DNA of 64,000 nucleotides from an uncultured Candidatus Rokubacteria bacterium. Its GTDB lineage: Bacteria > Methylomirabilota > Methylomirabilia > Rokubacteriales > DASRDR01. Shown one piece after another: positions 1-64,000 of this stretch; position 1 is the first letter of the stretch, and the number at the start of each line of letters is the position of its first letter. The stretch is from positions 181,215 through 245,214 of the forward strand of contig CAVPSB010000049.1 of the NCBI GenBank assembly GCA_963708025.1. The letters are read 5' to 3'. Under the pieces are notes generated by a model. It searched no databases and had not been told where the DNA came from. It worked only from the letters and a program-made list of their open reading frames with translations. Both the position numbers and the translations under genes were made by a program.

Positions 1-740
1 CTGCTGGACGACCGCGGCGTCGAGCGTCTTGCCGGCCAGGAAGGCCTCGGCCCGCCTGGCCTGGATGGGCGTCGGGCCGACGTTGGTCAGGCCGATGCCG
101 GCCTTCTCGCAGGCGCCCCCCGGCACCGAGGCCAAGCTGGACCGCCACCCCGGCCGTCGCGAAGTCGCCGACCTTCCGCTCCAGTTCGAGGTAGGCGCCG
201 CCGCTCCGCGCCGCCGGGACCGGCACCCGGATCTCGACCAGGATCTCCGCGGGAGCCAGCGCCGTCGCGAACGGACCGGTGAAGAAGCCGCCGATCGGGA
301 TCCGCCGCTCCCCACCCGGCGCCGACCGCCACCACCTCGGCCCCGAGGGCCAGCATGGTGGCGGGGTGATCGTTGGCGGGATCGCCGTGGGCGAGGTTGC
401 CGCCCACCGTGGCCAGGTTCCGCACCAGGGGATCGGCGATGACCCGGCAGGTGTCGAGGAGGATCGGATACCGCGTTCGCACCAGATCCGACTCCTCCAG
501 GTCCGACTCCCGGGTCAGGGCCCCGATCTTCAAGACCCCGTCGGCCTCGGCGAGGGACGCCAGCCCCGGGATCCGGTTGATGTCCACCAGGTGCGCCGGC
601 GTCGCCAGCCGGAGCTTCATCATCGGGATGAGGCTCTGCCCTCCGGAGAGGACCTTCGCGTCGTCACCGAGCCGGGCGAGCAGGGCCGTCGCCTCGGCGA
701 TCGAGGTGGGGACGTGGTAGTCGAACGCGGCAGGAATCAT
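1..740 (-). CDS. Molybdenum hydroxylase FAD-binding medium subunit (CoxM/XdhB-like); runs off the window edge; frameshift near 320
   Basis: MIPAAFDYHVP, LSGGQSLIPMMKLR, VRNLATVGGNLAHGDPANDHPA. After ~320 another frame continues ERRIPIGGFFTGPFATAL...AYLELERKVGDFATAGVAVQL, a typical CoxM C-terminal half. Confidence 0.85.
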
Positions 741-843
741 GATCGCCCTCGCGAGGACATCGTGTTGAGGACCGGCCTGGACATCGGAGCGAGCTTGGCC
801 GGGATACTAGAGGCCATGCGTCCGCTTGTCAAGCGATCTCGGA

Positions 844-872
844 GGGTAAACCCTGAATGGGGTAAACCCTGA
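844..872. promoter_or_regulatory. Tandem GGGTAAACCCTGA direct repeat (16-bp period), candidate transcription-factor operator upstream of the coxM-like gene
   Basis: GGGTAAACCCTGA at 844-856 and 860-872; near-palindromic core in an otherwise GC-rich intergenic region. Confidence 0.4.
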
Positions 873-1124
873 CGTCTGAGTGACCGCGGCGACCGCATCG
901 CGCGGCGCGCGACCGGCGACCCGGAGCGGCGCCAGACCGGCATCCCGGGCTCCTCCAGGGTGGGTGGACGGAAGGCCTCGGTCCCACACCGTCGGCCGGG
1001 GCGCGCGGCCGGTTGGAGGATAGCCACGCGCGACCATCTCGGTCGCGCGGCTCACTCCAAATCATCGCCGGGAGGCGCTGCCTCCGACTGTCTTATTCGA
1101 CACTTCCCCGCAAGGGGCTCCCGG

Positions 1125-1140
1125 TGGCACCGGACATGCT
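1125..1140 (+). promoter_or_regulatory. Sigma-54 (-24/-12) promoter candidate
   Basis: TGGCAC-CGGAC-ATGCT has the exact GG-N10-GC spacing and lies upstream of an ATG with an AGGAG RBS at 1277. Confidence 0.5.
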
Positions 1141-1276
1141 TCTCCTTGCCGGCACTGGACAGGCGCAGGTCTGCCCGACCTGCCGGCGTGAACGAGCCGC
1201 TCGGGTGACAACGCGCCTCGCCGACCGTTGGTCGGGGTGGATGGGGAAGGAGGTCGGGTAAGGAAGGGAGGAGACC

Positions 1277-1562
1277 ATGCTTGGACTGGTGCTGGCACTC
1301 TCCGTCCTGGTTCGCCTGGATCTCCCCGAGGTCGTCATCTTCGTCGCACGCCGGTACCCGGGTGGAAAACCCGGAGGCCTTCGCCGCCAGCGCAGCGTGC
1401 CCTGCCCTGACCGGCCAGGCAGTCCCGCTGCCCGTCCCATTCGTCATCCAGTGGTTCAAGCGCCAGGGCGAGGGGAACGGGGAGGTTCCGGATACCTCCC
1501 GCCGCCTGACCGGGCTCTTGACCCAGTGCACGCTCCCCGTCGCGCAGGGGCCGCCGACCTGA
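1277..1562 (+). CDS. Small hypothetical, possibly exported protein (probable frameshift near 1345)
   Basis: Strong RBS (GGAGGAGACC-ATG), hydrophobic N-terminus MLGLVLALSVLV; plausible continuation in the 1281..1562 frame (VENPEAFAASAACPAL...LTQCTLPV). Confidence 0.35.
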
Positions 1563-1671
1563 CCGCGCCCCCAACGTCTCCGCGCGCCGGATCGAATCGC
1601 GAGGACACCCTCGCGCTCCGAGGGGATCATCGCGTCCGACGAGGCCCCGCCACCGCCACTCCGCGACCGCC

Positions 1672-1701
1672 TTGCCGCGCCTTCGCGGTCTGCGCTATCG
1701 T
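1672..1701 (+). promoter_or_regulatory. Sigma-70-type promoter candidate for the BMP ABC operon
   Basis: TTGCCG (1672-1677), 18-nt spacer, TATCGT (1696-1701). Confidence 0.3.
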
Positions 1702-1813
1702 GTGAGCACACGCGAGATCGAGGACGTCCGGCGGCCACCACGACACGGGATTCGTGGGTCGGCACCGTGCCGGGACGGGCTCACCATCGAACGACCGCAG
1801 GGAGGATCGCGTC

Positions 1814-2929
1814 ATGACACGGCGAGGCGGGAAGCTCGGAGGTCTCCTGGCGGCGCTCCTCCTCGGGCTGCTCGGCGGCTCGGCGGACGTGGGCGCCCAG
1901 GCCCAGCCGGCGATGAAGCCGCAGCCGAAGGTCCGGGCGGCCTTCATCTACGTGTCGCCGGTGGGCGACGGCGGCTGGACCTTCGCCCACGACCAGGCCC
2001 GGAAGGCGACCGAGAAGGCGATGGGCGACGTCCTCTCCACGGCCTACTCGGAGGGCGTGCCCGAGGGCGCGCAGGCCGAGCAGGTGATCGAGCGCTACGT
2101 CCGCCAGGGCTTCAACCTGATCTTCACGACGAGCTTCGGCTACATGGACCCCACCCTGGCGGTCGCCCAGCGTCACCCCGAGGCCGTCTTCATGCACTGC
2201 TCGGGCTTCAAGACCGCCCCGAACATGGGGACCTACTTCGGGCGCATGTACCAGGCCCGCTACCTGTCGGGGCTCGTCGCGGGGAAGATGACCCGGAGCA
2301 ACATCATCGGGTACGTCGCGGCCCACCCCATCCCCGAGGTGATCCGGGGGATCGACGCCTTCACCCTCGGGGTGCGCGCGGCCAACCCGGCGGCCCGGGT
2401 CCACGTCGTCTGGACGAACACGTGGTACGACCCGCCCAAGGAGCGAGAGGCGGCCGAGAGCCTGCTCGACATCAACGCCGACGTCATCGCCCAGCACCAG
2501 GACACCCCGGGACCCCAGCAGGCGGCCGAGAAGCGGGGGCGGTACTCCGTCGGCTACAACTCGGACATGCGCGCCTTCGCGCCGAAGGCCCACCTGACCG
2601 CGCCGATCTGGCACTGGGAGAAGATCTACACGGAGATCGTCAAGCAGGTGAACCAGGGCACCTGGACGAGCGCCCAGCTCTGGCCCGGGCTGGACTCGGG
2701 CGTCGTGGACCTGGCGCCCTTCAACCCGGCGGTCCCGGCCGATGTGCGGAAGCTGGTCGAGGAGAAGAAGGCCGAGATCATCGCCAAGCGCTGGGACGTC
2801 TTCACCGGGCCGATCAAGGACCAGGAGGGCAGGGTCGTCGTCGAGACCGGCCGCCGCATGACCGACCCCGAGATGCTGTCGATGAGCTTCTTCGTGGAAG
2901 GCGTGGTGGGCAGCCTCCCCAAGAAGTGA
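1814..2929 (+). CDS. BMP-family ABC transporter substrate-binding protein (purine/nucleoside)
   Basis: RBS GGAGG before ATG 1814; signal peptide; FIYVSPVGDGGWTFAHDQAR, IFTTSFGYMDP, WTNTWYDPPKE motifs. Confidence 0.92.
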   Translation: MTRRGGKLGGLLAALLLGLLGGSADVGAQAQPAMKPQPKVRAAFIYVSPVGDGGWTFAHDQARKATEKAMGDVLSTAYSEGVPEGAQAEQVIERYVRQGFNLIFTTSFGYMDPTLAVAQRHPEAVFMHCSGFKTAPNMGTYFGRMYQARYLSGLVAGKMTRSNIIGYVAAHPIPEVIRGIDAFTLGVRAANPAARVHVVWTNTWYDPPKEREAAESLLDINADVIAQHQDTPGPQQAAEKRGRYSVGYNSDMRAFAPKAHLTAPIWHWEKIYTEIVKQVNQGTWTSAQLWPGLDSGVVDLAPFNPAVPADVRKLVEEKKAEIIAKRWDVFTGPIKDQEGRVVVETGRRMTDPEMLSMSFFVEGVVGSLPKK

Positions 2930-4488
2930 CCGGGGCGGCCCCCGCCGTCGCTCTCAGCGGGATCCGCAAGTCCTTTCCCGGGGTCCGCGCCAACGACGGC
3001 GTGGACCTGGAGGTCCGGGACGGCGAGGTCCACGCGCTGCTCGGCGAGAACGGCGCCGGCAAGACGACGCTGACCAGCATCCTGGTGGGGTTGTACCAGC
3101 CGGATGCGGGGACCATCCGGGTGGACGGGCGGGTCGTCGAGCTTCGCTCGCCCCGAGACGCCTACCGCCACGGCATCGGCATGGTGCACCAGCACTTCCG
3201 CCTGGTGCCGTCCTTCACCGTCGCCGAGAACGTGCTCCTCGGCCTGGCCGCCGGGCGGCGCCCGGGGTGGCGCCTGCGGATCCGCGACCATCGAGTCCAC
3301 GTGGCGGAGGTCGCCCGGCAGTTCGATCTGCCCGTCGACGTTGACGCCCCGGTGTGGCAGCTCTCGGTCGGCCAGCAGCAGCGCGTCGAGATCGTGAAGA
3401 TGCTCTACCGCGGCGTTCGGGTGCTGATCCTCGACGAGCCCACCGCCGCCCTGACCCCACAGGAGGCGCGCGCGCTCTTCGTGACGCTCCGGGCCATGGC
3501 GGCCCAGGGCCGGGCGGTCGTCTTCATCTCCCACAAGCTCGACGAGGTGATGTCGGTGGCCGACCGGATCTCGGTGATGCGCCGGGGACGGCGAGTGGCC
3601 ACGCTCCGGCCCGCCGAGACGGATCCCCGCCGGCTCGCCGCGCTGATGATCGGCGGCGACCTCGAGGACGCCGAGTCCCCGCGCGCGGCGCCGCCGACCG
3701 CGCCGGCGGCGTCCGGGCCGCCCGCGCTGGCGTGCGAGGGGCTCTGGGTCGCGGGCGATCACGGCCGGCCCGCCGTTCGGGGGGTGACCCTGGCGGTCCA
3801 CGCCGGCGAGACGGTCGGGATCGCCGGGGTCGCCGGCAACGGCCAGCGCGAGCTGGCCGAGGCGCTGGCCGGCATGCGCGCGGTGATCCGGGGTCGCATC
3901 ACGCTCGACGGGCGCGACATCACCACGCTGCCGGTCCGGGCGCGGATCGAGCGCGGTCTGGGCTACCTGCCCGGCGATCGTCGCCGGGTCGGGATGGCGC
4001 CCGACCTCTCCGTCGCCCAGAACCTGGCGCTGAAATCGTTCCGGCAGCCGCGCTTCGGCTCTGCGCTGTGGCAGGACCGCGGCGCCGTTCGACGCGAGGC
4101 CACCCGACTCATGGCGGAGTTCCGGATCACCGGCGCCGGGCCCGACGCCCCGGTCGGCGTCCTCTCGGGCGGTAACCTGCAAAAGGTGCTGCTGGCGCGC
4201 GAGCTGACCCTGCCCGGGCACGCGCTGGTCGCCGAGTCCCCAACCCGGGGGCTGGACGTGGGCGCCACCCGCTTCGTGCACGACGCGCTCCGCGCGGCGG
4301 CCCGCGCCGGCCGGGCCATCCTGCTCGTCTCCGAGGACCTGGACGAGCTGCTCCTGCTCTCGGACCGGGTCGCGGTGATGTTCGGCGGCGAGCTGATGGG
4401 GGTGCTCGCCGCGGCGTCGGCCTCCCGCGAGCAGCTCGGCCTCCTGATGGCCGGCACCCGCGCCGAGCCAGCGTCCGAGCTCCCATGA
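2926..4488 (+). CDS. ABC transporter ATP-binding protein, two NBDs (nucleoside/sugar type)
   Basis: GTG overlaps the upstream TGA; GENGAGKTT, LSVGQQQRVEI, LILDEPT, LSGGNLQKV. Confidence 0.93.
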   Translation: MTGAAPAVALSGIRKSFPGVRANDGVDLEVRDGEVHALLGENGAGKTTLTSILVGLYQPDAGTIRVDGRVVELRSPRDAYRHGIGMVHQHFRLVPSFTVAENVLLGLAAGRRPGWRLRIRDHRVHVAEVARQFDLPVDVDAPVWQLSVGQQQRVEIVKMLYRGVRVLILDEPTAALTPQEARALFVTLRAMAAQGRAVVFISHKLDEVMSVADRISVMRRGRRVATLRPAETDPRRLAALMIGGDLEDAESPRAAPPTAPAASGPPALACEGLWVAGDHGRPAVRGVTLAVHAGETVGIAGVAGNGQRELAEALAGMRAVIRGRITLDGRDITTLPVRARIERGLGYLPGDRRRVGMAPDLSVAQNLALKSFRQPRFGSALWQDRGAVRREATRLMAEFRITGAGPDAPVGVLSGGNLQKVLLARELTLPGHALVAESPTRGLDVGATRFVHDALRAAARAGRAILLVSEDLDELLLLSDRVAVMFGGELMGVLAAASASREQLGLLMAGTRAEPASELP

Positions 4489-4527
4489 GGCAATCGCCTG
4501 GCTCGGGCAGCGTGGATCTGTCGGGGG

Positions 4528-4578
4528 CCGGCTCCCCTCCCCCCGGCAGGTGGGGAGGGGTCGGGGGTGGGGGGGGTC
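4528..4578 (+). repeat. C-rich/G-rich hairpin repeat (family B, copy 1)
   Basis: CCGGCTCCCCTCCCCCCGGCAGGTGGGGAGGGGTCGGGGGTGGGGGGG; similar to 36631-36688 and, inverted, to 37671-37752. Confidence 0.7.
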
Positions 4579-4582
4579 TCGA

Positions 4583-5719
4583 ATGATCCGGGTCCAGCCC
4601 CGGCTGGCGGCGTCGGCCCGGCACCTGGGGCTGGTGTGGCTCGCCTCGCTCGCCTGCGCCCTCGGGGTCGGCGCGCTCCTGCTCGCCGCGGCCGGCGTCC
4701 CGCCGCTTCCCGCCTACGCGGAGATGCTCGGGGAGGCCTTCGCAACCCGATACGGGTTCTCCGAGACCCTCGTCAAGGCGACGCCGCTCCTCCTCTGTGG
4801 GCTCGGGCTCGGGCTGGCGTTCCGGATGGGCTTCTGGAACATCGGCGCCGAGGGCCAGCTCTACCTGGGCGCCGCGGCCGCGACCGCGGTCGCCGCCTGG
4901 CCGCTGCCGGTGGAGACGGCGTGGCTGCGCCTGCCGTGCATGGCGGCCGCCGCCCTGCTCGCCGGCGCCGCCTGGGGGCTCGTGCCCGCGCTGCTCAAGC
5001 TCGGCCGCCAGGTCAACGAGATCGTCTCGAGCCTCCTCCTCAACTACGTCGCGATCGCCCTCGTCGGCTACCTCGTCTATGGCCCCTGGAAGGACCCGGC
5101 CTCCTCCAACTTCCCGATGACCGCGGTGATCTCGCCCTCGGCGCGCCTGCCGCGCTTCAGCGACCTCCGCGTCAACGCGGGCCTGGCGCTCGCGCTGGCG
5201 GCGCTCGCGCTGGTCTACATCCTCCAGGAGCGAAGCCGCCTGGGATTCGCGATCCGCGTCATCGGGAGCAACCCCACCGCCGCCCGGTACGCCGGCCTCG
5301 ACGTGGCCCGCACGACGCTCGTCGCGGTGGCGCTGAGCGGCGGGCTGGCCGGCCTGGCCGGCCTGGTGGAGGTGGCGGGGCTCCAGCACCGGCTGATCCC
5401 CGCCCTCTCGCCGGGCTACGGCTACACGGCGATCATCGTCGCCTGGCTCGGGCGGCTCCACCCGGTGGGCATCGGGCTCGCCGCCGTTCTCCTCGGCGGG
5501 CTCTTCTCCGGGGGCGAGGTGCTCCAGATCATGCGGCAGCTCCCGGTCTCGGTCGTGTTCATGTTCCAGGGCCTGCTCCTGCTCGCCTTCCTCGCCGGCG
5601 ACCTCTTCACCCGGTACCGGGTCACGTGGCGGCCGGCCGCCGCCCTCCCGGTCGGGGACCCTGCCGTCCCGGCGCCGAAGGAGATGGCGCCGGAAGCGCC
5701 GGTCCCGCCGGAGCGGTGA
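4583..5719 (+). CDS. ABC transporter permease (BPD_transp_2, nucleoside type)
   Basis: FWNIGAEGQLYLG, VNEIVSSLLLNY, GYGYTAIIVAWLG; multiple TM helices. Confidence 0.92.
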   Translation: MIRVQPRLAASARHLGLVWLASLACALGVGALLLAAAGVPPLPAYAEMLGEAFATRYGFSETLVKATPLLLCGLGLGLAFRMGFWNIGAEGQLYLGAAAATAVAAWPLPVETAWLRLPCMAAAALLAGAAWGLVPALLKLGRQVNEIVSSLLLNYVAIALVGYLVYGPWKDPASSNFPMTAVISPSARLPRFSDLRVNAGLALALAALALVYILQERSRLGFAIRVIGSNPTAARYAGLDVARTTLVAVALSGGLAGLAGLVEVAGLQHRLIPALSPGYGYTAIIVAWLGRLHPVGIGLAAVLLGGLFSGGEVLQIMRQLPVSVVFMFQGLLLLAFLAGDLFTRYRVTWRPAAALPVGDPAVPAPKEMAPEAPVPPER

Positions 5720-5732
5720 GCCGGGAGCCCGA

Positions 5733-6665
5733 GTGGACATCCTCCTGGTGACCTCCATCGTCACCGCGGCGGTCCGCGCCGGCACGGCGCTCCTCCTACC
5801 GGCGCTCGGCGAGATCGTGACCGAGCGGGCCGGCGTGCTCAACCTGGGGCTGGAGGGGCTGATGCTGGTGGGCGCGCTCACCGGCTTCGCGGTCACGCTC
5901 GGCTCGGGCAGCGTGGTGGGCGGCCTCCTGGCCGCCGCGGCCGCCGGCGGGCTCCTGGCCCTCGTGCACGCCGTCTCGAGCGTCACCCTCCGCGCCAACC
6001 AGGTCGTGTCCGGGCTGGCGCTCGTGTTCCTCGCGACGGGCGTGACCGACCTCTTCGGCCGGCGCTTCGTCGGCCAGACCGTCGAGGGGCTGGCGCCCCT
6101 GCCGGTGCCCCTCCTCGCCGACCTACCCGTGCTCGGCCCGGCGCTCTTCCGCCACGACGCCATCGTGTACGCCGGGTACCTGCTCGTGCCCGCGCTCTGG
6201 TACGTGCTCTACCACACCCGCGTCGGGCTCCATCTCCGCGCGGTGGGCGAGAGCCCGGAGACGGCGGACGCGATGGGGGTCTCGGTCGCCGCCACCCGGT
6301 ACGGGGCGACGCTCGTCGGCGGGATGCTGGCCGGTCTCGGCGGGGCGTACCTGTCGGTCGGCTACACGCACCTCTGGGTCTCCCAGATGAGCGCGGGCCG
6401 CGGCTGGATCGCGCTGGCGCTCGTGATCTTCGCCGGCTGGAACCCCGTGCGAGCGTTCTTCGGCGCGGTCCTCTTCGGCGGGGTGGACGCCCTCCAGTTC
6501 CGCTTGCAGGCGGCCGGCTCCCCCGTGCCCGGCCATCTGCTGCTCATGCTTCCCTACCTGGCCACCCTGACCGTGCTGGCGCTCGCCTCGACTGCCCACG
6601 CGCGCCGGCGCCTCGGCGTGCCTTCGGCGCTGGGGCTCCCTTACGCCCGCGAAGAACGCCGATGA
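5733..6665 (+). CDS. ABC transporter permease (nucleoside type)
   Basis: ERAGVLNLGLEGLML, LRAVGESPETADAMG, AGRGWIALALVIF. Confidence 0.92.
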   Translation: MDILLVTSIVTAAVRAGTALLLPALGEIVTERAGVLNLGLEGLMLVGALTGFAVTLGSGSVVGGLLAAAAAGGLLALVHAVSSVTLRANQVVSGLALVFLATGVTDLFGRRFVGQTVEGLAPLPVPLLADLPVLGPALFRHDAIVYAGYLLVPALWYVLYHTRVGLHLRAVGESPETADAMGVSVAATRYGATLVGGMLAGLGGAYLSVGYTHLWVSQMSAGRGWIALALVIFAGWNPVRAFFGAVLFGGVDALQFRLQAAGSPVPGHLLLMLPYLATLTVLALASTAHARRRLGVPSALGLPYAREERR

Positions 6666-6667
6666 GC

Positions 6668-6935
6668 GGGCGGGGCCGATGAGCGTCGCAACGTCGATCT
6701 CGGTCGGGACGCGCTCGGCCTTCGGCGATCGGACGGCCTTCGGCCTGTGGGCGTCCGTCCCGACCTATGGTTGTCGTTCGGACGGCCTTCGGCCTATGGG
6801 GTCGTGGCCGATCCTCGGCGTACTCGGAGTACGCCTGCGGTCGGCGCCTCCCTGCGTCCATTGGACGGCCTTCGGCCTGTGGGCGCTGCTCGCTCCTCGA
6901 CCCCGCCCCCGCCCCCGCGAACTTGACTCATCGGC
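6668..6935 (+). repeat. Structured intergenic repeat (family A, copy 1) with three GGACGGCCTTCGGCCT(G/A)TGGG modules
   Basis: Outer inverted repeat 6668-6685/6891-6908; inner hairpin GGCGTAC-TCGGA-GTACGCC 6817-6835; homologous to 54695-54862 (minus) and 31212-31358. Confidence 0.85.
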
Positions 6936-6993
6936 TACGACTTTGATACGCCACAGAACCGAGAACGACGCCAGTCACCTGAAGAGGTGAGGA

Positions 6994-8178
6994 ATGGACC
7001 CGACCGTCACCGAGTGGCTCAACCTCGCGCTCCGCTGGTTCCACGTGATCGCCGCCATGGCCTGGATCGGCACCTCGCTCCACTTCATGTGGCTCGACAG
7101 CGCGCTCGAGCCGCCCGCGAAGCCGCGCGAGGGTCTCGAAGGCGAGCTGTGGATGGTCCACAGCGGCGGGTTCTACCTCGTGGAGAAGCTCAAGCCCGGC
7201 CCGAACGCAATGCCGGCAACCCTGCACTGGTTCAAGTGGGAAGCCCTGCTGACCCTGGTCAGCGGTGTCAGCCTGCTCGGCGTCGCCTACTACCTGAGCG
7301 GCGGCGGCGCCCTGGTCGAGTCGGGCGGCGCGCGCCTCGGCGCCGGCACCGGGACCGCCCTCGCCCTCGGGCTCCTCGCCGCCGCCTGGCTCGGCTACGA
7401 CCTCCTCTGGAACTCGCCGGTCGGCCGGCACCCGACGCTCGCCGCGGTCCTGTCGTGCACCGTCCTGGTGGCGATCGCCTTCGGCCTCGGCCGCGTCATG
7501 AGCGGCCGCGCGACCTTCGTCCACGTCGGCGCGATCCTCGGCACCCTGATGACGGCGAATGTCTGGATGCGGATCCTGCCCGCCCAGCGGGAGATGATCG
7601 CGGCGAGCCGGGCGGGCCGGATGCCGGACTTCACACTCGGCGCCCGTGCCAAGGTCCGCTCGGTCCATAACAGCTACATGACATTCCCGGTCGTCATCCT
7701 CATGCTCAGCAACCATTACCCAAGCCTGTACGGACACGAGCTGAACTGGGTCGCGCTCGCCCTCCTCCTCGTGCTGGGGGCCGGGATCCGGCACGCCATG
7801 ATCGCCTGGGACCGCTCGGGGCGCTGGGCGCTGGCGCCGGCGGCGGCCGCGCTGGCGGCGCTGGTCGTCATGACGGCCCCGGCAGCGTCCCACCCCGGGG
7901 CGGCGGCCGGCGAGCGGGTCTCGTTCGCCGCCGTCCGGGTCGTCCTCAACCAGCGCTGCCTGGGCTGCCACTCGGCGTTCCCCTCCGACCGGAGCTTCGG
8001 GCTCGCTCCCGGCGGCGTGAGCTTCGACGTCCCCGACCGCATCCCGGCGTTCGCCGAGCGGATCAAGCTCCGCGCCGTCGTCTCCCAGACGATGCCGCTC
8101 GCGAACAAGACCGGGATGACGACCGACGAGCGCGCGCTCCTCGCGCGCTGGATCGACCAGGGCGCCCGCCTGGAGTAG
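6994..8178 (+). CDS. puuD: Urate hydroxylase PuuD (membrane urate oxidase with C-terminal cytochrome c)
   Basis: WFHVIAAMAWIGTSLHF, LWMVHSGGFY, LHWFKWEA, RSVHNSYMTFPV, MLSNHYP; heme motif CLGCH; MPLANKTGMT; follows a purine transporter. Confidence 0.9.
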   Translation: MDPTVTEWLNLALRWFHVIAAMAWIGTSLHFMWLDSALEPPAKPREGLEGELWMVHSGGFYLVEKLKPGPNAMPATLHWFKWEALLTLVSGVSLLGVAYYLSGGGALVESGGARLGAGTGTALALGLLAAAWLGYDLLWNSPVGRHPTLAAVLSCTVLVAIAFGLGRVMSGRATFVHVGAILGTLMTANVWMRILPAQREMIAASRAGRMPDFTLGARAKVRSVHNSYMTFPVVILMLSNHYPSLYGHELNWVALALLLVLGAGIRHAMIAWDRSGRWALAPAAAALAALVVMTAPAASHPGAAAGERVSFAAVRVVLNQRCLGCHSAFPSDRSFGLAPGGVSFDVPDRIPAFAERIKLRAVVSQTMPLANKTGMTTDERALLARWIDQGARLE

Positions 8179-8207
8179 CCGGGCCGACCGGTGGTACCCT
8201 CCGGCAA

Positions 8208-9914
8208 ATGGATCCAATGATCGAGAGTCGGCGTGTCGCTGTCCTGGAGACGGCCTCCCAGCTCATCGGCAGGGCCGTCGCCCTTCTCGGCTGCCTGGTG
8301 CTCCTGGGTTGGGCGCTCGACATACCCACCCTGAGGAACCCGCTGCCAGGCTCGGTCGCCATGAAGGCCAACACGGCGATGGCCTTCGTGCTCTCGGCCG
8401 TGCCCCTGGGGCTATGGCGTGACCGGAGGACGTGGAGGCACGCCATCGCTCGCGGGTGCGCCGCGCTTGTCGTGCTGGTCGGCGTCCTGACTCTCGCCGA
8501 GTACGCGTTCGGCTGGGACCTCCACATCGACGAGTGGCTCTTCCGCGACGCGGTGGGCGCACCGGGAGCCAGCCACCCGGGCCGGATGGCTCCCTTGACG
8601 GCTCTCGGCTTCGTCCTGCTCGGGCTCGCGGAGATGACACTCGACCTCGCTCGAGCGGGCGCCCTCGGCCAATGGCTGGCCATCGCGGTTGGGTATCTCG
8701 GCGTGCTCAACCTGGTGGGCAATGCCTATCGGGCTCAAGGCCTCAGCCACCTCTACAGCCCTGCCTCGGCGTACACGGAAATGCCGCTGCTTACGGCCGG
8801 AGTGTTCGTCGTCGTCAGCGGCGCCGTGCTGTGCGCACGGCCCGACCGTGGAATGATGGCGATCGCGACGAGCCAGACCGCCGGTGGCGTGGTGGCCCGC
8901 CGTCTTCTCCCGGCCGCCCTCGGTCTGCCGCTCGTTCTCGGTTGGCTACGCTTGCTCGGCGAGCGCGCGGGCCTCTGGACCTTTCAGGCGGGGTGGGGAC
9001 TGCTGGCCCTCTCCACGCTGACGGTGTTCGTGGTGATCGTGTGGCGGAGCGCCCGCGTGCTGCACCAGACCGACGGTCAGCGGCAGCAGGTGGAAGCGGC
9101 GCTGCGTCGGGCGCGTGATGATCTGGAGACCCAGGTGCAACAACGAACCCGGGACCTGAGCGAGACCGTTCACGCGCTGCAGGTGGAAGTAGACGAGCGC
9201 CAGCGAGTCGAGCAGGCTCTCCGGGAGAGTGAGCGGCGGTACCGGGACCTCGTCGATTCGAGCCGAGGGCTCATCTGCATCCACGATCTCGATGGCACCG
9301 TGCTGTCCGTGAACCCGGCCGCGGCGCGGCTGCTCGGCTACACGGCGGCGGAGCTGGTCGGGAGAAACTTGCGCGAGATCCTGGCCCCGTCCGTCCAGCC
9401 TCTGTTTCCTCAGTACCTCGAGCGGATCCGCCAGGCGCCGGCGGATGAGGGCGTGATGCGAGTCGTCACCCGGGCCGGCGAGGAGCGTCTCTGGGCCTAC
9501 AGCAACGTGCGGTACGAGGAGCCGGGGCGCCCACCCTATGTCCTGGGCCATGCGCAGGACATCACGGCGCTGAAGCGCGCCGAGCACCTCGCGCGGCAGG
9601 CGGAGGCGCTCCGGTCAGTCGCTCAGCTGGCGAACGCCGCCGCTCATGAGATCAACAACCCGCTCGCGATCGTCGCCGGCCAGCTCGAGATGCTGAAAGG
9701 GCAGAGTTCGGACGATCCGGACACACTCACCAGGATCGAGAAGGCAAGGGCGGCCGTGCTTCGAATCCAGACGATCCTTGGAAGCATGGCGAGAATCACA
9801 CGACTCGAGCGCCTCGACTGGTCTCCGAATCTGCCGCCGCTGCTCGACTTGCGTCGATCGGGAGCCCCAGACGCCGATGGGACTTCGACTCCCGACGATG
9901 CCCCCCAGGCATAA
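8208..9914 (+). CDS. Membrane PAS-domain sensor with HisKA phospho-acceptor but no HATPase domain
   Basis: About 7 N-terminal TM helices, coiled coil (QVQQRTRDL, ALRESERRYR), PAS, H-box AAAHEINNPL; the protein ends ~85 aa after the H-box with no N/G1/G2 boxes. Confidence 0.82.
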   Translation: MDPMIESRRVAVLETASQLIGRAVALLGCLVLLGWALDIPTLRNPLPGSVAMKANTAMAFVLSAVPLGLWRDRRTWRHAIARGCAALVVLVGVLTLAEYAFGWDLHIDEWLFRDAVGAPGASHPGRMAPLTALGFVLLGLAEMTLDLARAGALGQWLAIAVGYLGVLNLVGNAYRAQGLSHLYSPASAYTEMPLLTAGVFVVVSGAVLCARPDRGMMAIATSQTAGGVVARRLLPAALGLPLVLGWLRLLGERAGLWTFQAGWGLLALSTLTVFVVIVWRSARVLHQTDGQRQQVEAALRRARDDLETQVQQRTRDLSETVHALQVEVDERQRVEQALRESERRYRDLVDSSRGLICIHDLDGTVLSVNPAAARLLGYTAAELVGRNLREILAPSVQPLFPQYLERIRQAPADEGVMRVVTRAGEERLWAYSNVRYEEPGRPPYVLGHAQDITALKRAEHLARQAEALRSVAQLANAAAHEINNPLAIVAGQLEMLKGQSSDDPDTLTRIEKARAAVLRIQTILGSMARITRLERLDWSPNLPPLLDLRRSGAPDADGTSTPDDAPQA

Positions 9915-9956
9915 GGCGCTGTGTCGACCTTCGGGATTGCGACGGGTCTGAAGGAG

Positions 9957-11082
9957 CTATGAACGGCCGCCGTGCTGTCGGGGCTGGCGCTTCAAGTCTT
10001 GGAGGTTCGAGGGCGCTAACGGGCCAGCACGCCTCTTGGACTCGGCTCGGGCCCCGGTGACGGAGCAGTTCGAGAGCGTCTCGAATGCCGCCACCATGCG
10101 CGTCAGGACCAACCTCCTGACCGCCGCCCGAGGGTCAGGCCCGGCTCCGCCGCCCACGATCGTCGGGTTGGTGTTGATCTCCCACACCTGAACCCGGCCG
10201 TCCAGGATCGCATAGTCCATGCGCCCATACTGAATCCGGGCCAGGGCGAAGATCTCCCTGAGCGTGTCCTCGTGAGGATTGTGCTCGACGTACTGGGCCT
10301 CCTCGCGCAGCAGCTCCGGATCTTTCAGGTCCGGGCTCTTCTGGACCCAGCACCGGCTGAACTGCAGACTCTTCGGGACGATCCGATCACCCACGATGAA
10401 CGCTCCGTGCTTCCGATAGATTCCCCGTGCGTCCACGGTATCGCAGAACTCCACGACGAGGAGTTCTTCCCGCCGGTCATCCGTGCGCTCGAAGGCGCAG
10501 ATCGCGTCCACGAGCTCGTGCCGGCTCCTGAGCAGTGGCGTGATCGGCCCCCCGTGGTCGCTCTCGAGCCGGAGGAAGACCGGGTATCGTTCCGGCCACC
10601 GCCCTTCGGTCACGCGATAGGCGTTGAACGTGTTGATGCCGCGCTCGTAGAGGTTGCGCAGCAACTCGTAGCGGCGCATCGAGCGGGTCGGGTGGTTCAG
10701 CAGGCGGCGACCCGGATCCGACTCGGCGAGGGTCCGCCACACGAACGCGGCACGCCGGGTCTCCTCGGGCGTGAGACTGTCGACATCGGCAAAGATGTAG
10801 ATGCCGAGCGGGAGCGCCCACCTCGCGCTCGCGTACCGGCCGAGGCGGGCGGCCAGCGACCCGAGTGCCGGGGGTACCTCGCGTCGAACGTGGCGACCAG
10901 CCGTGGCGCGCCAGGGTCCAGTAGGACTCCTTGGCTCTCCTCCACCAGAAATCCTTGGTCATCCGGCCGAGCAGGCGTTCGTAAGCGACGGGGCGCACGT
11001 CGCCGGCTAGGCGCCCTCCCGCCGAGTCGAGCAGCTTCTGGATGCCGGTGAGATGCTCACACTTGGCCAGGAAGTAAGTCAC
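9957..11082 (-). CDS. Hypothetical protein with ATP-grasp-like C-terminus; frameshift near 10900
   Basis: GTG 11082 (VTYFLAKCEH...) joins LPLGIYIFADVDSL...YGRMDYAILDGRVQVWEINTNP; the D-x..E-x-N-x-x-P pattern resembles ATP-grasp metal ligands. Confidence 0.55.
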
Positions 11083-11119
11083 GCGGATGGCTCCCGGGCG
11101 CCCGATCCGGCCGGTCGGG

Positions 11120-12850
11120 TCAGGACCGCTCGACGACGTAGAGGTGGGTGAGCATCCTCGAGTAGATGTTCGTGTCGATGACCACGTCCCCAGCCCGATT
11201 TCGCTTGACTCCGCGGACCCATGGCTTGAGGGCGGCGTACGGGGTCCCCCACACCACCGGGACGTAGCCAACGTCCCTCTGCAGGATCTCCTCGGCCTTC
11301 CTGTACAGATCCATGCGTTTCCGGTGATCGAGCTCCCCGCGGGCGGCCTCCACCGTCCGATCCAACTCCTCGTTGGCCCACGCCTGCCGCCGTCCCGTGG
11401 TGCCCTTGCCGTAGAACGTGTCGAAGTACTCGTTGTGAGGGTCGGGGTAGTCGATGGACCAGCGGATCCAGACGGCCTGGAACTCGTGCTTCCAGAGCCG
11501 CTGGTAGAAGACCTGCGGTTCGAGCACGGCCAGCTCGGTCTTCAGGTTGAGGTGCTCGAGGAGCATCGCCTGGACGGCTTCCGCCATCGGCTTGGCGCCG
11601 TCGCCCTGCGCGCGCATGGAGATCACGACCTTGGGCCAGTTCCTTCCGCCTTCGAACGGCGTCCCCTTGAGCGCCAGCAGGGCCGCCCTCGGGTCGAAGC
11701 GCTGGATCCGCTGGATGTCGGCGTGGACGATGTGACCGGGGACCCCCGGAGGGATCATCGAGTGCGCCGGGGTCGCGAAGCCCTGTGACACCTTGGCGAC
11801 CGCCTCGCGATCGATGGCATGGGACACCGCCCGTCGCACGCTCAGGCTGTCGAAGGGAGGCCTGGTGACCTGGGGAGTCAGGTACCAGGTCTGCGGCCGC
11901 GGATACCGGAAGACCTGCTTCCCCACCAACGGGTCCGCCATGGCACGGCGCAGGTCGCCGGGAGGAACGAGCGTGAAGTCCACCTCGTCGTTCTCGTAGG
12001 GGAGGAACCCGGCGCTCGTCGGGATGATCGGGACGATGACCCGCTCGAGATGGATATCCTGGACCCCGTGGTAACGGGGATTCTTCACGAGGACGAGCTG
12101 CTGGCCGTGAGTCCAGGACTCCAGCTTGAACGGCCCGTTACTGACGATGTTCTCAGGCTCCGTCCACGTGTCCCCGTACTTCTCGACGCCCGGACGATAG
12201 GCAGGGAGCGCCGTGCTGAAGGCCGTCAGGGCCGGGAAGTAGGCGCGTGGCCCCTCGAGGGTGACTTCCAACGTGTAGTCGTCCCGCGCGCGCAGCCCGA
12301 GCTGTAGAGGATCCGGAACGCGACCCTTGTTGAAGGCCTCACCGTTCCGGATGTCGTAGAAGAAAGCGGCGTAGGGGGATCCCGTCCCAGGGTCGAGGAC
12401 GCGTCGCCAGGACCAGACGAAGTCGTGCGCGGTACAGGGCGCCCCGTTCGACCACCCGGAGTCCCTCCGCATGTAGAACGTCCACACGGAGCCGTCCGAA
12501 TTGGACTCCACCTTCGTCGCCAGATCCGGCACTGGAACGAAGTCCACATCGAACTGCAGGAGTCCGGCGAACAGCGCGAGGTGACCACCACCGAAGCTGT
12601 CCTTGCCGAAATCGTGACTCGAAGGCTCCCGATCGAAGTAGCCGCCACCGCCGGTGCGCAGGACCTGGTCCTTCGCCAGCCGCTCCCCTGGGACCAACTT
12701 CGGGGCCGCCGCCGCCCGCCGGCCGCTGAAGGTCCCGGGGCCCGCCACCGCAGTAAGAGCCGCGACCGTTCTCAGGAAGCCTCGACGGTCAACCCCGACC
12801 GCTCGCAGTCGCTGCTCGAGGAACTCAGCCATTCCGTCGGTCAGCCGCAT
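11120..12850 (-). CDS. Oligopeptide-type (family 5) ABC substrate-binding protein, Tat signal
   Basis: RBS GGAGG before ATG 12850; DRRGFLR twin-arginine; WSNGAPCTAHDFVWSW, VSNGPFKLESW, VRRAVSHAIDRE. Confidence 0.9.
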   Translation of the reverse strand: MRLTDGMAEFLEQRLRAVGVDRRGFLRTVAALTAVAGPGTFSGRRAAAAPKLVPGERLAKDQVLRTGGGGYFDREPSSHDFGKDSFGGGHLALFAGLLQFDVDFVPVPDLATKVESNSDGSVWTFYMRRDSGWSNGAPCTAHDFVWSWRRVLDPGTGSPYAAFFYDIRNGEAFNKGRVPDPLQLGLRARDDYTLEVTLEGPRAYFPALTAFSTALPAYRPGVEKYGDTWTEPENIVSNGPFKLESWTHGQQLVLVKNPRYHGVQDIHLERVIVPIIPTSAGFLPYENDEVDFTLVPPGDLRRAMADPLVGKQVFRYPRPQTWYLTPQVTRPPFDSLSVRRAVSHAIDREAVAKVSQGFATPAHSMIPPGVPGHIVHADIQRIQRFDPRAALLALKGTPFEGGRNWPKVVISMRAQGDGAKPMAEAVQAMLLEHLNLKTELAVLEPQVFYQRLWKHEFQAVWIRWSIDYPDPHNEYFDTFYGKGTTGRRQAWANEELDRTVEAARGELDHRKRMDLYRKAEEILQRDVGYVPVVWGTPYAALKPWVRGVKRNRAGDVVIDTNIYSRMLTHLYVVERS

Positions 12851-13041
12851 GCGGCCCTCCGTGAGTCGCAAGGCCCATGGTCACAGGGAGACCCGACGTG
12901 GCCCGCGCAGGCGCGATCTCCGCTATTCCGACCCTCGCTGACGGCGTTATGACAATCCGGCGTGGCCAGATCGCCGGGGTTCAGCTGCAAAGGCGCGACG
13001 TGCCATCGTGTGCTCACGCGTGAGGTACAGCGACCATTGCA

Positions 13042-13057
13042 TGCGAGCTTCGTGCCA
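13042..13057 (-). promoter_or_regulatory. Sigma-54 promoter candidate for the orphan peptide SBP gene
   Basis: Minus strand TGGCAC-GAAGC-TCGCA, correct GG-N10-GC spacing, ~190 nt upstream of ATG 12850. Confidence 0.45.
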
Positions 13058-13342
13058 ATCGCTGCCACCTCGTAACGGCACCCGGATCGTGCCACTGCTC
13101 GGCGGCCGATTTCACGCCTCGGGCGGCCCCGCCAGCAGTGGGCTCGGTTGTCAGAAGGGTGTCCCCGCCTGAAAGGCGACACACTCACCGGCGGTCACGT
13201 TGCGCGCTGAGCATTCCGGAGAGGAGTCTGGCAATCGGCCTCCGGAAATTCTATGCACGAATGCTGAAATGAGATGGCCATCGAGCCCCTCAACGGTGCT
13301 ATAGAAGCGACGACAAGGCGCTTCGGCACTGCCAGACGAGGA

Positions 13343-13487
13343 GACAAGATCCTTCGGCGCACCGACCCGGGCGAGCTGCCTATCGAGCTGCCCACGACGT
13401 CTGCCCTGCCATCAACTCAAGACGGCGAAGGCCCTCGGGACGAGCTCCCAGTCGCTGCTGTTGCGGGCGGCTGAGGTGATTCAGTAG
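13343..13487 (+). pseudogene. C-terminal remnant of an ABC_sub_bind (putative Trp/Tyr-type) substrate-binding protein
   Basis: Translates across indels as DKILRRTDPGELPIELPT...IN.KTAKALG...QSLLLRAAEVIQ*, the family's typical C-terminus; no N-terminal part present. Confidence 0.75.
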
Positions 13488-13795
13488 AGGTCAGTGCGGA
13501 GCAACTCGGGAGGGGGACACTGATGAATGCCGCTCCCGATCCGCCGCGCCATGGTCAGGGCGAGGGCCAGGCTGAGCATCGCGATGACGGCCGCGCCTGC
13601 ACCGATCTGGGCCAGGAGTCGCCCCCGCGGGCGCTCCTCCCGCGGCGGGCACGACTACTTCGTGCCGGCGCGGACCAGATTCTCGAACGAGGCCACGCCC
13701 CCGCCATCGCGACCGTGGAGACCCCTGGCGTTCCCGAATGACGGGGCCTCGAGGTCGAGCCGTTGCTCGTCACTCTGACCGGCTGCTCCGGTCAT
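13481..13795 (-). pseudogene. Small membrane-protein ORF coupled to the ExeA-like gene, with internal TAG at 13655-13657
   Basis: ATG overlaps the upstream TGA (ATGA); MTGAAGQSDEQ...GTK*SCPP...LLAQIGAGAAVIAMLSLALALTM (TM helix). Confidence 0.3.
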
Positions 13796-16387
13796 GGCCT
13801 TCGAGGGGCATACTCGTTCAGGAGCCAGTCGATGATCCCGCCAGGGTCCATTGATTCCGCTCTCTCGGCCGGGACGATGCTAGTGATCGATGCCGGACCG
13901 GGGAGCGGCCCGGTCACCTCTCGCTTCTCATCGGAGGCAACCACCTTCGGCGGCGCTTTCGACGGCGTGTTGACAGCGGCCGCCGGAAGCGCGCCGACAG
14001 GCGGCTGCCGCATTCTCACCACCTCGGTATCAGGCTCGGGCTGGCTCGCCTGAGCGGACTGGACGAATGACTCGACGGCCGTGTCCAACCGGCCGCCCTC
14101 GCTCGGCCGGTCGGTCGGCGGTTCGCTCGATTCCCTCGTCGTTGCACCCGCACTGGATCGCTGGTCGGTGGAGCGACTCGAATGATACAGGTAGCCGGCC
14201 ATGGCCAGCAGGAGGACGAACAGGACAGCGTACTGCGCGATCTTGCGGGCGGTCCCTCGCCCTTCCTCGTCAGCGTCCGGAACCGGGGCGGCTTGTCTCC
14301 AGCCCCTGACCGTCTCGCGACGATCTGCTCGAGCTGGCTGCGAGTGCAAAGGTCCGCCGGCGCCATTGGGGGCAGTCCTTGTCGTCGGCGGGGCTCCGGC
14401 TCGCTTTTCCCCCTCAGGGCTCGCAACCGGTGCGACCTCTCCCTGGCTCCTGCCCGTCTCGAGACCGTTTCCCCGAGGTGGCGGCGTATCCGACGGTCCG
14501 CCGGCGTCGTCCAGGGCGACCCCCGTCAGGGCTCGGGCTCCCTCTTCGTCCACGGCGCTCGCAACCGGTACGGCCGCTGCCGGGCTCGTGACCGTCTCGG
14601 CCTCGAGACCGTCGCCCCGAAGTGGCGGCGAATCCGACGGTCCGCCGGCGCCGTCGTCCAGGGCAACCCCCGTCCGAGGGCCGCCGGCTCGCTCTTCCTC
14701 CGCGGCGCTCGCAACCGGTACGGCCGCTGCCGGGCTCGTGACCGTCTCGGCCTCGAGACCGTCGCCCCGAAGTGGCGGCGAATCCGACGGTCCGCCGGCG
14801 CCGTCGTCCAGGGCAACCCCCGTCCGAGGGCCGCCGGCTCGCTCTTCCTCCGCGGCGCTCGCAACCGGTACGGCCGCTGCCGGGCTCGTGACCGTCTCGG
14901 CCTCGAGACCGTCGCCCCGAAGTGGCGGCGAATCCGACGGTCCGCCGGCGCCGTCGTCCAGGGCAACCCCCGTCCGAGGGCCGCCGGCTCGCTCTTCCTC
15001 CGCGGCGCTCGCAACCGGTACGCCGCTGCCGGGCTCGTGACCGTCTCGGCCTCGAGACCGTCGCCCCGAAGTGGCGGCGAATCCGACGGTCCGCCGGCGC
15101 CGTCGTCCAGGGCAACCCCCGTCGAGGGCCGCCGGCTCGCTCTTCGTCCGCGGCGCTCGCAACCGGTACGGCCGCTGCCGGGCTCGTGACCGTCTCGGCC
15201 TCGAGACCGTCGCCCCGAAGTGGCGGCGAATCCGACGGTCCGCCGGCGCCGTCGTCCAGGGCAACCCCCGTCCGAGGGCCGCCGGCTCGCTCTTCCTCCG
15301 CGGCGCTCGCAACCGGTACGGCCGCTGCCGGGCTCGTGACCGTCTCGGCCTCGAGACCGTCGCCCCGAAGTGGCGGCGAATCCGACGGTCCGCCGGCGCC
15401 GTCGTCCAGGGCAACCCCCGTCCGAGGGCCGCCGGCTCGCTCTTCCTCCGCGGCGCTCGCAGCCGGTACGGCTGCTCCCCGGCTCCTCACCTTCACACCG
15501 TTCCGAAGAGGTAGTCCGAGCCTTCCGGCGCACTCCCTGACGATCTCGGCGTTGATCGTGTTCGCGCCACGCCGATAGCCACTCATCAGAGCCAGATCTC
15601 CGATCACGTTGATCAGACGTGGAATGCCTTGCGAAAACGCGCTGACCTCACGAATAGCCCCGGCCGTGAACAGGCTCCGGCCCGCGCCCGCCATCTTCAG
15701 GCGATGCTGAACATACTGCCTGACTTCGGACTCCGTCAGCGGGGCGGTGGTGCCTCTGATCCCGATCCATTCCTCGAGGGCCCCGTCTTCGGGCTCCGAC
15801 AGGATCGCGTTCAGCTCATTCTCGCCTACGAGCAGAAGGTTCAGGCAGGTTGACCGATCCGTGCCGACGTTCGCCAGATGGCGCATCTCTGAGATGAGCT
15901 CGCGGCTCAGACTCTGCGCCTCGTCGACGACGAGCAGGACGCGCTTGTCCCGGGAGCCGGCGTCGTCGACAAACTGCTCGAAGCGCTGACGAAAGGCTTC
16001 ACGGCTGTCGGCCGGCCCGCCGATGCCGCATGCGTCGGCGATGGCTTGGAGGAAGTCGAGCGTCTCGAGGCTCGAATACGACACCCTGACTACGATCACT
16101 GCATCGCCTAGGTCTCGGAGCAGGGTATCCGTCAGCGTAGTCTTCCCGCTACCAAAGTCGCCCGTCAGGACGGCCAACCCCGCGTTCTTGAGAATACCGG
16201 ACTTCAGATTGCTCAGGGTCTCTCTGCGCGCCCCCTCGAGCCACAGAAACTTCGGGTCGGGGCTGGGCTGAAAGGGGTTCACGCGCAGACCGAAAGAGGA
16301 CAGCTCCGTCTCGACGTCGAGGTCCATCTCGAGGTGCTTCATGAGGTAGAGCCTCCCGGTGGTCGTGGCCAGCCCGTCGTCACTCAC
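13792..16387 (-). CDS. ExeA/GspA-like AAA ATPase with 50-aa tandem-repeat linker and C-terminal TM segment (two 1-bp deletions in one repeat unit)
   Basis: FGLRVNPFQPSPDPKFLW, Walker A GDFGSGKTT, Walker B LLVVDEAQSL, YVQHRLKMAG, SQGIPRLINVIGDLAL; TM IAQYAVLFVLLLAMAGYLY in the 13792..15414 frame. Confidence 0.82.
14420..15475. repeat. 150-bp coding tandem repeat: six near-identical units plus degenerate flanking units
   Basis: GCAACCGGTA recurs at 14561, 14711, 14861, 15011, 15159, 15309 (variant at 15459). The unit encodes AAVPVASAAEEERAGGPRTGVALDDGAGGPSDSPPLRGDGLEAETVTSPA on the minus strand. Confidence 0.97.
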
Positions 16388-17372
16388 CCAGGATCTGCTT
16401 GATGGCCTCCATCACGGGATTGCTTCCAGACGACGACTTGGCCGCCGCCGACGCCTCGACCGGCTTTCGGAGATACTTCCTGACGCAGTCGTACTGCTCC
16501 CATCCCTTCAGCGGGAAGTCCAGATCGACGGCCTTCCACTTCGGATGGCCGTTCTTTTTGAGCCAGTCCATGTTGTCGGCGACAGTCTTGGCGAGCGTGC
16601 CCACGCTGTCACAGTCCTTCCGCCTGAAATCGAACGAGATGAGGACCGCCTTCACGGCCACCGTCTCCACGGGGCGCGTCTGCCAGCGATAGGTGTTCGC
16701 CGGAATCTCAGCCCTCGGGTAGAACTCGGTGATGCTCTTGTTCGTGATGGGAATCAGGGTCAGACCGTCGGAGTCGCCGACGTCCTCGCTGAACAGTTTC
16801 ACCGGATAGCCCGCGACATAGAACATCGCGTCGATGCGTCCCGCCTTCAGCTCTGCCAGGGCCTCACCGGTGTCGATGGGCACCATCTCCCGGGGTGATA
16901 CTTCCGAGACGTTGAAGAGGAGTCGCGCCGTCAGATATGTCCCGCTTCCCTCGCGGCCGATGGCGACCCGCCGGTCGGCCAAATCGTCGAAATCCGCGAC
17001 GGTGCCGCGGGCGAGCACATGAACTTCCTCGTTGTAGAGCGGAAACACCATCTTGGTCTTCTTGGCGATCCGCTTCAACACCGGGTCGGACTGCACGCGT
17101 CCGACAAAGGCCAGGACATCCGACTGGACGATCCCGAGCTGTGTCAGCGGCTTCTGGTAGACCGCGTATACGTTCTCGATCGACCCCTTCGAAGCGTATA
17201 CGCTCAGGCTGATGCCGCTCTGCTTCACGAGATTCTGGAGATTCAGGCCGAACTGGTAATAGGTCCCTTTTTCGCCTCCCGTGATGATGCCCATGTCGGC
17301 CGCGGCGGACACGGACGCCAGGGCAAGGACGATGAAGACCGGGGCCGCAAGCCGCGCGAGTGCCTTCTTCAT
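16380..17372 (-). CDS. TAXI-family TRAP transporter solute-binding protein
   Basis: Signal peptide MKKALARLAAPVFIVLALASVSAA; IITGGEKGTYYQFG, SKGSIENV, LGIVQSDV, PLYNEEVHVLA, GREGSGT. Confidence 0.9.
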   Translation of the reverse strand: MKKALARLAAPVFIVLALASVSAAADMGIITGGEKGTYYQFGLNLQNLVKQSGISLSVYASKGSIENVYAVYQKPLTQLGIVQSDVLAFVGRVQSDPVLKRIAKKTKMVFPLYNEEVHVLARGTVADFDDLADRRVAIGREGSGTYLTARLLFNVSEVSPREMVPIDTGEALAELKAGRIDAMFYVAGYPVKLFSEDVGDSDGLTLIPITNKSITEFYPRAEIPANTYRWQTRPVETVAVKAVLISFDFRRKDCDSVGTLAKTVADNMDWLKKNGHPKWKAVDLDFPLKGWEQYDCVRKYLRKPVEASAAAKSSSGSNPVMEAIKQILGE

Positions 17373-17847
17373 GATGTGCTCTCCTCTTCCGATTCCGACC
17401 GCTGCCGCCGACGTATGATCGACCGCCGGTACCTTTGGCACTGTCTGGCTCACGACCCTGCACCGTGAGGCCGGCCATCTCCGTGGGTGACTGTGCCGTC
17501 CCCTCTCGCCCCCCGCTTGCCCTCCGCCGGCTACCGAATCCTGCGTGGCCAGCTCCTTCCACGCCCTCCGCGGCCCACTGGCCGCTGGCACAACCCCGCC
17601 TCCTCCGGGAGCCCCTCGCGCCGCTCCAAAGCTCCCGGCGCTCGCGCACGCCCCGGGAGTGCGAGAACACCCTCCTACTTCCAAGAATGTCCGCGCCACC
17701 GGGAAGCCCCTCACACGCGAGGCCACCCGTTGGGATCGGCCTCGGGGGGCTTTCGGGTCCTCGCCGGCCGGCCTGGGGCCGCCGCCGGAGCCCGCTGACG
17801 ACCGTGCGGGCTCGCCCAGCCCATCGTCCCCGGCGGGCGCGTGTGGG

Positions 17848-18261
17848 TCATCGCTCCGCTGCCGGCGTGCCGACACCCACAGGTTCTTGGTCAGCGGTCA
17901 AAGAACGGATGACGGCCTCGAGCTCCTCGGCCATCTGGCTTCGCTCTCGCAAGAGGGCGTCATGCCGCTCGCGGAGCTCTTGCAGCGCGTGGCGGCGGAT
18001 TTCGGATTCGGTGAGGAGCGCCTGGTAAGAGGCGCGCAGCTCGGTGAAGGCCTGAGCCGCTTCCCCGCTCTCTCGGCGCAAGCTCTCCTCACTCCTCCGG
18101 AGCTCCTCGTTCTCGCACTCCAGCCGGTCGAAGCGTTCGCGCAGCACTTCGTGCTGGCCCATCAGCTCCTTCATCGAGCTGACAAGCGCGTCAACGTCAC
18201 CTACCATCTTCTCGGCGACCTGGACGGCGGACGGCACATCTCTGTCCTGCAGCTCGAGCAT
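17848..18261 (-). CDS. Hypothetical coiled-coil protein
   Basis: RBS AGGAG before MLELQD; heptad-rich E/R/L sequence. Confidence 0.6.
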   Translation of the reverse strand: MLELQDRDVPSAVQVAEKMVGDVDALVSSMKELMGQHEVLRERFDRLECENEELRRSEESLRRESGEAAQAFTELRASYQALLTESEIRRHALQELRERHDALLRERSQMAEELEAVIRSLTADQEPVGVGTPAAER

Positions 18262-18895
18262 CGCGACTCCTTTCCTCATGGGGATGGCGTTCTGGTCGCC
18301 TCCGAGGCAGATTGGCTGACCCCAACCGCGCGACGGTGAGCTCGATCAGACCGGCATGCCGTCGGCTCGCGCCTAACATCTGCGCCGCGTGGACCGGTGT
18401 CAAGAGCTTATTTCGCCACTCCCCATGCGGGTGCGAGGCAATCGAGACGCTCGAAGGCAGGCTGCATCTGCTCGCGCGCATACCTGCCCTTCGGATCCGC
18501 ATTGGCCGCGGCGTCGCGACCCGCGTAGCCCTCGAACCCGCACTAGGCGCGTCGAAAGCGTGCTGGTGGACAACGGTGCATAAGTGGATAACTGTTCACG
18601 GCCGTGCCGTAGGATTCGCCGACCTGAGCGTCCAAGGCCGAAGAACCAGCAGTAATGGACGGGGGATCCGGAGACCTCCTCGATCCGCGGGCGGAGATCC
18701 GCCAGGTAGCGCGATAGCGTGTCGAAAAGGCGGGCATCTCGCTCATCCCAGGCGCGTTAGTCGCCCACCACCCCGAGCACCAGCACGACCGCCTGACCCT
18801 GCCCTTGCTCGACATAGGCCAGTTCTGATCCCGTTTACCCTGACCTGCTTGCCGGGAGTCATGGCAGTCCTTTTCAACACGGTCCGGCCGGACAG

Positions 18896-20010
18896 CTACG
18901 GCCCGAACGTCACACAGACCGGCGAACCTAGCTCAGCGGCTTGGCCGGCCGGAGTGAGCTTGCCGGAAGCCGCATCCACCTTGAAGACGACGATGTTGCC
19001 CGTCTCCTGGTTTGCCGCGAGCAGCCAGCGGCCGGACAGATCGAGAGCGAAGTTGCGCGGCCCTCGACCCTGGGTGCTGGTGTGTTCGATGAACGTGAGC
19101 CGCCCACCAGCGCCAATCGCGAACACCGCGATGCTGTTGTGGCCTCGGTTCGAGCCGTAGAGGACTTTTCCGGTTGGGTGCACAAAGATCTCCGCGGTCG
19201 TGTTCTGCCCGGCAAAACCTTCCGGGAGCGTCGTGATCTCCTGCACTTGCTCGAGAGCCCCGGTGGTGGCGTCGTGCTCGAAGACTGTGATCGTGTTGAG
19301 CATCTCATTGATCACGTAAGCAAAGCCGTCATGGAAAGCGAGATGGCGCGGGCCCGAACCCGGCCGCACCTTGGCGAATCCTTGGATCGTTCGGAGTGAG
19401 TGTCCCTTTCTGCGCATCGAGCCGGTAGATGAGCACCTGGTCGGTTCCGAGATCGCAAGCGTAGACGAAGCCTCCCTGCGTGTAGATGCTGTGAGCGTGG
19501 GGACGTTCCTGCCGTCTCGCATTGGGGCCGGAACCCGTGTGCTGCACGAACCCGGTTGCCTCGCCGAGGGTGCCGTCGTCGTGAATCGGGAGCGCGGCCA
19601 CGCTACCGCCGCCGTAGTTCGCGACGACCACGTACTTCCCGGCGCCATCGACGACAAGATGACATGCCTCAGCGCCGCGCGACGCTTTCGAATTCAGCGG
19701 CGCGAGTCCATCGTCCGCCCCGATCGCGTAGGCACTCACGCCGCCGCTTCCAGTCTCGTTGACGGAATAGAGGAATCTCCGGTTGGGATGAAGCGCAAGA
19801 AACGTCGGGTTCTTCGTTTCTGCAACCAGGCCGCCGGCCGTCAGAGCGCCGGTTTCGGAGTTCAGGCGAAACAGGTAAATGCCTTTGCTGCCCCCCTTCT
19901 TCGTGTACGTGCCCACGTAAACCCTGAGATCGGCGGCAGAGACAGAAGTGTCAGACGTGGCGAGCACGGCGGGAGTGATGAACGCGACAGAACGGAGCCT
20001 GGCGCGATCA
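18896..20010 (-). CDS. pgl: 6-phosphogluconolactonase-family (7-bladed beta-propeller) lactonase; frameshift near 19385
   Basis: VYVGTYT..GSKGIY, NPTFLALHPN, VVANYGGGSV, RQERPHAHS, CDLGTD | GSGPRHLAFH, LYGSNRGHNSIAVF, PRNFALD. Start uncertain. Confidence 0.85.
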
Positions 20011-20147
20011 GCTCTCCTTCTGGCGCGATGCGCTGCGACCTCGCCACCTCGTCATTGCTCGTCTCACCAGGCTGCCGATCCTGCGCCGAATAAGCCGGGG
20101 CTTCGAATCGGTCCCGGCGGGCTCAGCCCGCGCGACCAGATCGGTCC

Positions 20148-21434
20148 TCATCCGCCGGCGCCGGTCCGTGCTCGCCGGATGGGTGCGCTCATGGAAAAGC
20201 GCAGCGCATGCGCCGCGTACCCGATCGGCCTCGAGAAGTACCGGAGTGCGCCCGCCGAGCTCGGACGCCCGAGCGCGGCGCCGCGGAGATACTCGCGCGA
20301 GGGGAACAGGAGCCACTGGAGCACGCGCGCCTGCGTTCGCCAGCCACCCGGCATCCTGCGGAGCAGGGCGAGAAGAGGCTGGCGCGACCCGTTGCGCGCG
20401 GCGAAGAGAGCCACGTCGCGCTCCACCGCCGGCGCGCGGTCGAATGCCTCGGCGAGCCGGTCAAGAAAGACGCCGGGGACCCGAGCGCCGAAGGTGTCGC
20501 TCAGATAGCGCAGCATCACGTAGAGCGGGAGCGTGAGTCGCGCGCGCCAGGCGATGTCGAGCACCTCGTGCCAGTCGAGGTCCGACTCCCGGTCGATGAT
20601 GAACCACGCATCGCACACCCAACGCAGGCTCGCCCGACTCGCGGAATACGAGGCATGCCCGCAGACGTGCACCAGGGCGTGCTCAGGCGAGAGTACGCGC
20701 GCCGCCACGCCGGCGATCGTGGTTGCCCGGCTGCGCTCCCATGCCTCGGTCGCGGGAAGGCTGTAGAACGGCAGCGCGAAGAGCTTGGCGTGCAGCTCGA
20801 GCGGAAGTCCCGAGGGATGATCGAGCCGGATGTCCGAGGGGCCGTAGTCTGGCGAGGCCGAGGCCGGCGTGAAACCGGCCGTGCCGAGCGCCCGCACAGC
20901 ACGCTCCAGGTCATCGGGCGCGACGAGGAGGTCGATGTCGTGGCAGTGCCGTTGGGCCGGATGGTCGTACACGATCTCGGCCAGTGCCGCGCCCTTGATC
21001 ACGAGCACGGACACTCCACTCGCGCCCAGCGCCTCGAGCGCGGCGCGGCAGATTGCGCGATAGGCGTCGTTGCGCATCGCCTCGCGGGCGTACGAGGTCG
21101 TGAGGTATGGACGCAGCGCCGGATCCACCTCCGCCGCATTGCGGCGAAGCGCGGTGAAGAGGAGCGGGAGGATCTGCTTCGCTCCCCCCGCGTCGTCCGC
21201 CACGGCGGCCTTCACATCCGCGTGGTAGCGCTGCCACTGGCGCCACGCGTCCCGCCCCGGCTCGGCAGACAGCAGGCAGGCGCGCAGCAGCCACGTCTGG
21301 TCGGCCCGCGGGAGGACGATGCCGAGCGCGCTCGCCAGCCGCGAGCGGGCGAGCGGCGCCCCAGGCACGCGGAACGCGCCCGGGTGGCCAAGGGGACTGC
21401 CCGACGAGTGCTCCAGGGCGCCGCCCACGCTCAT
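20148..21434 (-). CDS. Uncharacterised nucleotidyltransferase (NTP_transf_5 type)
   Basis: LVIKGAALAEIVYDHPAQRHCHDIDLLV, LELHAKL, LSPEHALVHVCGH, LRWVCDAW. Confidence 0.85.
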   Translation of the reverse strand: MSVGGALEHSSGSPLGHPGAFRVPGAPLARSRLASALGIVLPRADQTWLLRACLLSAEPGRDAWRQWQRYHADVKAAVADDAGGAKQILPLLFTALRRNAAEVDPALRPYLTTSYAREAMRNDAYRAICRAALEALGASGVSVLVIKGAALAEIVYDHPAQRHCHDIDLLVAPDDLERAVRALGTAGFTPASASPDYGPSDIRLDHPSGLPLELHAKLFALPFYSLPATEAWERSRATTIAGVAARVLSPEHALVHVCGHASYSASRASLRWVCDAWFIIDRESDLDWHEVLDIAWRARLTLPLYVMLRYLSDTFGARVPGVFLDRLAEAFDRAPAVERDVALFAARNGSRQPLLALLRRMPGGWRTQARVLQWLLFPSREYLRGAALGRPSSAGALRYFSRPIGYAAHALRFSMSAPIRRARTGAGG

Positions 21435-22174
21435 GTCTTCTTCTCGGCGGAGGAATCGGCAAGCGCCTCGGTACGGCGCCGGTCGAGCGACGACTTCAGG
21501 AATGCCAGCCACTCGTCGCGCGCCTGCGCGGTCTTCCGCCGGGTGAGGTTGGTGTGGTGCATGCGGCGGTACGTGAGCACATCGGACAGCACCTCGCTTA
21601 CCGCACCCAGGGCCGCGGCTCGCATGAACCAGTCGGCGGCGTCGGCAAACCAGAGCTGGGGGTCGAACCCTCCGACGCGGTCGAACACCGCGCGCCGCGC
21701 GAGGAGCGTGGTGGTGGCGTAGCCCGGCGGCTGCACGCGCTCGGAGTCCTTGTACTTCTCTTCCTCCTCCTTGAGCTCCGCGATCCAGAAGAGCTTCACG
21801 TACGAGAGACAGTAATCCAGCTCCGGGCGGGCGGCGAAGCGCGCCATCTGTCGCTCCAGCTTTTCCGGATGCCAGAGATCGTCGCCGTCCAAGAAGGCCA
21901 CCATCTCTCCGCGCGCCTCACGCAGCCCGGCGTTTCGCGCGGCCGGCGGCCCCATATTGGACTCCCAATAGTAGCGCACCTGCGTCCCATATTGCTCCAC
22001 CAGCGCCCTGGTACCGTCGGTCGACCCGTCGTCGATGACGACGATCTCGATCGGGCGATACGTCTGCGCGAGGATGCTGTCGATCGCTTCCTGGATGTAG
22101 CGCTCCCCGTTGTACGTGGGCACGATGCAGCTGATGAGAGGATTCATGGCGCCCTCCGAGCCTGTCGCGCTCAT
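21431..22174 (-). CDS. Glycosyltransferase family 2
   Basis: ISCIVPTYNGERYI, VIDDGSTDGT, ARNAGL, AFLDGDDLWHPEKL. Confidence 0.92.
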   Translation of the reverse strand: MSATGSEGAMNPLISCIVPTYNGERYIQEAIDSILAQTYRPIEIVVIDDGSTDGTRALVEQYGTQVRYYWESNMGPPAARNAGLREARGEMVAFLDGDDLWHPEKLERQMARFAARPELDYCLSYVKLFWIAELKEEEEKYKDSERVQPPGYATTTLLARRAVFDRVGGFDPQLWFADAADWFMRAAALGAVSEVLSDVLTYRRMHHTNLTRRKTAQARDEWLAFLKSSLDRRRTEALADSSAEKKT

Positions 22175-23310
22175 GCCAAGCTCCGTTGCGCGCGCCCGCG
22201 CTCGGCGAGCCCGCGGATCAGCTCGTCGTACGCGTCCACGTGCTGCTCCCAGCCAAAGGCAGCTAGGGCTCGCTGCCGAGCGGCCCTGCCCATCGCCGCG
22301 GCGCACCGCGGATCGTCCAGCAGCCTCGCGATGGCTCGTAAGAGGGCGCCGATGTCTTCGGGCTCGATGAGCAGTCCCGTCTCGCCGTCGACGACCACCT
22401 CGGGGAGCCCACCCACGCGTGCGGCGATGACCGGGCGCTCGAGTTGCCCCGCCTGCAGCACGGCGAGGCCGAACCCCTCCTCCACGCGTGAGGGCATCAG
22501 CACCATGGTGGACTGCGCAATCACCGCCGGGATCTGCGCGGGGTTCACCCACCCCAGGAAGTCCACGCGATCGGCGATGCCGAGGGCGTGCGCCTGACGC
22601 TCCAGCCTCGCGCGCTCCTCGCCGTCGCCGGCGATGGTGAGGCGAAGCAGCGGATAGCGCGGCGCGATCCGGGCCAGCGCCGACAGCGCGAGGTCGAAGC
22701 CCTTCTCCTTCGTGGCCAGGCGTCCGACGCAGAGTAGGCGTGGCGCCTCGAGCGGCGGAGGCGTGGGCGCGTGCGCCGTGGCCTCCAGTCCGTTGAGGAT
22801 CACGGAGCAGCGGTCAGCGATCTCGGGCGCCTGCCGGCGTATGCGCTCGAGCGTCGCGGCGGAGCACGCCGTCACCCATTCGGCATCGCGCAGCAGGCGC
22901 CGCAGCACGGAGTTGGGGGTGAGCACGTGGTCGGGGAAGGCGCCATGCAATGTGCACAGCGTGGCCGCCGGGTGCGCGTCGCGTGTCTCGAGATGCAGAA
23001 CGGTATCGAAGGTCGCATGGTAAACGTGTACGACCTCCGGCGCAAAGCCGCGCTTGAGCTGCGCCACCGTCCGCCGCAGCTCGAACCAGCGCAGCGCGTC
23101 GCGGCTCTCCGCCACCTGCAGGAAATCGAAGCGGCGCACCGGAACGCCCTCGAAGCTGGACTCGGCGGCGAGCTCCAGCTCGTCGCGTCGGGTGACCACC
23201 AGAATCTGGTGCCCCCGGTCGCGCAGCGCGGTGACCAGGCGGGCGCCGAGCACCTCGACCCCACCGATGTTCGGCCAGAACGCGTCACACCAGAAAAGAA
23301 TGCGGCTCAC
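22171..23310 (-). CDS. Glycosyltransferase family 4
   Basis: GTG start overlapping upstream stop; FWPNIGGVEV, LCVGRLATKEKGFD, PSRVEEGFGL, VGGLPEVVVDGETG. Confidence 0.92.
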   Translation of the reverse strand: MSRILFWCDAFWPNIGGVEVLGARLVTALRDRGHQILVVTRRDELELAAESSFEGVPVRRFDFLQVAESRDALRWFELRRTVAQLKRGFAPEVVHVYHATFDTVLHLETRDAHPAATLCTLHGAFPDHVLTPNSVLRRLLRDAEWVTACSAATLERIRRQAPEIADRCSVILNGLEATAHAPTPPPLEAPRLLCVGRLATKEKGFDLALSALARIAPRYPLLRLTIAGDGEERARLERQAHALGIADRVDFLGWVNPAQIPAVIAQSTMVLMPSRVEEGFGLAVLQAGQLERPVIAARVGGLPEVVVDGETGLLIEPEDIGALLRAIARLLDDPRCAAAMGRAARQRALAAFGWEQHVDAYDELIRGLAERGRAQRSLA

Positions 23311-23580
23311 GGCGCATCGACCGCGAGCGAGTCGAGGAGCTCGTTCACGCGGGCGGGGATGGTCTCGAGGTCGCTCCCCATCTCGAGCCGATGTGATGGC
23401 ACCCGCTCCACGAGGCACACGAGCGCGTCGAAGCCTCGTCGTGCCGGCATGAACGGGAGCATGAGCAGCGAGCTGGGCACCAGCGTGCGGAGCGCTTCGG
23501 CGCGCGATACGGGGCTCAGGTGTGCGCCCGCCGCGGCCGACGATCCTGGGAAGGACCAACGCTCGAACCGGCACCATGCT
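23307..23580 (-). pseudogene. C-terminal remnant of an HPr-kinase-like protein (paralog of 43431..44510)
   Basis: VPVRALVLPRI | SRAEALRTLVPSSLLMLP...LVERVPSHRLEMGSDL aligns by eye with VPIRVLVLPRL...SKGEALLALGPSSLLQIP...LVERVPVYSLELGRDL; the P-loop part is absent. Confidence 0.78.
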
Positions 23581-23676
23581 CTCATGGCGACCAAGCGTGT
23601 CCGCCGCTGCGCGCTGCGTGCGTATGCGATTCGTGCCCGTCCGCCGAGTGACGAGACTGCACGCCGCGCTTCGCCA

Positions 23677-24135
23677 CTAGAGGCCCGACCGCGGTGCCGG
23701 CGGTGCCGACTCCTGCCATGGGACCTCCTTGAGGCCCGGCATCGGCGGGTCGAGCGCGAGGAGGTCGGCCATGTCGCGGTAGCTGTTGAGGCGCGGCTCC
23801 TGGTACGGCTGCTTCGCGCCAGGCGACGCGCCGGTCGTGGGCGCCGCGGCGTCGCCGACGGCCGGCGTCACCAGCTTCTCGGCGATGAGCTCGTCGAGGA
23901 GTCGTTGCGCGTCCTCGAGCGCGCGCTGGCCAGTGACCTCGTACCGCGCGACGACGCCGTCCACAATCTCCTCGAAGGGCCGTCCCTCGGCGACCAGCGA
24001 CCAGATGAATCCACCCACCTTGTCCATGCTGTAGTACGTGCCGTTGGACAGATTGATGATGACGGCTTCGCCGTCGATCACCTTCGCGGCGCACTCCTCC
24101 TCGTTCGGTACCAGGCGGCTACGCGGTGACAGCAT
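23677..24135 (-). CDS. PqqD/RRE-family protein with fused leader-like C-terminal tail
   Basis: RBS AGGAG; KVIDGEAVIINLSNGTYYSMDKVGGFIWSL...YEV...EDAQRLLDELIAEKLV (PqqD fold), then PYQEPRLNSYRDMADLLALDPPMPGLKEVPW. Confidence 0.88.
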   Translation of the reverse strand: MLSPRSRLVPNEEECAAKVIDGEAVIINLSNGTYYSMDKVGGFIWSLVAEGRPFEEIVDGVVARYEVTGQRALEDAQRLLDELIAEKLVTPAVGDAAAPTTGASPGAKQPYQEPRLNSYRDMADLLALDPPMPGLKEVPWQESAPPAPRSGL

Positions 24136-25249
24136 GTGCATTCTCCTTGGCGACCTGCTGGTACAGAATGTCGAATTGGGAGACGTGACGCTCGATCGTG
24201 AATTCCTCCAGCGCGCGCTGGCGGCCCACGATGCCCATCCGCGCTGCCACGTCGGGATTCTCCAACAAGTACAGTATCGCGTCGGCGAGTGCACCGGGGT
24301 CTTCCTTCTCGACCAGCAGCCCGGTATCCCCGTGCACCACCACCTCCGGCACCCCACCAACGCGACTCGCGATCACGGGACGCGCCATCTGGGCGCCCTG
24401 CAGTGCCACGAGTCCGAATGCTTCCTTCCACCGGGAGGGCTGCAGCACCATCGTCGAGGCGTTGATGAGCTGCGGAACGTCTGCGGGGGCAACCCATCCC
24501 AGAAAGTCCACGGCATAGGCGATCCCGAGTTCCGCCGCCTGCCGCTCGAGCGCGGCTCGCGCCACTCCATCACCGGCCAGCACCAACCGCGCGCGGTGGA
24601 ACCTCGCGCGCACTTTCGCGAATGCGGTGAGCGCGGTGTCGAACCCCTTCTCTTCCACCAGACGCCCGATGGCCAGAATGCGCGGCGGATCCAGTGGGAG
24701 CGCGCTTGGGCGAAGAGCGGGCACGTCCAGCCCGTTGTGCACGACGGATGAGCGAGGCTGGATCTCGGGCACGAGCTGCCGCGCCTCGTCGAGCACCGCC
24801 ATGGAGGGGGCCGTGACCCATGCCGCATCGCGCAACGCGCGGCCGAAGAGCGAGTCGCCCATCGCGGCGGCGGCGGGCACGAAGACAGGAAGAGTGACGA
24901 GCAGCGGTGCCGGCCACGCGTCGGCGGTCTGATAGTGGAAGAGGAAGCTCGGGTCGGTGATGTTGAGGTGCACGAGATCGGGGCGGAGCTCTCGCTTGAG
25001 CGCGGCCAGTCCCCGCCGTGCCCGCACGATCTCCTCGAGGTCTCTAGTCGCGATCGCGGTCTGGAAGCGAAAGCGATGCACCGGTACTCCCTCGTGCTCC
25101 GCGAGATCCGGTAGATCGAGATGACCATGCGAGGTGACGACGCACGGCTCGTGGCCGCAGCGACGCAGCCCGCGGAGCAGCTGCGGCGACCGTACCTCGA
25201 CGCCGCCGATGTACGGGGCGTACAGTGCCGTCCAGTAGATCACGCGCAT
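24119..25249 (-). CDS. Glycosyltransferase family 4
   Basis: MRVIYWTALYAPYIGGVEV, IGRLVEEKGFD, PSRWKEAFGLVAL, VGGVPEVVVHGDTG. Confidence 0.92.
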   Translation of the reverse strand: MRVIYWTALYAPYIGGVEVRSPQLLRGLRRCGHEPCVVTSHGHLDLPDLAEHEGVPVHRFRFQTAIATRDLEEIVRARRGLAALKRELRPDLVHLNITDPSFLFHYQTADAWPAPLLVTLPVFVPAAAAMGDSLFGRALRDAAWVTAPSMAVLDEARQLVPEIQPRSSVVHNGLDVPALRPSALPLDPPRILAIGRLVEEKGFDTALTAFAKVRARFHRARLVLAGDGVARAALERQAAELGIAYAVDFLGWVAPADVPQLINASTMVLQPSRWKEAFGLVALQGAQMARPVIASRVGGVPEVVVHGDTGLLVEKEDPGALADAILYLLENPDVAARMGIVGRQRALEEFTIERHVSQFDILYQQVAKENAHAVTA

Positions 25250-25446
25250 GGAGATCCTCCCGCTGCGTCGCTGTCCATGTTCACCACTCTCCATTCGCTG
25301 GACACGGAGCAGAACCTCCCTGATCAGGAGGATCACCGCCGCCGACGCGGCTGGGCGGTGCCGGCACGAACCGTGCGAGGAGGCGCTTCTCCCATCGGAA
25401 GAGGTGGCCGATGAACTGTCTCGCCGGATTTCTCATGGTCGGGTCG

Positions 25447-26721
25447 TCAGGGCGACCAGAATCGCCACTCCGCCCGGCCCCGCCGCGTCGTGGACACAGC
25501 CAAGCCGGCCAGGTAGAGCCCGCACTGATAGGCGGCCAGCTTGGCGAACTCGATTGGCGCGGACAGGCGGGACCGACGCGAGACCGAGACACGCAACTCC
25601 TCCCAGAGCCAGCGCAGGGGGTCCTGGCTGCCCGTCACCAACTGGCGCAGATATCTGGCCCGTTCCCGTCCGCTCGGTTGGATCCACAGGGCGAGGAGGC
25701 GTCCAGCCGCGGCTTTCTGAAAGCGCTGGTCGAGGAGAGACGGCTCCGGTCTGAGGACCCCCAGGTGGAAGCAGGTCAAGAGATCTGGCCGGATGCGCCT
25801 GAGCACGTGATGCGGAACATCGGTCTCGAAAATCCTCCGAGTTAGCTGCAGCGACAGGGCCAGCCCGTTCAGGAGCCCGCCCCGACGCGCGCTGTCTTCG
25901 ACCAGGTCCCACCGAAACCGTGGGTTCGCCCTGATGATCCGGTCGATGTCCACGAATCTGACGAGGCGATCGAAGCCGCCCTGGGTGTTCTGGCTGACCA
26001 CGTGGAGCAACTGGTGCTCTGGACAGGGAAGGCGGAAGTCCGGTTTGCCGGAGTGGAACTCGGCCCAGGCGAGAAAGTCCTCGGTGACGAGCCGCATCGC
26101 GGAACCCGGGGCGGTCAGCCCGAAGTGCACCTCCACGATGAAGCCACGAGAGTGTCTCACGCGTACATGAAAATGGTGGTCCATGTAACCCTGGAGCTGT
26201 GCCTCGCTGTACCGATTCTCGTATCCGGAGTCGAGGAGGGCCGAGACACCCCTCTCCAGCTGGTCGGCAGGCAGGAGGAGGTCCAGGTCGCCGAACCCCC
26301 GCTCCACGGGCTCGCCATAGAGAGTCGTACACAGCGCTCCCCCCTTGAGCATGACGGGATCGAGCCCGCGGCGGTGGAGAACGCTGAGCACGCGATCGCG
26401 CTCGACCAGCCACAGGCCGGCGCGGCGGCGCAGGCGCGCGAGGGGGTGGGCCAGCTCGTCGCGCGTCTCGGAGGACAGCATCTCTTGAACGGCCGGACGC
26501 TCCAGCGCCACGAGGACCAGTCCCAGCACGCCATGACGCCGTGCGAAATCCAGGAAACGCTCGCGATCCCCTGACCGAGCGAGGCCGCGGAGGCCAGCTG
26601 CGTTGACACGGGGCTCCGGGACGTGCCGGCACAGCTCGATCACCAGGGACTGGATGGGATCGGCCAGGCCCCAGGGGGGCCGTCTCCAGCGGGCGGTGAA
26701 TCCTCTCCTCATGTGCCACAT
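25447..26721 (-). CDS. Uncharacterised nucleotidyltransferase (NTP_transf_5 type)
   Basis: VMLKGGALCTTLYGEPVERGFGDLDLLL, VEVHFGL, PEHQLLHV, FVDIDRII. Start uncertain. Confidence 0.85.
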   Translation of the reverse strand: MWHMRRGFTARWRRPPWGLADPIQSLVIELCRHVPEPRVNAAGLRGLARSGDRERFLDFARRHGVLGLVLVALERPAVQEMLSSETRDELAHPLARLRRRAGLWLVERDRVLSVLHRRGLDPVMLKGGALCTTLYGEPVERGFGDLDLLLPADQLERGVSALLDSGYENRYSEAQLQGYMDHHFHVRVRHSRGFIVEVHFGLTAPGSAMRLVTEDFLAWAEFHSGKPDFRLPCPEHQLLHVVSQNTQGGFDRLVRFVDIDRIIRANPRFRWDLVEDSARRGGLLNGLALSLQLTRRIFETDVPHHVLRRIRPDLLTCFHLGVLRPEPSLLDQRFQKAAAGRLLALWIQPSGRERARYLRQLVTGSQDPLRWLWEELRVSVSRRSRLSAPIEFAKLAAYQCGLYLAGLAVSTTRRGRAEWRFWSP

Positions 26722-27099
26722 CTGTGCCCATCACGAGGTGGACTGCGCTCCACAAGAGGCGGTCCCCCGATAGTGTGGGGATAATGCCCGAAGTGTAGCA
26801 GACTATGCCAGACTCGGGCCAGCGCGCTGAACTGGCGATCAGCGGAGTCACGCAGTCACCGCAGCGATCCCCGCTGTGAAGCGTTTTGCACATCCTGTGA
26901 CGAGGGGTAGTCAGCCGATTCGACCTCATCGGAGACGCCTCGGCGACCCGTTCGACCCCCGCCTGCGCGCGCGGTGACTCGCGGAGGCTCCGCTCACCGC
27001 AACGCTCTTCAGAGCCTCCACGGTTGGCGGCGGCCCGACCGGCAGTCGCCCTCGCGACTCAGCCTCCGCGCCGATTTCGTAATGATCGGCGACTTCATT

Positions 27100-27225
27100 G
27101 AATCGCTCTGTCGGCCGCAGGTGGCCCAATCCCCGCAAGAAGACGTCGCGAAGCGTCCCAGGCCGGTCCGGATGATAGCGGCGAAACTGCTTGCCAAGAC
27201 CCTGGAACCCGATGGCCATGGCCAT
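27100..27225 (-). pseudogene. N-terminal stub of a Wzt-like polysaccharide ABC exporter ATPase
   Basis: MAMAIGFQGLGKQFRRYHPDRPGTLRDVFLRGL directly after the Wzm-like stop; truncated before Walker A. Confidence 0.7.
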
Positions 27226-27226
27226 T

Positions 27227-27655
27227 CTAGAGCTCGTCCACGAAGTCGTGGCTCGCACGCGCGAAGGTCCGTGATCCCACGGCGAGGAGAGCTCCGGATA
27301 GCACCGCGAGTGCCAGAAGAGAAGCACCATCGGGGAACTCGCCGCGGACGAGGATCGCACGATAGGCGTCGAGCAGGTAGAGCATCGGGTTCAGATGGTA
27401 CACGGCTTCATGCCGCGCCGGCACGCGACTCGCCTCGTAGAAGACGGGCGTGAGGAACAGGAGAAGCTGGAGGAACCCGGCCAGGATGTATTGAGTGTCG
27501 CGAAACGTCACATAGAGAGTCGCGGCGAGGTAGGCCAGGCCCAACGTCAGGAAAAACTGGAGCGCGATCGGAACGGGCAGCATGAGCATCGCCGGCGTCA
27601 TGGATCGGTCGTCCAGAATGAAGACGAGCAACAGAATGGGAAGCGCCAGCAGGAG
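27227..27655 (-). pseudogene. C-terminal half of a Wzm-like ABC-2 polysaccharide export permease
   Basis: LLLALPILL...LGLAYLAATLYVTFRDTQY...FLTPVFY...LNPMLYLLDAYRAIL...FVDEL*; no N-terminus. Confidence 0.8.
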
Positions 27656-27669
27656 TTCCGGATCTGCGC

Positions 27670-28575
27670 GTAGGCTCGGGTGTCTGGGAGATCAGGTGAG
27701 GAGCGTAAACGAGCCGCGTGGGTCGGACGCCCTCCGGCGCCAGCGCCACAACGGCTTCCCGCCCGACCGAAGCGGCGTCGAGGACGTCAAACATGGCCGC
27801 GGAGGGCAGGAGCGCACGCCGGGACACGCTGGTGTCGATCGCGCCGGGAATCCGCCTGCCGACGATGACCGCCTGCTGACCGAGAAAGAGGGCCGAGTCG
27901 CGAGCGCCCGATCCGCTGAGCCGCGAATCACCTTCTTCCACCAGCTTGACGGGGGCCGAACATTGAGCCCCGGCAGCGGCGGCGGCGAGGCAGTCCCTAA
28001 CCGACCCACCGTCCGCGAAGGGTCGTCCGAGCAGTCCTTCCCGAACCGCGGCCCGGCAGAGCTCGAAGCCGCTGCCCCGGGTGAGCGCAGCCCGGAGCGG
28101 CTGGGCGCCGATGACTCCCTGCTCGGCGGGCAGACGGACAGCTCCGATCGCGACTCCGCCCACCATGGCCACGACGTTGAGCTCCGAGCCGGCGACGTGG
28201 ACGCAGGGAAGCTCTCCGGTGACCTCGATCGCCACCCAGTCAGTGTCGACCTTGCGCGTCGGCGCGGGCTCGTCGGTGGCGTTCGGGTCGTAGAAACGCT
28301 CCAGCGGCCAGTGTCAACGGTGCCACAGTTCCTGCAGGAATACCGTCCACCCCACCCGCGCGTGGATGTCCCGCCGTAACATGTCTTGGCTGTCCGGAGC
28401 CGAGGGTGTGAGCCGCGTCGATCCCCTCCAGAGTGATCGACCCTGCGCGTCCTCGTGGACCTCGAGCTCGGAATAGACGGTCCGCTGAAAGAAGCGCTCC
28501 AGGATCTGCCAGCCGAACTCCGCCGCAATCGAGTCGGCCAGAACATACCCGAGCACCGCACCGTCAACGACCGGG
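27670..28575 (-). pseudogene. Internal fragment of a large glycosyltransferase-associated protein, with premature TGA
   Basis: Continuous coding-like frame FGWQILERFFQRTVY...GWTVFLQELWHR*HWPLERFYD...GFELCRAAVREGLLGRP; no start or end. Confidence 0.5.
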
Positions 28576-28584
28576 AGCTCGCTT

Positions 28585-28695
28585 CGTACTCGGGGTAGGT
28601 CTGGCCCACGACGGAGGCGAGGGTCTCGCCGATGTACGGGGCCACGTTGTAGGCAGGGATGACGATGCTGACGACGGGACGGCGTGAGACCCCAG
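28585..28695 (-). pseudogene. N-terminal stub of a GT2 glycosyltransferase
   Basis: PVVSIVIPAYNVAPYIGETLASVVGQTYPEYEA, then homology stops abruptly. Confidence 0.75.
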
Positions 28696-29350
28696 TGAAC
28701 ACGAAGCCTACCCTCTTTGCGCTTTCCGAATACCCGGTGGACAAAGGTTCGCGCACAGGCGACCGGCGCGATCGGATTCCCTGGGCGACCGCGCGGGGAG
28801 GTCAGCGCGCGAGCGCCCGCATCTGGGTGAGGAGCAAGGAGCGTGCCCAGTGGCAACATCGCGCCGTTGCCCCAACACTGCGAGGGGGGCACTGTAAGAC
28901 ATCGATCGGCGGGCGTCAGCGCGCTGATGTGCAGAGCTCGTAACAATTAGGGGTAAACCCTCCATAGCAAGCGCAGCCGCCTGCGTTCAGCTCGACACGA
29001 TCACGCGACGTCGGTCGGAGGTTCAACGACGTCTCGCGCCCCGGAGATGCGGGGGTCGGCGCAGTTGTCACACACCACGGCGAGGTCGAGCTTAGATGGA
29101 TTGATACGGCTTGATACGGCGGCTGGCGCATGGGGCCCGAGTGGGCTATGCTGGCGGCGCCTGGGCGAGGGATCCCTCGCAGCGAATGGGGCGTTCGAGC
29201 GGCCTGCGATCCTGCATTGTTGACTCGTTCTCTAGGCGAGCAGACACCTTCCGTCCGTCTCGACGACGATCCGTGGCCGGGCGGGCTCGGGAGTGCGCTG
29301 GGCCCATGAGCCGCGGCCGGCGCCGGTAACCACTCGCCGAGGGAGCGCCG

Positions 29351-30295
29351 GTGTTCCGCTTCCTCTTTCGCCGCCTCGGGCAGACGCTCGCCGTCCTGGT
29401 CACGGTCTCGCTCATCGTCTTCTTCCTGATCCGGCTGATCCCCGGCGACCCGGTCATGACGATGCTTGGAAACGAGTACACCGACCAGGCGTACCGGGAG
29501 CTGCGGGAGAGGCTCGGCCTCGACCGCCCGGTCCCCGTCCAGTACGCGATGTGGCTTGGCGACGTCGCCCGCGGCGACCTCGGGTACTCGCACGTCCTCC
29601 ACGAGGACGTCCGGGTCCTGGTCCACGACGCCTTCCTGCCGACGCTGTCCCTGGTGCTCGCCTCGGTGCTGGTGGGGCTCCTGATCGCGGTGCCGTCGGG
29701 CATCGTCGCCGCGATGCGGAAGGACGGGCCCTGGGACTACGGGTCCATGGGGTTCGCCATCTTCATGTACTCGATGCCGAGCTTCTGGAAGGGCATCGTG
29801 CTCATCTGGATCTTCAGCGTCTACCTGGGGTGGTTCCCGGCCATGGGCTACGCCCACCCCTGGGTGGACGTCCGCGAGGCCGCGTGGAAGCTCGCCCTCC
29901 CGGCGATCACGCTGGGCACCTTCTTCTCGGGCTTCGTCGCCCGCATCATCCGCTCGAGCCTCCTGGAAGTCCTCGGCCAGGATTACATCAAGGCCGCCCG
30001 GGCCAAGGGCGTCCGGCGGGCGGCCCTGGTCTACCGGCACGCCCTGGCCAACGCGCTGATCCCGGTCGTCACGGTCGTGGGCCTTCAGTTCGGCACGCTG
30101 CTGGGCGGGGCCGTGCTGACCGAGACCGTGTTCGCCATTCCCGGCATGGGGCGGCTCACGGTGGGCGCCATCCTGAACCGCGACTACCAGCTCGTGCAGG
30201 CGGCCATCCTGACCGGCGTCGTGTTCGTGGTGGCCGTCAACCTGGTGGTGGACGTGCTCTACGCTTTCCTGAACCCGCGGATCCGGGTGACCTGA
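29351..30295 (+). CDS. Dipeptide/oligopeptide ABC permease (DppB/OppB type)
   Basis: LIRLIPGDPV, LGLDRPVPVQY, RSSLLEVLGQDYIKAARAKG, YAFLNPRIR. Confidence 0.95.
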   Translation: MFRFLFRRLGQTLAVLVTVSLIVFFLIRLIPGDPVMTMLGNEYTDQAYRELRERLGLDRPVPVQYAMWLGDVARGDLGYSHVLHEDVRVLVHDAFLPTLSLVLASVLVGLLIAVPSGIVAAMRKDGPWDYGSMGFAIFMYSMPSFWKGIVLIWIFSVYLGWFPAMGYAHPWVDVREAAWKLALPAITLGTFFSGFVARIIRSSLLEVLGQDYIKAARAKGVRRAALVYRHALANALIPVVTVVGLQFGTLLGGAVLTETVFAIPGMGRLTVGAILNRDYQLVQAAILTGVVFVVAVNLVVDVLYAFLNPRIRVT

Positions 30296-30303
30296 GCGCG
30301 GCC

Positions 30304-31209
30304 GTGGCGACGCTCGAAGGCGCGAGCCCGCCCTGGACGCCGACGGCCGCGGCCGCCCGCGAGGAGGCCGGGAGCGGGGTACGCCGCTGGTGGCGCCGCT
30401 TCGCGCGGAACCGGGGGGCCGTGTTCGGGCTGGCGGTCTTCCTGGCGATGGTGGCGATGGCCATCTTCGCCGACGGACTAGCGCCCTACGACCCGGTGGC
30501 CCAGGGCGTGGGCCGGGCGCTGGAGGGCCCGTCGGTCCGGCACTGGGCGGGGACCGACGGCTTCGGACGCGACATCCTGAGCCGGATCCTCCACGGGGCG
30601 CGCATCGCGCTGGTGGTGGGCGTGGTGGCGGTGGCCGCCGCCATGGTCGTCGGCGTGGGTCTGGGCCTCGTCGCCGGCTACTACGGGGGACGGCTCGACG
30701 CGATCGTGATGCGGGTGATGGACGGCCTGTTCGCGTTCCCGGTGATCTTCCTGGCCATCGCCACCATGACCGTGCTCGGCTTCGGGGTAGCGAACGTGAT
30801 CGTCGCGGTGGCGGTGGGCCTGGTGGCGCCGTTCGCCCGCGTCACGCGCGGAGACGTGCTGGCGGTTCGCGAGGAGCCCTACATCGAGGCGGCGCGGCTG
30901 GCGGGGGTCCGGACCCCGGCCATCATCCTCCGGCACGTCCTGCCCAACGTGACGGCACCCATCATCGTTCAGGCCGCCCTGTACGTGTCCGGGGCGATCA
31001 TCACCGAGGCCGGGCTGTCGTTCCTGGGCCTCGGCCCGCCCCCGCCGACTCCGGTGTGGGGCTCCATGATCGCCGAGGGTCGCAACTTCATCGTCATGGC
31101 GCCCCACGTCTCGACGATTCCGGGCCTGGTCCTCACCGTCACCGTGGTCGGGCTGAACCTGCTCGGCGACGGGCTGCGGGACACGCTGGACCCCCGCCTC
31201 CGCCGATGA
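30304..31209 (+). CDS. Dipeptide/oligopeptide ABC permease (DppC/OppC type)
   Basis: HWAGTDGFGRDILSRILHGAR, EPYIEAARLAG, RHVLPNV, NLLGDGLRDTLDPR. Confidence 0.95.
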   Translation: MATLEGASPPWTPTAAAAREEAGSGVRRWWRRFARNRGAVFGLAVFLAMVAMAIFADGLAPYDPVAQGVGRALEGPSVRHWAGTDGFGRDILSRILHGARIALVVGVVAVAAAMVVGVGLGLVAGYYGGRLDAIVMRVMDGLFAFPVIFLAIATMTVLGFGVANVIVAVAVGLVAPFARVTRGDVLAVREEPYIEAARLAGVRTPAIILRHVLPNVTAPIIVQAALYVSGAIITEAGLSFLGLGPPPPTPVWGSMIAEGRNFIVMAPHVSTIPGLVLTVTVVGLNLLGDGLRDTLDPRLRR

Positions 31210-31211
31210 GC

Positions 31212-31358
31212 GGCACCGGGCCGAGACCCGTCGCATCCCGTCGTCCTCGGTCGGAGGCGGTCCTCAGCGTATGCGGCATACGCTTCCGGCCGCCTCCTCC
31301 CTGCGTCCTTCGGACGGCCTTCGGCCTGTGGGGGCTGCTCGGGTCTCGGCCCGGTGCC
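31212..31358 (+). repeat. Structured intergenic repeat (family A, copy 3, diverged)
   Basis: Perfect 19-bp outer inverted repeat GGCACCGGGCCGAGACCCG/CGGGTCTCGGCCCGGTGCC; inner hairpin AGCGTAT-GCGGC-ATACGCT; shares CTCCCTGCGTCC and the GGACGGCCTTCGGCCTGTGGG module. Confidence 0.8.
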
Positions 31359-31399
31359 ATGCTCGGACCTACGGCCCTGGCTCGTCCGCGGATTGGCCG

Positions 31400-32380
31400 G
31401 TGAGCAGGCACGCGTCGGGCGAGCCGATCCTGGAGGTCCGCGACCTCACCGTCGAGTTCACGACCGAGCGCGGAGTGCTCCGGGCGGTGGACGGCGTGAG
31501 CTTCGCGGTGCGTCCGGGGGAGATCGTGGGGCTGGTGGGCGAGTCGGGCGCCGGCAAGTCGCTCACCTCCGAGGCGATCCTGCGCCTCGTCCCCTGCCCG
31601 CCGGGGCGGATCACGGGCGAGGTCCGCTTCCGGGGCCGGGACCTGCTCGCGCTGGACGAGGCGGCCCTGGCGCGGATCCGCGGGAAAGACATCGCGATGG
31701 TGTTCCAGAACGCGGGCGGGTCGCTGAACCCCGTGTTCCGGGTGGGCGACCAGGTGCTGGAAGCGATGACGCTTCACCTGCCCGAGTCCCGAAAGACGCT
31801 GCGGCGGCGGGTGGTGGAGACGCTGGCCCGGGTCGGCATCCCCTCGGCCGCCGCGCGGGCCCGGGACTACCCGCACCAGTTCAGCGGCGGCATGGCCCAG
31901 CGTGCGATGATCGGCATGGGCATGTCCTGCGTCCCGAGCCTCCTCATCGCCGACGAGCCCACCACGGCGCTGGACGTCACCATCCAGGCCCAGGTCCTGG
32001 CGCTCCTCCGAACCCTGGCGCGGGAGATGGGCGTCGCGGTGCTGCTCGTGTCCCACGACCTCGGGATCATCTCCCAGATGTGCCACCGGGTGGTGGTCAT
32101 GTACGCGGGACGCGTCGTCGAGGAGGCGCCGGTCGCCACCGTCTTCCGCGCCGCCGCGCACCCCTACACCCGGGCGCTGATCGACTGCCTGCCCCGGCTC
32201 GAGGGGGGCGACCGGCTGGGGGCCATCGCCGGGGTGATGCCAGGCCTCCGCGCCATTCCCACCGGCTGCCGGTTCCACCCCCGCTGCCCGCAGGCCGAGC
32301 CGCGCTGCGCCGCCGAGGAGCCGCGGCCCCGGGCGGTGGGGCCGGCTCACGTGGCGGCCTGTCACCTGGTGGGCGCCTGA
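31400..32380 (+). CDS. Peptide ABC ATP-binding protein (DppD/OppD type)
   Basis: [46 protein letters not shown]. Confidence 0.95.
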
Positions 32381-33369
32381 TGCCGCCGCTCCTCGAGGTC
32401 CGCGACCTCGCGAAGCACTTCCCGCTGCGGGACGGCCTCCTGGGGCGCCTCACCGGGCGCCCGCCCCGCCTCCTGCGGGCCGTGGACGGGGTCAGCTTCG
32501 CCGTCGAGGCCGGCGAGACCCTGGGGCTGGTCGGCGAGTCGGGGTGCGGCAAGACCACGACCGCCCGGCTGACCCTCCGGGCGATCGAGCCCACGGCGGG
32601 GCGCATCCTCTTCGAGGGCCAGGACATCACGGCGCTCCGGCCCCGGGACCTCCTGCCGTTCCGCCGGCAGGCCCAGATCGTCTTCCAGGACCCCTACAGC
32701 TCCCTGAACCCGCGGATGACCGTCGAGCGCATCGTCGGCGAGCCGCTCCGGGTCCACCACCTGGCCACCCGCGCCGAGCTCGGCGCCCGCGTCCGCGGCC
32801 TGCTCGAGATGGTGGGCCTCCAGGGCGAGCACGCCGGGCGGTACCCCCACGAGCTGTCCGGCGGCCAGCGCCAGCGGGTCGGCATCGCCCGCGCGCTCGC
32901 GGTGGGGCCGCGGCTCGTGGTGGCCGACGAGGCGGTGTCGGCGCTGGACGTCTCGGTGCGCGCCCAGATCCTCAACCTCCTGGTGGAGCTGCGCGAGCGG
33001 CTGCACCTGGCCTACCTCTTCGTCTCCCACGACCTCGGCGTGGTCCGCTTCCTGAGCCACCGGGTCGCCGTGATGTACCTGGGCCGGCTGGTGGAGGTCG
33101 CGACGACCGCCGAGCTGTTCAAGCGGCCGCTCCACCCCTACACCCAGGCGCTCCTCGGCGCGATCCCGACCATCGGCGACGGGACCGTCTCGATGTTCGA
33201 CCAGCCGGGCCGCATCCTGGAGGGCGAGCTGCCGAGCCCGCTCGACCTCCCGCCGGGATGCCGGTTCGCGAGCCGCTGCCCCCGGCGCTTCGACCGCTGC
33301 CGGGTCGAGGACCCCCGCCTCGCGGAGGCGGAGCTCGGCCACGCGGTCGCGTGCCATCTCTACACCTAA
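32380..33369 (+). CDS. Peptide ABC ATP-binding protein (DppF/OppF type)
   Basis: [42 protein letters not shown]. Confidence 0.95.
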
Positions 33370-33381
33370 AGGAGGGTACCC

Positions 33382-35025
33382 ATGAAGAGCCGTGACGGGT
33401 TCGAAGTGGTCAACGCGCTGTGCCGCGACGAGGTGACCCGGCGCTCGGTCCTGCGCGCGCTGGGCTGGTCGGCGGTCGCCGCGGCCGGGGTGGTCCCGGC
33501 CGGCTGGGCCGCGCCGGCCTGGGCGCAGAAGCCGAAGGTGGGCGGGATGATCAAGGTCGGCGTGGACGAGAACATCGACACGCTCGACCCCCACAACACC
33601 ACCAGCATCGTCGCCTGCTCGATCCACAACAACATCTACAACGGCCTCCTGAAGACCACCTACGACGGCAAGAGCGTGGACTTCAAGCCGGAGCTGGCGC
33701 GGGAGTGGGAGATCCAGGGGGACCGGGTCCACATCTTCCGGCTCAACAAGGGGGTGACCTTCCACAACGGCGAGCCGTGCACGGCCGCCGAGGTGAAGTG
33801 GAACCTGGAGCGGGTCAAGGACAAGCAGCAGTCGCCGATCCACGCCTGGAAGCTCGATCTGCTCGAGGCCGTCGACACCCCGGACTCCCACACCGTCAAG
33901 CTGACGTTCCGCCAGCCCTTCCCCTTCCTCCGCGTGGCGCTGACGGGCTCGACCGGCCGGGCCGGCACGATCGTCAGCCCCAAGGCCGTCAAGGAGCTGG
34001 GCAAGGGGTTCGGCCGGAAGCCGGTCGGGACCGGGCCCTTCAAGTTCGTCGAGTGGAAGGAGGGCGACTCCATCCTGCTCGAGAAGAACCCCAACTACTG
34101 GGAGACCGACGCGTCGGGCGGGAAGCTGCCCTACCTCGATCGCGTGCTGATCAAGATCATCATCGAGCCGTCCACCCTGGTGGCCGCGCTCCAGACCGGC
34201 GAGGTGGACGGGGTCGCCAACGTGTCGCCCCAGTTCATGGCCCAGGTCCGCGCCGACGCGAAGCTGGCCGCCTACACCGTCACCGGCGGCAACTGGCGCT
34301 GCGTCCACTTCAACCTGACCCGCGAGCCGTTCAGCGACTTCAGCCTCCGCAAGGCGGCGGCGTTCGCGATCGACCGGAAGGAGATCGTCGACAAGGTCCA
34401 GTTCGGCGAGGCGATCGTGGCTCACGGGCCGATCTCGCCGCCCATGACCGGCTTCTACGACCCGGCGTTCTCGACCGGCAAGAACGGCCAGTACTACGAC
34501 CTCGAGGCGGCCCAGGCGTACCTGGCCCGGTCGAAGCACAAGAGCGGCGTCGAGGCGCTCCTGATCACCCCGAACACCGGCACCTACCCGCGCACGGCCG
34601 AGGCCATCCAGGCCCAGCTCGCCAAGATCAACATCAAGGTGAAGATCGAGGCCTCGGACTTCCCGACCTGGCGGCGGAAGTGGCTCCAGGAGCGCGCGTT
34701 CGACATGGTGCTGCTCCAGTGGGACGCCGACCTCGACCCGGACGAGACGATCTTCCCCGAGCTCCACTCCAAGGAGACCTGGAACGCCGGCCGCTGGAAC
34801 AACCCGGAGTTCGATCGGCTGGTGGAGGCGGCGCGGCAGGAAGCCGACCAGAAGAAGCGGAAGTCGTACTACGACCAGGCGGTGAAGCAGATCGTCGAGG
34901 AGGCGCCGGCCGCCACCATCTTCCACGCCAACGAGCAGAAGGTCTTCCACAAGTACGTGAAGGGCTTCCAGGTGGTGCCGGCCAACCTGATCAACATGCA
35001 CGGGGTCTGGCTGGACAAGGCGTAG
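33382..35025 (+). CDS. Peptide ABC substrate-binding protein (family 5), Tat signal
   Basis: RBS AAGGAGG; TRRSVLR; TLDPH, GVTFHNGEP, PVGTGPFKFVEW. Confidence 0.93.
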   Translation: MKSRDGFEVVNALCRDEVTRRSVLRALGWSAVAAAGVVPAGWAAPAWAQKPKVGGMIKVGVDENIDTLDPHNTTSIVACSIHNNIYNGLLKTTYDGKSVDFKPELAREWEIQGDRVHIFRLNKGVTFHNGEPCTAAEVKWNLERVKDKQQSPIHAWKLDLLEAVDTPDSHTVKLTFRQPFPFLRVALTGSTGRAGTIVSPKAVKELGKGFGRKPVGTGPFKFVEWKEGDSILLEKNPNYWETDASGGKLPYLDRVLIKIIIEPSTLVAALQTGEVDGVANVSPQFMAQVRADAKLAAYTVTGGNWRCVHFNLTREPFSDFSLRKAAAFAIDRKEIVDKVQFGEAIVAHGPISPPMTGFYDPAFSTGKNGQYYDLEAAQAYLARSKHKSGVEALLITPNTGTYPRTAEAIQAQLAKINIKVKIEASDFPTWRRKWLQERAFDMVLLQWDADLDPDETIFPELHSKETWNAGRWNNPEFDRLVEAARQEADQKKRKSYYDQAVKQIVEEAPAATIFHANEQKVFHKYVKGFQVVPANLINMHGVWLDKA

Positions 35026-35043
35026 TCGCTCACGTCGCCGACT

Positions 35044-35074
35044 CCCTCTCCCTCCCCGTCGGGGAGGGAGAGGG
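35044..35074 (+). terminator. Perfect 14-bp stem-loop after the peptide ABC operon (REP-like or terminator)
   Basis: CCCTCTCCCTCCCC-GTC-GGGGAGGGAGAGGG; no U-tract. Confidence 0.5.
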
Positions 35075-35092
35075 TGGAGGGGACACGGCCCG

Positions 35093-36606
35093 ATGAGCCA
35101 GGTCAGCCCGGCCGACCGCACCACCTTCGTCGAGTTCCAGGCCCGCAACCGCCGCGCCACCTGGAAGCTGACCGCCGCCTGCGCGCTCGTGGTCGGCGCG
35201 GGCGGCTTGCTCGCCGCCTTCGGCTTCATCGTCAACGTGGCGCTCGTCCTGTTCGCGGTGACGTTCGTCCCCGCCCTCGTCTTTTTCCTGCTGGGCTTCC
35301 TCGCCCTGCTGACGCCCGGGACCGGCGTGCTCAGCGATGCCCTGTTCTGGGTCGGGGGCGCGCTCCTGGGGAGCATCGCGGGGACCGTCCTGCCGTGGCT
35401 CGGGGACCACCCGGTGCTGCTCTGGGGCGCCGCCCTCCTGCTCCCGATCGGCGCGTGGCTCGCGGTGCGGTCGGTCTGGCTGGCCGCGGGCGTCGGCGAG
35501 ACGCTCCTGGAAATGGGCGCGCGCGCGGCCGCCCCCGGCGACCTGGAGGAACGCCAGCTCGTCAACGTCGTCGAGGAGATGGCGATCGCCGCCGGCATCC
35601 CGGCGCCTCGGGTGCGCCTCCTCGACGGCGCGGTCGCCAACGCGGCGGCGGCGGGCTGGGACCCGGCGGAGAGCTACGTGGTCGTCGGGCGGCGGGTGCT
35701 CGACGAGTTCGACCGCGACGCGACCCAGGGGCTGCTCGCCCACCTGGTCGGCTCGATCGGCAACGGCGACCTGCGGGGCGCGGCCCAGATCCACTCGCTC
35801 CTCTACGTCCTGGAGCTGATGATCGTGGTGGTGCTCGCTCCGTTCGCCCGCTTCTCGCGCCGGATCGCGCGGGCCTGGCTCGCCTTCCCGTTCGGGGCCG
35901 GCGGGCACGGCGAGGCGCGCGCGGAGCGGGCGCGGGTGCTGATCGGGCTCCTCGCCGAGCACCGCGCCCTCATGCAGGCGAGCGACGGCAAGCCGGGGAG
36001 CGGCTCGGCCGCGACTACTTCGGCCGCGTGGGCCGCCTCCTGGTCGTCGCGTGCCCGCCCTTCCTCGCGCTCATCCTGTTCGCCCAGGCGGCGACCGGCT
36101 TCCTGCTCCTCTTCGCGAGCGCGCCGATGGCGCTGCTCTGGCGGAGCCGCCGCTACCTGGCCGACGCGACGGCCGTTCAGCTCACGCGCAACCCCACCGG
36201 CCTCTACGGGGCCCTCGCCCGGCTCGCCGAGTGCGGGGCGGTCATCCCCGGCGGTGAGCCGCTGGCCCACCTGTTCGTCGTCGGTCCCGAGGCCGCCGCG
36301 GGCCGCGAGCAGCAATGTCGGGAGCAGGAGATGGCCCGCTGGGTCGAGAAGCGCCAGGCGGAGAGGCAGGGGCGGGCCCCGGGCGCCTCGTCCCCGGGCA
36401 CGTGGCTCGACGCCGCTGCGCAAGCGGCCAGCCTGGGCGGCGAGCTCGTGCGGAGCCAGGCAGGCTCTCGCGCCCGCGAGGACGCGGCCCGCCGCAACAC
36501 CTTCTGGGAGCGCGAGGGGCTCCTGATGGGGATGCACCCTCCCCTCCACCGGCGGCTCCGGCGGCTCCACCGGATGGGCGCCGTCCCGAGAGCAGATTCC
36601 GGCTGA
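35093..36606 (+). CDS. M48/HtpX-like membrane protein with degenerate zinc motif; frameshift near 36000
   Basis: QARNRRATW, ERQLVNVVEEMAIAAGIPAPRV, ANAAAAG, QGLLAHLVGSIGNGD | SRRYLADATAVQLTRNPTGLYGAL, MHPPLHRRLRRL. Confidence 0.8.
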
Positions 36607-36630
36607 GTGACCGCAAGGAGATTCGCGGCT

Positions 36631-36688
36631 CGGACTCCCCCTCCCCCCGGTGGGTGGGGGAGGGGGTTGGGGGGTGGGCGGGAGGTCC
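36631..36688 (+). repeat. C-rich/G-rich hairpin repeat (family B, copy 2)
   Basis: CGGACTCCCCCTCCCCCCGGTGGGTGGGGGAGGGGGTTGGGGGGTGGGCGGGAGGTCC; inverted counterpart at 37671-37752. Confidence 0.75.
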
Positions 36689-36689
36689 T

Positions 36690-37490
36690 CGCGCAGGAAG
36701 CCGTCACCGCGGCCCAGAACTCCGGGGTCCCGCCGACGTCGTTGTGATCGGCGCCGGGGATGGCGACCCAGCGCCTGGGTCCGCTCCAGGCGTCGAACAG
36801 GCGTTTCGAATGCGCCGGGGGGATGATCCCGTCGCGCTCCCCGACGATCGTGAGCATGGGGACCCTGATCGCGGGCGCGCGGGAGCGCGCGTCGAACGGG
36901 TGGCGGAGGAGGAGCCCGACCGGCAGCCACGGGTAGTGACGTCGGCCCACCTCGATCATGCTCTCGAAGGGGGAGACGAGGATCGCGCCCGCCACCGGAC
37001 GCTCGGCGGCGACGTGGGTGGCCACCGCGCTGCCGAGGCTCCGGCCGAAGAGCACGATGCGCGAGGTGTCCACGTCGGGCCGCCTGGCGAGCGCGTCGAA
37101 CACGACGAGCGCGTCGGCGAAGAGGCTCCGCTCGGACGGCTTGCCCTCGCTGGCGCCGTAACCACGATAGTTGACGAGGGCCAGCGACCAGTCGGCGGGC
37201 CAGCCTGGCCCCCGGGCCTGCCACGAGACCTCCTCGGCGTTGCCGCCGTAGTAGACGACGAGCGGGGCCGGCCCGGGAGCCGTCCCCACGAGCCAGCCGC
37301 GGAGACGCAGGCCGTCGGCCGTGTCGAAGACGAGTTCCTCGACGGGTCGGGCCAGGAGCGACGCCGGGGGTGGCCCGATCACGGGCTGGGGGAAGAACAG
37401 CAGGCTGTCCTGCATCAGGTACATGGCCGCCGGCACGCCGAGCACCGCGCCCACGAGCACTACGATCCAGCCGAGCACGCCGGGATCCAC
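36690..37490 (-). CDS. Alpha/beta hydrolase (ABHD13/Bem46-like); 3' end uncertain
   Basis: N-terminal TM, QDSLLFFP, YYGGNAE, NYRGYGASEGKPSE, nucleophile GRSLG, GERDGII, GADHND. Confidence 0.88.
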
Positions 37491-37670
37491 CCTCCAGGGT
37501 GATTCAGAGGGGCTCAGTCGGGCCGGGGGGAGCTACGCGCTCCTCCAGCTCGCCGCGGCGCCTCGGCCCTGCGGCCCTCCGTGCGCCGCGTCCCTCCGGA
37601 CGCCCCGGACCCCCCCTCCGGGTCTGCCGTCGCTCGCCACTCCAGGTCGATTCCGTCACGGCGTTTCTCG

Positions 37671-37752
37671 GGACCTCCCGCCCACCCCCCCGACCCCCCT
37701 CCCCCACCGTTCGACGGCCTTCGGCCTTTGGCTGGGGGGAGGGGGGAGCCGG
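37671..37752 (-). repeat. Family B hairpin repeat (copy 3, inverted) with the GACGGCCTTCGGCCTTTGG module in its loop
   Basis: Matches the reverse complement of 36631-36688 except for an extra ~22 bp at 37710-37731. Confidence 0.75.
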
Positions 37753-37776
37753 AGGACCCCATTCCTTCACGGCCTC

Positions 37777-38670
37777 TCAGCGGATGCGATCGAGCACCGA
37801 GAGGCCCGGCAGCGCGAGCCGGACCACGAACAGGGCCGGCGGGGCGGTGATGAAGAGGATCTTCGCGTCGTAGCCGTAGAAGGCCAGGTTCGTCGCCACC
37901 ACGGGGAGGCGCAGGATCCCGAGCGGCGTCCCGTCGGCCGCCACCACCCACACCCCGCCCGGCCCGGTGACGTAGGCGTGGCCCGCCGTGTCCACCTTCA
38001 TGCCGTCGCCCACGCCCTCGGCCTCGTGGCGCATGACGAGCCACTGCCGGCGGTTCCGGAGCGACCCGTCGGCCGCCACGTCGAAGGCGGAAACCGAGTT
38101 GTCGGCCGAGTCCACGACGTACAGCCGGGACTCGTCGGGCGAGAACGCGAGACCGTTCGGGCGCGACAGCTCGGTCGTCAGCCGCGTCAGCCCGCCGTCC
38201 GGCGCGATCCGGAACACGCCGCAGGAGTCGAGCGCCATGTAGGACGGCGCCAGGAGCGGCTCGTCGGGGCCCAGGAAGATCGGGTCCGTGAAGTACACGG
38301 CGCCGTCGGAGCGGACCACGACGTCGTTCGGGGCGTTCAGGCGCTTGCCCTCGTGGTGGGCGGCCAGGACCGTGATCGTGCCGTCGGGCTCCGTGCGGGT
38401 CACCCGGCGCCGGCCGGCCTCGCAGGTCACCAGCCGGCCGCGTGGATCGAGCGTGTTGCCGTTGGCGCCGCCGGAAGGCTGGCGGAAGATGCCGGTACGG
38501 CCCGGCCGGGTGAAGCGGATGAGGGCGTCGTTGGCGATGTCGCTGAAGACCAGGTAGCCGTCCGGCAGCATGACGGGGCCCTCGGGGAAGCCGAAGCCGT
38601 CCCCGACCTGGCGGAGACTCGCCCCGTCCACCAGGTCCCCGAACCGCCGGTCCCACACGACGTGGTCCAC
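37777..38670 (-). CDS. SMP-30/gluconolactonase/LRE family protein
   Basis: GFGFPEGPV, LVFSDIAND, ANGNTLD, LNAPNDVVVRSDGAVYFTDP, RPNGLAFSPDE, GDGMKVD. Confidence 0.92.
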   Translation of the reverse strand: MDHVVWDRRFGDLVDGASLRQVGDGFGFPEGPVMLPDGYLVFSDIANDALIRFTRPGRTGIFRQPSGGANGNTLDPRGRLVTCEAGRRRVTRTEPDGTITVLAAHHEGKRLNAPNDVVVRSDGAVYFTDPIFLGPDEPLLAPSYMALDSCGVFRIAPDGGLTRLTTELSRPNGLAFSPDESRLYVVDSADNSVSAFDVAADGSLRNRRQWLVMRHEAEGVGDGMKVDTAGHAYVTGPGGVWVVAADGTPLGILRLPVVATNLAFYGYDAKILFITAPPALFVVRLALPGLSVLDRIR

Positions 38671-38866
38671 TGGCCGGGATTATAGCGACTTGCGCCGAGC
38701 TCGGCACGTCCCGAAATCGACACGGCTGTGGCACTCGGCCGGGCACGACGTGCTATCATCCGTCATCCTGACCGAGCCGTCACCATCTCCGCCACCCACA
38801 TCTGGCCCTCCAACAACGGTGAGGCGACGGCGACGCTCACGCCGAATTGAAAATGGCCTGGCAACC

Positions 38867-39741
38867 ATGAGGCTCTGGGGCAGGGTGGCGACCGGCCTGC
38901 TGCTGGCCTTCGCCGTGGTCTTCACGGCGATCGCCGTCGTCGCGCCCACGATGCGGCGGGAGGCCATCGTTGCGGTCGTCATCGCCACCGCGGCCGCCCT
39001 CCTGGGAGTCCCCGCGCTGGTGCGCTTCTTCGGCTCTTTTACCGGCGACGAGGAGGTGCTGAGGAACGGGACCCCGGGCGCCGCCACCATCACGTTGCTG
39101 CAGCCGACCCGGTGGCGCTACAACCGAACCTACCCCATCGTGAGGTTCGGCCTCAGCGTGGAGGCTGCCGGCGTCTACCCGGTCGAGGTCAAGCAGGCGG
39201 TCGATCCCGATCTGCTGCCGCGACTCGCCCCCGGGGTGGTGGTGGCCGTACGGGTGGACCGGCTGGACCGCAAGAAGGTCGTCATCGACTGGCGTGAGCC
39301 GGTTCGTACGGCCACGGGTGAGACCGTGGACCAGAGCGTGGCCGGGGCCGCGCAAACGCCGACAGCAAAACGGTCCCTCTGGCCTTTCCTCCGCTGGGCG
39401 TGCCTGCTGTGCTCCAGAAGACCTACTCGCCCGGCACCAGCTCGACCAGCGGAAGCCGAGGCTCCCCGGCCCGGCGCTCCGTGAGTTACCGATTCACGAC
39501 GAAGGAGGGACGGACGCTCGAGGGCCGATCCGACGTCCTTCCCGGGACCTGGGGAACACTCAAGGAAGGCGATTCCATCGTCGTCGAGTACCTGCCGGAG
39601 TCGCCCGACACCAACCGGGTCCCGGACCAACGGGCCAGGTCCACAATCTGGGGAATCATGGCGCTGGTGCTCCTGGTGGCCAGCGCGGTTCTCTTCGTCG
39701 TGGGGTGGCGAAAACGACGAGCCGCAAGCGTAGCGTGCTAG
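38867..39741 (+). CDS. Membrane protein with DUF3592-like domain(s); frame break near 39400
   Basis: Two N-terminal TMs, then GTPGAATITLLQPT...VRVDRLDRKKVVIDW; second part VSYRFTTKEGRTLEG...IVVEYLPESPDTNRV plus TM. Confidence 0.55.
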
Positions 39742-40156
39742 GTGGTCGTCGCCATCATGGGCACGCCGACCGGGGCGGCAGATCAGGTCGAGCCGCTGGA
39801 GAACGGCACACCGGTGACGGCGGTCCCGTTCCGAGTCGGCGCTCCCGCCCGATCTACGAGGTAATCGACCCAGGGGCACGCCGTCTAGTGCCGTTCCAAC
39901 TTGCTCCAGCCAATGCTTTCGAGGAATGCGGCAAGTCCGTGCTTCAAGAATCGCTTGCCCATTTTGGCTCATGCAGTTGGAATGGCACTAGCAGCCAGCG
40001 TCCCGCTCAGCCACCGGGGGCCTTGACTCCTCGCGGGAAACAGTGCTTGATGGCTCGACTCCGGCATCAAGGTCTCCGGCGATGTGCAAAGATTTTTCCT
40101 CCCGGGACAGATGCTGCGGCGACGAGCCGTACCGTGCGAAGGCCCCAGAGGAAACG

Positions 40157-40975
40157 ATGACCAGTCCGCAACACAGAGTGCTCACGTCGCCTCCGACCGC
40201 GGACCTGCGCGCGGTGATAAGCTGCATCGTCCCCGTGTTCAATGGTGAACGCTATCTAGACGAGACGCTGGACAGCATCCTCCAGCAGACTCACAGCCCA
40301 CTGGACATCATCGTCGCCGACGACGGCTCAACTGACGGAACAGCGGCTGTCGTTGCCGCCTACGGCGAGCGGGTCACGTATCTGTGGCAACCGAATGCTG
40401 GTGAGACAGCCGCGCGCAACCTCGGGCTTCGCGCCGCGCGTGGCGATTTCGTCGCCTTCCTGGATGCGGACGACCTCTGGCATCCAGACAAGCTCGCGCG
40501 GCAAGTCGCCCGATTCCAGGATCGCCCGGGGCTCGATCTCTGCTTTACTCACTTCGAGAACTTCTGGAGTCCAGAATGTACGGCCGAAGCAGAATACTAC
40601 CGGAAGCGCGCATTTTCCCCAGCGTCATCCGCGTACTCGATCTGTACCTTGCTGGCCCGCCGCGCCGCTTTTCAGAAGTTCGGCCATTTCGTCGACGACG
40701 GTCGTCGGGGGCCCCAGAACCTCATCTGGCTCTTTCACGCTGCTGAACACGGCGCCCGCATCGAGATGTTGACCGACCTCCTGATGTATCGCCGCCTTCA
40801 CCGCGAGAACCTCTCCGGGAAGCGGAGCACTGCTCACGACCTCGACACCTTCTTCCCGATCCTGAAGGCGTGGCGCGACTACCAACGGCGAGTGCGCGAA
40901 GAGACGGGGGTCGCCGCCCCGTTTGGGGCGGGCTTACCAATGACCGAAACCAGGCCGGGAGGTGTCGCATGCTGA
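40157..40975 (+). CDS. Glycosyltransferase family 2
   Basis: ISCIVPVFNGERYL, VADDGSTDGT, ARNLGL, FLDADDLWHPDKL. Confidence 0.92.
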   Translation: MTSPQHRVLTSPPTADLRAVISCIVPVFNGERYLDETLDSILQQTHSPLDIIVADDGSTDGTAAVVAAYGERVTYLWQPNAGETAARNLGLRAARGDFVAFLDADDLWHPDKLARQVARFQDRPGLDLCFTHFENFWSPECTAEAEYYRKRAFSPASSAYSICTLLARRAAFQKFGHFVDDGRRGPQNLIWLFHAAEHGARIEMLTDLLMYRRLHRENLSGKRSTAHDLDTFFPILKAWRDYQRRVREETGVAAPFGAGLPMTETRPGGVAC

Positions 40976-41418
40976 CGCTGGATCAGCGCTTTCACCCGTG
41001 TGCGCAGGTTGCCTCCAGGGTCTTCGACGGCGAGGCGATCCTGATCAACATGTCCACCGGGATGTACTACAGCATGGTCGATGTCGGTGGGCGCGTCTGG
41101 GAGCTATTGGAGGCGCGACGGAGCCTCGACGAAGTCGTGTTGTCGATCACCGCACGTTACGACGTTTCACGCGAGCAGGCCGAGGCCGACGTCCAGCGGC
41201 TGGCGGCCGACTTGCTCCGCGAGGATCTGATCGCGGCGACCCACGATGGGCCGCCGGCTCGCGCGATCGCGGACACACCGCCGCAAGCGACACTTCCGTA
41301 CGAAGCGCCCCGGCTCGACGTGTATCGCGACATGGGAGACTTGCTCGCGCTGGATCCCCCCGCCCCCCAGCTCATGGGCATCGCGTGGAACGAGCCGGGC
41401 GACGAGCCACCTCGTTAG
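40969..41418 (+). CDS. PqqD/RRE-family protein with fused leader-like C-terminal tail
   Basis: RBS GGAGG; RVFDGEAILINMSTGMYYSMVDVGGRVWELL...YDVSREQAEADVQRL, then PYEAPRLDVYRDMGDLLALDPPAPQLMGIAW. Confidence 0.88.
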   Translation: MLTLDQRFHPCAQVASRVFDGEAILINMSTGMYYSMVDVGGRVWELLEARRSLDEVVLSITARYDVSREQAEADVQRLAADLLREDLIAATHDGPPARAIADTPPQATLPYEAPRLDVYRDMGDLLALDPPAPQLMGIAWNEPGDEPPR

Positions 41419-41451
41419 CCCAACGGCCAGGTGACGAGAGAATAGTCTGTC

Positions 41452-42192
41452 GTGCTGCCTCTGATCAGCTGCGTCGTTCCCGTCTTCAACGGCGAGCGGT
41501 TTCTGCGCGAGGCGTTGGACAGCATCCTGGCGCAGACCTATCGGCCGGTGGAGATCATTGTCGCCGACGACGGCTCCACGGATGGGACGGCCGGTGTGGT
41601 GGCGGCCCATGCCGGCGAGATTCGTTACGTGTGGCAACGCAATGCGGGACCAGCGGCGGCTCGCAACCTGGGGTTGAGCGTCGCGCAAGGCGAGTTTGTC
41701 GCGTTTCTCGACGCCGACGACCTCTGGCATCGGGAGAAACTCGCGCGGCAGATGGCCTCCTTTCAGGCGCGATCCGAGCTCGATCTCTGCGTCACCCACA
41801 TACAGAACTTTTGGGTCCCAGAGCTGCGCCGGGAGGCGATTCGGTTGCAGCATGATCGGCTGATGCAAGCGTTGCCCGGGTACCTGACATCGACGCTTCT
41901 CGCCCGTCGAGCCGTATTCGAATCGGCCGGCGGATTCGATGTCGCCTTGCCGCATGCGGGAGACACCGAGTGGTTCTTGCGCGCGGCTGAACGCGGCGCC
42001 GTCATGGAGTTGTTACCCGATCTGTTGACCTATCGCCGATTGCACCAGACCAATCGGAGCCGCCTGTCGGCGACTGCGAGCTGGGAAGAGTACCTGCTGA
42101 TCGTGAAAGCGTCGCTGGACCGGCGGCGTCGCCTCAACAGGGCCGCCGCGCCGTACGCATTCCCGGGCGTCAACGAGCCGAGGAACACCTAG
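41452..42192 (+). CDS. Glycosyltransferase family 2
   Basis: ISCVVPVFNGERFL, VADDGSTDGT, FLDADDLWHREKL; paralog of 40157 and 21431. Confidence 0.92.
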   Translation: MLPLISCVVPVFNGERFLREALDSILAQTYRPVEIIVADDGSTDGTAGVVAAHAGEIRYVWQRNAGPAAARNLGLSVAQGEFVAFLDADDLWHREKLARQMASFQARSELDLCVTHIQNFWVPELRREAIRLQHDRLMQALPGYLTSTLLARRAVFESAGGFDVALPHAGDTEWFLRAAERGAVMELLPDLLTYRRLHQTNRSRLSATASWEEYLLIVKASLDRRRRLNRAAAPYAFPGVNEPRNT

Positions 42193-42261
42193 GCGAGCCA
42201 CCATTGACCTATGGGCCCGTCGCCACCCGTGCTCGAGGCGGGGGAGGCAATCGGCTGAACG

Positions 42262-43428
42262 ATGCGAGTGTTGTACTGGTCCGATCTTTTTTCGCCGTAC
42301 GTTGGGGGCGCTGAAGTGCTGAGCGCCGATCTCATCGAAGCGTTGGGGCAGCGCGGCATCGAAGCGCTCGTGCTTACCCGGCAGGACCCCGCCGATCTAC
42401 CCAGCGAGGCACGATTCAAGGGAATATCGGTGTGTCGTATCCCGTTCCTCACGGCGTTCGCGGACGGCAACATCGACCGACTCCTCGCGGCACGCCACGA
42501 GGTCAGCAGGCTCAAGCGGAGCTTTGCGCCCGACCTCATCCACGTCATCTCTTTCGGCGCCAGCGCCCTGTTTCACCTCGACACCGCGACCGCGTACCCG
42601 GCACCACTGTTGGTCACGTTGCACGGCGAGAGATCCCTAGAGGTTACGAGCGGCGACACCCTCCTGCAGAAGACCCTGCGCTCGGCCGATTGGGTGACCG
42701 GCGTCTCGGCCGCTGTCCTTGCCCAAGCACGTGAGCTGGTGCCGGAGATCCTTCCGCGCTCGTCCGTCATCTGCAACGCTCGCAAAGCACCCCGTCTCTT
42801 CCCGGAACCCTTGCCAACCGAGCCACCGACACTCCTGTGTCTCGGTGAACTCGTATCCAGCAAGGGCTTTGATCTGGCTTTGTCGGCCTTCGCTTCGGTC
42901 GTGGGGCGCATTCCGCGCGTGCGCCTGATCGTCGCGGGGGATGGTCCGGCGCGTCCGGCGCTGGAACGCCAGACCGCCAGCCTTGGCCTCACGAGTCTTG
43001 TCGACTTTCGCGGTTCCGTGACGCCAGCCGAGGTCCCCTACCTGATCAACAGCGCGACGGCGGTCGTGATCCCGTCTCGGCGCGAAGGGTTTTCCCTCGT
43101 CGCGTTGGAAGCAGCGTTGATGGGCCGCCCGGTGGTGGCAACCCGGGTTGGAGGCCTGCCGGAAGTCGTCGAAGATCAGAAGACCGGTTTCCTAGTCGAC
43201 CCGGACGACGCGGAGGCACTTGCCGACGCGCTCGCGTTTCTCCTGACTCACCTCGAGACCGCCGCCGAGCTAGGCCGGACAGCACGCCGCCGGGCGATCG
43301 AGGAGTTCAGCTGGGAACAGTGCGTCGCTGCCTATGCATCCCTCTACCGAGCGCTGACACGCGGCACGAACAGACATACCGTCGGTCCGATGGTCGCCTC
43401 CACCCAGCTTCCCGCAACCGAGGCGTAG
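42262..43428 (+). CDS. Glycosyltransferase family 4
   Basis: MRVLYWSDLFSPYVGGAEV, KGFDLAL, PSRREGFSLVALEA, VGGLPEVV. Confidence 0.92.
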   Translation: MRVLYWSDLFSPYVGGAEVLSADLIEALGQRGIEALVLTRQDPADLPSEARFKGISVCRIPFLTAFADGNIDRLLAARHEVSRLKRSFAPDLIHVISFGASALFHLDTATAYPAPLLVTLHGERSLEVTSGDTLLQKTLRSADWVTGVSAAVLAQARELVPEILPRSSVICNARKAPRLFPEPLPTEPPTLLCLGELVSSKGFDLALSAFASVVGRIPRVRLIVAGDGPARPALERQTASLGLTSLVDFRGSVTPAEVPYLINSATAVVIPSRREGFSLVALEAALMGRPVVATRVGGLPEVVEDQKTGFLVDPDDAEALADALAFLLTHLETAAELGRTARRRAIEEFSWEQCVAAYASLYRALTRGTNRHTVGPMVASTQLPATEA

Positions 43429-43430
43429 CG

Positions 43431-44510
43431 ATGCGGATCTCGCTGCCGGAGTCCGTTGCATCCCGGGGATGGCTGATGATGCGCGACACTTTCGACGGCG
43501 CGCTGGAGACCAACCCCGATAGCCTCAGCGAGTTCTTCTACATCTTCGGCGGTCACCATGTGCGCCTGCGCGTCGTCGGACGCCGCCTCGCCGCGCAGAT
43601 CACGCGGCCGTTCTCGCACTTACAGACGAATCGTCCCACCGGTCACCGGCTCTCCATTGACCTCTGGGACGAGGCCGAGACGGGTCTGCGATGCCCAGTG
43701 AGCTCACCGCCAGGCGACTCGGAGTGGACATCTGGGCCAGCAATCTCGTCTGAGGGTCGATTCATCTGGCAAAAGTCGCCGAACACGGTCAGCTGCCTGG
43801 ATCGGCGGTCATCGCGCATCGTGGGGCAGATGCGATGGAGTGACCAGGTGCTGACCTACGAACTGGGAAAACCGCTGGCCAGGCCTTTGCTGGAATGGCA
43901 CAACGATCGCGGCGTCCAAGTGATCCACGCCGGCCTCGTCGCCCGTGACAGCCATGGGATTCTCTTTGCGGGGAAGAGCGGTGACGGGAAGTCAACATGC
44001 GCGTTGGCGTGTGTCTGTGCTGGATTCGACTATTTGGGTGAAGACTTCGTCGGCTTGGAGCGTCGGCAGCCAGACGGGTCGTTTCTGGGCTACAGTCTCT
44101 ACAATGCGGCATTCGTGACGAACGATCACCTGGCGCGCTTCCCTCAGCTGGTCCCTCACGCCACGCTCGGCATCCCGGCCCGGGACGACAAGTCGGTCGT
44201 CATCCTGTCGCAGGTGTTTCCCGAGCGGCTCAGACGCGTCGTCCCGATTCGGGTACTGGTGCTCCCGCGTCTAGGCGATGCTTCGGAATCGCGGGTTCGA
44301 CGTGCTTCGAAGGGGGAGGCCTTGCTCGCACTCGGACCCAGCTCGCTCCTGCAGATACCGAGCCGCGGGATGGGCAGTTTCGCCAACCTGGCGGCGCTGG
44401 TCGAGCGCGTTCCTGTCTATTCGCTGGAGCTCGGACGTGATCTGCGATCGATTGCCCCTCGCGTCGGAGAAATCCTGACCGAGGCGACGGCTTTCGGGGA
44501 GGAGACCTAA
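43431..44510 (+). CDS. HPr-kinase-like P-loop kinase
   Basis: VIHAGLV, ILFAGKSGDGKSTCALAC, FDYLGEDFV (HprK-type H-A-G / Walker A / acidic pair). Confidence 0.8.
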   Translation: MRISLPESVASRGWLMMRDTFDGALETNPDSLSEFFYIFGGHHVRLRVVGRRLAAQITRPFSHLQTNRPTGHRLSIDLWDEAETGLRCPVSSPPGDSEWTSGPAISSEGRFIWQKSPNTVSCLDRRSSRIVGQMRWSDQVLTYELGKPLARPLLEWHNDRGVQVIHAGLVARDSHGILFAGKSGDGKSTCALACVCAGFDYLGEDFVGLERRQPDGSFLGYSLYNAAFVTNDHLARFPQLVPHATLGIPARDDKSVVILSQVFPERLRRVVPIRVLVLPRLGDASESRVRRASKGEALLALGPSSLLQIPSRGMGSFANLAALVERVPVYSLELGRDLRSIAPRVGEILTEATAFGEET

Positions 44511-45403
44511 TGGCCTCCACACGTAGGGGAAGGATTCCCCTGTTCGAGCGCCTGCAGATCGAGTCGCAGTCGAACTGTAACCGGTCCTGCTGGTTTTGCC
44601 CCCGCACCTATGACCGGTCCGGAAAGTACCTCAACGCGGATGCGAAGTCCGTCTTCAATCGGATGCCCACCGAGACAATTCTGGACCTCCTCGACCAAGC
44701 GCAGGCGCTCGGGTTCCAGGAGCGCGTCGGCTTTCACCACTACTCTGAGCCCTTGCTCGACAAGCGAAACATCATGCTCGCCGAAGCGGCGCGCGGACGA
44801 GGCATGAAGCCCTATCTGCACACCAATGGTGACGCCTTGAAGCACGACGACGAGCTCTGCGAGCAGGTCAAGGACGTTTACGGGCTGGTCGTGGTGGGCC
44901 TCTACGACTACAGGACGAACGAGGAACTGGAGGGCCTCAAGCGGTACTGGCGACACCGCTTGGCCGGTGCCAACCTCAAGTTCAGCGCGATCGGGATTCT
45001 TGGCGCCCAGTCGGCCCAGAGCATCGGGGTCCCCAAGGCGCTGGTGCCGTCCGACGCCCGGATGGCGATTCCCGACCTCACCTACGCCAATGGGGCATGC
45101 CATCGGCCGCTGATCCGGATGATAATCCAGCACGATGGCGAGATGTGTAACTGCTGCGAGGATACCTCCGGGGCCTTCGAGCTCGGCAATGTCAATCAAA
45201 GCTCGCTGGAAGCGCTGTGGTTCTCCGAGCGGCATGTCCGCGTCGTCGAGGATCTCATTGCAGGTCGGCGAGCATCTTACGCGCTCTGCCGCAACTGCCC
45301 GCTGTCTCCAACCGGGCCGCCACTCGACGGCAGGAAGATCGACATCGCTCCCCGACGCTATCGCGGGGCGCCTCTGTCCGCGAAAGCGGCACACGCGACA
45401 TAA
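44510..45403 (+). CDS. Radical SAM protein with SPASM/twitch auxiliary cluster domain
   Basis: CNRSCWFC; HTNG; C-terminal CHRP...DGEMCNCCED...LGNVNQSSLEALW...CRNC. Confidence 0.9.
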   Translation: MASTRRGRIPLFERLQIESQSNCNRSCWFCPRTYDRSGKYLNADAKSVFNRMPTETILDLLDQAQALGFQERVGFHHYSEPLLDKRNIMLAEAARGRGMKPYLHTNGDALKHDDELCEQVKDVYGLVVVGLYDYRTNEELEGLKRYWRHRLAGANLKFSAIGILGAQSAQSIGVPKALVPSDARMAIPDLTYANGACHRPLIRMIIQHDGEMCNCCEDTSGAFELGNVNQSSLEALWFSERHVRVVEDLIAGRRASYALCRNCPLSPTGPPLDGRKIDIAPRRYRGAPLSAKAAHAT

Positions 45404-45578
45404 CTCCCTCTCTCCCCTGACAGGTCACGTCCGTCTCGAGGGGCGGGTGGTGACGGTGACGCTGAGGTCAACGAGGACGTGCACTGGATCGACAGCAGCA
45501 CGGCGGCTGGCCAAGAGCGGGGCACCACGCGGCGGGCCACGGCTGGCGGCCCCCGCCGCACCCCGGGACGCAGGCCCG

Positions 45579-46550
45579 TCAGGCGAGAGGACCCCCTGGG
45601 AGATCCGTGGGATTCCCCGGGGGAACCTCGGCTGGCATGATGGCGGCGCGGCCTGCTGCCAGCCTCACGGCGCGCTCGTGAAGCTGCGGCGTGCCGAGTC
45701 GCTCTGACCAGGTCCCGAAGTCCGCGCGCGGTCCCGTCCAGCGAAGCGCGTCCACGTCGGCGCCGATGGGCGCATCGGCACGCAGCGTGGCCAGCTCCCG
45801 GAACAGCAGCGCGCGGTCGCGTTGCTCCGCGAGCGTCGTGGCCAGCCGCTGTGCTCCGCGCACGGACACGTCCCACCCGGTGGCCAGCTCCGGAATGTGC
45901 TCCAGGTGGTGATACCGGGCGAGCACGGTCGCCGCGGACCGGGTACCCCAGCCGGGCAGCCCGGGGTAGCCGTCCGCGCTATCCCCCACCAGGGCCAGCC
46001 AATCGGGAATCGAGGCCGGCCGGACGCCGAACTTCTGCCGCACCGCCGACTCGTTGCGCAGCTCGCGCGTGCGCCGATCCAGCTGGACGATCCGGTCGCC
46101 CCGCACGCACTGCGCCAGATCCTTGTCCGGCGAGCACACGACGACCTGGTCGACCCGCGCATCGGCCGCGGCCATCGCCGCCGCCGCGGCCAGCGCATCG
46201 TCGGCCTCGAACTCGACCATGGGCCAGACGACCACGCCGAGTGCGCTCAGCGCCTTCTCCAGCGGCTGGAACTGGGCGTAGAGCAGCGGGTCGATGCCCT
46301 CCCCGGTCTTGTAGCCCGGCCAGAGCGCGTTGCGAAACGATTCGATGACGTGATCCGTGGCCACCCCCAGATGGGTGGCGCCGCCCTCGAGCATGCCGAG
46401 CACCGACCCGACGACGCCGCGCACGGCCCTCAGCTCCTCGGGAGCGCTCCGGTCGAAGGCGGCCGCCGGCGAGAGGAAGTAGCGGAACAGCTCGAACGTC
46501 CCGTCGATCAGCTGGACGATCACGATCGGAACGATACGGCCGGGCGCCAC
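45579..46550 (-). CDS. Stand-alone 5'-3' exonuclease / flap endonuclease
   Basis: LIDGTFELFRYF, SFRNALWPGYKTG, FEADDALA, SPDKDLAQ, LALVGDSADGYPGLPGWG. Confidence 0.92.
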   Translation of the reverse strand: MAPGRIVPIVIVQLIDGTFELFRYFLSPAAAFDRSAPEELRAVRGVVGSVLGMLEGGATHLGVATDHVIESFRNALWPGYKTGEGIDPLLYAQFQPLEKALSALGVVVWPMVEFEADDALAAAAAMAAADARVDQVVVCSPDKDLAQCVRGDRIVQLDRRTRELRNESAVRQKFGVRPASIPDWLALVGDSADGYPGLPGWGTRSAATVLARYHHLEHIPELATGWDVSVRGAQRLATTLAEQRDRALLFRELATLRADAPIGADVDALRWTGPRADFGTWSERLGTPQLHERAVRLAAGRAAIMPAEVPPGNPTDLPGGPLA

Positions 46551-46693
46551 CGTCGTCCATCGGAGATGGCGAGCGGCAGGGCCAGGATCCCGAGCACTAC
46601 CCCGAGGAGACGCCGCCGGGGTCCCATCGCGTCGCTATGATAGCGCACCCCGGCCGTTGAGTTCCGCGCCGCCCCCGGCTATGCTCGGCCCCG

Positions 46694-47554
46694 TTGGAGC
46701 CCTCGTTCCCGATCGTCAGACAGCCCGCGCCGGGAAGGCGCATGCCGGTACTGGTCAGCGTGCCCCACTACGGCACGCAGCCGTTGCCCCAGGTCACCCG
46801 CGACGACTACACCGAGCCGTGGTTCGAGACCTTCGCCTACGGGTTCGCCGACACCTTCGTGGGCGATCTCTACGCCGACCTTCACGAGCAGGGGGCCACC
46901 GTGCTCGCCACCCCCTTCTCGCGCATCTTCGTCGACGTCAACCGCCGCCGCGACGACTTCGAGCACCGGGACGGCGAGGTGCGTTCGCGGCGCGGCGTGG
47001 TGCGCACCCACACGATGCGGGACGCGCCCATCTTCACGCGCCCGCTCGGGCTGGCCGACCTCGAGGCGCGATTGCAGACCCTCTACGATCCCTACTACAC
47101 GGCCCTGGAGCGCCTGCTCGCCGAGCTCCGTCAGGCCCACGGCTACGCGCTGCTCCTCGATGGCCACACCGGGAGCCCGCGCCGGATGAAAGATCACCAG
47201 GTGATCATCGGCACGCGCCACGACGCGACGTGCGCGCCTCAGCTCGTGACGACCGTGGCCGCGAGCTTCACCCGCCACGGCTTCGAGGTGCACGAGAACG
47301 TCAGTGGCTACACCGGTGGCAACATCGTGGCCACGTTCGGTCAGCCCCGGACGCGCGGGGTCCACGCGCTCCAGCTGGAGATCAACGCGTCGCTGCTGAT
47401 GACGACCAGCCGGGAGGAGTTCATCGCCCAGGTGTCGCGAGGTGGAGTCCCCGAGAAGGCGGACGGGAACATCGCCCGGGTGCGCGAGTGCCTCCGCGAG
47501 CTTCTGGCCGCCCTGCCCTCGGTCCTCGCGACCCTGCACGCGCCGTCGCGGTGA
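46694..47554 (+). CDS. N-formylglutamate amidohydrolase family protein
   Basis: VLVSVPHYG, SRIFVDVNR, LLDGHT, YTGGNI, HALQLEIN. Confidence 0.82.
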   Translation: MEPSFPIVRQPAPGRRMPVLVSVPHYGTQPLPQVTRDDYTEPWFETFAYGFADTFVGDLYADLHEQGATVLATPFSRIFVDVNRRRDDFEHRDGEVRSRRGVVRTHTMRDAPIFTRPLGLADLEARLQTLYDPYYTALERLLAELRQAHGYALLLDGHTGSPRRMKDHQVIIGTRHDATCAPQLVTTVAASFTRHGFEVHENVSGYTGGNIVATFGQPRTRGVHALQLEINASLLMTTSREEFIAQVSRGGVPEKADGNIARVRECLRELLAALPSVLATLHAPSR

Positions 47555-47732
47555 AGCGGCGCTTCCGGCTCCGCCACGGCCCAACCGCGGGTGACGCCGT
47601 GCGCATCATCCGGCGTCGTCCCGAGCCACTCCCTGTCCGACCGATCGTGGCCACCTGGCCACCGGGGCACCCGCCTGGATTGGCCGGACCGGCCCGCTCC
47701 CGGTGCTAAGATCGGGTGCACCGGGAGACGGC

Positions 47733-49154
47733 ATGGACGACGCGGCCTTCGGCCTGACGATCAACGGGCAGCCGGCGCGGGTGGCCGGCGTGTCCCCCAC
47801 GACCACGCTGCTCCAGTTCCTCCGCGCCCAGGGGTGGACCAGCGTCAAGGAGGGCTGCGCCGAGGGCGACTGCGGAGCCTGCACGGTGGCCCTCGTCGAG
47901 GCGGGGCCGGACGGCGTCGCGCGGTGCCGGGCCGTGGTGAGCTGCCTCCTGCTCCTCCCGATGGCCGCCGGTCTCGAGGTGTGGACGGCCGAGGGGATCG
48001 CGCCCGCGGGCGCGCTCCACCCGGTCCAGGCCGCGATGGTCGCCCACGGGGGCTCCCAGTGCGGCTACTGCACCCCCGGCTTCGTGATGAGCCTCTTCGC
48101 CGAGCACTACCGGCCGGGACGGGACGGCGCCGACGACGAGGCGCTCGTCGGGAACCTCTGCCGGTGCACGGGGTACCTGCCGATTCGCGCCGCCGCGCGC
48201 TCGCTCGGCGCCCCGGCCCCGGACGATCCCTTTCTCGAGCGGCTTTGCCGCCCGGGACCCGTGCCGGCGCCGGTCAGCTACGCCGCCGCCGGCGGGCGGT
48301 TCGATCGCCCCGGCCGGCTCGCCGAGGTCATCGCCCTGCTGGAGGCACACCCCGAGGCTCAGTTCGTGGCCGGCGCCACCGACCTGGCCCTCGAGGTCAC
48401 CAAGCGCTTCCGCCGCTTCCCCGTCCTGATCGCCCTCGACGCGGTCAGCGAGCTCCAGGCGATCCGGCACGACGGGGACGGCTGGGAGCTCGGTGCCGGC
48501 GCGACGCTGAGCCGGATCGAGGAGGAAGTGGGCGGCGCCCTGCCCGCCCTCGGTCAGATGCTCACGCTCTTCGCGTCGCGGCAGATCCGGAACCGCGCCA
48601 CGCTGGGCGGGAACCTGGCGACCGCCTCGCCCATCGGCGACCTGGCGCCGGTCCTCCTCGCGCTGGACGCCGAGGTGCGGCTGGCCGGGCCGCTCGGCGA
48701 ACGGCGGCTTCCCCTCTCCGACTTCTTCACCGAGTACCGGTGGACGGCCCTCCTGCCGGGCGAGCTGCTGGTCTCGGTGCGGATCCCGCGGGTCCCCGCG
48801 CCCGGCGCCGTCCGTTGCGTGACCCGCGCCTACAAGGTCGCGAAGAGCCCGCGGGCGGACATCAGCACGGTGGCGGCCGCTTTCGCGCTCCACCTCGACC
48901 CGCGAGGCCGCGTCGTCCGGGCGCGACTGGGCTACGGCGGCGTCGCGAAGACTCCCGCGCTGGCGCGAGGCGCCGAGGCGGCCCTCGAGGGCCGGGCCTG
49001 GGATCCAGCGACGGTCGAGGCTGGGCGCCGCGCCCTGGCCGAGGAGTTCCAGCCGATCAGCGACCTTCGCGGGAGCGCCGGGTACCGGCGGCTCCTGGTG
49101 GCGAACCTCCTCGAGCGGTTCTTCGAGGACACGCGGGCGGAGGCCGGGGCGTGA
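47733..49154 (+). CDS. xdhA: Xanthine dehydrogenase small subunit (2Fe-2S + FAD)
   Basis: KEGCAEGDCGACT, GSQCGYCTPGF, GNLCRCTGY, FASRQIRNRATLGGNLATASPIGD. Confidence 0.92.
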   Translation: MDDAAFGLTINGQPARVAGVSPTTTLLQFLRAQGWTSVKEGCAEGDCGACTVALVEAGPDGVARCRAVVSCLLLLPMAAGLEVWTAEGIAPAGALHPVQAAMVAHGGSQCGYCTPGFVMSLFAEHYRPGRDGADDEALVGNLCRCTGYLPIRAAARSLGAPAPDDPFLERLCRPGPVPAPVSYAAAGGRFDRPGRLAEVIALLEAHPEAQFVAGATDLALEVTKRFRRFPVLIALDAVSELQAIRHDGDGWELGAGATLSRIEEEVGGALPALGQMLTLFASRQIRNRATLGGNLATASPIGDLAPVLLALDAEVRLAGPLGERRLPLSDFFTEYRWTALLPGELLVSVRIPRVPAPGAVRCVTRAYKVAKSPRADISTVAAAFALHLDPRGRVVRARLGYGGVAKTPALARGAEAALEGRAWDPATVEAGRRALAEEFQPISDLRGSAGYRRLLVANLLERFFEDTRAEAGA

Positions 49155-51493
49155 GCCCCGGCGTGGTGGGCCGCCCCCTGCCCCACGAGAGCGCCGTGGG
49201 CCACGTGACCGGTCAGGCGCGCTACACCGGGGACCTGCCGGAGCCGCCGGGGCTGCTCCACGGCTGGCCGGTGATGGCCTCCCACGCGCGGGCCCGGGTC
49301 GTGGCGATCGACGGCGACGCGGCGCGTGCGACACCGGGCGTCGTCGCCGTCCTGACCGCCCGTGAGGTGCCGGGGGAGAACGACGTGGGGCCGGTGCGGC
49401 GCGACGAGCCCCTCTTCCCGGCCGAGGTCGTCTATCACGGCCAGGCCGTCGCCTGGGCCCTCGGCGAGTCGGAGGCGGCGGCGCGCCTCGGCGCCGGGCG
49501 CGTCGCGGTCGGCTACACGCCCCTTCCGGGAATCCTCACCCTGGACGAGGCCATCGCCCGCGAGAGCTACCACACCGAGACCCTCGTCATCCGCCGGGGG
49601 GACCCGGAGCGCGCCCTCGGCGAGACCGAGCGCGTCCTGAGCGGAGAGCTCCGGCTGGGCGGTCAGGACCACTTCTACCTGGAGCCCCACGTCGCCCTCG
49701 CCGACTTCGACGAGCAGGGCGAGCTGCTCGTGCACTCCTCGACCCAGCACCCGACGGACACCCAGGAGATCGTCGCCCGCGTCCTCGGGCTCGCCCGCCA
49801 CCAGGTGATCGTGCGGAGCCTCCGCATGGGCGGCGCCTTCGGCGGCAAGGAGGTCCAGGCCAACCCGTTCGCCGCGGTCGCGGCGCTCGGCGCCTGGACG
49901 ACGCGACGCCCGGTGCGCGTGCGGCTCAACCGCGACCAGGACATGATGCTCACCGGCAAGCGGCACCCCTTCCTCGCGCGCTTCCGCGTCGGGTTCGACG
50001 CCGAGGGCGAGCTGCTGGCCGTCGCGATCGAGCTGATCGCCGACGGCGGCTTCAGCCTCGACCTCTCCGAGGCCGTGCTCATGCGCGCCCTGTTCCACCT
50101 CGACAACGCCTACTACATCCCGCACCTCGAGGTCCGCGGCCGGGTCGCGAAGACCAACACCACCTCCCACACCGCCTTCCGCGGCTTCGGCGGACCGCAG
50201 GGCATGGTGGTCATCGAGGAGATCGTGGACCGCGTCGCCCGGACGCTCGGCCTCCCGCCGGAGGCCGTGCGCGAGCGGAACCTCTACCGCGGCCAGGGCG
50301 AGACGAACACGACGCACTACGGCCAGGAGATCGGGGACAACCGGCTCGCCCGCATCTGGAGCGACCTGGTGACGTCGAGCGAGCTCGAGCCGCGCCGGGC
50401 GGCGATCGCCGGCGCCAACGCGGGGAGGCGGCACGTCAAGCGCGGCCTCGCGATCACCCCGGTCAAGTTCGGCATCTCCTTCACCCTGACTCACCTCAAC
50501 CAGGCCGGCGCCCTGGTCCTCGTCTACCAGGACGGCACCGTCCAGGTGAACCACGGCGGCACCGAGATGGGCCAGGGCCTCCACACGAAGGTGTGGCAGG
50601 TCGCGGCCGAGAGCTCGGCGTGCCGCTCGAGCGCGTGCGCCTCATGCCGACCAGCACCGACAAGGTGCCCAACACCTCCGCCACCGCCGCCTCCAGCGGG
50701 TCGGACCTCAACGGCGCGGCGGTCCGGGCGGCCTGCGAGACGCTCAAGGCCCGCCTGGCCCCCGTCGCGGCGGCGCTCCTGGCCTCACGCCTCGGCCGTC
50801 CCGTCGACGCCGGCGAGCTGGTCTTCGCCGACGGCCGGGTGTCGGCGGGCGGCCGACCCCGGGACGGCGGTCGCGTTCGGCGAGGTGGCGCACCGGGCCT
50901 AGCAGGAGCGGATCAGCCTGTCGGCCACCGGCTTCTACGGGACGCCGGGCATCCACTACGACCGGCGCCCGGGGCCGCGGCCGGCCGTTCCACTACTACG
51001 CCTGCGGCGCCGCGGTGAGCGAGGTCGAGGTCGACGGGCTCACCGGCGAGCACCGCGTGCTGCGGGTGGACATCCTCCACGACGTCGGCGAGTCGCTCAA
51101 CCCGCGGTGGACCGCGGCCAGATCGAGGGCGGCTTCGTCCAGGGCATGGGCTGGCTGACCACGGAGGAGCTGGTCTGGGACCAGGAGGGCCGGCTCCTGA
51201 CCCACGGGCCGAGCACCTACAAGATCCCGCTCATCAGCGACGTGCCGGCCGCCTTCCACGTCCGCCTCCTGCCCCGGGCGGCGCAGGCGGGCGTCATCCA
51301 CGGCAGCAAGGCGGTGGGCGAGCCGCCGCTCATGCTGGCCATCTCCGTCCGCGAGGCGATCCGCGACGCCGTCGCCGCCTTCGGTGGCGGCGGCGAGGTG
51401 CCGCTCGCCTCCCCCGCCACGCCGGAGGCGATCCTCCTCGCGATCGAGGCGATCACCCGCCGGCCGGCGGCGGTCCTTCCGGCCCACGGCTGA
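49151..51493 (+). CDS. xdhB: Xanthine dehydrogenase molybdopterin subunit; several frameshifts and a TAG between ~50610 and ~51110
   Basis: [57 protein letters not shown] | [16 protein letters not shown] | [21 protein letters not shown]. Confidence 0.9.
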
Positions 51494-51510
51494 CCAAGCG
51501 TGCATCACTG

Positions 51511-52840
51511 CTACCTCGGATCGAAAGGCCCGGACGACGGGAGGGCCGAGCGGCCGTCGATGTAGACGCCCGCCACGTCACGCTCGCCGCCCAGGGTGAA
51601 GAGGGCGCCGAGGGCCGCCTCCGGCGAGGCGGCGTGGGCCAGCACCGTCGCCAGCGTGCTGCCGGCCGGCGGGGTGAGCAGGACGGCGTCCGCGCGCTTC
51701 CCCGGCGTGAAGTCGCCGATCTCGCCCTCGAGGCCGAGCGCCTCGGCCCCCGCGCGCGTCGCGAGGTAGAGGAGGTGGGCCGGCGCCAGGACGTCGCCGT
51801 CCGGGCGGAGCATCTGGGTCGCGTAGGCCCAGAGCCCCTCCTTCAGGAGGCTGAACCCGGTCCCGCCGCCCACGTCCGAGCCGAGCGCGACCCGCACGCC
51901 ATGGGCCCGGTGCCGGCGCAGCGGGAAGAGCCCGCTCCCGAGGAACGCGTTGCTCGACGGACAGTGGGCGACGCTCGCGCCGGCGGCCGCCAGGCGCGCC
52001 AGCTCGCCCTCGGTGGGGTGGAGGTCGTGGGCGAAGACGGAGCGGGGCCCGACGAGTCCGGACCGCTCGTAGACTGCGAGGTAGTCCGGCGCCCACTGGA
52101 AGCGGGCGTGGACCTCCTGGACCTCGTCGGGGGTCTCGTTGAGGTGGGTCTGGACGAGCAGGTCGGGCGCCGCGCGCAGCAGCGCCCCGGCAGCCTCCAG
52201 CAACGCCTCCGACGCGCTCACCGCGAAGCGCGGCGTCACCGCGTACCGGAGCCGGCCGTGGCCGTGCCAGCGGCGGATCAGCGCGAGGCTCGCCTCGTAG
52301 GCCCGGTCGGCCGCCAGGTGCAGCTCGGGCCGGAGCGCGCGGTCCGCGAGGACGAGCCCGCTGGCGACCCGGAGGCCGAGGGCCGCCGCCGTCTCGAACA
52401 GGATCGACTGGGCGGCCGGGAAGTGGGCCCCGAACACCAGGGCGGTCGTGGTGCCGTTCCGGAGCAGGCCGGCGAGGAACTCGCCGGCGACGGCCCGCGC
52501 GTGGCCGGGGTCGGCGAGCCGGGCCTCCTCGGGGAGCGCGTGGGCGGCGAGCCAGTCGAGCAGGCGGAAGCCCATGCCGCCGATCACGCGCACCTGGGGA
52601 TAGTGGACGTGGGCATCGACGAAGCCGGGGAGCAGGAAGCCCGGGCGGAGGTCCACGACCTCCGCGGCCGGCGCCGCCGCCCGCGTCTCGCCGAAGCCCC
52701 CGGCCGCCACGATGCGACCCTCCTGGACCACCAGGCCGCCGTCCGAGACCGCCTGGAGGGCGCCGCCGTTGACGAACGGGCTCCGCGGGGTGTGGCAGAG
52801 CGACGCCCGCAGGAGCAGCGGGCGGGCCGGGGCGTCACAC
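51511..52840 (-). CDS. guaD: Guanine deaminase
   Basis: PGFVDAHVHYPQ, LLDWL...PEE, NGTTTALVF, YAVTPRFA, QTHLNE, HCPSSNAFLGSG, GSDVGGGT; convergent with xdhAB. Start uncertain. Confidence 0.9.
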
Positions 52841-52857
52841 GGTGTACCGGGTCGGGC

Positions 52858-53174
52858 CTATCGCCCGATCGGATCGTTCGAGTGCCGCTGGCCCCGGTAC
52901 GCCCCCGGCTCGTAGATGTCCCGCTCGTCGCCGCCGTGCTGCCGGGCGATCTCGCCGGCCATCTCGCGGGGCACGACGATCGGTCCGGTCGGGGTGTTGA
53001 CGATGAGGTACGAGGCGGCCGGGGGTGCCGGCGGGCTCGTCGTGACCGTCTCCGGGGACCGCCGATCGGCCGCACCCCCTGGCTCCCCTCGCGCTGGCGC
53101 GCCGACGAGCAGGAGGCGACGAGCGCGATGGCGGCGAGGCTCGCTTCGAGACCGACGAGGCCGCGGCCCCTCAT
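52858..53174 (-). CDS. Small putative lipoprotein (frameshift near 53090)
   Basis: MRGRGLVGLEASLAAIALVASC lipobox-like; continuation SYLIVNTPTGPIVVPREMAGEIARQHGGDERDIYEPG in another frame. Confidence 0.45.
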
Positions 53175-53189
53175 GCCGGTCCTCCGGCC

Positions 53190-53957
53190 CTACCGGTCGG
53201 CGGCCAGCACGGCGACCGGGTAGGCGTAGCGGATCCGGTCGCCGTCGCGCTGGAGCGGGATGCCCAGCCGGTCGTCCTCGAGCGACGCGGCGAAGATCTC
53301 GCGGATGCGGTCGGCGTCCCCTGGCTTCGGGAACGAGCGCCCCAGCAGCTCCTCCAGCTCGCTCTCCAGGCGGTACGTCGTCCGGCGCGGAGGCGGGAAC
53401 GCCGTGTCCCGGAACAGCGCGGTCAGCTCGGTCAGGGGCATGGCGCGGACGTGAGATGGGTCGCGGAGGATCTCCATCCGGTTGAACTCGGCCGCCTTCG
53501 CCGGATCGGGGGAGGCCTCGGTGTCCACGACCAGCACCCGACCGCCCGGTGCGCACACCCGCCGCATCTCGGACAGGACCGCGCGCGGGTCCTGGAAATG
53601 GTGGAAGGCGAAGCGGCTGGTCACGATCGAGAAGGCGCCGTCGGGGTACGGCAGCGGCAGGACGTCGCCGAGGCGCCAGGTGACGTTCGTCAGCCCCCGC
53701 TCCTGCTGGGTGGCCCGGGCCCGGTCCAGCATGGCCGGCGTCAGGTCGATGCCGGTCGCGTGCCGCACGACCCGGGCGAACGCGCAGACGACGAGACCGG
53801 GCCCGCACGCCACGTCGAGCACGGTGTCCTCTGGCCCGGCGCCGACGAACGTGACCATGAGCCGCAGCGCCTCTTCGTTGTTGATCCCGGCGGCGGTGGC
53901 GAACGGCACCGCCTGCCGGGTGAACTGGTCGAGGATCTGCTCGCGATGGTCCGACAC
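53190..53957 (-). CDS. Class I SAM-dependent methyltransferase (UbiE-like)
   Basis: VLDVACGPG, GIDLTPAML, LPYPDGAFSIV, RFAFHHF. Confidence 0.92.
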   Translation of the reverse strand: MSDHREQILDQFTRQAVPFATAAGINNEEALRLMVTFVGAGPEDTVLDVACGPGLVVCAFARVVRHATGIDLTPAMLDRARATQQERGLTNVTWRLGDVLPLPYPDGAFSIVTSRFAFHHFQDPRAVLSEMRRVCAPGGRVLVVDTEASPDPAKAAEFNRMEILRDPSHVRAMPLTELTALFRDTAFPPPRRTTYRLESELEELLGRSFPKPGDADRIREIFAASLEDDRLGIPLQRDGDRIRYAYPVAVLAADR

Positions 53958-54049
53958 CCTGGCCTCCCCTGGCGACCCCTGGTCTCGCGCGTTGGATTCC
54001 GGCGAATCGCCTGCTGCCCGGGACTCTACGGCCTGGGCCGGCCAGCGTC

Positions 54050-54141
54050 AACCAGCCGTGCTCCCCCTCGAACGGTTCGACGAGGCCTACCGCCTCGCCC
54101 GGGGCGGTCCCGGCGTCATCAAGGTCGTCCTGGAGGTCTGA
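54050..54141 (+). pseudogene. C-terminal remnant of a zinc-binding (MDR) dehydrogenase
   Basis: VLPLERFDEAYRLARGGPGVIKVVLEV* resembles the MDR terminus; no upstream part. Confidence 0.5.
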
Positions 54142-54324
54142 TCGGCGGGGCGCTGCAAGATCGGGCACTTCGAGGCGATGCCCCGTCGTCCCTGTCAGAC
54201 CGGCCGGGGTGCGCCAGGGGCACCGGGGGCCCCCCGCCAGAGCTCCCTCCATACCTTGCGTTTGGCGGGCCAGGCGCGGTACCCTCAACGGCACTCACAG
54301 TGCGTTTGATCGGGGGAGGTCTCG

Positions 54325-54540
54325 ATGGACCCATGGCTCGCGGAAACCCTCCTGGACGTGGTCGCAGCGATCCTGCTGGGCGTGACCACGCTCTGGATTC
54401 TCCGGGGCCTGTTCCAGGCGTTCGGCAGCGGCGCCGCGCGCCCCGGCTCGCTCGCCGAGCGTCGTCCGTCACCCCGGCCCGCGTCCCCGCCCCCGGCCGA
54501 GCTCTCGGCCGCCGACCGCACCGGCACTCGTCCTCGGTAG
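54325..54540 (+). CDS. Small single-TM hypothetical protein
   Basis: RBS GGAGG; TM LLDVVAAILLGVTTLWILRGLF. Confidence 0.55.
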   Translation: MDPWLAETLLDVVAAILLGVTTLWILRGLFQAFGSGAARPGSLAERRPSPRPASPPPAELSAADRTGTRPR

Positions 54541-54694
54541 GTCTCCGGGCGCCGACCCGGAGCTGATCCCCGCTCCGCCAGCCTGGAGGCGCTCGCCCTC
54601 CCCCCGACGCACCGGGGGCCCGACCCCGAGTCTCACATCCTGCTTGCCCGTCCGGGTGGACCCGGCTAGGTTCCTTCAAGCGCCTAAGTCAATC

Positions 54695-54862
54695 GCCGAT
54701 GAGTCAAGTTCTCGTGGGCGGGGCCGAGGAGCGAGCAGCGCTAGGACGCAGGGAGTCGCCGACCGCAGGCGTACTCCTCGTACGCCGAGGATCGGCGACG
54801 ACCCCAAAGGCCGAAGGCCGTCCGAACAGCGACGCGATGCGACGCTCATCGGCCCCGCCCAC
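54695..54862 (-). repeat. Structured intergenic repeat (family A, copy 2)
   Basis: The reverse complement aligns with 6668-6935; outer IR 54714-54733/54843-54862; inner hairpin GGCGTAC-GAGGA-GTACGCC; identical flank AACTTGACTCATCGGC. Confidence 0.85.
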
Positions 54863-55722
54863 TAGCCCTTGACGCTGCCGGCGGTGAGCCCCTCCACCAT
54901 GTACTTCTGGAGGTAGATGTAGGCGGCGATGACCGGCAGGGTCGTGAGCACGGCGCCGGCCATCAGGTAGCCCCAGCCGTAGACGTCGCCGGTGATGAAG
55001 GAGGAGAGCCCGACCGGGAGCGTCCGGAGCTTCACGTTGGTGATGAACACCAGCGCGTAGAGGAACTCGTTCCAGGCCTGGGTGAAGGCGTAGAGCGCGG
55101 CGGCCAGCAGGCCGGGGGCGGCCAGCGGGAGCACGATCCGCCAGAAGGCGCCGAACCGGGTGGCGCCGTCGATCATGGCCGACTCCTCGAGCTCCTCGGG
55201 GATCGACTCGAAGTACCCCATGAGCAGCCAGGTCACGAAGGGCACCGTGAAGCTCGGATAGGTGACGATCAGACCGGCCAGGCTGTCGGCCAGCCCCAGG
55301 TTCCGGATCTGGGCGTAGAGCGGGATGAACAGGATCGAGGGCGGCACCAGGTAGGTGATGAGGACCGCGCTGGCCATGACCGCCCGTCCGCGGAAGCGGA
55401 GACGGGCCAGCGCGTAGGCGCCGAGGGTGCCCACCGCGGTGGCCAGGAACGTGCTGCTCACGGAGACGACGATGCTGTTCCGGTACCAGCCCAGGAACTC
55501 GGTCTTGCCGAGGAGGTGCTCGTAGTTGTCCCCGGCGAAGGGGCTCGGCCAGAACATCGAGACCACGCTCCGCATCTGGGTCTCGCTCTTGAAGGACGTG
55601 ATCGTCATCCAGTAGAACGGGAAGACGACGATCAGGACCAGCGCGAGCAGGAACGCGTAGGTGGCCGCCGACTGCAGGCGCCCGATCGCGACCGCCCGCC
55701 TCCCCCGCCCGCCGGCGCTCAT
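54862..55722 (-). CDS. Carbohydrate ABC permease (MalG type)
   Basis: FPFYWMTITSFK, AYALARLRF, IPEELEESAMIDGA, AWNEFLYAL. Confidence 0.95.
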   Translation of the reverse strand: MSAGGRGRRAVAIGRLQSAATYAFLLALVLIVVFPFYWMTITSFKSETQMRSVVSMFWPSPFAGDNYEHLLGKTEFLGWYRNSIVVSVSSTFLATAVGTLGAYALARLRFRGRAVMASAVLITYLVPPSILFIPLYAQIRNLGLADSLAGLIVTYPSFTVPFVTWLLMGYFESIPEELEESAMIDGATRFGAFWRIVLPLAAPGLLAAALYAFTQAWNEFLYALVFITNVKLRTLPVGLSSFITGDVYGWGYLMAGAVLTTLPVIAAYIYLQKYMVEGLTAGSVKG

Positions 55723-56698
55723 CGCGTCCTCTCCGGCGTCACCGGGCCCGGCTCCGCTGCATGTAGCGCGCCAGCACGATGATGACGAGGGCCAGCGCCG
55801 GCAGCATGTAGAGCGCGACCGCGATGGCCTCCCCCAGGCGCTGGGCCCCGAACGCGATCTCGTAGGTCAGCACCGGCAGCACCTGGGTGGCCCCGCCCGG
55901 CCCCCCCTTGGTCAGGATGTAGATGATGGCGAAGTCGTTGAAGGTCCAGATCGTCGAGAGCAGCACGACGATGATGACGATGTTCCGGATGCCGGGGAGG
56001 GTGACGTGCCGGAACCGCTGGCGGGCGGTGGCGCCGTCCACCGCCGCCGCCTCGTAGAGCTCTCCGGGGATGGCCTTCATGCCGGCCAGGAAGCTGACCC
56101 CGAAGAACGGGAAGCCGCGCCACACGTTCACCGCGATCACCGACGCCATGGCCGTGCCCGGCTCGCTGAGCCAGCCCACGCCGGTCGGCAGGATGCGGAA
56201 GACCTTGACCAGGAGATAGTTGAGGACCCCCAGGCTGTAGTCGTAGATCCACAGGAAGTTCAGCGCGGAGACCACGGTGGGCGCCACCCACGGGATCAGC
56301 AGCACGCCCGTCCAGAAGCCCCGCCAGCGGATGTGCGAGCTGAGCACGAGCGCCATGCCCATGCCCAGGACCAGCTTGACGGCGACCGAGGCGAACGTGA
56401 AGGTGAAGCTGTTGGCGACGGCGCGCCGGAAGAACCCGTCGAAGGTGAGGCGGACGTAGTTCTCGAACCCGATGAACACGGGCGGCATGCCCACGTACTT
56501 GCGGGTGAGGCTGAGGTAGACGGCATAGCCGAAGGGATAGGCGACCAGCGCGAGGACGAGGAGGACGATCGGCAGGACGAACAGGAAGCCGAGGCGGTAG
56601 TCGGGCCCGAGCACGCGCGCGAGCCCGGCCCGCCCCGGTCGGCCCGGGATCCGGAGCGCGGCCTCCTTCGGGCGAAGCTCGATCGCGGTCGTGGGCAT
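55719..56698 (-). CDS. Carbohydrate ABC permease (MalF type)
   Basis: FIGFENY, LLIPWVAPTVV, NVWRGFPF, ELYEAAAVDGA, TKGGPGGAT; possible indel at the extreme 3' end. Confidence 0.93.
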
Positions 56699-56849
56699 GG
56701 GAGGCGCGCCCGCTCCCCTAAATCAGGCGTCCGTCCGACTATGTCGTGTCGAGTGTCGTGCCATGTGGGCCATGGACAGCCTCCGAGCGGCGGCTTCGCC
56801 GCCGCCACGACGGGGGGTCGGGGGGGTCTTCCGAGACTCCCCGAAGGAC

Positions 56850-58214
56850 CTAGGCCCGGCTGCGGATCTTGTGGATCTCCTCCACCCGCGCGTGCGCCTC
56901 CTTGAGGGCCTGCTCGGCCGTGAGCCCGCCCACCACGACGCGACCGGCCATGTCGGTGAGGATCTTCTGGCCCTGCACCTCGGCGGCCGCCGGCGTCATG
57001 GGCCCCGGGTAGCCGATGTTCACGCAGCGGAGGATGTTCTGGAGGATCGCGTCGAAGTTCGGGTCGGACTTCCAGTAGGGATTGTCCACCCGTCCCTTGT
57101 AGACGGGGCCGGCCTGCCCGGTGGAGGCGTTGACGTACTCGGCGAAGCGCTTCTCGTCCTCCACCCAGCGGATCAGGTCCTCGCAGAGGTCGGCCCGCTG
57201 GGTCTTCTGGAAGACCGCCCAGTTGTAGCAGCTCGATCCGACGAAGCTCCCGGCGGGACCGCCCGGGGTGAGGACCAGGAGGGTCTTCGGCGTCAGCTCG
57301 TGCTTGCGGTTCACCATGGCGTAGTAGAGGCTCGCCCCGTTGTTGGTCGTGACGAGCTTCCCGGCCATGTAGGCCTCGTTGTTCGACACGTCGGTCCAGC
57401 CCATGACCCCCGGCGGCTGGATCTTGTGCTTCTGGATCGTGTTGACGGCGAACTGGAGGGCCGCCAGGTTCGGCTTGAGGAGGCTGCTGGCCAGGGCCGG
57501 CTTCCCGTCCTTGTCCCAGACGCCCCCGCCGTAGTCCCAGAGGATGTTCTGCATGAACCCGTCGCCGTCGTCGGAGCGGTTCAGCGTCTGGCCGAAGCCC
57601 CACAGGTCCTGCGACGGATCCTGGGTCTTCCGGGCGAACTCCACGACGTCCGGGTCGTAGACCTTGGGCGGCTTGAGCCCCTTGGCCTCCATGACGTCCT
57701 TGCGGATGAAGAACACCGTGGTCATCGAGTAGCGGGCGACGGCGAGGAACTTGCCGTCGAACTGCATCAACCGCTCGGCGAACGGGAGCAGCCCGCCCCG
57801 GGCGGCCGCGATCTCGGTCGCGACCTTGCTCACGTCGCGCAGGGCCGCCTTGTAGCGCATGGGCCCGTAGAGGTTCATCTCGGCGAGGTCCGGCGGATTC
57901 CCGGCTTCGATCGCCGCCACGAACTTCTGCTCCCGGTCGCCGAAGGTCGCCCAGTCCAGCTCGACCTCGACGGACCGCTCCTTGGCCCACGCCTCGACGT
58001 GCCGGGTGAGGACGTCGTTGGCCGCGGTGACGAAGCTCTTGAACAGCCACACGCGGAGCTTGGCCTTGGGCTGGGCGGACGCCATGGAGCGAAGCACGTG
58101 GAGCCCGGCGGCGGCGCTCCCGGTGATGGCGGCCGCCCGGCGCAGGAACTCTCGCCGGCCGATGCGCCCGGCGGCCAACTCCTCGGCGACGCTGCGGAGA
58201 CGCTGGTCAGTCAT
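56850..58214 (-). CDS. Carbohydrate-type ABC substrate-binding protein, Tat signal
   Basis: GRREFLRR; AAIEAGNPPDL; upstream of two sugar permeases. Confidence 0.9.
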   Translation of the reverse strand: MTDQRLRSVAEELAAGRIGRREFLRRAAAITGSAAAGLHVLRSMASAQPKAKLRVWLFKSFVTAANDVLTRHVEAWAKERSVEVELDWATFGDREQKFVAAIEAGNPPDLAEMNLYGPMRYKAALRDVSKVATEIAAARGGLLPFAERLMQFDGKFLAVARYSMTTVFFIRKDVMEAKGLKPPKVYDPDVVEFARKTQDPSQDLWGFGQTLNRSDDGDGFMQNILWDYGGGVWDKDGKPALASSLLKPNLAALQFAVNTIQKHKIQPPGVMGWTDVSNNEAYMAGKLVTTNNGASLYYAMVNRKHELTPKTLLVLTPGGPAGSFVGSSCYNWAVFQKTQRADLCEDLIRWVEDEKRFAEYVNASTGQAGPVYKGRVDNPYWKSDPNFDAILQNILRCVNIGYPGPMTPAAAEVQGQKILTDMAGRVVVGGLTAEQALKEAHARVEEIHKIRSRA

Positions 58215-58457
58215 GGAGCCTCCCGGGCGCGGGGTCGGCTGGCCCCGGCCCGCCGGTCGTGCGGTTCTCCCGGCTCGCCTCGCCGGGCTGGATGGGGACC
58301 GGCTGATGGCTGAGCATCGGGTGGAACTCTCTGCGCGAGCGCTCGGTCGGATCGGGACCGGTCAGCGAGCGATCAGGTCGACGCTCCGACCCTCGGCAAA
58401 TCCGAGGATGCGCCCGCCGCCGCGCCCCTGTCAAGAGCGATGCCCCCCCGAACGGAT

Positions 58458-58876
58458 CTAGCGGGGCGGCTTGCGGAAGAGGTCGTCGAGCGCGCGGCGG
58501 GCGTCGGCGGGGCGCACGGAGCTGGCGAGGCGTCGCGCTCGACCGTCACCCGGCGCGTGAACTCCGGGCAGTCGTTGGCCCCCGCCTTGTCGACGATCCG
58601 CTCGGGGATCGGCCGGGCGCACTCGAAGCGGCGGCCGGGATCGAAGTGGCCGCACTGCCTACAGGCGCGAAGGGCCGCGCCGCACGTCGGGCAGGCGCCG
58701 GTCGGGCCCGCCCCCGGCGCGAGCCGCGTCCCGCACTCGGCGCAGCGCCACACCGAAAGCGGGCCGAGGACGGGCCCGCCGGGCGGCCCCGGCGAGCCTG
58801 ACCGCTCGGGCTTCGCCCCGGCGTCACCACGTCCGGTGTCCTGATAGCCCCGCTGCCGGTACCGTCGGTCGTTCAC
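58458..58876 (-). CDS. Small cysteine-rich zinc-ribbon protein (frameshift near 58525)
   Basis: CAECG, CPTCG, CRQCGHFD, ECARP, NDCPEF; C-terminus DARRALDDLFRK in the adjacent frame. Confidence 0.7.
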
Positions 58877-59147
58877 GGGCCCAGTGTACCGCGACCGCAG
58901 GGCGATGGGGACGCAACTTCGGCGGCTGCCGACCTCGATCGGCCTCGCCGCGCTCGGCGCCGGCGCGGCCGGCGCCGCCCTGGCCCCTCCCTACCCTCCA
59001 CCTGGCGCGGGCCACGCCGGGTCGGCTATGCTCCCTGACACGAAGACGCGGGCGCTGCCGGAAGCCGAGCGCTGGCAGCTCCTGCCCTCCTCCAACCCCT
59101 CGGGCGAGCGCAGGGAGACCAGGCGTCAACCTGCCGTGGAGGCGACC

Positions 59148-60958
59148 ATGGATGAGCGCGAGCTCCGCGAGTGGATCGGGCAGGTTCAGGACCGGCACGC
59201 TGAGCCGCCGCCGGTTCACGCAGATGATGGTCGGCCTGGGGCTCACCGCTCCGATGGCGGCCCAGATGCTGGATTGGTCGGGGGCTGGGGTCGGGACCGC
59301 CCGGGCCCAGACCCGGCCGGCCTTCACGCCGACCCAGCGGGGCGGCGGGGGCCCGCTCCGGCTGCTCTGGTGGCAGGCCCCGACGCTCCTGAACCCCCAC
59401 TTCGCCATCGGCACCAAGGACCAGGACGGCTCGCGGCTCTTCTACGAGCCGCTGGCGGCCTTCGACCCCGACGGAAACCTCGTCCCGGTCCTGGCCGAGG
59501 AGGTCCCCAGCCTCCAGAACGGCGCCGTCGCGAAGGACGGCCGCTCCGTCACGTGGAAGCTCAAGCACGGGGTCCTCTGGCACGACGGCCGGCCCTTCAC
59601 GGCTGATGACGTCGTCTTCAACTGGGAGTACGCCGCCGATCCCGCCACGGCGGGAACCACGATCGGCTCCTACCGGGATATCGAGCGCGTCGAGAAGCTC
59701 GACAGCCACACGGTGCGGATCGCCTTCGCGAAGCCGAAGCCCTTCTGGTCAGAGCCGTTTTGCGGCAACCGGGGGATGATCATCCCCAAGCACCTCTTCG
59801 AGGCGTACAAGGGCGCCAAGTCGCGCGAGGCCCCGACCAACCTGAAGCCGGTCGGGACCGGCCCCTACCGGCTGGTCGACTTCAAGCCCGGCGACGTCGT
59901 CCGGGCCGAGATCAACCCGGCCTACCACGTCCCGAACCGGCCGTTCTTCGACCAGCTCGAGATGAAGGGCGGCGGCGACGCGGTCTCGGCCGCCCGCGCC
60001 GTGATCCAGACCGGGGAGTTCGACTACGCCTGGAACATGCAGGTGGAGGACGAGATCCTGCAGCGGATGGAGCAGGGCGGCAAGGGCCGGGTGAACGTCG
60101 CCCCGGGGTCGAGCGTCGAGCACATCCAGCTCAACCAGGCGGACCCGTGGCGAGAGGTGGACGGCGAGCGCTCCAGCGTGAAGTCGGCCCATCCATTCCT
60201 CACCGACCCGGCGGTGCGCGGCGCGGTGCAGCTCTTGGTCGACCGGGGCTCCGTCCAGGAGCAGATCTACGGGCGGCTCGGCCAGGCCACCGCGAACTTC
60301 CTCAACGCCCCGCCGCGCGTCCGCTCCACCAACACGCGGTGGGAGTTCAACCCGGACAAGGCGAACCAGATCCTCGACGCCGCCGGCTGGAAGCGCGGCG
60401 CCGACGGCGTCCGGAGCAAGGACGGCAAGCGCCTGAAGGTCCTCTACCAGACCTCGGTCAACGCGCCCCGGCAGAAGACCCAGGCCATCGTCAAGCAGGC
60501 CCTGACCCGGGCCGGCTTCGAGGTCGAGCTGAAGTCGGTCGTGGCGTCCGTGTACTTCTCCTCGGACCCCGGGAACCCCGACACGTACCGCCAGTTCAAC
60601 GCCGACATCCAGATGTACACCACCGGCCCCGACGCGCCCGGACGCCCAGGCCTTCATGGAGCGGTTCGTCTCCTGGGACATCGCGTCGAAGGCGAACAAG
60701 TGGCAGGGCCAGAACGTCGTCCGGTGGCGCAGCGAGGAGTACGACCGGCTCTGGCGGGCGGCCGAGACGGAGCTCGACCCGGTGAAGCGGTCCGCCCTGT
60801 TCATCCGCATGAACGACCTGGTGATCCAGAACGCGGTCGTCGTCCCGCTGCTCTGGCGGAGCGGGGTGTCCGCCGTCTCCAGCAAGCTGCGGAACGCCGA
60901 CAGCTCCCCCTGGGACTCGGACCTCTGGCGCCTCGCCTCCTGGTACCGGGAGGCCTGA
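59148..60958 (+). CDS. Peptide ABC substrate-binding protein (family 5), Tat signal; frameshifts near 59190 and 60640
   Basis: MDERELREWIGQV | LSRRRFTQ, LWWQAPTLLNPHFAIGTKDQ, WHDGRPFTADDVVF, PVGTGPY | WDSDLWRLASWYREA*. Confidence 0.9.
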
Positions 60959-60991
60959 GGTTCCAACTCAGAAGGTGCCCGTCCGGAGACG

Positions 60992-61019
60992 AACGAGGGG
61001 GGCCCGGGCCCCCCTCGTT
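60992..61019. terminator. Perfect palindrome between convergent genes (bidirectional terminator candidate)
   Basis: AACGAGGGGGGCCCGGGCCCCCCTCGTT. Confidence 0.55.
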
Positions 61020-61038
61020 GCCGCTTGGCCGGACCTCC

Positions 61039-62135
61039 CTACCCGCGGGCGCGGGCCGCCTCGATGGCGCCCTCCTCCCAGATGCTGTGTTTCCGCGTCT
61101 CCGGCATCACGAAGATCGCGATCAGGAACATGACGGCCGGCACGATGATGGGGTAGAGCAACGCGTAGCCGACGCTCCCGGTCGAGAGGTACATCGAGGT
61201 CGTGACGATCGGGACCAGCCCGCCACCCCAGCCGTTGCCGATGTGGTAGGGCACCGACACCGACGTGTAGCGGATGCGGCTGGGGAAGAACTCGGCCAGG
61301 AACGCCCCGATCGGCCCGTAGGTCATGCCCACGTAGTTGACGAGGATCACGACGATGAGAATCGACATCGGGTAGTTGACGGCCTTCGGATCGGCGTAGA
61401 CGCCCAGGGCGGAGTAGAGCGGGTAGTACGTGAGTGAGGCCAGCGCCATGCCGCCCAGGATGATCGGCTTGCGGCCGACCTTGTCCGACAGCCAGCCCCA
61501 GAAGATCAGCGTCGGGGTGGCGATCAGCAGCGCGATGCCCACGATGTAGCTGGAGGTCAGCACGTCGAGCTTCTTCACCGTCTGGAGGAAGTAGAGCGCC
61601 CAGAACTGGCCGCTGTACCATACGCAGCCCTGTCCCAGCACGACCACGCTGGCGATCGCCACGTACTTGAAGTTGTTGCTCATGAAGGCTTCGTGCCACG
61701 GGTTGGTCGTGGTCCGGCCCCGGGCTTTCATGTCCTGGAAGATCGGCGTCTCGCCGAGCGAGAGCCGGATCCAGATGGCGATGGCGACCAGGAGGAGCGA
61801 GATGATGAACGGCAGCCGCCAGCCCCAGTCGTTGAAGGCCTCGACGCCCAGGTAGGTCCGGATCCCGATGATCGTCGCCAGCGACACGACGATGCCGAGG
61901 GTGGGCGACGTCTGCAGCCATCCGGTGTAGTACCCGCGATGCTCGTCCTCGATGTGCTCGGCGACGTACGTGATGGCGCCTCCGTACTCCCCGCCCAGGC
62001 AGAGCCCCTGGATCAGGCGCAGGCCGAAGAGAATGAAGGCCGCGGCGAGGCCGATCGACTGGTAGGATGGCACGAAGCCGATGCGGGCCGTCGCCAGGCC
62101 CATGCCGGTCAGCGTGACGATGAAGGTGTACTGCT
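61039..62135 (-). pseudogene. MFS metabolite:H+ symporter (MHS type), 5'-truncated
   Basis: Begins at YTFIVTL (start of TM3 region); LRLIQGLCLGGEYGGA, WGWRLPF, ETPIF, LSDKVGRK, AEFFPSRIRYTSVS. The first two TMs and motif A are missing. Confidence 0.75.
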
Positions 62136-62469
62136 GGTCTGCCGTCTTCCCTTTGTCCCTTCGAGGCCTCGCCCACACGGCAGCGGGCCGTGGCGACGCG
62201 CGTAGATCTCCGGATGCTGGAGCTCACGGCCGGGACCTCGAGCACCAACCTTGCCAAGCGGAGATTTCGGCAAGCTGGCGATTCATTGAGGGTCTCCTGC
62301 AAGACCCGCTGCGCGCACATGTGGTATCGGTACTGTATGCCGCGGTATTGTCACCATGGTTCTGCCCGCGCTGCCGGCCAGCACCGGACCGAGATCGGAC
62401 GGGTGAGACACCACAGCCTCCCGAGTGACCAGGAGGCCGTGTGCCTTCCGTTCGGCTGACCGCAGTCGG

Positions 62470-63096
62470 TCAGTGCGCCGTGTAGGGGTAGATCACCGCC
62501 TGGAGCGGCTTCAGCCGGAAGGCGTTGCAGGCGTTGTAGATCTGCGGGCAGTTCGAGAAGGCGACCAGGACGTCCATCTCCGCGCGGAAGTCGATGGAGT
62601 CGCCGGCCTTGCTCCGGGGGACCTGGATGGACCAGTTCCCGTCCGGCCCGATCGGGCAGTTCATGAACACGTTCATGTTGAACGGGACGTCCTTGGCGGC
62701 GATCCCCCAGGGCTTGATGGCCTCGGCCAGGTTGTCCCGGCAGTTCCGGGTGTCCTTCACGCCGTAGCGCCGCTCGTTGGTGAAGCGGCTGCACGCCCCG
62801 GCCAGGAAGTCGTGCACGCCGCACGTGTCGGCGATGATCGTCATCATCGCGCGCGCCCGGTCGGACCAGAGCACCGTCCCGACCCTCGGGTACACCCACC
62901 GGTTCAGGCTGATGGTGTTGACGATCGAGAGTCGCTCCTCGAGGTCGGCCAGCGGGAAGCAGATCAGGTCGGCCACCTGCTGACCTTCGAGGTCCACGAT
63001 GCGGAGCACCTCCCCCGCCCGCAGCTCGGCGGCGAAGTGCCCGGCGGGGGCGATCGTCTGCTCGCGCCGCGGGTTCTTCACGCCCGGATCACTCAT
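62470..63096 (-). CDS. Urea carboxylase-associated family protein (DUF1989)
   Basis: LRIVDLEGQQVADL, DTCGVHDFLAGACS, NCRDNL, NVFMN, FSNCPQIYNACN. Confidence 0.9.
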   Translation of the reverse strand: MSDPGVKNPRREQTIAPAGHFAAELRAGEVLRIVDLEGQQVADLICFPLADLEERLSIVNTISLNRWVYPRVGTVLWSDRARAMMTIIADTCGVHDFLAGACSRFTNERRYGVKDTRNCRDNLAEAIKPWGIAAKDVPFNMNVFMNCPIGPDGNWSIQVPRSKAGDSIDFRAEMDVLVAFSNCPQIYNACNAFRLKPLQAVIYPYTAH

Positions 63097-63121
63097 GTCG
63101 CGGCTTCCTTTCCCCGGGGCG

Positions 63122-63703
63122 TCACCTCGTGACACCCAGCAGTCCGCGCGTCACCATCGCGTCGAAGTAGTGCCCGTACGGGTGGAGCAAACCCACCTGC
63201 AGCACGTACCAGCCGCGGGTCCGCCCCTGAGCCCAGAACTCCTCGACCCATCGCCCGGCGTCGATCAGCAGGCCCTCCCCCGCGACCTCGCGCCGGACGC
63301 GCTCGGGCACGACCACCTCGTCCCAGGCCGCCGGCGGCAGCGCCGCCACGACGCTCTTCGTCCGCTCGGACACCGCGCGCCGGTAGCCGCGGAGCGCGGC
63401 CGCGTCGATGTCGGCGCTCAGGGCCTCGACATCATGCCCGGTCATGCCCGGGCCCACGTCGCGTCGCCGGAGGCCCAGGCGCCCGTTCCAGTCCCCCTCG
63501 TCGAGCACCTGCGGGCGATCGGCGACCAGCCGGCTCACCGCCGCGTCCTCGACGCGCGCGGCGTGCCACACCAGCCAGACGATCGAGTTGACGCCGTGCG
63601 GCCGCTGCCGGAGCTGGCCGTCGGTCACCCCCGAGAAGAGCTCCTCGACGAAGCCGTCGTGGACGGCGTCGTAGCGAAGCATGACCAGGTCGCGCGCATC
63701 CAT
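63122..63703 (-). CDS. DinB-family protein
   Basis: NSIVWLVWHAARVED, HPYGH metal-ligand pattern. Confidence 0.8.
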   Translation of the reverse strand: MDARDLVMLRYDAVHDGFVEELFSGVTDGQLRQRPHGVNSIVWLVWHAARVEDAAVSRLVADRPQVLDEGDWNGRLGLRRRDVGPGMTGHDVEALSADIDAAALRGYRRAVSERTKSVVAALPPAAWDEVVVPERVRREVAGEGLLIDAGRWVEEFWAQGRTRGWYVLQVGLLHPYGHYFDAMVTRGLLGVTR

Positions 63704-63880
63704 GTGCGGATCCCCCTTCTCGGCGGGCCGTCCGTCCCACCGCTCCCGGCGAGATCTTACCCCGTTCCTGGCGGTGACGGCGAGACGGTCCTGGGGCGTG
63801 AACGAACCCGGGGTCGAGGGAACACCACCGAGAGGAAGGAGGCCGGGGGGCCCCGGAGGAGGCGACGGCCCGACGCGCCG

Positions 63881-64000
63881 CTACCGGACCCGGCTCAGCT
63901 GGAGGCCCGCCGCGACCCGGCCGCCCTCGCCGCCGAGGCCGACCAGCGTCCGCGGCGCCGCCAGCGTCTGCGCCGCCGTGACCAGCCGCCCGGTCAGGGT
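63881..64000 (-). CDS. C-terminus of an unidentified gene entering from the window edge
   Basis: Open frame ...TLTGRLVTAAQTLAAPRTLVGLGGEGGRVAAGLQLSRVR* with high-GC codon usage. Confidence 0.4.
   Translation of the reverse strand, partial: TLTGRLVTAAQTLAAPRTLVGLGGEGGRVAAGLQLSRVR

Follow-up and report, generated by a model that had tools for sequence, protein, structure and literature searches.

PqqD/RRE proteins that probably carry a lasso/LPP-leader-like sequence on a tether, beside kinase, nucleotidyltransferase and glycosyltransferase genes

Two PqqD/RRE proteins of about 150 amino acids, encoded in a 64,000-nucleotide stretch of DNA (the window) of an uncultured Candidatus Rokubacteria bacterium, end in a conserved C-terminal tail. 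On balance, and with modest confidence, we consider such RRE-tail proteins to be lasso-B1-type RREs with their own lasso/LPP-leader-like sequence tethered to them, acting beside a cassette of kinase, nucleotidyltransferase (NTase) and glycosyltransferase (GT) genes. RREs are a common handle for finding and engineering RiPP pathways and are assumed to bind a separate precursor. RRE-tail proteins would represent a natural RRE with its own recognition sequence, occurring in many phyla beside kinase, NTase and glycosyltransferase genes, and a sizeable class of genome-mined "PqqD family" genes probably does not mark ordinary RiPP clusters.

The open reading frame (ORF) of copy 1 (P0001) occupies 23677-24135 of the minus strand and encodes 152 amino acids followed by the stop codon; that of copy 2 (P0002) occupies 40969-41418 of the plus strand (Table 1). 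The tail peptides quoted for both copies in the first-pass annotation are found in the translations exactly as given there, as residues 110-140 (23716-23808, minus strand, in copy 1; 41296-41388, plus strand, in copy 2). The interval annotated, 23677-24135, covers the entire ORF of copy 1, more than its tail. The proteins are paralogs with 65 of 150 residues identical (43 %; BLASTP E 1e-39). Two paralogs were counted in this genome and three in locus L003. Identity between the copies varies by region, from 0.43 in the RRE (residues 12-90) and 0.20 in the linker (93-107) to 0.61 in the tail (108-140), 0.80 in residues 121-135 and 0.25 in the C-terminal extension; counted from the translations, 20 of the 31 residues of the quoted tails are identical. 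Both copies share the C-terminal consensus Y-x-x-P-x-L-x-x-[YFH]-x-D-M-x-D-L-L-A-L-D-P-P-x-P.

Table 1 Parts of the two RRE-tail proteins and genes around them in the window
Feature	Coordinates	Strand	Evidence or remark
Copy 1 RRE/PqqD domain, residues 1-92	23860..24135	-	PF05402 E 2.3e-14; AlphaFold pLDDT 86-97
Copy 1 linker, residues 93-107, Ala/Pro/Ser/Gly-rich	23815..23859	-	pLDDT blocks 67 and 72
Copy 1 leader-like segment, residues 108-120 (K-Q-P-Y-Q-E-P-R-L-N-S-Y-R)	23776..23814	-	[Y/W]xxPx[L/V] and predicted beta strand
Copy 1 distal motif, residues 121-140 (D-M-A-D-L-L-A-L-D-P-P-M-P-G-L-K-E-V-P-W)	23716..23775	-	conservation
Copy 1 acidic/Ser/Pro-rich variable C-terminal extension, residues 141-152, and stop codon	23677..23715	-	
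Copy 2 RRE/PqqD domain, residues 1-91	40969..41241	+	PF05402 E 1.1e-15; AlphaFold pLDDT 95-98
Copy 2 linker, residues 92-107	41242..41289	+	20 % identity to copy 1 linker; pLDDT blocks 77 and 84
Copy 2 leader-like segment, residues 108-120	41290..41328	+	pLDDT of block 111-120 97; predicted strand 117-119
Copy 2 distal motif 121-140, extension 141-149 without Ser/Thr, stop codon	41329..41418	+	translation; pLDDT 62-68
NTase PF14907, locus A downstream copy	20148..21512	-	NTP_transf_5 E 3.8e-46; 72 % identity to L001 counterpart
GT2 glycosyltransferase, locus A, start approximate	21431..22180	-	Glycos_transf_2 E 1e-35
GT4 glycosyltransferase, locus A, start approximate	22171..23310	-	Glycos_transf_1 E 9e-41, domain from about residue 94 of a long ORF
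HprK-like gene remnant, locus A, 3' end only	23307..23594	-	51 % identity to residues 330-386 of HprK_B
GT4 glycosyltransferase immediately upstream of copy 1	24119..25336	-	Glycos_transf_1 E 3e-39
NTase PF14907, locus A upstream copy	25447..26721	-	NTP_transf_5 E 5.5e-43
GT2 glycosyltransferase upstream of copy 2, longest ORF, true start probably later	40043..40975	+	Glycos_transf_2 E 1e-34
GT2 glycosyltransferase, about 246 aa, universal family companion	41452..42192	+	Glycos_transf_2 E 2e-32
GT4 glycosyltransferase, locus B	42262..43428	+	Glycos_transf_1 E 6e-38
HprK-like P-loop kinase, locus B, 360 aa	43428..44510	+	Hpr_kinase_C E 3e-4; ATG overlaps GT4 stop
Radical SAM/SPASM protein, accessory in few loci	44510..45403	+	SPASM E 2e-10; Radical_SAM E 1e-7

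The main alignment comprised the best 120 of 867 homologs and both paralogs (122 sequences). Y111, P114, L116, D121, L125, A127, D129, P130, P131 and P133 are present in 100 % of these sequences, M122 and L128 in 99 %, Y119, L126 and W140 in 98 %, and D124 and L135 in 94 %, whereas linker positions 93-107 carry only 0.7-1.8 bits each. The distance from L88 to Y111 is 21-30 residues in the same alignment and 21-28 residues in 44 loci, with a median of 23 in both. The linker appears to be a tether that is unconserved in sequence but constrained in length. A second alignment (A3), made by translating 44 RRE-tail ORFs at genome loci spread over many phyla, has 12 invariant columns, of which seven lie within the tail (P114, A127, L128, D129, P130, P131 and P133). 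Furthermore, a tail profile matched 78 of 78 genome loci, always inside the PqqD ORF with the exception of one truncated extra piece in L003. The better conservation of the tail than of the linker, seen at first in two copies, was borne out family-wide by the 122-sequence alignment and the A3 columns. Conservation across homologs, on which the first-pass annotation had let its reading depend, turned out to be nearly complete for the tail in hundreds of homologs from many phyla, far more than chance would give; the motif is invariant across Gemmatimonadota, Proteobacteria, Acidobacteriota, Bacteroidota, Planctomycetota, Abditibacteriota and others. In residues 121-135, 8 of 15 positions reach a conservation of 95 % or more, and pairwise identity averages 0.77 compared to 0.35 in the RRE, in a set gathered with the tail as query that inflates tail conservation; this bias is smaller in the 122-sequence and A3 alignments. 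The distal motif appears to be the best-conserved stretch of the protein.

The tail had also been described as having invariant Tyr and Asp residues. This holds for Asp129, found 18 residues past the anchor Tyr (Y+18) in 194 of 194 sequences, and not fully for Tyr: among 194 sequences position 119 holds Y 186 times and F 8 times, at some loci it is H, and Y111 is replaced by W in one homolog (L078). The C-terminal extension has a median length of 9 residues, is rich in S, E, P and G and contains Ser or Thr in 158 of 194 sequences; its last residue is variable (Ser in 29/194). Some homologs lack it and stop directly after LDPPxPxL. No Ser or Thr is conserved at any tail position, and copy 2 has neither past W140.

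Both RRE domains match PF05402 with 53.9 and 58.2 bits (gathering cutoff 23.4), and the best NCBIfam match of copy 1 is lasso_PqqD_Bac, with 55.5 bits under its cutoff of 80. In the models of both copies, strands 7-10, 15-20, 23-28 and 33-37 are followed by helices 39-49, 54-64 and 69-85 and strand 89-91, a winged helix-turn-helix fold with a TM-score normalised to TbiB1 of 0.88-0.90. The best Foldseek match of copy 1 is TbiB1 (5v1v_A; E 5e-6, 34 % identity), and the top six matches are leader complexes of TbiB1 and TfuB1. A profile search against the PDB gave TbiB1 (E 9e-16), PbaB1 (9x90_B, 1.3e-14), LppB (9x8z_B, 1.7e-8) and TfuB1 (7e-6). By these comparisons the RRE appears most like lasso B1 proteins, and closer to them than to LppB. 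PbaB1 residues named in PMC13381572 were mapped by profile alignment (SEQRES number = number in the paper + 18; 12 residues checked), which gave Y35, M37, V40, I44, V61, Y65, V67, D75, L79, L83 and L88 as the leader-pocket equivalents. Y35, Y65, V67, D75, L79, L83 and L88 are 93-100 % conserved in the 122 sequences.

YxxPxL occupies positions -17 to -12 of lasso leaders (PMC10368454), and the RRE-binding motif of lasso and LPP leaders is given as [Y/W]xxPx[L/V/I/F/A], the next three residues extending the RRE sheet (PMC13381572). The first half of the tail reads as the [Y/W]xxPx[L/V] recognition sequence of such leaders. AlphaFold without templates placed residues 111-120 with a pLDDT of 94 (copy 1) and 97 (copy 2) between low-confidence flanks, a confidence in which the program may be reproducing learned lasso B1-leader complexes. 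DSSP assigned a strand to residues 117-119 in both models. The two strongest covarying pairs of the whole protein both join the RRE to the tail, namely RRE 39/tail 112 (z 7.3) and RRE 66/tail 108 (z 6.2), in a set of 189 sequences from which those more than 85 % identical had been removed; kinship is ignored in these values, which may partly mirror subfamily structure. Where residue 39 is K, residue 112 is E or D in 58 of 61 sequences; where it is G, residue 112 is E in 15 of 60; and where residue 66 is D or E, residue 108 is R or K in 99 of 124. The covariation appears charge-complementary. The 66/108 pair is equivalent to a contact seen in the crystal between PbaB1 E70/D68 and PbaA K-18, a residue three positions ahead of the aromatic anchor (PMC13381572). 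From pLDDT, DSSP and covariation, all in silico, the first half of the tail is best read as behaving like a cis-encoded leader for its own RRE. The first-pass annotation had proposed a selected functional module, either cis-leader plus core or an enzyme docking site. A selected module and a cis-leader are supported by the motif identity, the intact pocket, the AlphaFold confidence, the charge-complementary covariation and the length-conserved tether. A classic core is not: the tail is without a conserved Ser/Thr, no peptidase or cyclase is encoded near, and some homologs end after LDPPxPxL.

Searches for a separate precursor were made in the window and in the family loci. Tail and leader profiles matched only the two tails in the window, no stand-alone tail or leader ORF was found in 78 loci (PqqD ORFs only), and no conserved small ORF family was present among the 12,022 ORFs of the loci. 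When 1.84 billion representatives were searched by phmmer with the tail alone, 142 matches were obtained, all with the motif at the C-terminus; one of them, P0231, a 370-aa repeat protein, was dismissed as a low-complexity chance match. With lengths under 105 aa, forty of the 142 matches have the look of chimeras or of fragments missing their N-terminus; a genuine stand-alone tail form among them is possible. By sequence, the tail gave only chance-level matches to solved structures (E at least 1), and no usable match in the ESM Atlas. Neither a lasso-type precursor (YxxPxL, Thr(-2) or rarely Ile/Val, N-terminal Gly/Cys/Ser/Ala, core Asp/Glu at 7-9) nor an LPP-type precursor (YxxPxVLxHQxIxFETxxS with phosphorylated Ser3; 35-200 aa) was found. 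As had been noted correctly, the tail itself has neither the penultimate Thr nor the Gly/Cys1 found in lasso precursors; L occupies the position that corresponds to Thr(-2) (Y+15), and there is no variable core. Among the 56 ORFs of the window and 72 ORFs of five related loci, there was no Pfam match for a lasso cyclase (asparagine-synthetase-like C protein) and no leader peptidase B2 (transglutaminase-like), and the window and the five loci gave no family match for an SpI-like (SipW-type) signal peptidase.

The genes around the RRE-tail ORFs are of the tailoring type. Within 6 kb, the 52 full loci (at least 5 kb on both sides) encode a GT2 in 52, an HprK-like kinase in 46, an NTase in 45 and a GT4 in 37 cases. 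The GT2 of about 246 aa has a counterpart with 41-70 % identity in 71 of 78 loci, the 7 misses being short contigs. The full loci L003 and L007 keep the tail, with kinase and NTase both absent within 10 kb, and four further full loci have no kinase within 6 kb. In the genome under study the system is divided between two loci: A carries two NTases and only a kinase remnant, B a kinase without an NTase. About 770 bp found in the syntenic locus L001 are absent from locus A, and the locus B kinase is the sole full copy in the window. Its Walker A residues G182, G187 and K188, together with H167 and D206, are invariant among 44 homologs. By gene family, an LPP-type kinase and NTP transferase stand beside a discrete RRE, which does not imply orthology to LppK or LppN. 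The radical SAM/SPASM protein of locus B has 73-75 % identical counterparts in L003, L004, L007 and L011; it was rejected as a core partner, being encoded within 6 kb in a single one of the 52 full loci. A role in defence was also dropped, since PADLOC models run on 10 cassette proteins gave only weak generic radical-SAM similarity to pVip.

The distal motif of copy 1 has a pLDDT of 57-65 with a short helix at 122-126, and in neither model is the motif packed on the RRE with confidence. The authors of the LPP study propose that the corresponding portion of the leader binds the modifying enzymes (PMC13381572). It is plausible that the distal motif is an enzyme-docking site facing the neighbouring kinase, NTase and GT2/GT4: no other stretch is as well conserved, its packing on the RRE is not predicted with confidence, and it corresponds to this proposed enzyme-binding portion. 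Its partner, if any, is more likely the GT2 or something unseen, because L003 and L007 retain the tail without kinase or NTase. Tyr and Asp had been put forward as possible acceptors. For Tyr this did not hold up: in whole subfamilies whose cassettes are intact, residue 119 is F or H, for which reason Tyr119 was rejected, and Y111 is the RRE anchor and W in one homolog. The invariant Asp129, at the offset of the phosphorylated Ser3 of LppA, may be an acceptor or the mimic of one. We also rejected the idea that the kinase generally uses a C-terminal Ser, the acceptor in paeninodin, because a final Ser is rare (29/194) and copy 2 has no Ser/Thr after W140.

The RRE-tail protein might instead be an RRE-fused precursor and its own substrate, its tail serving as leader plus core to which kinase, NTase and glycosyltransferases add phosphate and sugar, on the tail or the Ser-rich extension, with or without release of a product. 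This is unlikely, though several observations fit it. No separate precursor is present in the window or the 78 loci, and the K and N homologs of lasso and LPP systems work on an RRE-bound precursor, where Ser is phosphorylated before hexoses are added to the phosphate (PMC8498205; PMC13381572). Cassettes can be minimal, that of L014 consisting only of NTase, GT4, RRE-tail, kinase, GT4, GT2 and NTase. The extension past W140 is Ser-rich, with Ser/Thr in 158/194 sequences, and D129 lies 18 residues past the anchor Tyr, the same offset as the phospho-Ser3 of LppA. Against it count the tail without conserved Ser/Thr, the extension of copy 2 and the homologs that lack one; peptidase, cyclase and exporter are absent among the 72 ORFs of five loci, an ABC exporter family (MsbA-like) occurs in only 20 of 78 loci, and so invariant a core is unlike those of antibiotic RiPPs. 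LppK refuses Thr or Tyr in place of Ser (PMC13381572), for which reason Asp as acceptor would need new chemistry. A form of this view in which the protein is a self-presenting, precursor-less cassette substrate, with Asp129 or the surrounding segment in an enzyme active site, seems quite improbable to us. If true, this site would receive a phosphate, nucleotide or sugar at the offset at which LppA and BsfA carry their phospho-Ser; such carboxylate chemistry is not known for HprK-like kinases or PF14907 enzymes. The cassette would then yield either a (phospho)glycan linked to protein or peptide or a conserved small molecule derived from a peptide.

Docking might also occur in trans, the tail binding the RRE of another molecule or paralog, with head-to-tail dimers or chains forming an enzyme scaffold. 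Pocket conservation would fit equally, as would the covariation, which alone cannot separate cis from trans binding, and there are two paralogs in this genome and three in L003. We hold this to be very doubtful, as the segment is modelled in cis, and with high confidence, in both monomers, the narrow range of tether lengths is what a cis loop needs, and most loci have a single copy (more than one in only 1 of 78). Tethered pseudo-ligands are a common regulatory device, and the tail might be an autoinhibitory plug that fills the cleft until a true precursor encoded elsewhere displaces it and thereby gates the enzymes. The docking evidence is the same for such a plug as for a cis-leader; however, no candidate competitor peptide was seen in the window or the loci, and the top conservation of the non-docking distal motif would be left unexplained, so that a plug is also very improbable. 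That the tails are alike merely by shared ancestry of recent paralogs, without special function, has practically no probability: the two proteins are indeed paralogs, but their linkers have fallen to 20 % identity with the tails retained at 61-80 %, and the identical motif is invariant across many phyla, so that the 122-sequence alignment, the 78-locus tail profile and the A3 columns refute this reading.

In the preferred reading, that of an RRE with its own tethered leader-like sequence, a flexible tether of about 23 residues would join the RRE to a C-terminal leader mimic. In a first step, well supported in silico, K/R-x-x-Y-x-x-P-x-L would fold back into the hydrophobic cleft of the RRE, and the next three residues would add a strand to its sheet, as free leaders do in TbiB1, TfuB1, PbaB1 and LppB. 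With its own tail filling the cleft, the RRE would be permanently loaded. It would probably also be stabilised, because some discrete RREs are insoluble without leader, as found for LppB (PMC13381572). In a second step, which we infer, [DE]-M-x-D-L-L-A-L-D-P-P-x-P-x-L would be held off the RRE as the enzyme-facing part of the "leader". It may recruit or activate the GT2 of about 240 aa and usually also the kinase of HprK type, the NTase of family PF14907 and GT4s. These enzymes are related to those of types K and N that tailor phosphorylated lasso peptides and LPPs, and the invariant Asp129 lies where those systems have the phospho-acceptor Ser. The RRE-tail protein may thus end as a fixed adaptor or pseudo-substrate of a precursor-less kinase/NTase/glycosyltransferase cassette, for which the candidate acceptors are its own variable C-terminus in some lineages, another protein, a glycan or a lipid.

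If so, nature already employs the tethered-leader trick devised by engineers, and the poorly understood K/N enzymes of lasso and LPP systems have a widespread relative that possibly acts on a non-peptide or protein acceptor. For structural work the family would supply an RRE that is soluble and already loaded with its own ligand, and the role of the invariant DLLALDPPxP and of Asp129 could be put to a sharp test.

Several known systems resemble parts of this arrangement. Engineered leader-enzyme fusions of a cyanobactin heterocyclase and a lanthipeptide synthetase let RiPP enzymes act without free leader. In these, too, a covalent leader keeps the recognition site filled, but they are laboratory constructs, whereas the RRE-tail proteins would be a natural and widespread case; no description of a natural RRE-leader fusion was found in the literature searched. 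The HPr-rel-A system of NCBIfam (TIGR04352 kinase A and a PqqD-family chaperone) and the SynChlorMet cassette (ScmC/ScmD/ScmE) likewise combine HprK-like and PqqD-like proteins, with or without a radical SAM/SPASM protein. Scores are however far under their cutoffs: 44.9 bits against 200 for the locus B kinase with TIGR04352 (HprK_rel_A), which places it outside that equivalog, 28.4 against 100 for ScmD and 23.9 against 125 for ScmC. The PqqD model of the HPr-rel-A system gave no match at E up to 0.01. No paper on the HprK-related kinase/HPr-rel-A system (TIGR04352, TIGR04353) was found in the literature searched, and we know of no role for this system or for the SynChlorMet cassette.

Phosphorylated and phosphoglycosylated lasso peptides (paeninodin, pseudomycoidin, Bsf) also have K and N enzymes beside a PqqD-type B1, and in Bsf B1 accelerates phosphorylation (PMC8498205, PMC10368454). 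Docking on the RRE is not always needed by such kinases, as BsfA was still phosphorylated after Ala replacement of Y, P and L (PMC10368454). These systems, which include a cyclase and a protease, tailor a lasso precursor, whereas only tailoring-type genes and several GT2/GT4 are found here. The LPP system (LppA/B/K/N/S/D) resembles the RRE-tail loci in joining an RRE to a kinase of HprK type and an uncharacterised NTP transferase, in its surrounding glycosyltransferases and in the absence of a cyclase (PMC13381572). Its leader has the same YxxPx[V/L] anchor, with H at position +8, which is Y, F or H in RRE-tail proteins, and the acceptor Ser3 at position +18, which is Asp129 here (PMC13381572). 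RRE-tail loci differ in having neither an SpI-like peptidase nor a separate precursor, and an MsbA-like exporter in a minority only (20/78). The LPP system is described as confined to Bacillota, whereas the RRE-tail family occurs in Gram-negative and other phyla (PMC13381572). The lasso B1 proteins TbiB1, TfuB1 and PbaB1 with their leaders are also alike: fold and sequence family are the same (34-36 % identity to TbiB1), the pocket residues are kept, and the [Y/W]xxPxL anchor is followed by a sheet-extending strand. Here, unlike in lasso systems, the ligand lies within the same polypeptide, without Thr(-2), Gly/Cys1 core, B2 protease or cyclase, and where lasso leaders and cores vary, the sequence of RRE-tail proteins past the anchor is invariant.

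P0001 and P0002, the paralogous copies 1 and 2, would most likely act as RiPP recognition elements (RREs) of the lasso-B1 type that have captured their own ligand. PqqD (PF05402) is the single Pfam domain in each, with scores of 53.9 and 58.2 bits, respectively, against a cutoff of 23.4, and the top NCBIfam model for both is a lasso-peptide PqqD chaperone, scoring under its cutoff. The 31-residue peptides quoted in the first-pass annotation were confirmed as residues 110-140 of each paralog (23716-23808, minus strand; 41296-41388, plus strand). Overall identity between the paralogs is 43 % (65/150), with 43 % in the RRE, 20 % in the linker, 61 % over residues 108-140 and 80 % over 121-135.

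A word-seeded search yielded 867 relatives at E ≤1e-3 among 1029 candidates, the best 120 of which (141-161 aa, query coverage 88-100 %) were aligned with both paralogs. The earlier claim that the tail is better conserved than the linker holds in these 122 sequences: Y111, P114, L116, D121, L125, A127, D129, P130, P131 and P133 occur in 122/122 and M122, L128, Y119, L126 and W140 each in 98-99 %, against merely 0.7-1.8 bits per position in the linker (93-107). Tail conservation thus clearly exceeds chance. A one-genome-per-species scan found 159 relatives; the 80 best of these yielded 78 loci, distributed over Gemmatimonadota, several proteobacterial classes, Acidobacteriota, Bacteroidota/Ignavibacteriales, Planctomycetota, Chloroflexota, Nitrospirota, Methylomirabilota, Abditibacteriota, Actinomycetota and others. 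The tail profile matches all 78 loci, each time within the PqqD ORF save for one truncated extra copy in locus L003, and of 12 columns invariant among 44 translated proteins of these loci, 7 lie in the tail. When only the 48-residue tail was used as query, 1.84 billion representatives yielded 142 matches, with the motif C-terminal in every one. Forty of these are shorter than 105 aa and look like fragments, since the N-terminus of many falls within the final RRE helix or the linker. Among the matches are also a tail with two tandem YxxPxL motifs (P0163), a protein with a partial motif at the N-terminus besides its C-terminal tail (P0223) and two glycosyltransferase fragments joined straight to a tail with no RRE (P0125, P0213); these odd metagenomic architectures may be assembly or gene-calling artefacts. 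The consensus of 194 sequences, chosen by a pattern fixing positions 0, 3, 5, 8 and 10, is Y-x-x-P-x-L-x-x-[Y186/F8]-[R]-D-M-x-D-L-L-A-L-D-P-P-x-P-x-L-x-x-x-x-W; beyond it comes a variable extension (median 9 residues) rich in Ser, Glu, Pro and Gly. Certain lineages lack the W, and the protein ends shortly after LDPPxPxL.

The first half of the tail reads as a leader. Y-x-x-P-x-L is the recognition sequence bound by discrete lasso RREs, occupying residues -17 to -12 in lasso leaders (PMC10368454), and [Y/W]xxPx[L/V/I/F/A] has been given as the generalised lasso and linear polyphosphorylated peptide (LPP) leader motif (PMC13381572). The RRE is of the kind that binds lasso leaders. A profile search against the PDB retrieved the lasso B1 proteins TbiB1 (E 9e-16), PbaB1 (9x90, 1.3e-14) and TfuB1 (7e-6) and the LPP protein LppB (9x8z, 1.7e-8), and with the predicted model the six top Foldseek matches were TbiB1 and TfuB1 leader complexes. 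The PbaB1 residues lining two hydrophobic pockets and holding the anchor (named in PMC13381572) were mapped through the profile-search alignment (SEQRES number = paper number + 18, verified on 12 named residues) to Y35, M37, V40, I44, V61, Y65, V67, D75, L79, L83 and L88. D75 occupies the position of the residue that hydrogen-bonds the leader Tyr or Trp. Y35, Y65, V67, D75, L79, L83 and L88 are 93-100 % conserved in the 122-row alignment, which means that the cleft is intact and is maintained by selection.

Models and sequences together make it quite probable that the tail docks in this cleft. In AlphaFold2 models made without templates, residues 111-120 have a mean pLDDT of 94 (copy 1) and 97 (copy 2), against 67-84 in the linker and 57-68 in the distal part of both copies. 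DSSP assigns a strand to 117-119, exactly the three residues following the anchor; in crystal structures the three post-anchor residues extend the RRE sheet (PMC13381572). Like LppB and PbaB1, the models have short N- and C-terminal 'lock' strands. Among 189 sequences left after removal of those >85 % identical, the two strongest covarying pairs of the whole protein, uncorrected for phylogeny, link RRE to tail: 39-112 (z 7.3) and 66-108 (z 6.2), both charge-complementary. E or D stands at 112 in 58/61 sequences with K39, E in 15/60 with G39, and R or K at 108 in 99/124 with D/E66. Position 66 corresponds to PbaB1 E70, and 108 lies three residues N-terminal of the anchor, like K-18 of the precursor PbaA; a contact between E70 and K-18 has been reported (PMC13381572). 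The tether, too, points to docking: its sequence is unconserved, yet it is 21-30 residues long (median 23) in two separate sets.

The distal stretch, [DE]-M-x-D-L-L-A-L-D-P-P-x-P-x-L, is the best conserved of the protein, with a mean pairwise identity of 0.77 vs 0.35 for the RRE among sequences gathered with the tail as query, and A127-P133 holds six invariant columns in the 44 locus-derived proteins. It is unpacked on the RRE in both AlphaFold2 models, and searches of the PDB by sequence and of the Atlas gave no match to it. The first-pass annotation regarded invariant Tyr and Asp residues as possible acceptors. Y111 is present in all 122 aligned sequences and is W in one homologue (L078); Y119, at +8 from the anchor Tyr, is replaced by F in 8/194 sequences and elsewhere by H. 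In the LPP motif YxxPxVLxHQxIxFETxxS, position +8 is His and position +18 is Ser3, the phospho-acceptor (PMC13381572), the corresponding offset in the precursor BsfA being +19 (PMC10368454). The +18 position of the tail is the invariant Asp129, which speaks against Tyr as acceptor. This shared offset is an observed coincidence in the sequences and not proof; Asp129 may be a phospho-Ser mimic or a true acceptor. That the protein is its own substrate seems unlikely: the family alignments contain no conserved Ser or Thr in the tail, and the kinase LppK reportedly refuses Thr or Tyr as substitute for Ser (PMC13381572).

Genes of the two cassettes and the RRE-tail proteins in the window
Locus	Order	Feature	Position	Strand	Remarks
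A	1	NTase (PF14907 nucleotidyltransferase)	25447-26721	minus	
A	2	GT4 (glycosyltransferase)	24119-25336	minus	
A	3	RRE-tail copy 1 (P0001)	23677-24135	minus	complete, 152 codons
A	4	HprK-like gene remnant	23307-23594	minus	~95 last codons
A	5	GT4	22171-23577	minus	long ORF; start approximate
A	6	GT2 (glycosyltransferase)	between GT4 and NTase	minus	
A	7	NTase	20148-21512	minus	
B	1	GT2	40043-40975 (longest ORF; start probably later)	plus	
B	2	RRE-tail copy 2 (P0002)	40969-41418	plus	149 codons, paralog of P0001
B	3	GT2	41452-42192	plus	246 aa
B	4	GT4	42262-43428	plus	
B	5	HprK-like kinase	43428-44510	plus	
B	6	radical SAM/SPASM	44510-45403	plus	

By tblastn the window holds a single full-length kinase besides one remnant, and two NTases. 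Locus A (20148-26721) has both NTases and no intact kinase; locus B (40043-45403) carries the sole complete kinase together with radical SAM/SPASM but lacks an NTase. The loci are therefore complementary; it may be that both are required for function, or that locus A is undergoing decay. The remnant shares 51 % identity with the locus B kinase over residues 330-386 of the latter, and in a syntenic locus (L001, protein 72 % identical) the kinase is intact where the window misses ~770 bp. The kinase family retains the Walker A motif and the His and Asp residues. Among 52 loci flanked by at least 5 kb on each side, all 52 have GT2 within 6 kb, 46 the kinase, 45 the NTase, 37 GT4 and 1 radical SAM. 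Counterparts of the 246-aa GT2 (41-70 % identical) occur in 71/78 loci, the 7 misses being short contigs; an ABC exporter family occurs in 20/78 and an epimerase family in 19/78. A compact cassette (L014) consists of NTase, GT4, RRE-tail, kinase, GT4, GT2 and NTase with no further recognisable gene. The deltaproteobacterial L003 has three RRE-tail genes (1875-2417, 7349-7858, 9896-10444), a truncated fourth tail (7009-7338), many GT2/GT4 genes and radical SAM/SPASM; kinase and NTase are absent from the 18.6 kb examined, and the tail is thus retained without those two enzymes. Counterparts of the locus B radical SAM/SPASM protein (73-75 % identical) occur in only 4/78 loci (L003, L004, L007, L011), and L068 has a partial counterpart. 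No other cassette protein reaches such identity in those loci, and the protein therefore has the look of an accessory module that was shared recently. PADLOC defence-system models matched no cassette protein beyond a weak, generic radical-SAM similarity to pVip. The GT4s at 22171-23577, 24119-25336 and 42262-43428 exceed the gathering cutoff of PF20706 'GT4 in conflict systems' (43-77 bits vs 26), probably through generic GT4 similarity.

Third-codon-position G+C is 0.73-0.86 in genes in and around both loci (8208-28379, 39400-45403) vs 0.93-0.99 in most flanking genes, which suggests that both sit in horizontally acquired islands. Gene fragments lie nearby at 27230-27691 (-), 27695-28801 (-), 18896-19657 (-) and 51107-51493 (+); in one the match is confined to the C-terminal half of an ABC-2 permease, in another to the first ~29 positions of the GT2 profile, in another to positions 178-344 of a lactonase model and in another to the last 47 positions of a molybdopterin-binding domain model.

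Under the captured-ligand reading the tethered leader would occupy the RRE cleft. An occupied cleft would probably also stabilise the domain, given that the leader is needed for the solubility of LppB and of some lasso RREs (PMC13381572). The RRE-leader unit would then, more tentatively, present the invariant distal segment to enzymes encoded alongside; GT2 is the sole universal neighbour and so as good a candidate partner as kinase or NTase. That the tail is an autoinhibitory plug of the cleft is improbable; a search of the window and the 78 loci for a conserved peptide fitting the cleft found none besides the protein's own tail. Oligomers formed by docking in trans are equally doubtful. The covariation fits cis or trans docking alike and cannot separate them.

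The captured leader would resemble a lasso or LPP RRE-leader pair in mode of action, and its cassette neighbours are similar to the K and N enzymes that carry out tailoring in those systems. In lasso and LPP tailoring the kinase forms (poly)phospho-Ser and the NTase puts hexoses on the phosphate (PMC8498205; PMC13381572); by analogy, the cassette likely makes a product bearing phosphate and sugar. Pfam scans detected no lasso cyclase, B2 protease or signal peptidase in 56 window ORFs or in 72 ORFs of five loci, each from a different phylum. The cassette is neither a lasso cluster, given that cyclase, B2 and precursor were all sought without success, nor an LPP cluster, given that no SpI peptidase and no separate precursor with Ser3 turned up. 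LPP, the closest published system (2026), is described as confined to Bacillota with a separate precursor, and the available text mentions neither a natural RRE-leader fusion nor the phyla of the present family (PMC13381572). An RRE survey reported that 21 % of PF05402 proteins are larger than a discrete RRE with no other annotation; the available text has no 'intramolecular', 'in cis' or 'self-' wording (PMC12710340). Literature searches found no description of an RRE with its own leader, which subscription journals or supplements may hold. The RRE-leader pairing itself is already known from the lasso and LPP systems.

Follow-up and report, generated by a model that had tools for sequence, protein, structure and literature searches.

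An RRE protein that appears to hand its own tail to a neighbouring HprK-like kinase, within a widespread, unstudied gene set

As shown in Table 1, six ORFs lie on the + strand at 40157..45403 of the window (the whole 64,000-nucleotide stretch analysed here, from an uncultured Candidatus Rokubacteria bacterium), with successive gaps of -7, 33, 69, 2, and -1 bases. The six-gene operon GT2-PqqD-GT2-GT4-HprK-like kinase-radical SAM claimed in an earlier note on this DNA is real; its ORFs, their order, and their domains were all found in place. A scan for promoters and terminators gave chance-level results. Close relatives of all six genes also occur in contigs from another run. The first GT2 belongs to a short GT2 subfamily that lies beside almost every gene for an RRE with a fused tail (RRE-tail gene; subfamily alignment, n=71). 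The kinase matches PF07475 (E 3e-4) and TIGR04352 (E 6e-12), both under their cut-offs. A reading of the radical SAM gene as a core gene for a peptide-modifying rSAM/SPASM maturase was not borne out. Profile searches found PF04055 and PF13186 (SPASM/twitch) domains in the protein and no match to a PqqD/RRE domain. Since it is BtrN-like (the closest solved structure is 4m7t, E 1.1e-17), lacks an RRE match, and has a counterpart within 8 kb in only four of 41 loci, it is regarded as an accessory enzyme that probably acts on sugars or cyclitols.

Table 1. Features of the RRE-tail operon and its sister cluster (positions in the window)
Feature	Position	Strand	Remarks
Second PF14907 enzyme, Pol-beta NTase fold	20151..21512	-	E 3.8e-46; model pLDDT 93
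Sister cluster span	21467..25249	-	GT2 21467-22150; GT4 22189-23307 and 24131-25249
Kinase remnant	23322..23534	-	C-terminal part only, without P-loop; sister cluster
Paralogous RRE-tail gene	23677..24135	-	43% identical; sister cluster
PF14907 nucleotidyltransferase-fold enzyme	25450..26721	-	E 5.5e-43; sister cluster
GT2 glycosyltransferase, 272 aa	40157..40975	+	PF00535 E 9.9e-35; DADD motif at 103
RRE-tail protein, 149 aa (RRE domain, linker, leader-like motif, Asp-Pro mini-core)	40969..41418	+	
RRE (PqqD-fold) domain, residues 1-91	40969..41241	+	
Variable linker, residues 92-110	41242..41298	+	mean column identity 0.21
Leader-like RRE-binding segment Y111-x-x-P114-x-L116-x-x-Y119-R120	41299..41328	+	pLDDT 97
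Mini-core D121-MGDLLAL-D129-P-P...W140	41329..41415	+	
D129 codon	41353-41355	+	register of LppA Ser3
GT2 glycosyltransferase, 246 aa	41452..42192	+	PF00535 E 1.7e-32; DADD motif at 87
GT4 glycosyltransferase, 388 aa	42262..43428	+	PF00534 E 5.6e-38; EX7E motif at 275
HprK-like P-loop kinase, 359 aa	43431..44510	+	H166, GxxGxGKST 181-189, E204-D205
BtrN-like radical SAM/twitch enzyme, 297 aa	44510..45403	+	CxxxCxxC at 23; accessory

The RRE domain matches PF05402 at residues 22-88 (E 7e-16; 58.8 bits against a cut-off of 23.4) and has the three-strand, three-helix fold with a peptide cleft that is expected of PF05402. Foldseek matched its fold to the TbiB1-leader complex 5v1v (TM(target) 0.91, E 1e-6), and an ESM Atlas search returned PqqD clusters only. 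The closest described system is LPP (linear polyphosphorylated peptide; lppA-K-B-S-D-N, Bacillota), as far as the available text of PMC13381572 goes. In the sequence alignment, D74 of the RRE is retained and aligns to D70 of LppB, which binds the leader Tyr according to the same text.

The earlier note had seen a C-terminal leader-like tail on this PqqD protein. The tail that it quoted corresponds to residues 110-140, and it proved to be conserved in homologues as YxxPxLxxYxDMxDLLALDPP, after a variable linker of about 22 residues (18-30 aa across the family; 22 aa in 132 of 216). Since YxxPxL arises in 17% of 20,000 shuffles of residues 89-149, a single occurrence is weak alone; the motif was judged real because it is conserved across the family. 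In an alignment of the window protein with the 120 best of 421 homologues, Y111, Y119, D121, M122, L125, L126, A127, D129, P130, and P131 are present in 100% of the 121 sequences, while the linker (92-110) varies freely. In the leader segment, Y is kept in 136/139, P in 135/139, and L in 128/139. At the register +18 from the Tyr, Asp is found in 135/139 and Ser in 0/139. Of 253 motif occurrences, 245 have Asp-Pro at +18/+19, and the DP[IV]H subtype retains it also in members whose YxxP has decayed. No conserved Ser/Thr was found in the tail, and 27 of 243 tails have no Ser/Thr at all after +10. As acceptors, Tyr119 (Phe in 21/139) and Thr132 (19/139) were ruled out. The LPP consensus YxxPxVLxHQxIxFETxxS has the same spacing; the available text of PMC13381572 places the phosphorylated Ser+3 18 steps from Tyr-16. 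Thus, the Ser at core position 3 of LPP and the invariant Asp of the tail, which is followed by Pro, both lie at +18.

Is the fusion common in the family? Among 80 loci retrieved with the tail alone, 71 have an in-frame RRE, seven end at a contig edge, and two look broken. LPP, as described, has a discrete RRE and a separate precursor, whereas the two are one chain here. A search for shorter homologues found no intact stand-alone tail peptide; three proteins of 61-75 aa start within the RRE end or the linker and were rejected as truncated gene calls. A GT4-RRE protein, the one match among 8,000 scored in the search for longer homologues, looks like a frameshift join and was set aside. Tandem relatives repeat the RRE and YxxPxL two or three times and carry the DMxDLLxLDP part once; one tandem protein (P0257) is fused to the kinase. 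In a Ser-tail variant (L135), Ser stands at +17, and an SpI-like gene and the kinase lie next to it; the variant rests on one locus, because 300 other genomes of its phylum gave none with that query. The idea of one polypeptide as recognition element and precursor thus stands as to the fusion, which is family-wide; as to the precursor it is less secure, with no conserved Ser/Thr in the tail and Asp at the acceptor register.

In the AF2 monomer model, residues 111-120 have a pLDDT of 97, residues 117-119 form a strand, and 109 and 64 are bridge residues; the pLDDT of residues 121-149 reaches only 55-68. This bridge and strand pattern matches the binding mode of LppB and LppA. The earlier note had asked whether YxxPxL docks in cis; as read from the pLDDT and secondary structure of the model, the tail is ordered as a strand, consistent with such docking. 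The model and the duplication pattern together suggest that the YxxPxL segment very probably folds back into the cleft of its own RRE on a tether of about 22 residues. A complex of the RRE-tail protein with the HprK-like kinase was predicted with a score of 0.84 (best of three controls, 0.01); the runs share at least 44% of contacts, and the partner pLDDT is at least 76. The mark used for this score is reached by 116 of 157 solved pairs and 2 of 215 mismatched pairs. In the predicted interface, the outer face of the RRE sheet meets the kinase C-terminal helices (293-325), tail residues 119, 121-123, and 125-126 and the P-loop residue 182 of the kinase take part, and the tail helix 122-126 contacts the kinase. 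It is likely from this model that the RRE sheet docks on the C-terminal helices and guides helix 122-126 toward the P-loop. Interface columns are well conserved on the RRE side (0.81 versus 0.50 overall) and hardly better kept than the rest on the kinase side (0.53 versus 0.49). D129 is absent from the confident contacts of the predicted complex.

The family kinase has the His-Lys-Asp-Asp pattern of the HprK-like kinase of LPP: H166, K187, and D205 are found in 30/30 sequences, and at position 204, 24 sequences have D and six, the window's among them, have E. The tail-bearing RRE and the kinase are held by the same 10 of 61 related genomes. A kinase gene is adjacent in 23 of 27 well-flanked genome loci; among the 10 metagenome loci flanked by at least 2 kb, three have one, and none was found in genome G079. 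The core neighbours of the RRE-tail gene are GT2, GT4, the HprK-like kinase, and a PF14907 nucleotidyltransferase (NTase), so that the neighbourhood expected by the earlier note is consistent across loci. The GT2 is the most constant (27/27 loci), with chondroitin synthase as its nearest solved relative (E 2e-49). A PF14907 gene lies within 8 kb in 32/41 loci, and the family thus shares with LPP an NTP transferase in the cluster. Other neighbours include Wzx, Wzm/Wzt, sulfotransferase, pyruvyl transferase, deacetylase, and epimerases. The suggested surface-glycan role gains no support from a consistent exporter; the ABC type was found within 8 kb in only 6/41 loci.

The PF14907 NTase is a core component of the family; the operon studied here is without one, and two copies lie 14-20 kb away in the sister cluster, within the window. 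The NTase model matches MenT1 (Z 16.3, rmsd 2.8, 176 aligned), ANT(2'')-Ia (Z 13.1), and FKRP (Z 8.4), and these fold matches would be compatible with nucleotidyl and glycosyl-phosphate transfer alike. No match below E 0.02 was found for the PF14907 enzyme among PDB sequences. In the available texts of PMC6993621 and PMC9266682, PsmN is needed for the hexose on the phosphate; in that of PMC13381572, the lppN deletion made no change in a heterologous host.

B2 peptidase (PF13471) matches occur in 21 of 42 genomes, but always more than 10 kb from a tail-bearing RRE, the nearest being about 12 kb away (G089 and G092). SpI-like peptidase (TIGR02228) matches occur in 14 of 42 genomes, and DPP-type RREs have none of these within 10 kb; the gene adjoins L135 only. 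Profile searches found no macrolactam cyclase in the operon. AsnB homologues lie near 7/41 loci, of which the one scanned has a glutaminase domain, and L009 has one weak PF00733 match without it. A survey of 7,838 small ORFs at 47 loci turned up none that both recurs and carries the leader motif, and the tail has Leu in place of the lasso Thr at -2. These results support the earlier note on the absence of a nearby B2 peptidase and of a separate precursor, and fit its view that this is not a standard lasso pathway.

Lasso clusters, the reference of the earlier note, share the kinase and NTP-transferase features, while the closest described system is LPP. As far as the available text describes it, LPP shares an RRE with a Tyr-binding Asp, a YxxPx[VL] leader, an HprK-like kinase, an uncharacterised NTP transferase, and a site among glycosyltransferases; LPP has no cyclase, and none was found in the operon studied here. 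Unlike it, the DPP-type family lacks the SpI peptidase and a consistent MsbA-like exporter, its core is short and conserved instead of variable, and a dedicated GT2 is nearly always adjacent. The paeninodin and pseudomycoidin lasso clusters (PadeK, PsmK, PsmN; available texts of PMC6993621 and PMC9266682) have the His-Lys-Asp-Asp kinase motif, an NTP-transferase partner, and a discrete-type RRE fold in common with the family, which differs in that no macrolactam cyclase was found in the operon and no B2 peptidase within 10 kb, in its lack of a C-terminal Ser, and in a proposed acceptor that is not a released peptide. The NCBIfam HPr-rel-A, HPr-rel-B, and SynChlorMet cassettes (TIGR04352, TIGR04353, TIGR04355, TIGR04248, TIGR04249) also combine a PqqD-family protein with an HprK-related kinase. 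However, their RRE models of 74-88 positions are tail-less; the window proteins score far under the cut-offs (kinase 45/200 bits, RRE 29/100 bits), and TIGR04353 gave no match among them. In borosin-type enzyme-precursor fusions, the substrate peptide is fused to the protein that recognises it, and the fused domain is the catalyst; in contrast, the fused RRE is non-catalytic and would recruit separate enzymes. No published description of the RRE-tail family was found; the supplements of RRE-Finder and PMC13381572 may list such proteins.

In my best explanation, whose chances I judge to be about even, the protein is a fused RRE, leader, and core whose Asp-Pro end is the covalent acceptor for phospho-glycosylation. 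The sequence register would bring Asp129-Pro130 to the position of the phosphorylated Ser3 of LPP, and I infer its placement in the active site; the +18 match could also be inherited geometry without chemistry. By one route, the kinase would form an aspartyl phosphate, and the PF14907 enzyme would cap it with a hexose, like PsmN on phospho-Ser. By another, the GT2 would first add a sugar to the tail, and the kinase would then phosphorylate a sugar hydroxyl. GT2, GT4, and accessory sugar enzymes (BtrN-like rSAM, epimerases, amidotransferase) may build a variable glycan. Without a leader peptidase, the pathway would yield a phospho-glycosylated protein or a primer that can be used again, and no peptide would be released. 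I count for this explanation the fusion, the tandem pattern, the AF2 strand, the kinase complex and its RRE-side conservation, the co-occurrence of RRE and kinase, the Asp-Pro register, the Ser of L135, and the 30/30 kinase residues. Against it stand D129 outside the confident contacts, the low tail pLDDT, the weak kinase-side conservation, a kinase not always adjacent, an operon without an NTase, and polysaccharide-like neighbours. The retained D205, which I take to be the HprK base for a hydroxyl acceptor and which a carboxylate acceptor would presumably not need, also counts against it. Moreover, Ser is the residue phosphorylated by all characterised kinases of the group, and in the available text of PMC13381572, LppK rejects S3T and S3Y. 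A wider proposal is less likely than not: a widespread protein-primed glycan pathway, in which the HprK-family kinase acts at the Asp of the tail (as acyl phosphate or on a carried sugar), PF14907 and GT2/GT4 enzymes build a phosphoglycan, and the RiPP adaptor has become a self-loading carrier.

The main rival, which I hold as a tentative possibility, is that the tail is an unmodified pseudo-substrate whose Asp129 mimics phospho-Ser, and that the RRE, bound to its own ligand, permanently serves the kinase, and perhaps also the GT2 or NTase, as an adaptor or activating subunit. The kinase, NTase, and transferase would then act in turn on a sugar, a sugar nucleotide, or a cell glycan, and a RiPP module would have been repurposed for glycan tailoring. 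The lack of a conserved hydroxyl in the tail, the retained D205, the constant chondroitin synthase-like GT2, the polysaccharide-type neighbours, and the BtrN-like rSAM all fit this. Since LppB is insoluble without its leader (available text of PMC13381572), the fused leader could merely stabilise the fold. However, conservation in the tail is highest past the docking strand, at D129-P130-x-H/P and the terminal W, which in the DPxH subtype survive the decay of YxxP; the tandem proteins keep one YxxPxL per RRE but a single Asp-Pro part, as one reactive site predicts; and L135, given its peptidase, resembles a genuine fused precursor.

It is improbable that the protein cleaves itself at the Asp-Pro bond and that this stands in for the missing peptidase, with the C-terminal Asp anhydride coupling the RRE to a glycan or amine. 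Such clip-and-link chemistry exists in RTX proteins (available text of PMC7078468), both subtypes have the invariant Asp-Pro, and no peptidase gene was found close to the loci, but only the dipeptide is shared, the protein has no self-processing module, and the register match to Ser3 of LPP accounts for the Asp without cleavage. Least probable is an ordinary RiPP cluster with its precursor elsewhere and the tail as an autoinhibitory plug displaced by the true leader: a Gly-rich precursor-like ORF with YxxPxI does exist on contig C25 of this genome, but it lies about 12 kb from a tail-less RRE with its own kinase, NTase, and the only B2-like match of the genome, no leader-motif small ORF recurs, and a tethered motif should outcompete a free one.

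RREs are usually taken as adaptors for separate precursors. In a survey, 21% of PF05402 proteins exceed a discrete RRE in length while carrying no other annotation (PMC12710340); the RRE-tail family accounts for part of these, the 'missing precursor' being the RRE's own tail. The protein is a defined single-chain candidate substrate for PF14907 enzymes and a large GT2 subfamily. Should the Asp be an acceptor, its phosphorylation would add a new reaction to those of HprK-type kinases; should it be a phosphomimic, the family would show how a RiPP module became a glycan-tailoring complex. The sampled hosts of the fused family lie outside Bacillota. On plasmid pCRI9333.04 of Crinalium epipsammum PCC 9333, a compact cassette combines genes for an RRE-tail protein (WP_232229449.1), an NTase (WP_015180010.1), a kinase (WP_015180011.1), and GT-A enzymes; this cultured member makes the question directly testable.

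It was found that the six plus-strand genes of the operon are closely spaced, with intergenic gaps of -7, 33, 69, 2, and -1 bases, and their domains are those of the coupled operon claimed in the earlier note. The DADD motif is intact in both GT2s, as are EX7E in the GT4, CxxxCxxC in the radical SAM enzyme, and the His, P-loop, and Asp motifs in the kinase. The PqqD-family protein P0001 is 149 aa in length; its Pfam match spans residues 22-88, and the other 60 residues are unmatched. The radical SAM enzyme is BtrN-like. Since BtrN is an aminocyclitol-oxidising enzyme, the operon enzyme probably tailors a sugar, by analogy. The GC content of the operon is 0.64-0.66 versus 0.69-0.76 for most of its flanks, which is consistent with insertion. 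Unrelated housekeeping-type genes, for a stand-alone 5'-3' exonuclease (45579-46550, minus) and an N-formylglutamate amidohydrolase (46694-47554, plus), bracket the operon.

Features of the RRE-tail family and related loci (positions without a contig or locus name are those of the window)
Feature	Position	Strand	Content
Six-gene operon	40157-45403	plus	GT2, PqqD-family protein, GT2, GT4, HprK-like kinase, radical SAM with twitch/SPASM domain
Sister cassette	20151-28756	minus	NTase (PF14907), GT4, RRE-tail, kinase remnant, GT4, GT2, NTase; GT2 and ABC-2 membrane fragments precede
Tail-less RRE locus, source genome	G000:C25 about 7700-20700 (partly L004)		distant kinase, PF14907 enzyme, B2-like hit, GMC oxidoreductase, AMMECR1 domain
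Ser-tail variant	L135 (G081:C5) 667-3680		RRE with tail ending in Ser at +17, then SpI-like peptidase, divergent kinase, GT4s
Compact cassette, Crinalium epipsammum PCC 9333	L147 5896-15473, plasmid pCRI9333.04 (mobilizable)		FkbM methyltransferase, two GT-A, TPR protein, two NTases
Tandem-RRE proteins (two or three RREs)			P0122, P0126, P0127, P0131, P0147, P0159, P0224, P0257, P0267; L140

Is the leader-like tail conserved? A lone YxxPxL is weak evidence, arising in 17% of shuffles of P0001 residues 89-149. A homologue search with P0001 gave 421 proteins out of 549 candidates. Nearly all of the best 120 are 140-157 aa. In these plus P0001 the linker varies, whereas ten positions of the tail are the same in every sequence. 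When 1.84 billion representatives were searched with a profile, 181 matched at E 1e-30 and 3,572 at 1e-10; ordinary tail-less RREs are part of the larger count. The tail pattern is present in 129 of the best 150 matches. Alignment A2 (139 rows: 16 from the homologue search and 123 of these 150) was filtered by length and tail-like pattern, and thus its tail counts are partly selected for.

A second tail subtype, DPxH, ends DMxxLLLLDP[IV]H[DE]VxExGWP. Among 20 divergent loci, 18 are of this subtype, one is of the DPP type found in the window, and one is a Ser variant. By their record titles, the hosts span Methylomirabilota/Rokubacteria, Binatia, other deltaproteobacteria, Actinomycetota, Bacteroidota, Gemmatimonadota, Acidobacteriota, Nitrospirota, Chloroflexota, Pseudomonadota, and Vulcanimicrobiota. 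A plasmid of the cultured cyanobacterium C. epipsammum encodes a DPxH tail, and genes for NTase, kinase, methyltransferase, and GT come straight after it. Locus L007 (2721-11194) has three RRE-tail gene copies that share the same tail and score, with a GT2 a few hundred to 1,300 bases after each; this is either a recent duplication or an assembly artefact.

The earlier note placed RRE and tail on one polypeptide. When metagenomes were searched with the tail only, 71 of the best 80 of 228 confirmed loci had an in-frame RRE; a contig edge cuts 7, and the remaining 2 look frameshifted or deleted. Just three short tail-only proteins were found, each starting inside the RRE end or linker. In relatives with tandem RREs, one of which ends in the kinase, a YxxPxL-type segment follows every domain and the DMxDLLxLDP part occurs once. 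Therefore, the duplicating unit is RRE, linker, and motif. Docking in cis, also raised in the note, was read from model outputs: AlphaFold with A2 models P0001 residues 111-120 at a pLDDT of 97, places a strand at 117-119, and marks 109 and 64 as bridge residues. This pattern is that described for LppB, the RRE of the linear polyphosphorylated peptide (LPP) clusters, where, in the available text of PMC13381572, leader K-18 bonds to E61 and leader residues -12 to -7 extend the sheet. The P0001 fold also matches TbiB1-leader complexes, and its D74 aligns with LppB D70, the holder of the leader Tyr. Where LppB has N33, the family has Asp and the window copy Val. These models support docking of the tail on its own RRE, and a swapped dimer would also be compatible with the single-chain model.

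For the kinase with the RRE-tail protein, the complex prediction scored 0.84 versus 0.01 for the best control, with at least 44% of contacts agreeing between runs and a partner pLDDT of at least 76. The score mark is passed by 116 of 157 solved pairs and 2 of 215 mismatched ones, counts that are only rough for the alignments used here. The predicted interface comprises the outer sheet 15-35 and tail residues 119, 121-123, and 125-126 of the RRE side, and helices 293-325 and P-loop residue 182 of the kinase; the tail residue D129 is absent from the confident contacts. Interface columns are well conserved on the RRE side (0.81 versus 0.50) and hardly better conserved than the rest on the kinase side (0.53 versus 0.49). 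In a PDB sequence search with the kinase profile, the best matches were HprK enzymes over about 55 residues, and no RRE-kinase complex was among the matches. Kinase binding is supported at the level of models.

The GT/kinase/NTase neighbourhood that the earlier note proposed to survey was recovered, with profiles built from the very loci in which they were counted. Within 8 kb of the RRE-tail at 41 genome loci, GT2 was found at 39, GT4, kinase, and PF14907 at 32 each, AsnB at 7, ABC-type genes at 6, and BtrN-like rSAM at 4. At the 27 genome loci with at least 5 kb on each side, the counts are GT2 27, NTase 25, GT4 24, and kinase 23. For 18 of 19 scored divergent loci (L135 left out; L140 below the score limit), they are GT2 18, kinase 16, NTase 11, and GT4 5. 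Of the 10 metagenome loci flanked by 2 kb or more, only 3 have the kinase, which speaks against a strict link. Five genomes were chosen for having no nearby kinase: in two it lies 13-26 kb off, a third has an incomplete copy at another site, a fourth has just a distant type, and in the fifth none was found. The identical 10 of 61 related genomes hold both a tail-bearing RRE and the kinase; being kin, they do not count as independent cases. A quick tree of 63 kinases groups the 16 that adjoin DPxH tails whatever the host (SH-aLRT 92, unstarred; the long branch of L135 falls inside), a sign that the cassette has descended as a unit and not of co-evolution. A DUF6817/HD-domain protein, a possible phosphohydrolase partner, recurs in or beside five cassettes (L006, L010, L023, L025, and L036). 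A small cluster of ORFs without a Pfam match in the frame listed adjoins Wzx flippase genes (L016 14833-16200, L018 7531-8790, L031 14960-16678); these may be shadows, since an NTase reads on the opposite strand there.

What does the tail do? In LPP, according to the accessible part of PMC13381572, the residue that is phosphorylated, Ser3, comes 18 steps after the leader Tyr at -16 (consensus YxxPxVLxHQxIxFETxxS). In the RRE-tail family, Asp then Pro follows from 18 residues past Tyr in 245 of 253 motif occurrences. This register is common to both subtypes and Crinalium, and several DPxH members keep Asp-Pro while YxxP has decayed. No conserved Ser or Thr was found in the tail alignment. At the level of sequence, then, fusion, conservation, register, and gene partners are evident. 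The chances are about even that the tail is a covalent acceptor. Its Asp would first receive a phosphate and then, from the PF14907 enzyme, a hexose, as phospho-Ser does from PsmN (PMC6993621 and PMC9266682, as far as their available text goes); alternatively, the tail would be glycosylated first and the sugar then phosphorylated. The NTase has a Pol-beta fold nearest to MenT1, ANT(2'')-Ia, and LnuA, more distantly FKRP, a likeness compatible with either nucleotidyl or glycosyl-phosphate transfer. Somewhat less probably, the tail stays unmodified as a phosphomimetic adaptor, with its Asp (D129) as the phosphomimic. Self-cleavage at Asp-Pro, for which the part of PMC7078468 available describes clip-and-link chemistry, is improbable. 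Least probable is a hidden free precursor: the note saw no separate one in the window, and no recurring one was seen among 7,838 small ORFs.

LPP is the nearest known system, alike in recognition mode and kinase/NTase set; the cassette differs in lacking a discrete RRE, the peptidase, and the Ser acceptor. The claimed absence of a B2 peptidase also held: across 42 genomes, no B2 or SpI peptidase lay closer than 10 kb to a DPP-type RRE. The cassette is not a lasso cluster. L135 looks like an intermediate between LPP and the family, on the basis of one genome, and is possibly a fused LPP-type precursor; with the query used, it was not found in 300 other genomes of its phylum. The available portions of PMC7470986 and PMC12710340 contain RRE-GT fusions and unannotated long PF05402 proteins and no self-liganded RRE. 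A search of largely open-access literature gave no description of the family and zero matches for the tail motifs. The family is a real, widespread, and apparently undescribed form of the RRE-kinase-NTase module, whose architecture and kinase partner are well supported and whose chemistry is conjectural.

The sister cluster (20151-26721) has two NTases and only a kinase remnant, in which the helices predicted for RRE binding are retained; the operon has an entire kinase but lacks an NTase. The two sets may be complementary. The source genome has a third cassette, a complete one, on C31. At L003 (G000:C18, 9226-12144), a family kinase and two GT2 genes occur with no RRE in the 20 kb locus; this kinase may use an RRE-tail from another locus. 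A precursor-like ORF about 12 kb from the tail-less RRE on C25 combines YxxPxI with an AFA site and numerous GGTGQ repeats, making that locus a candidate separate RiPP system.
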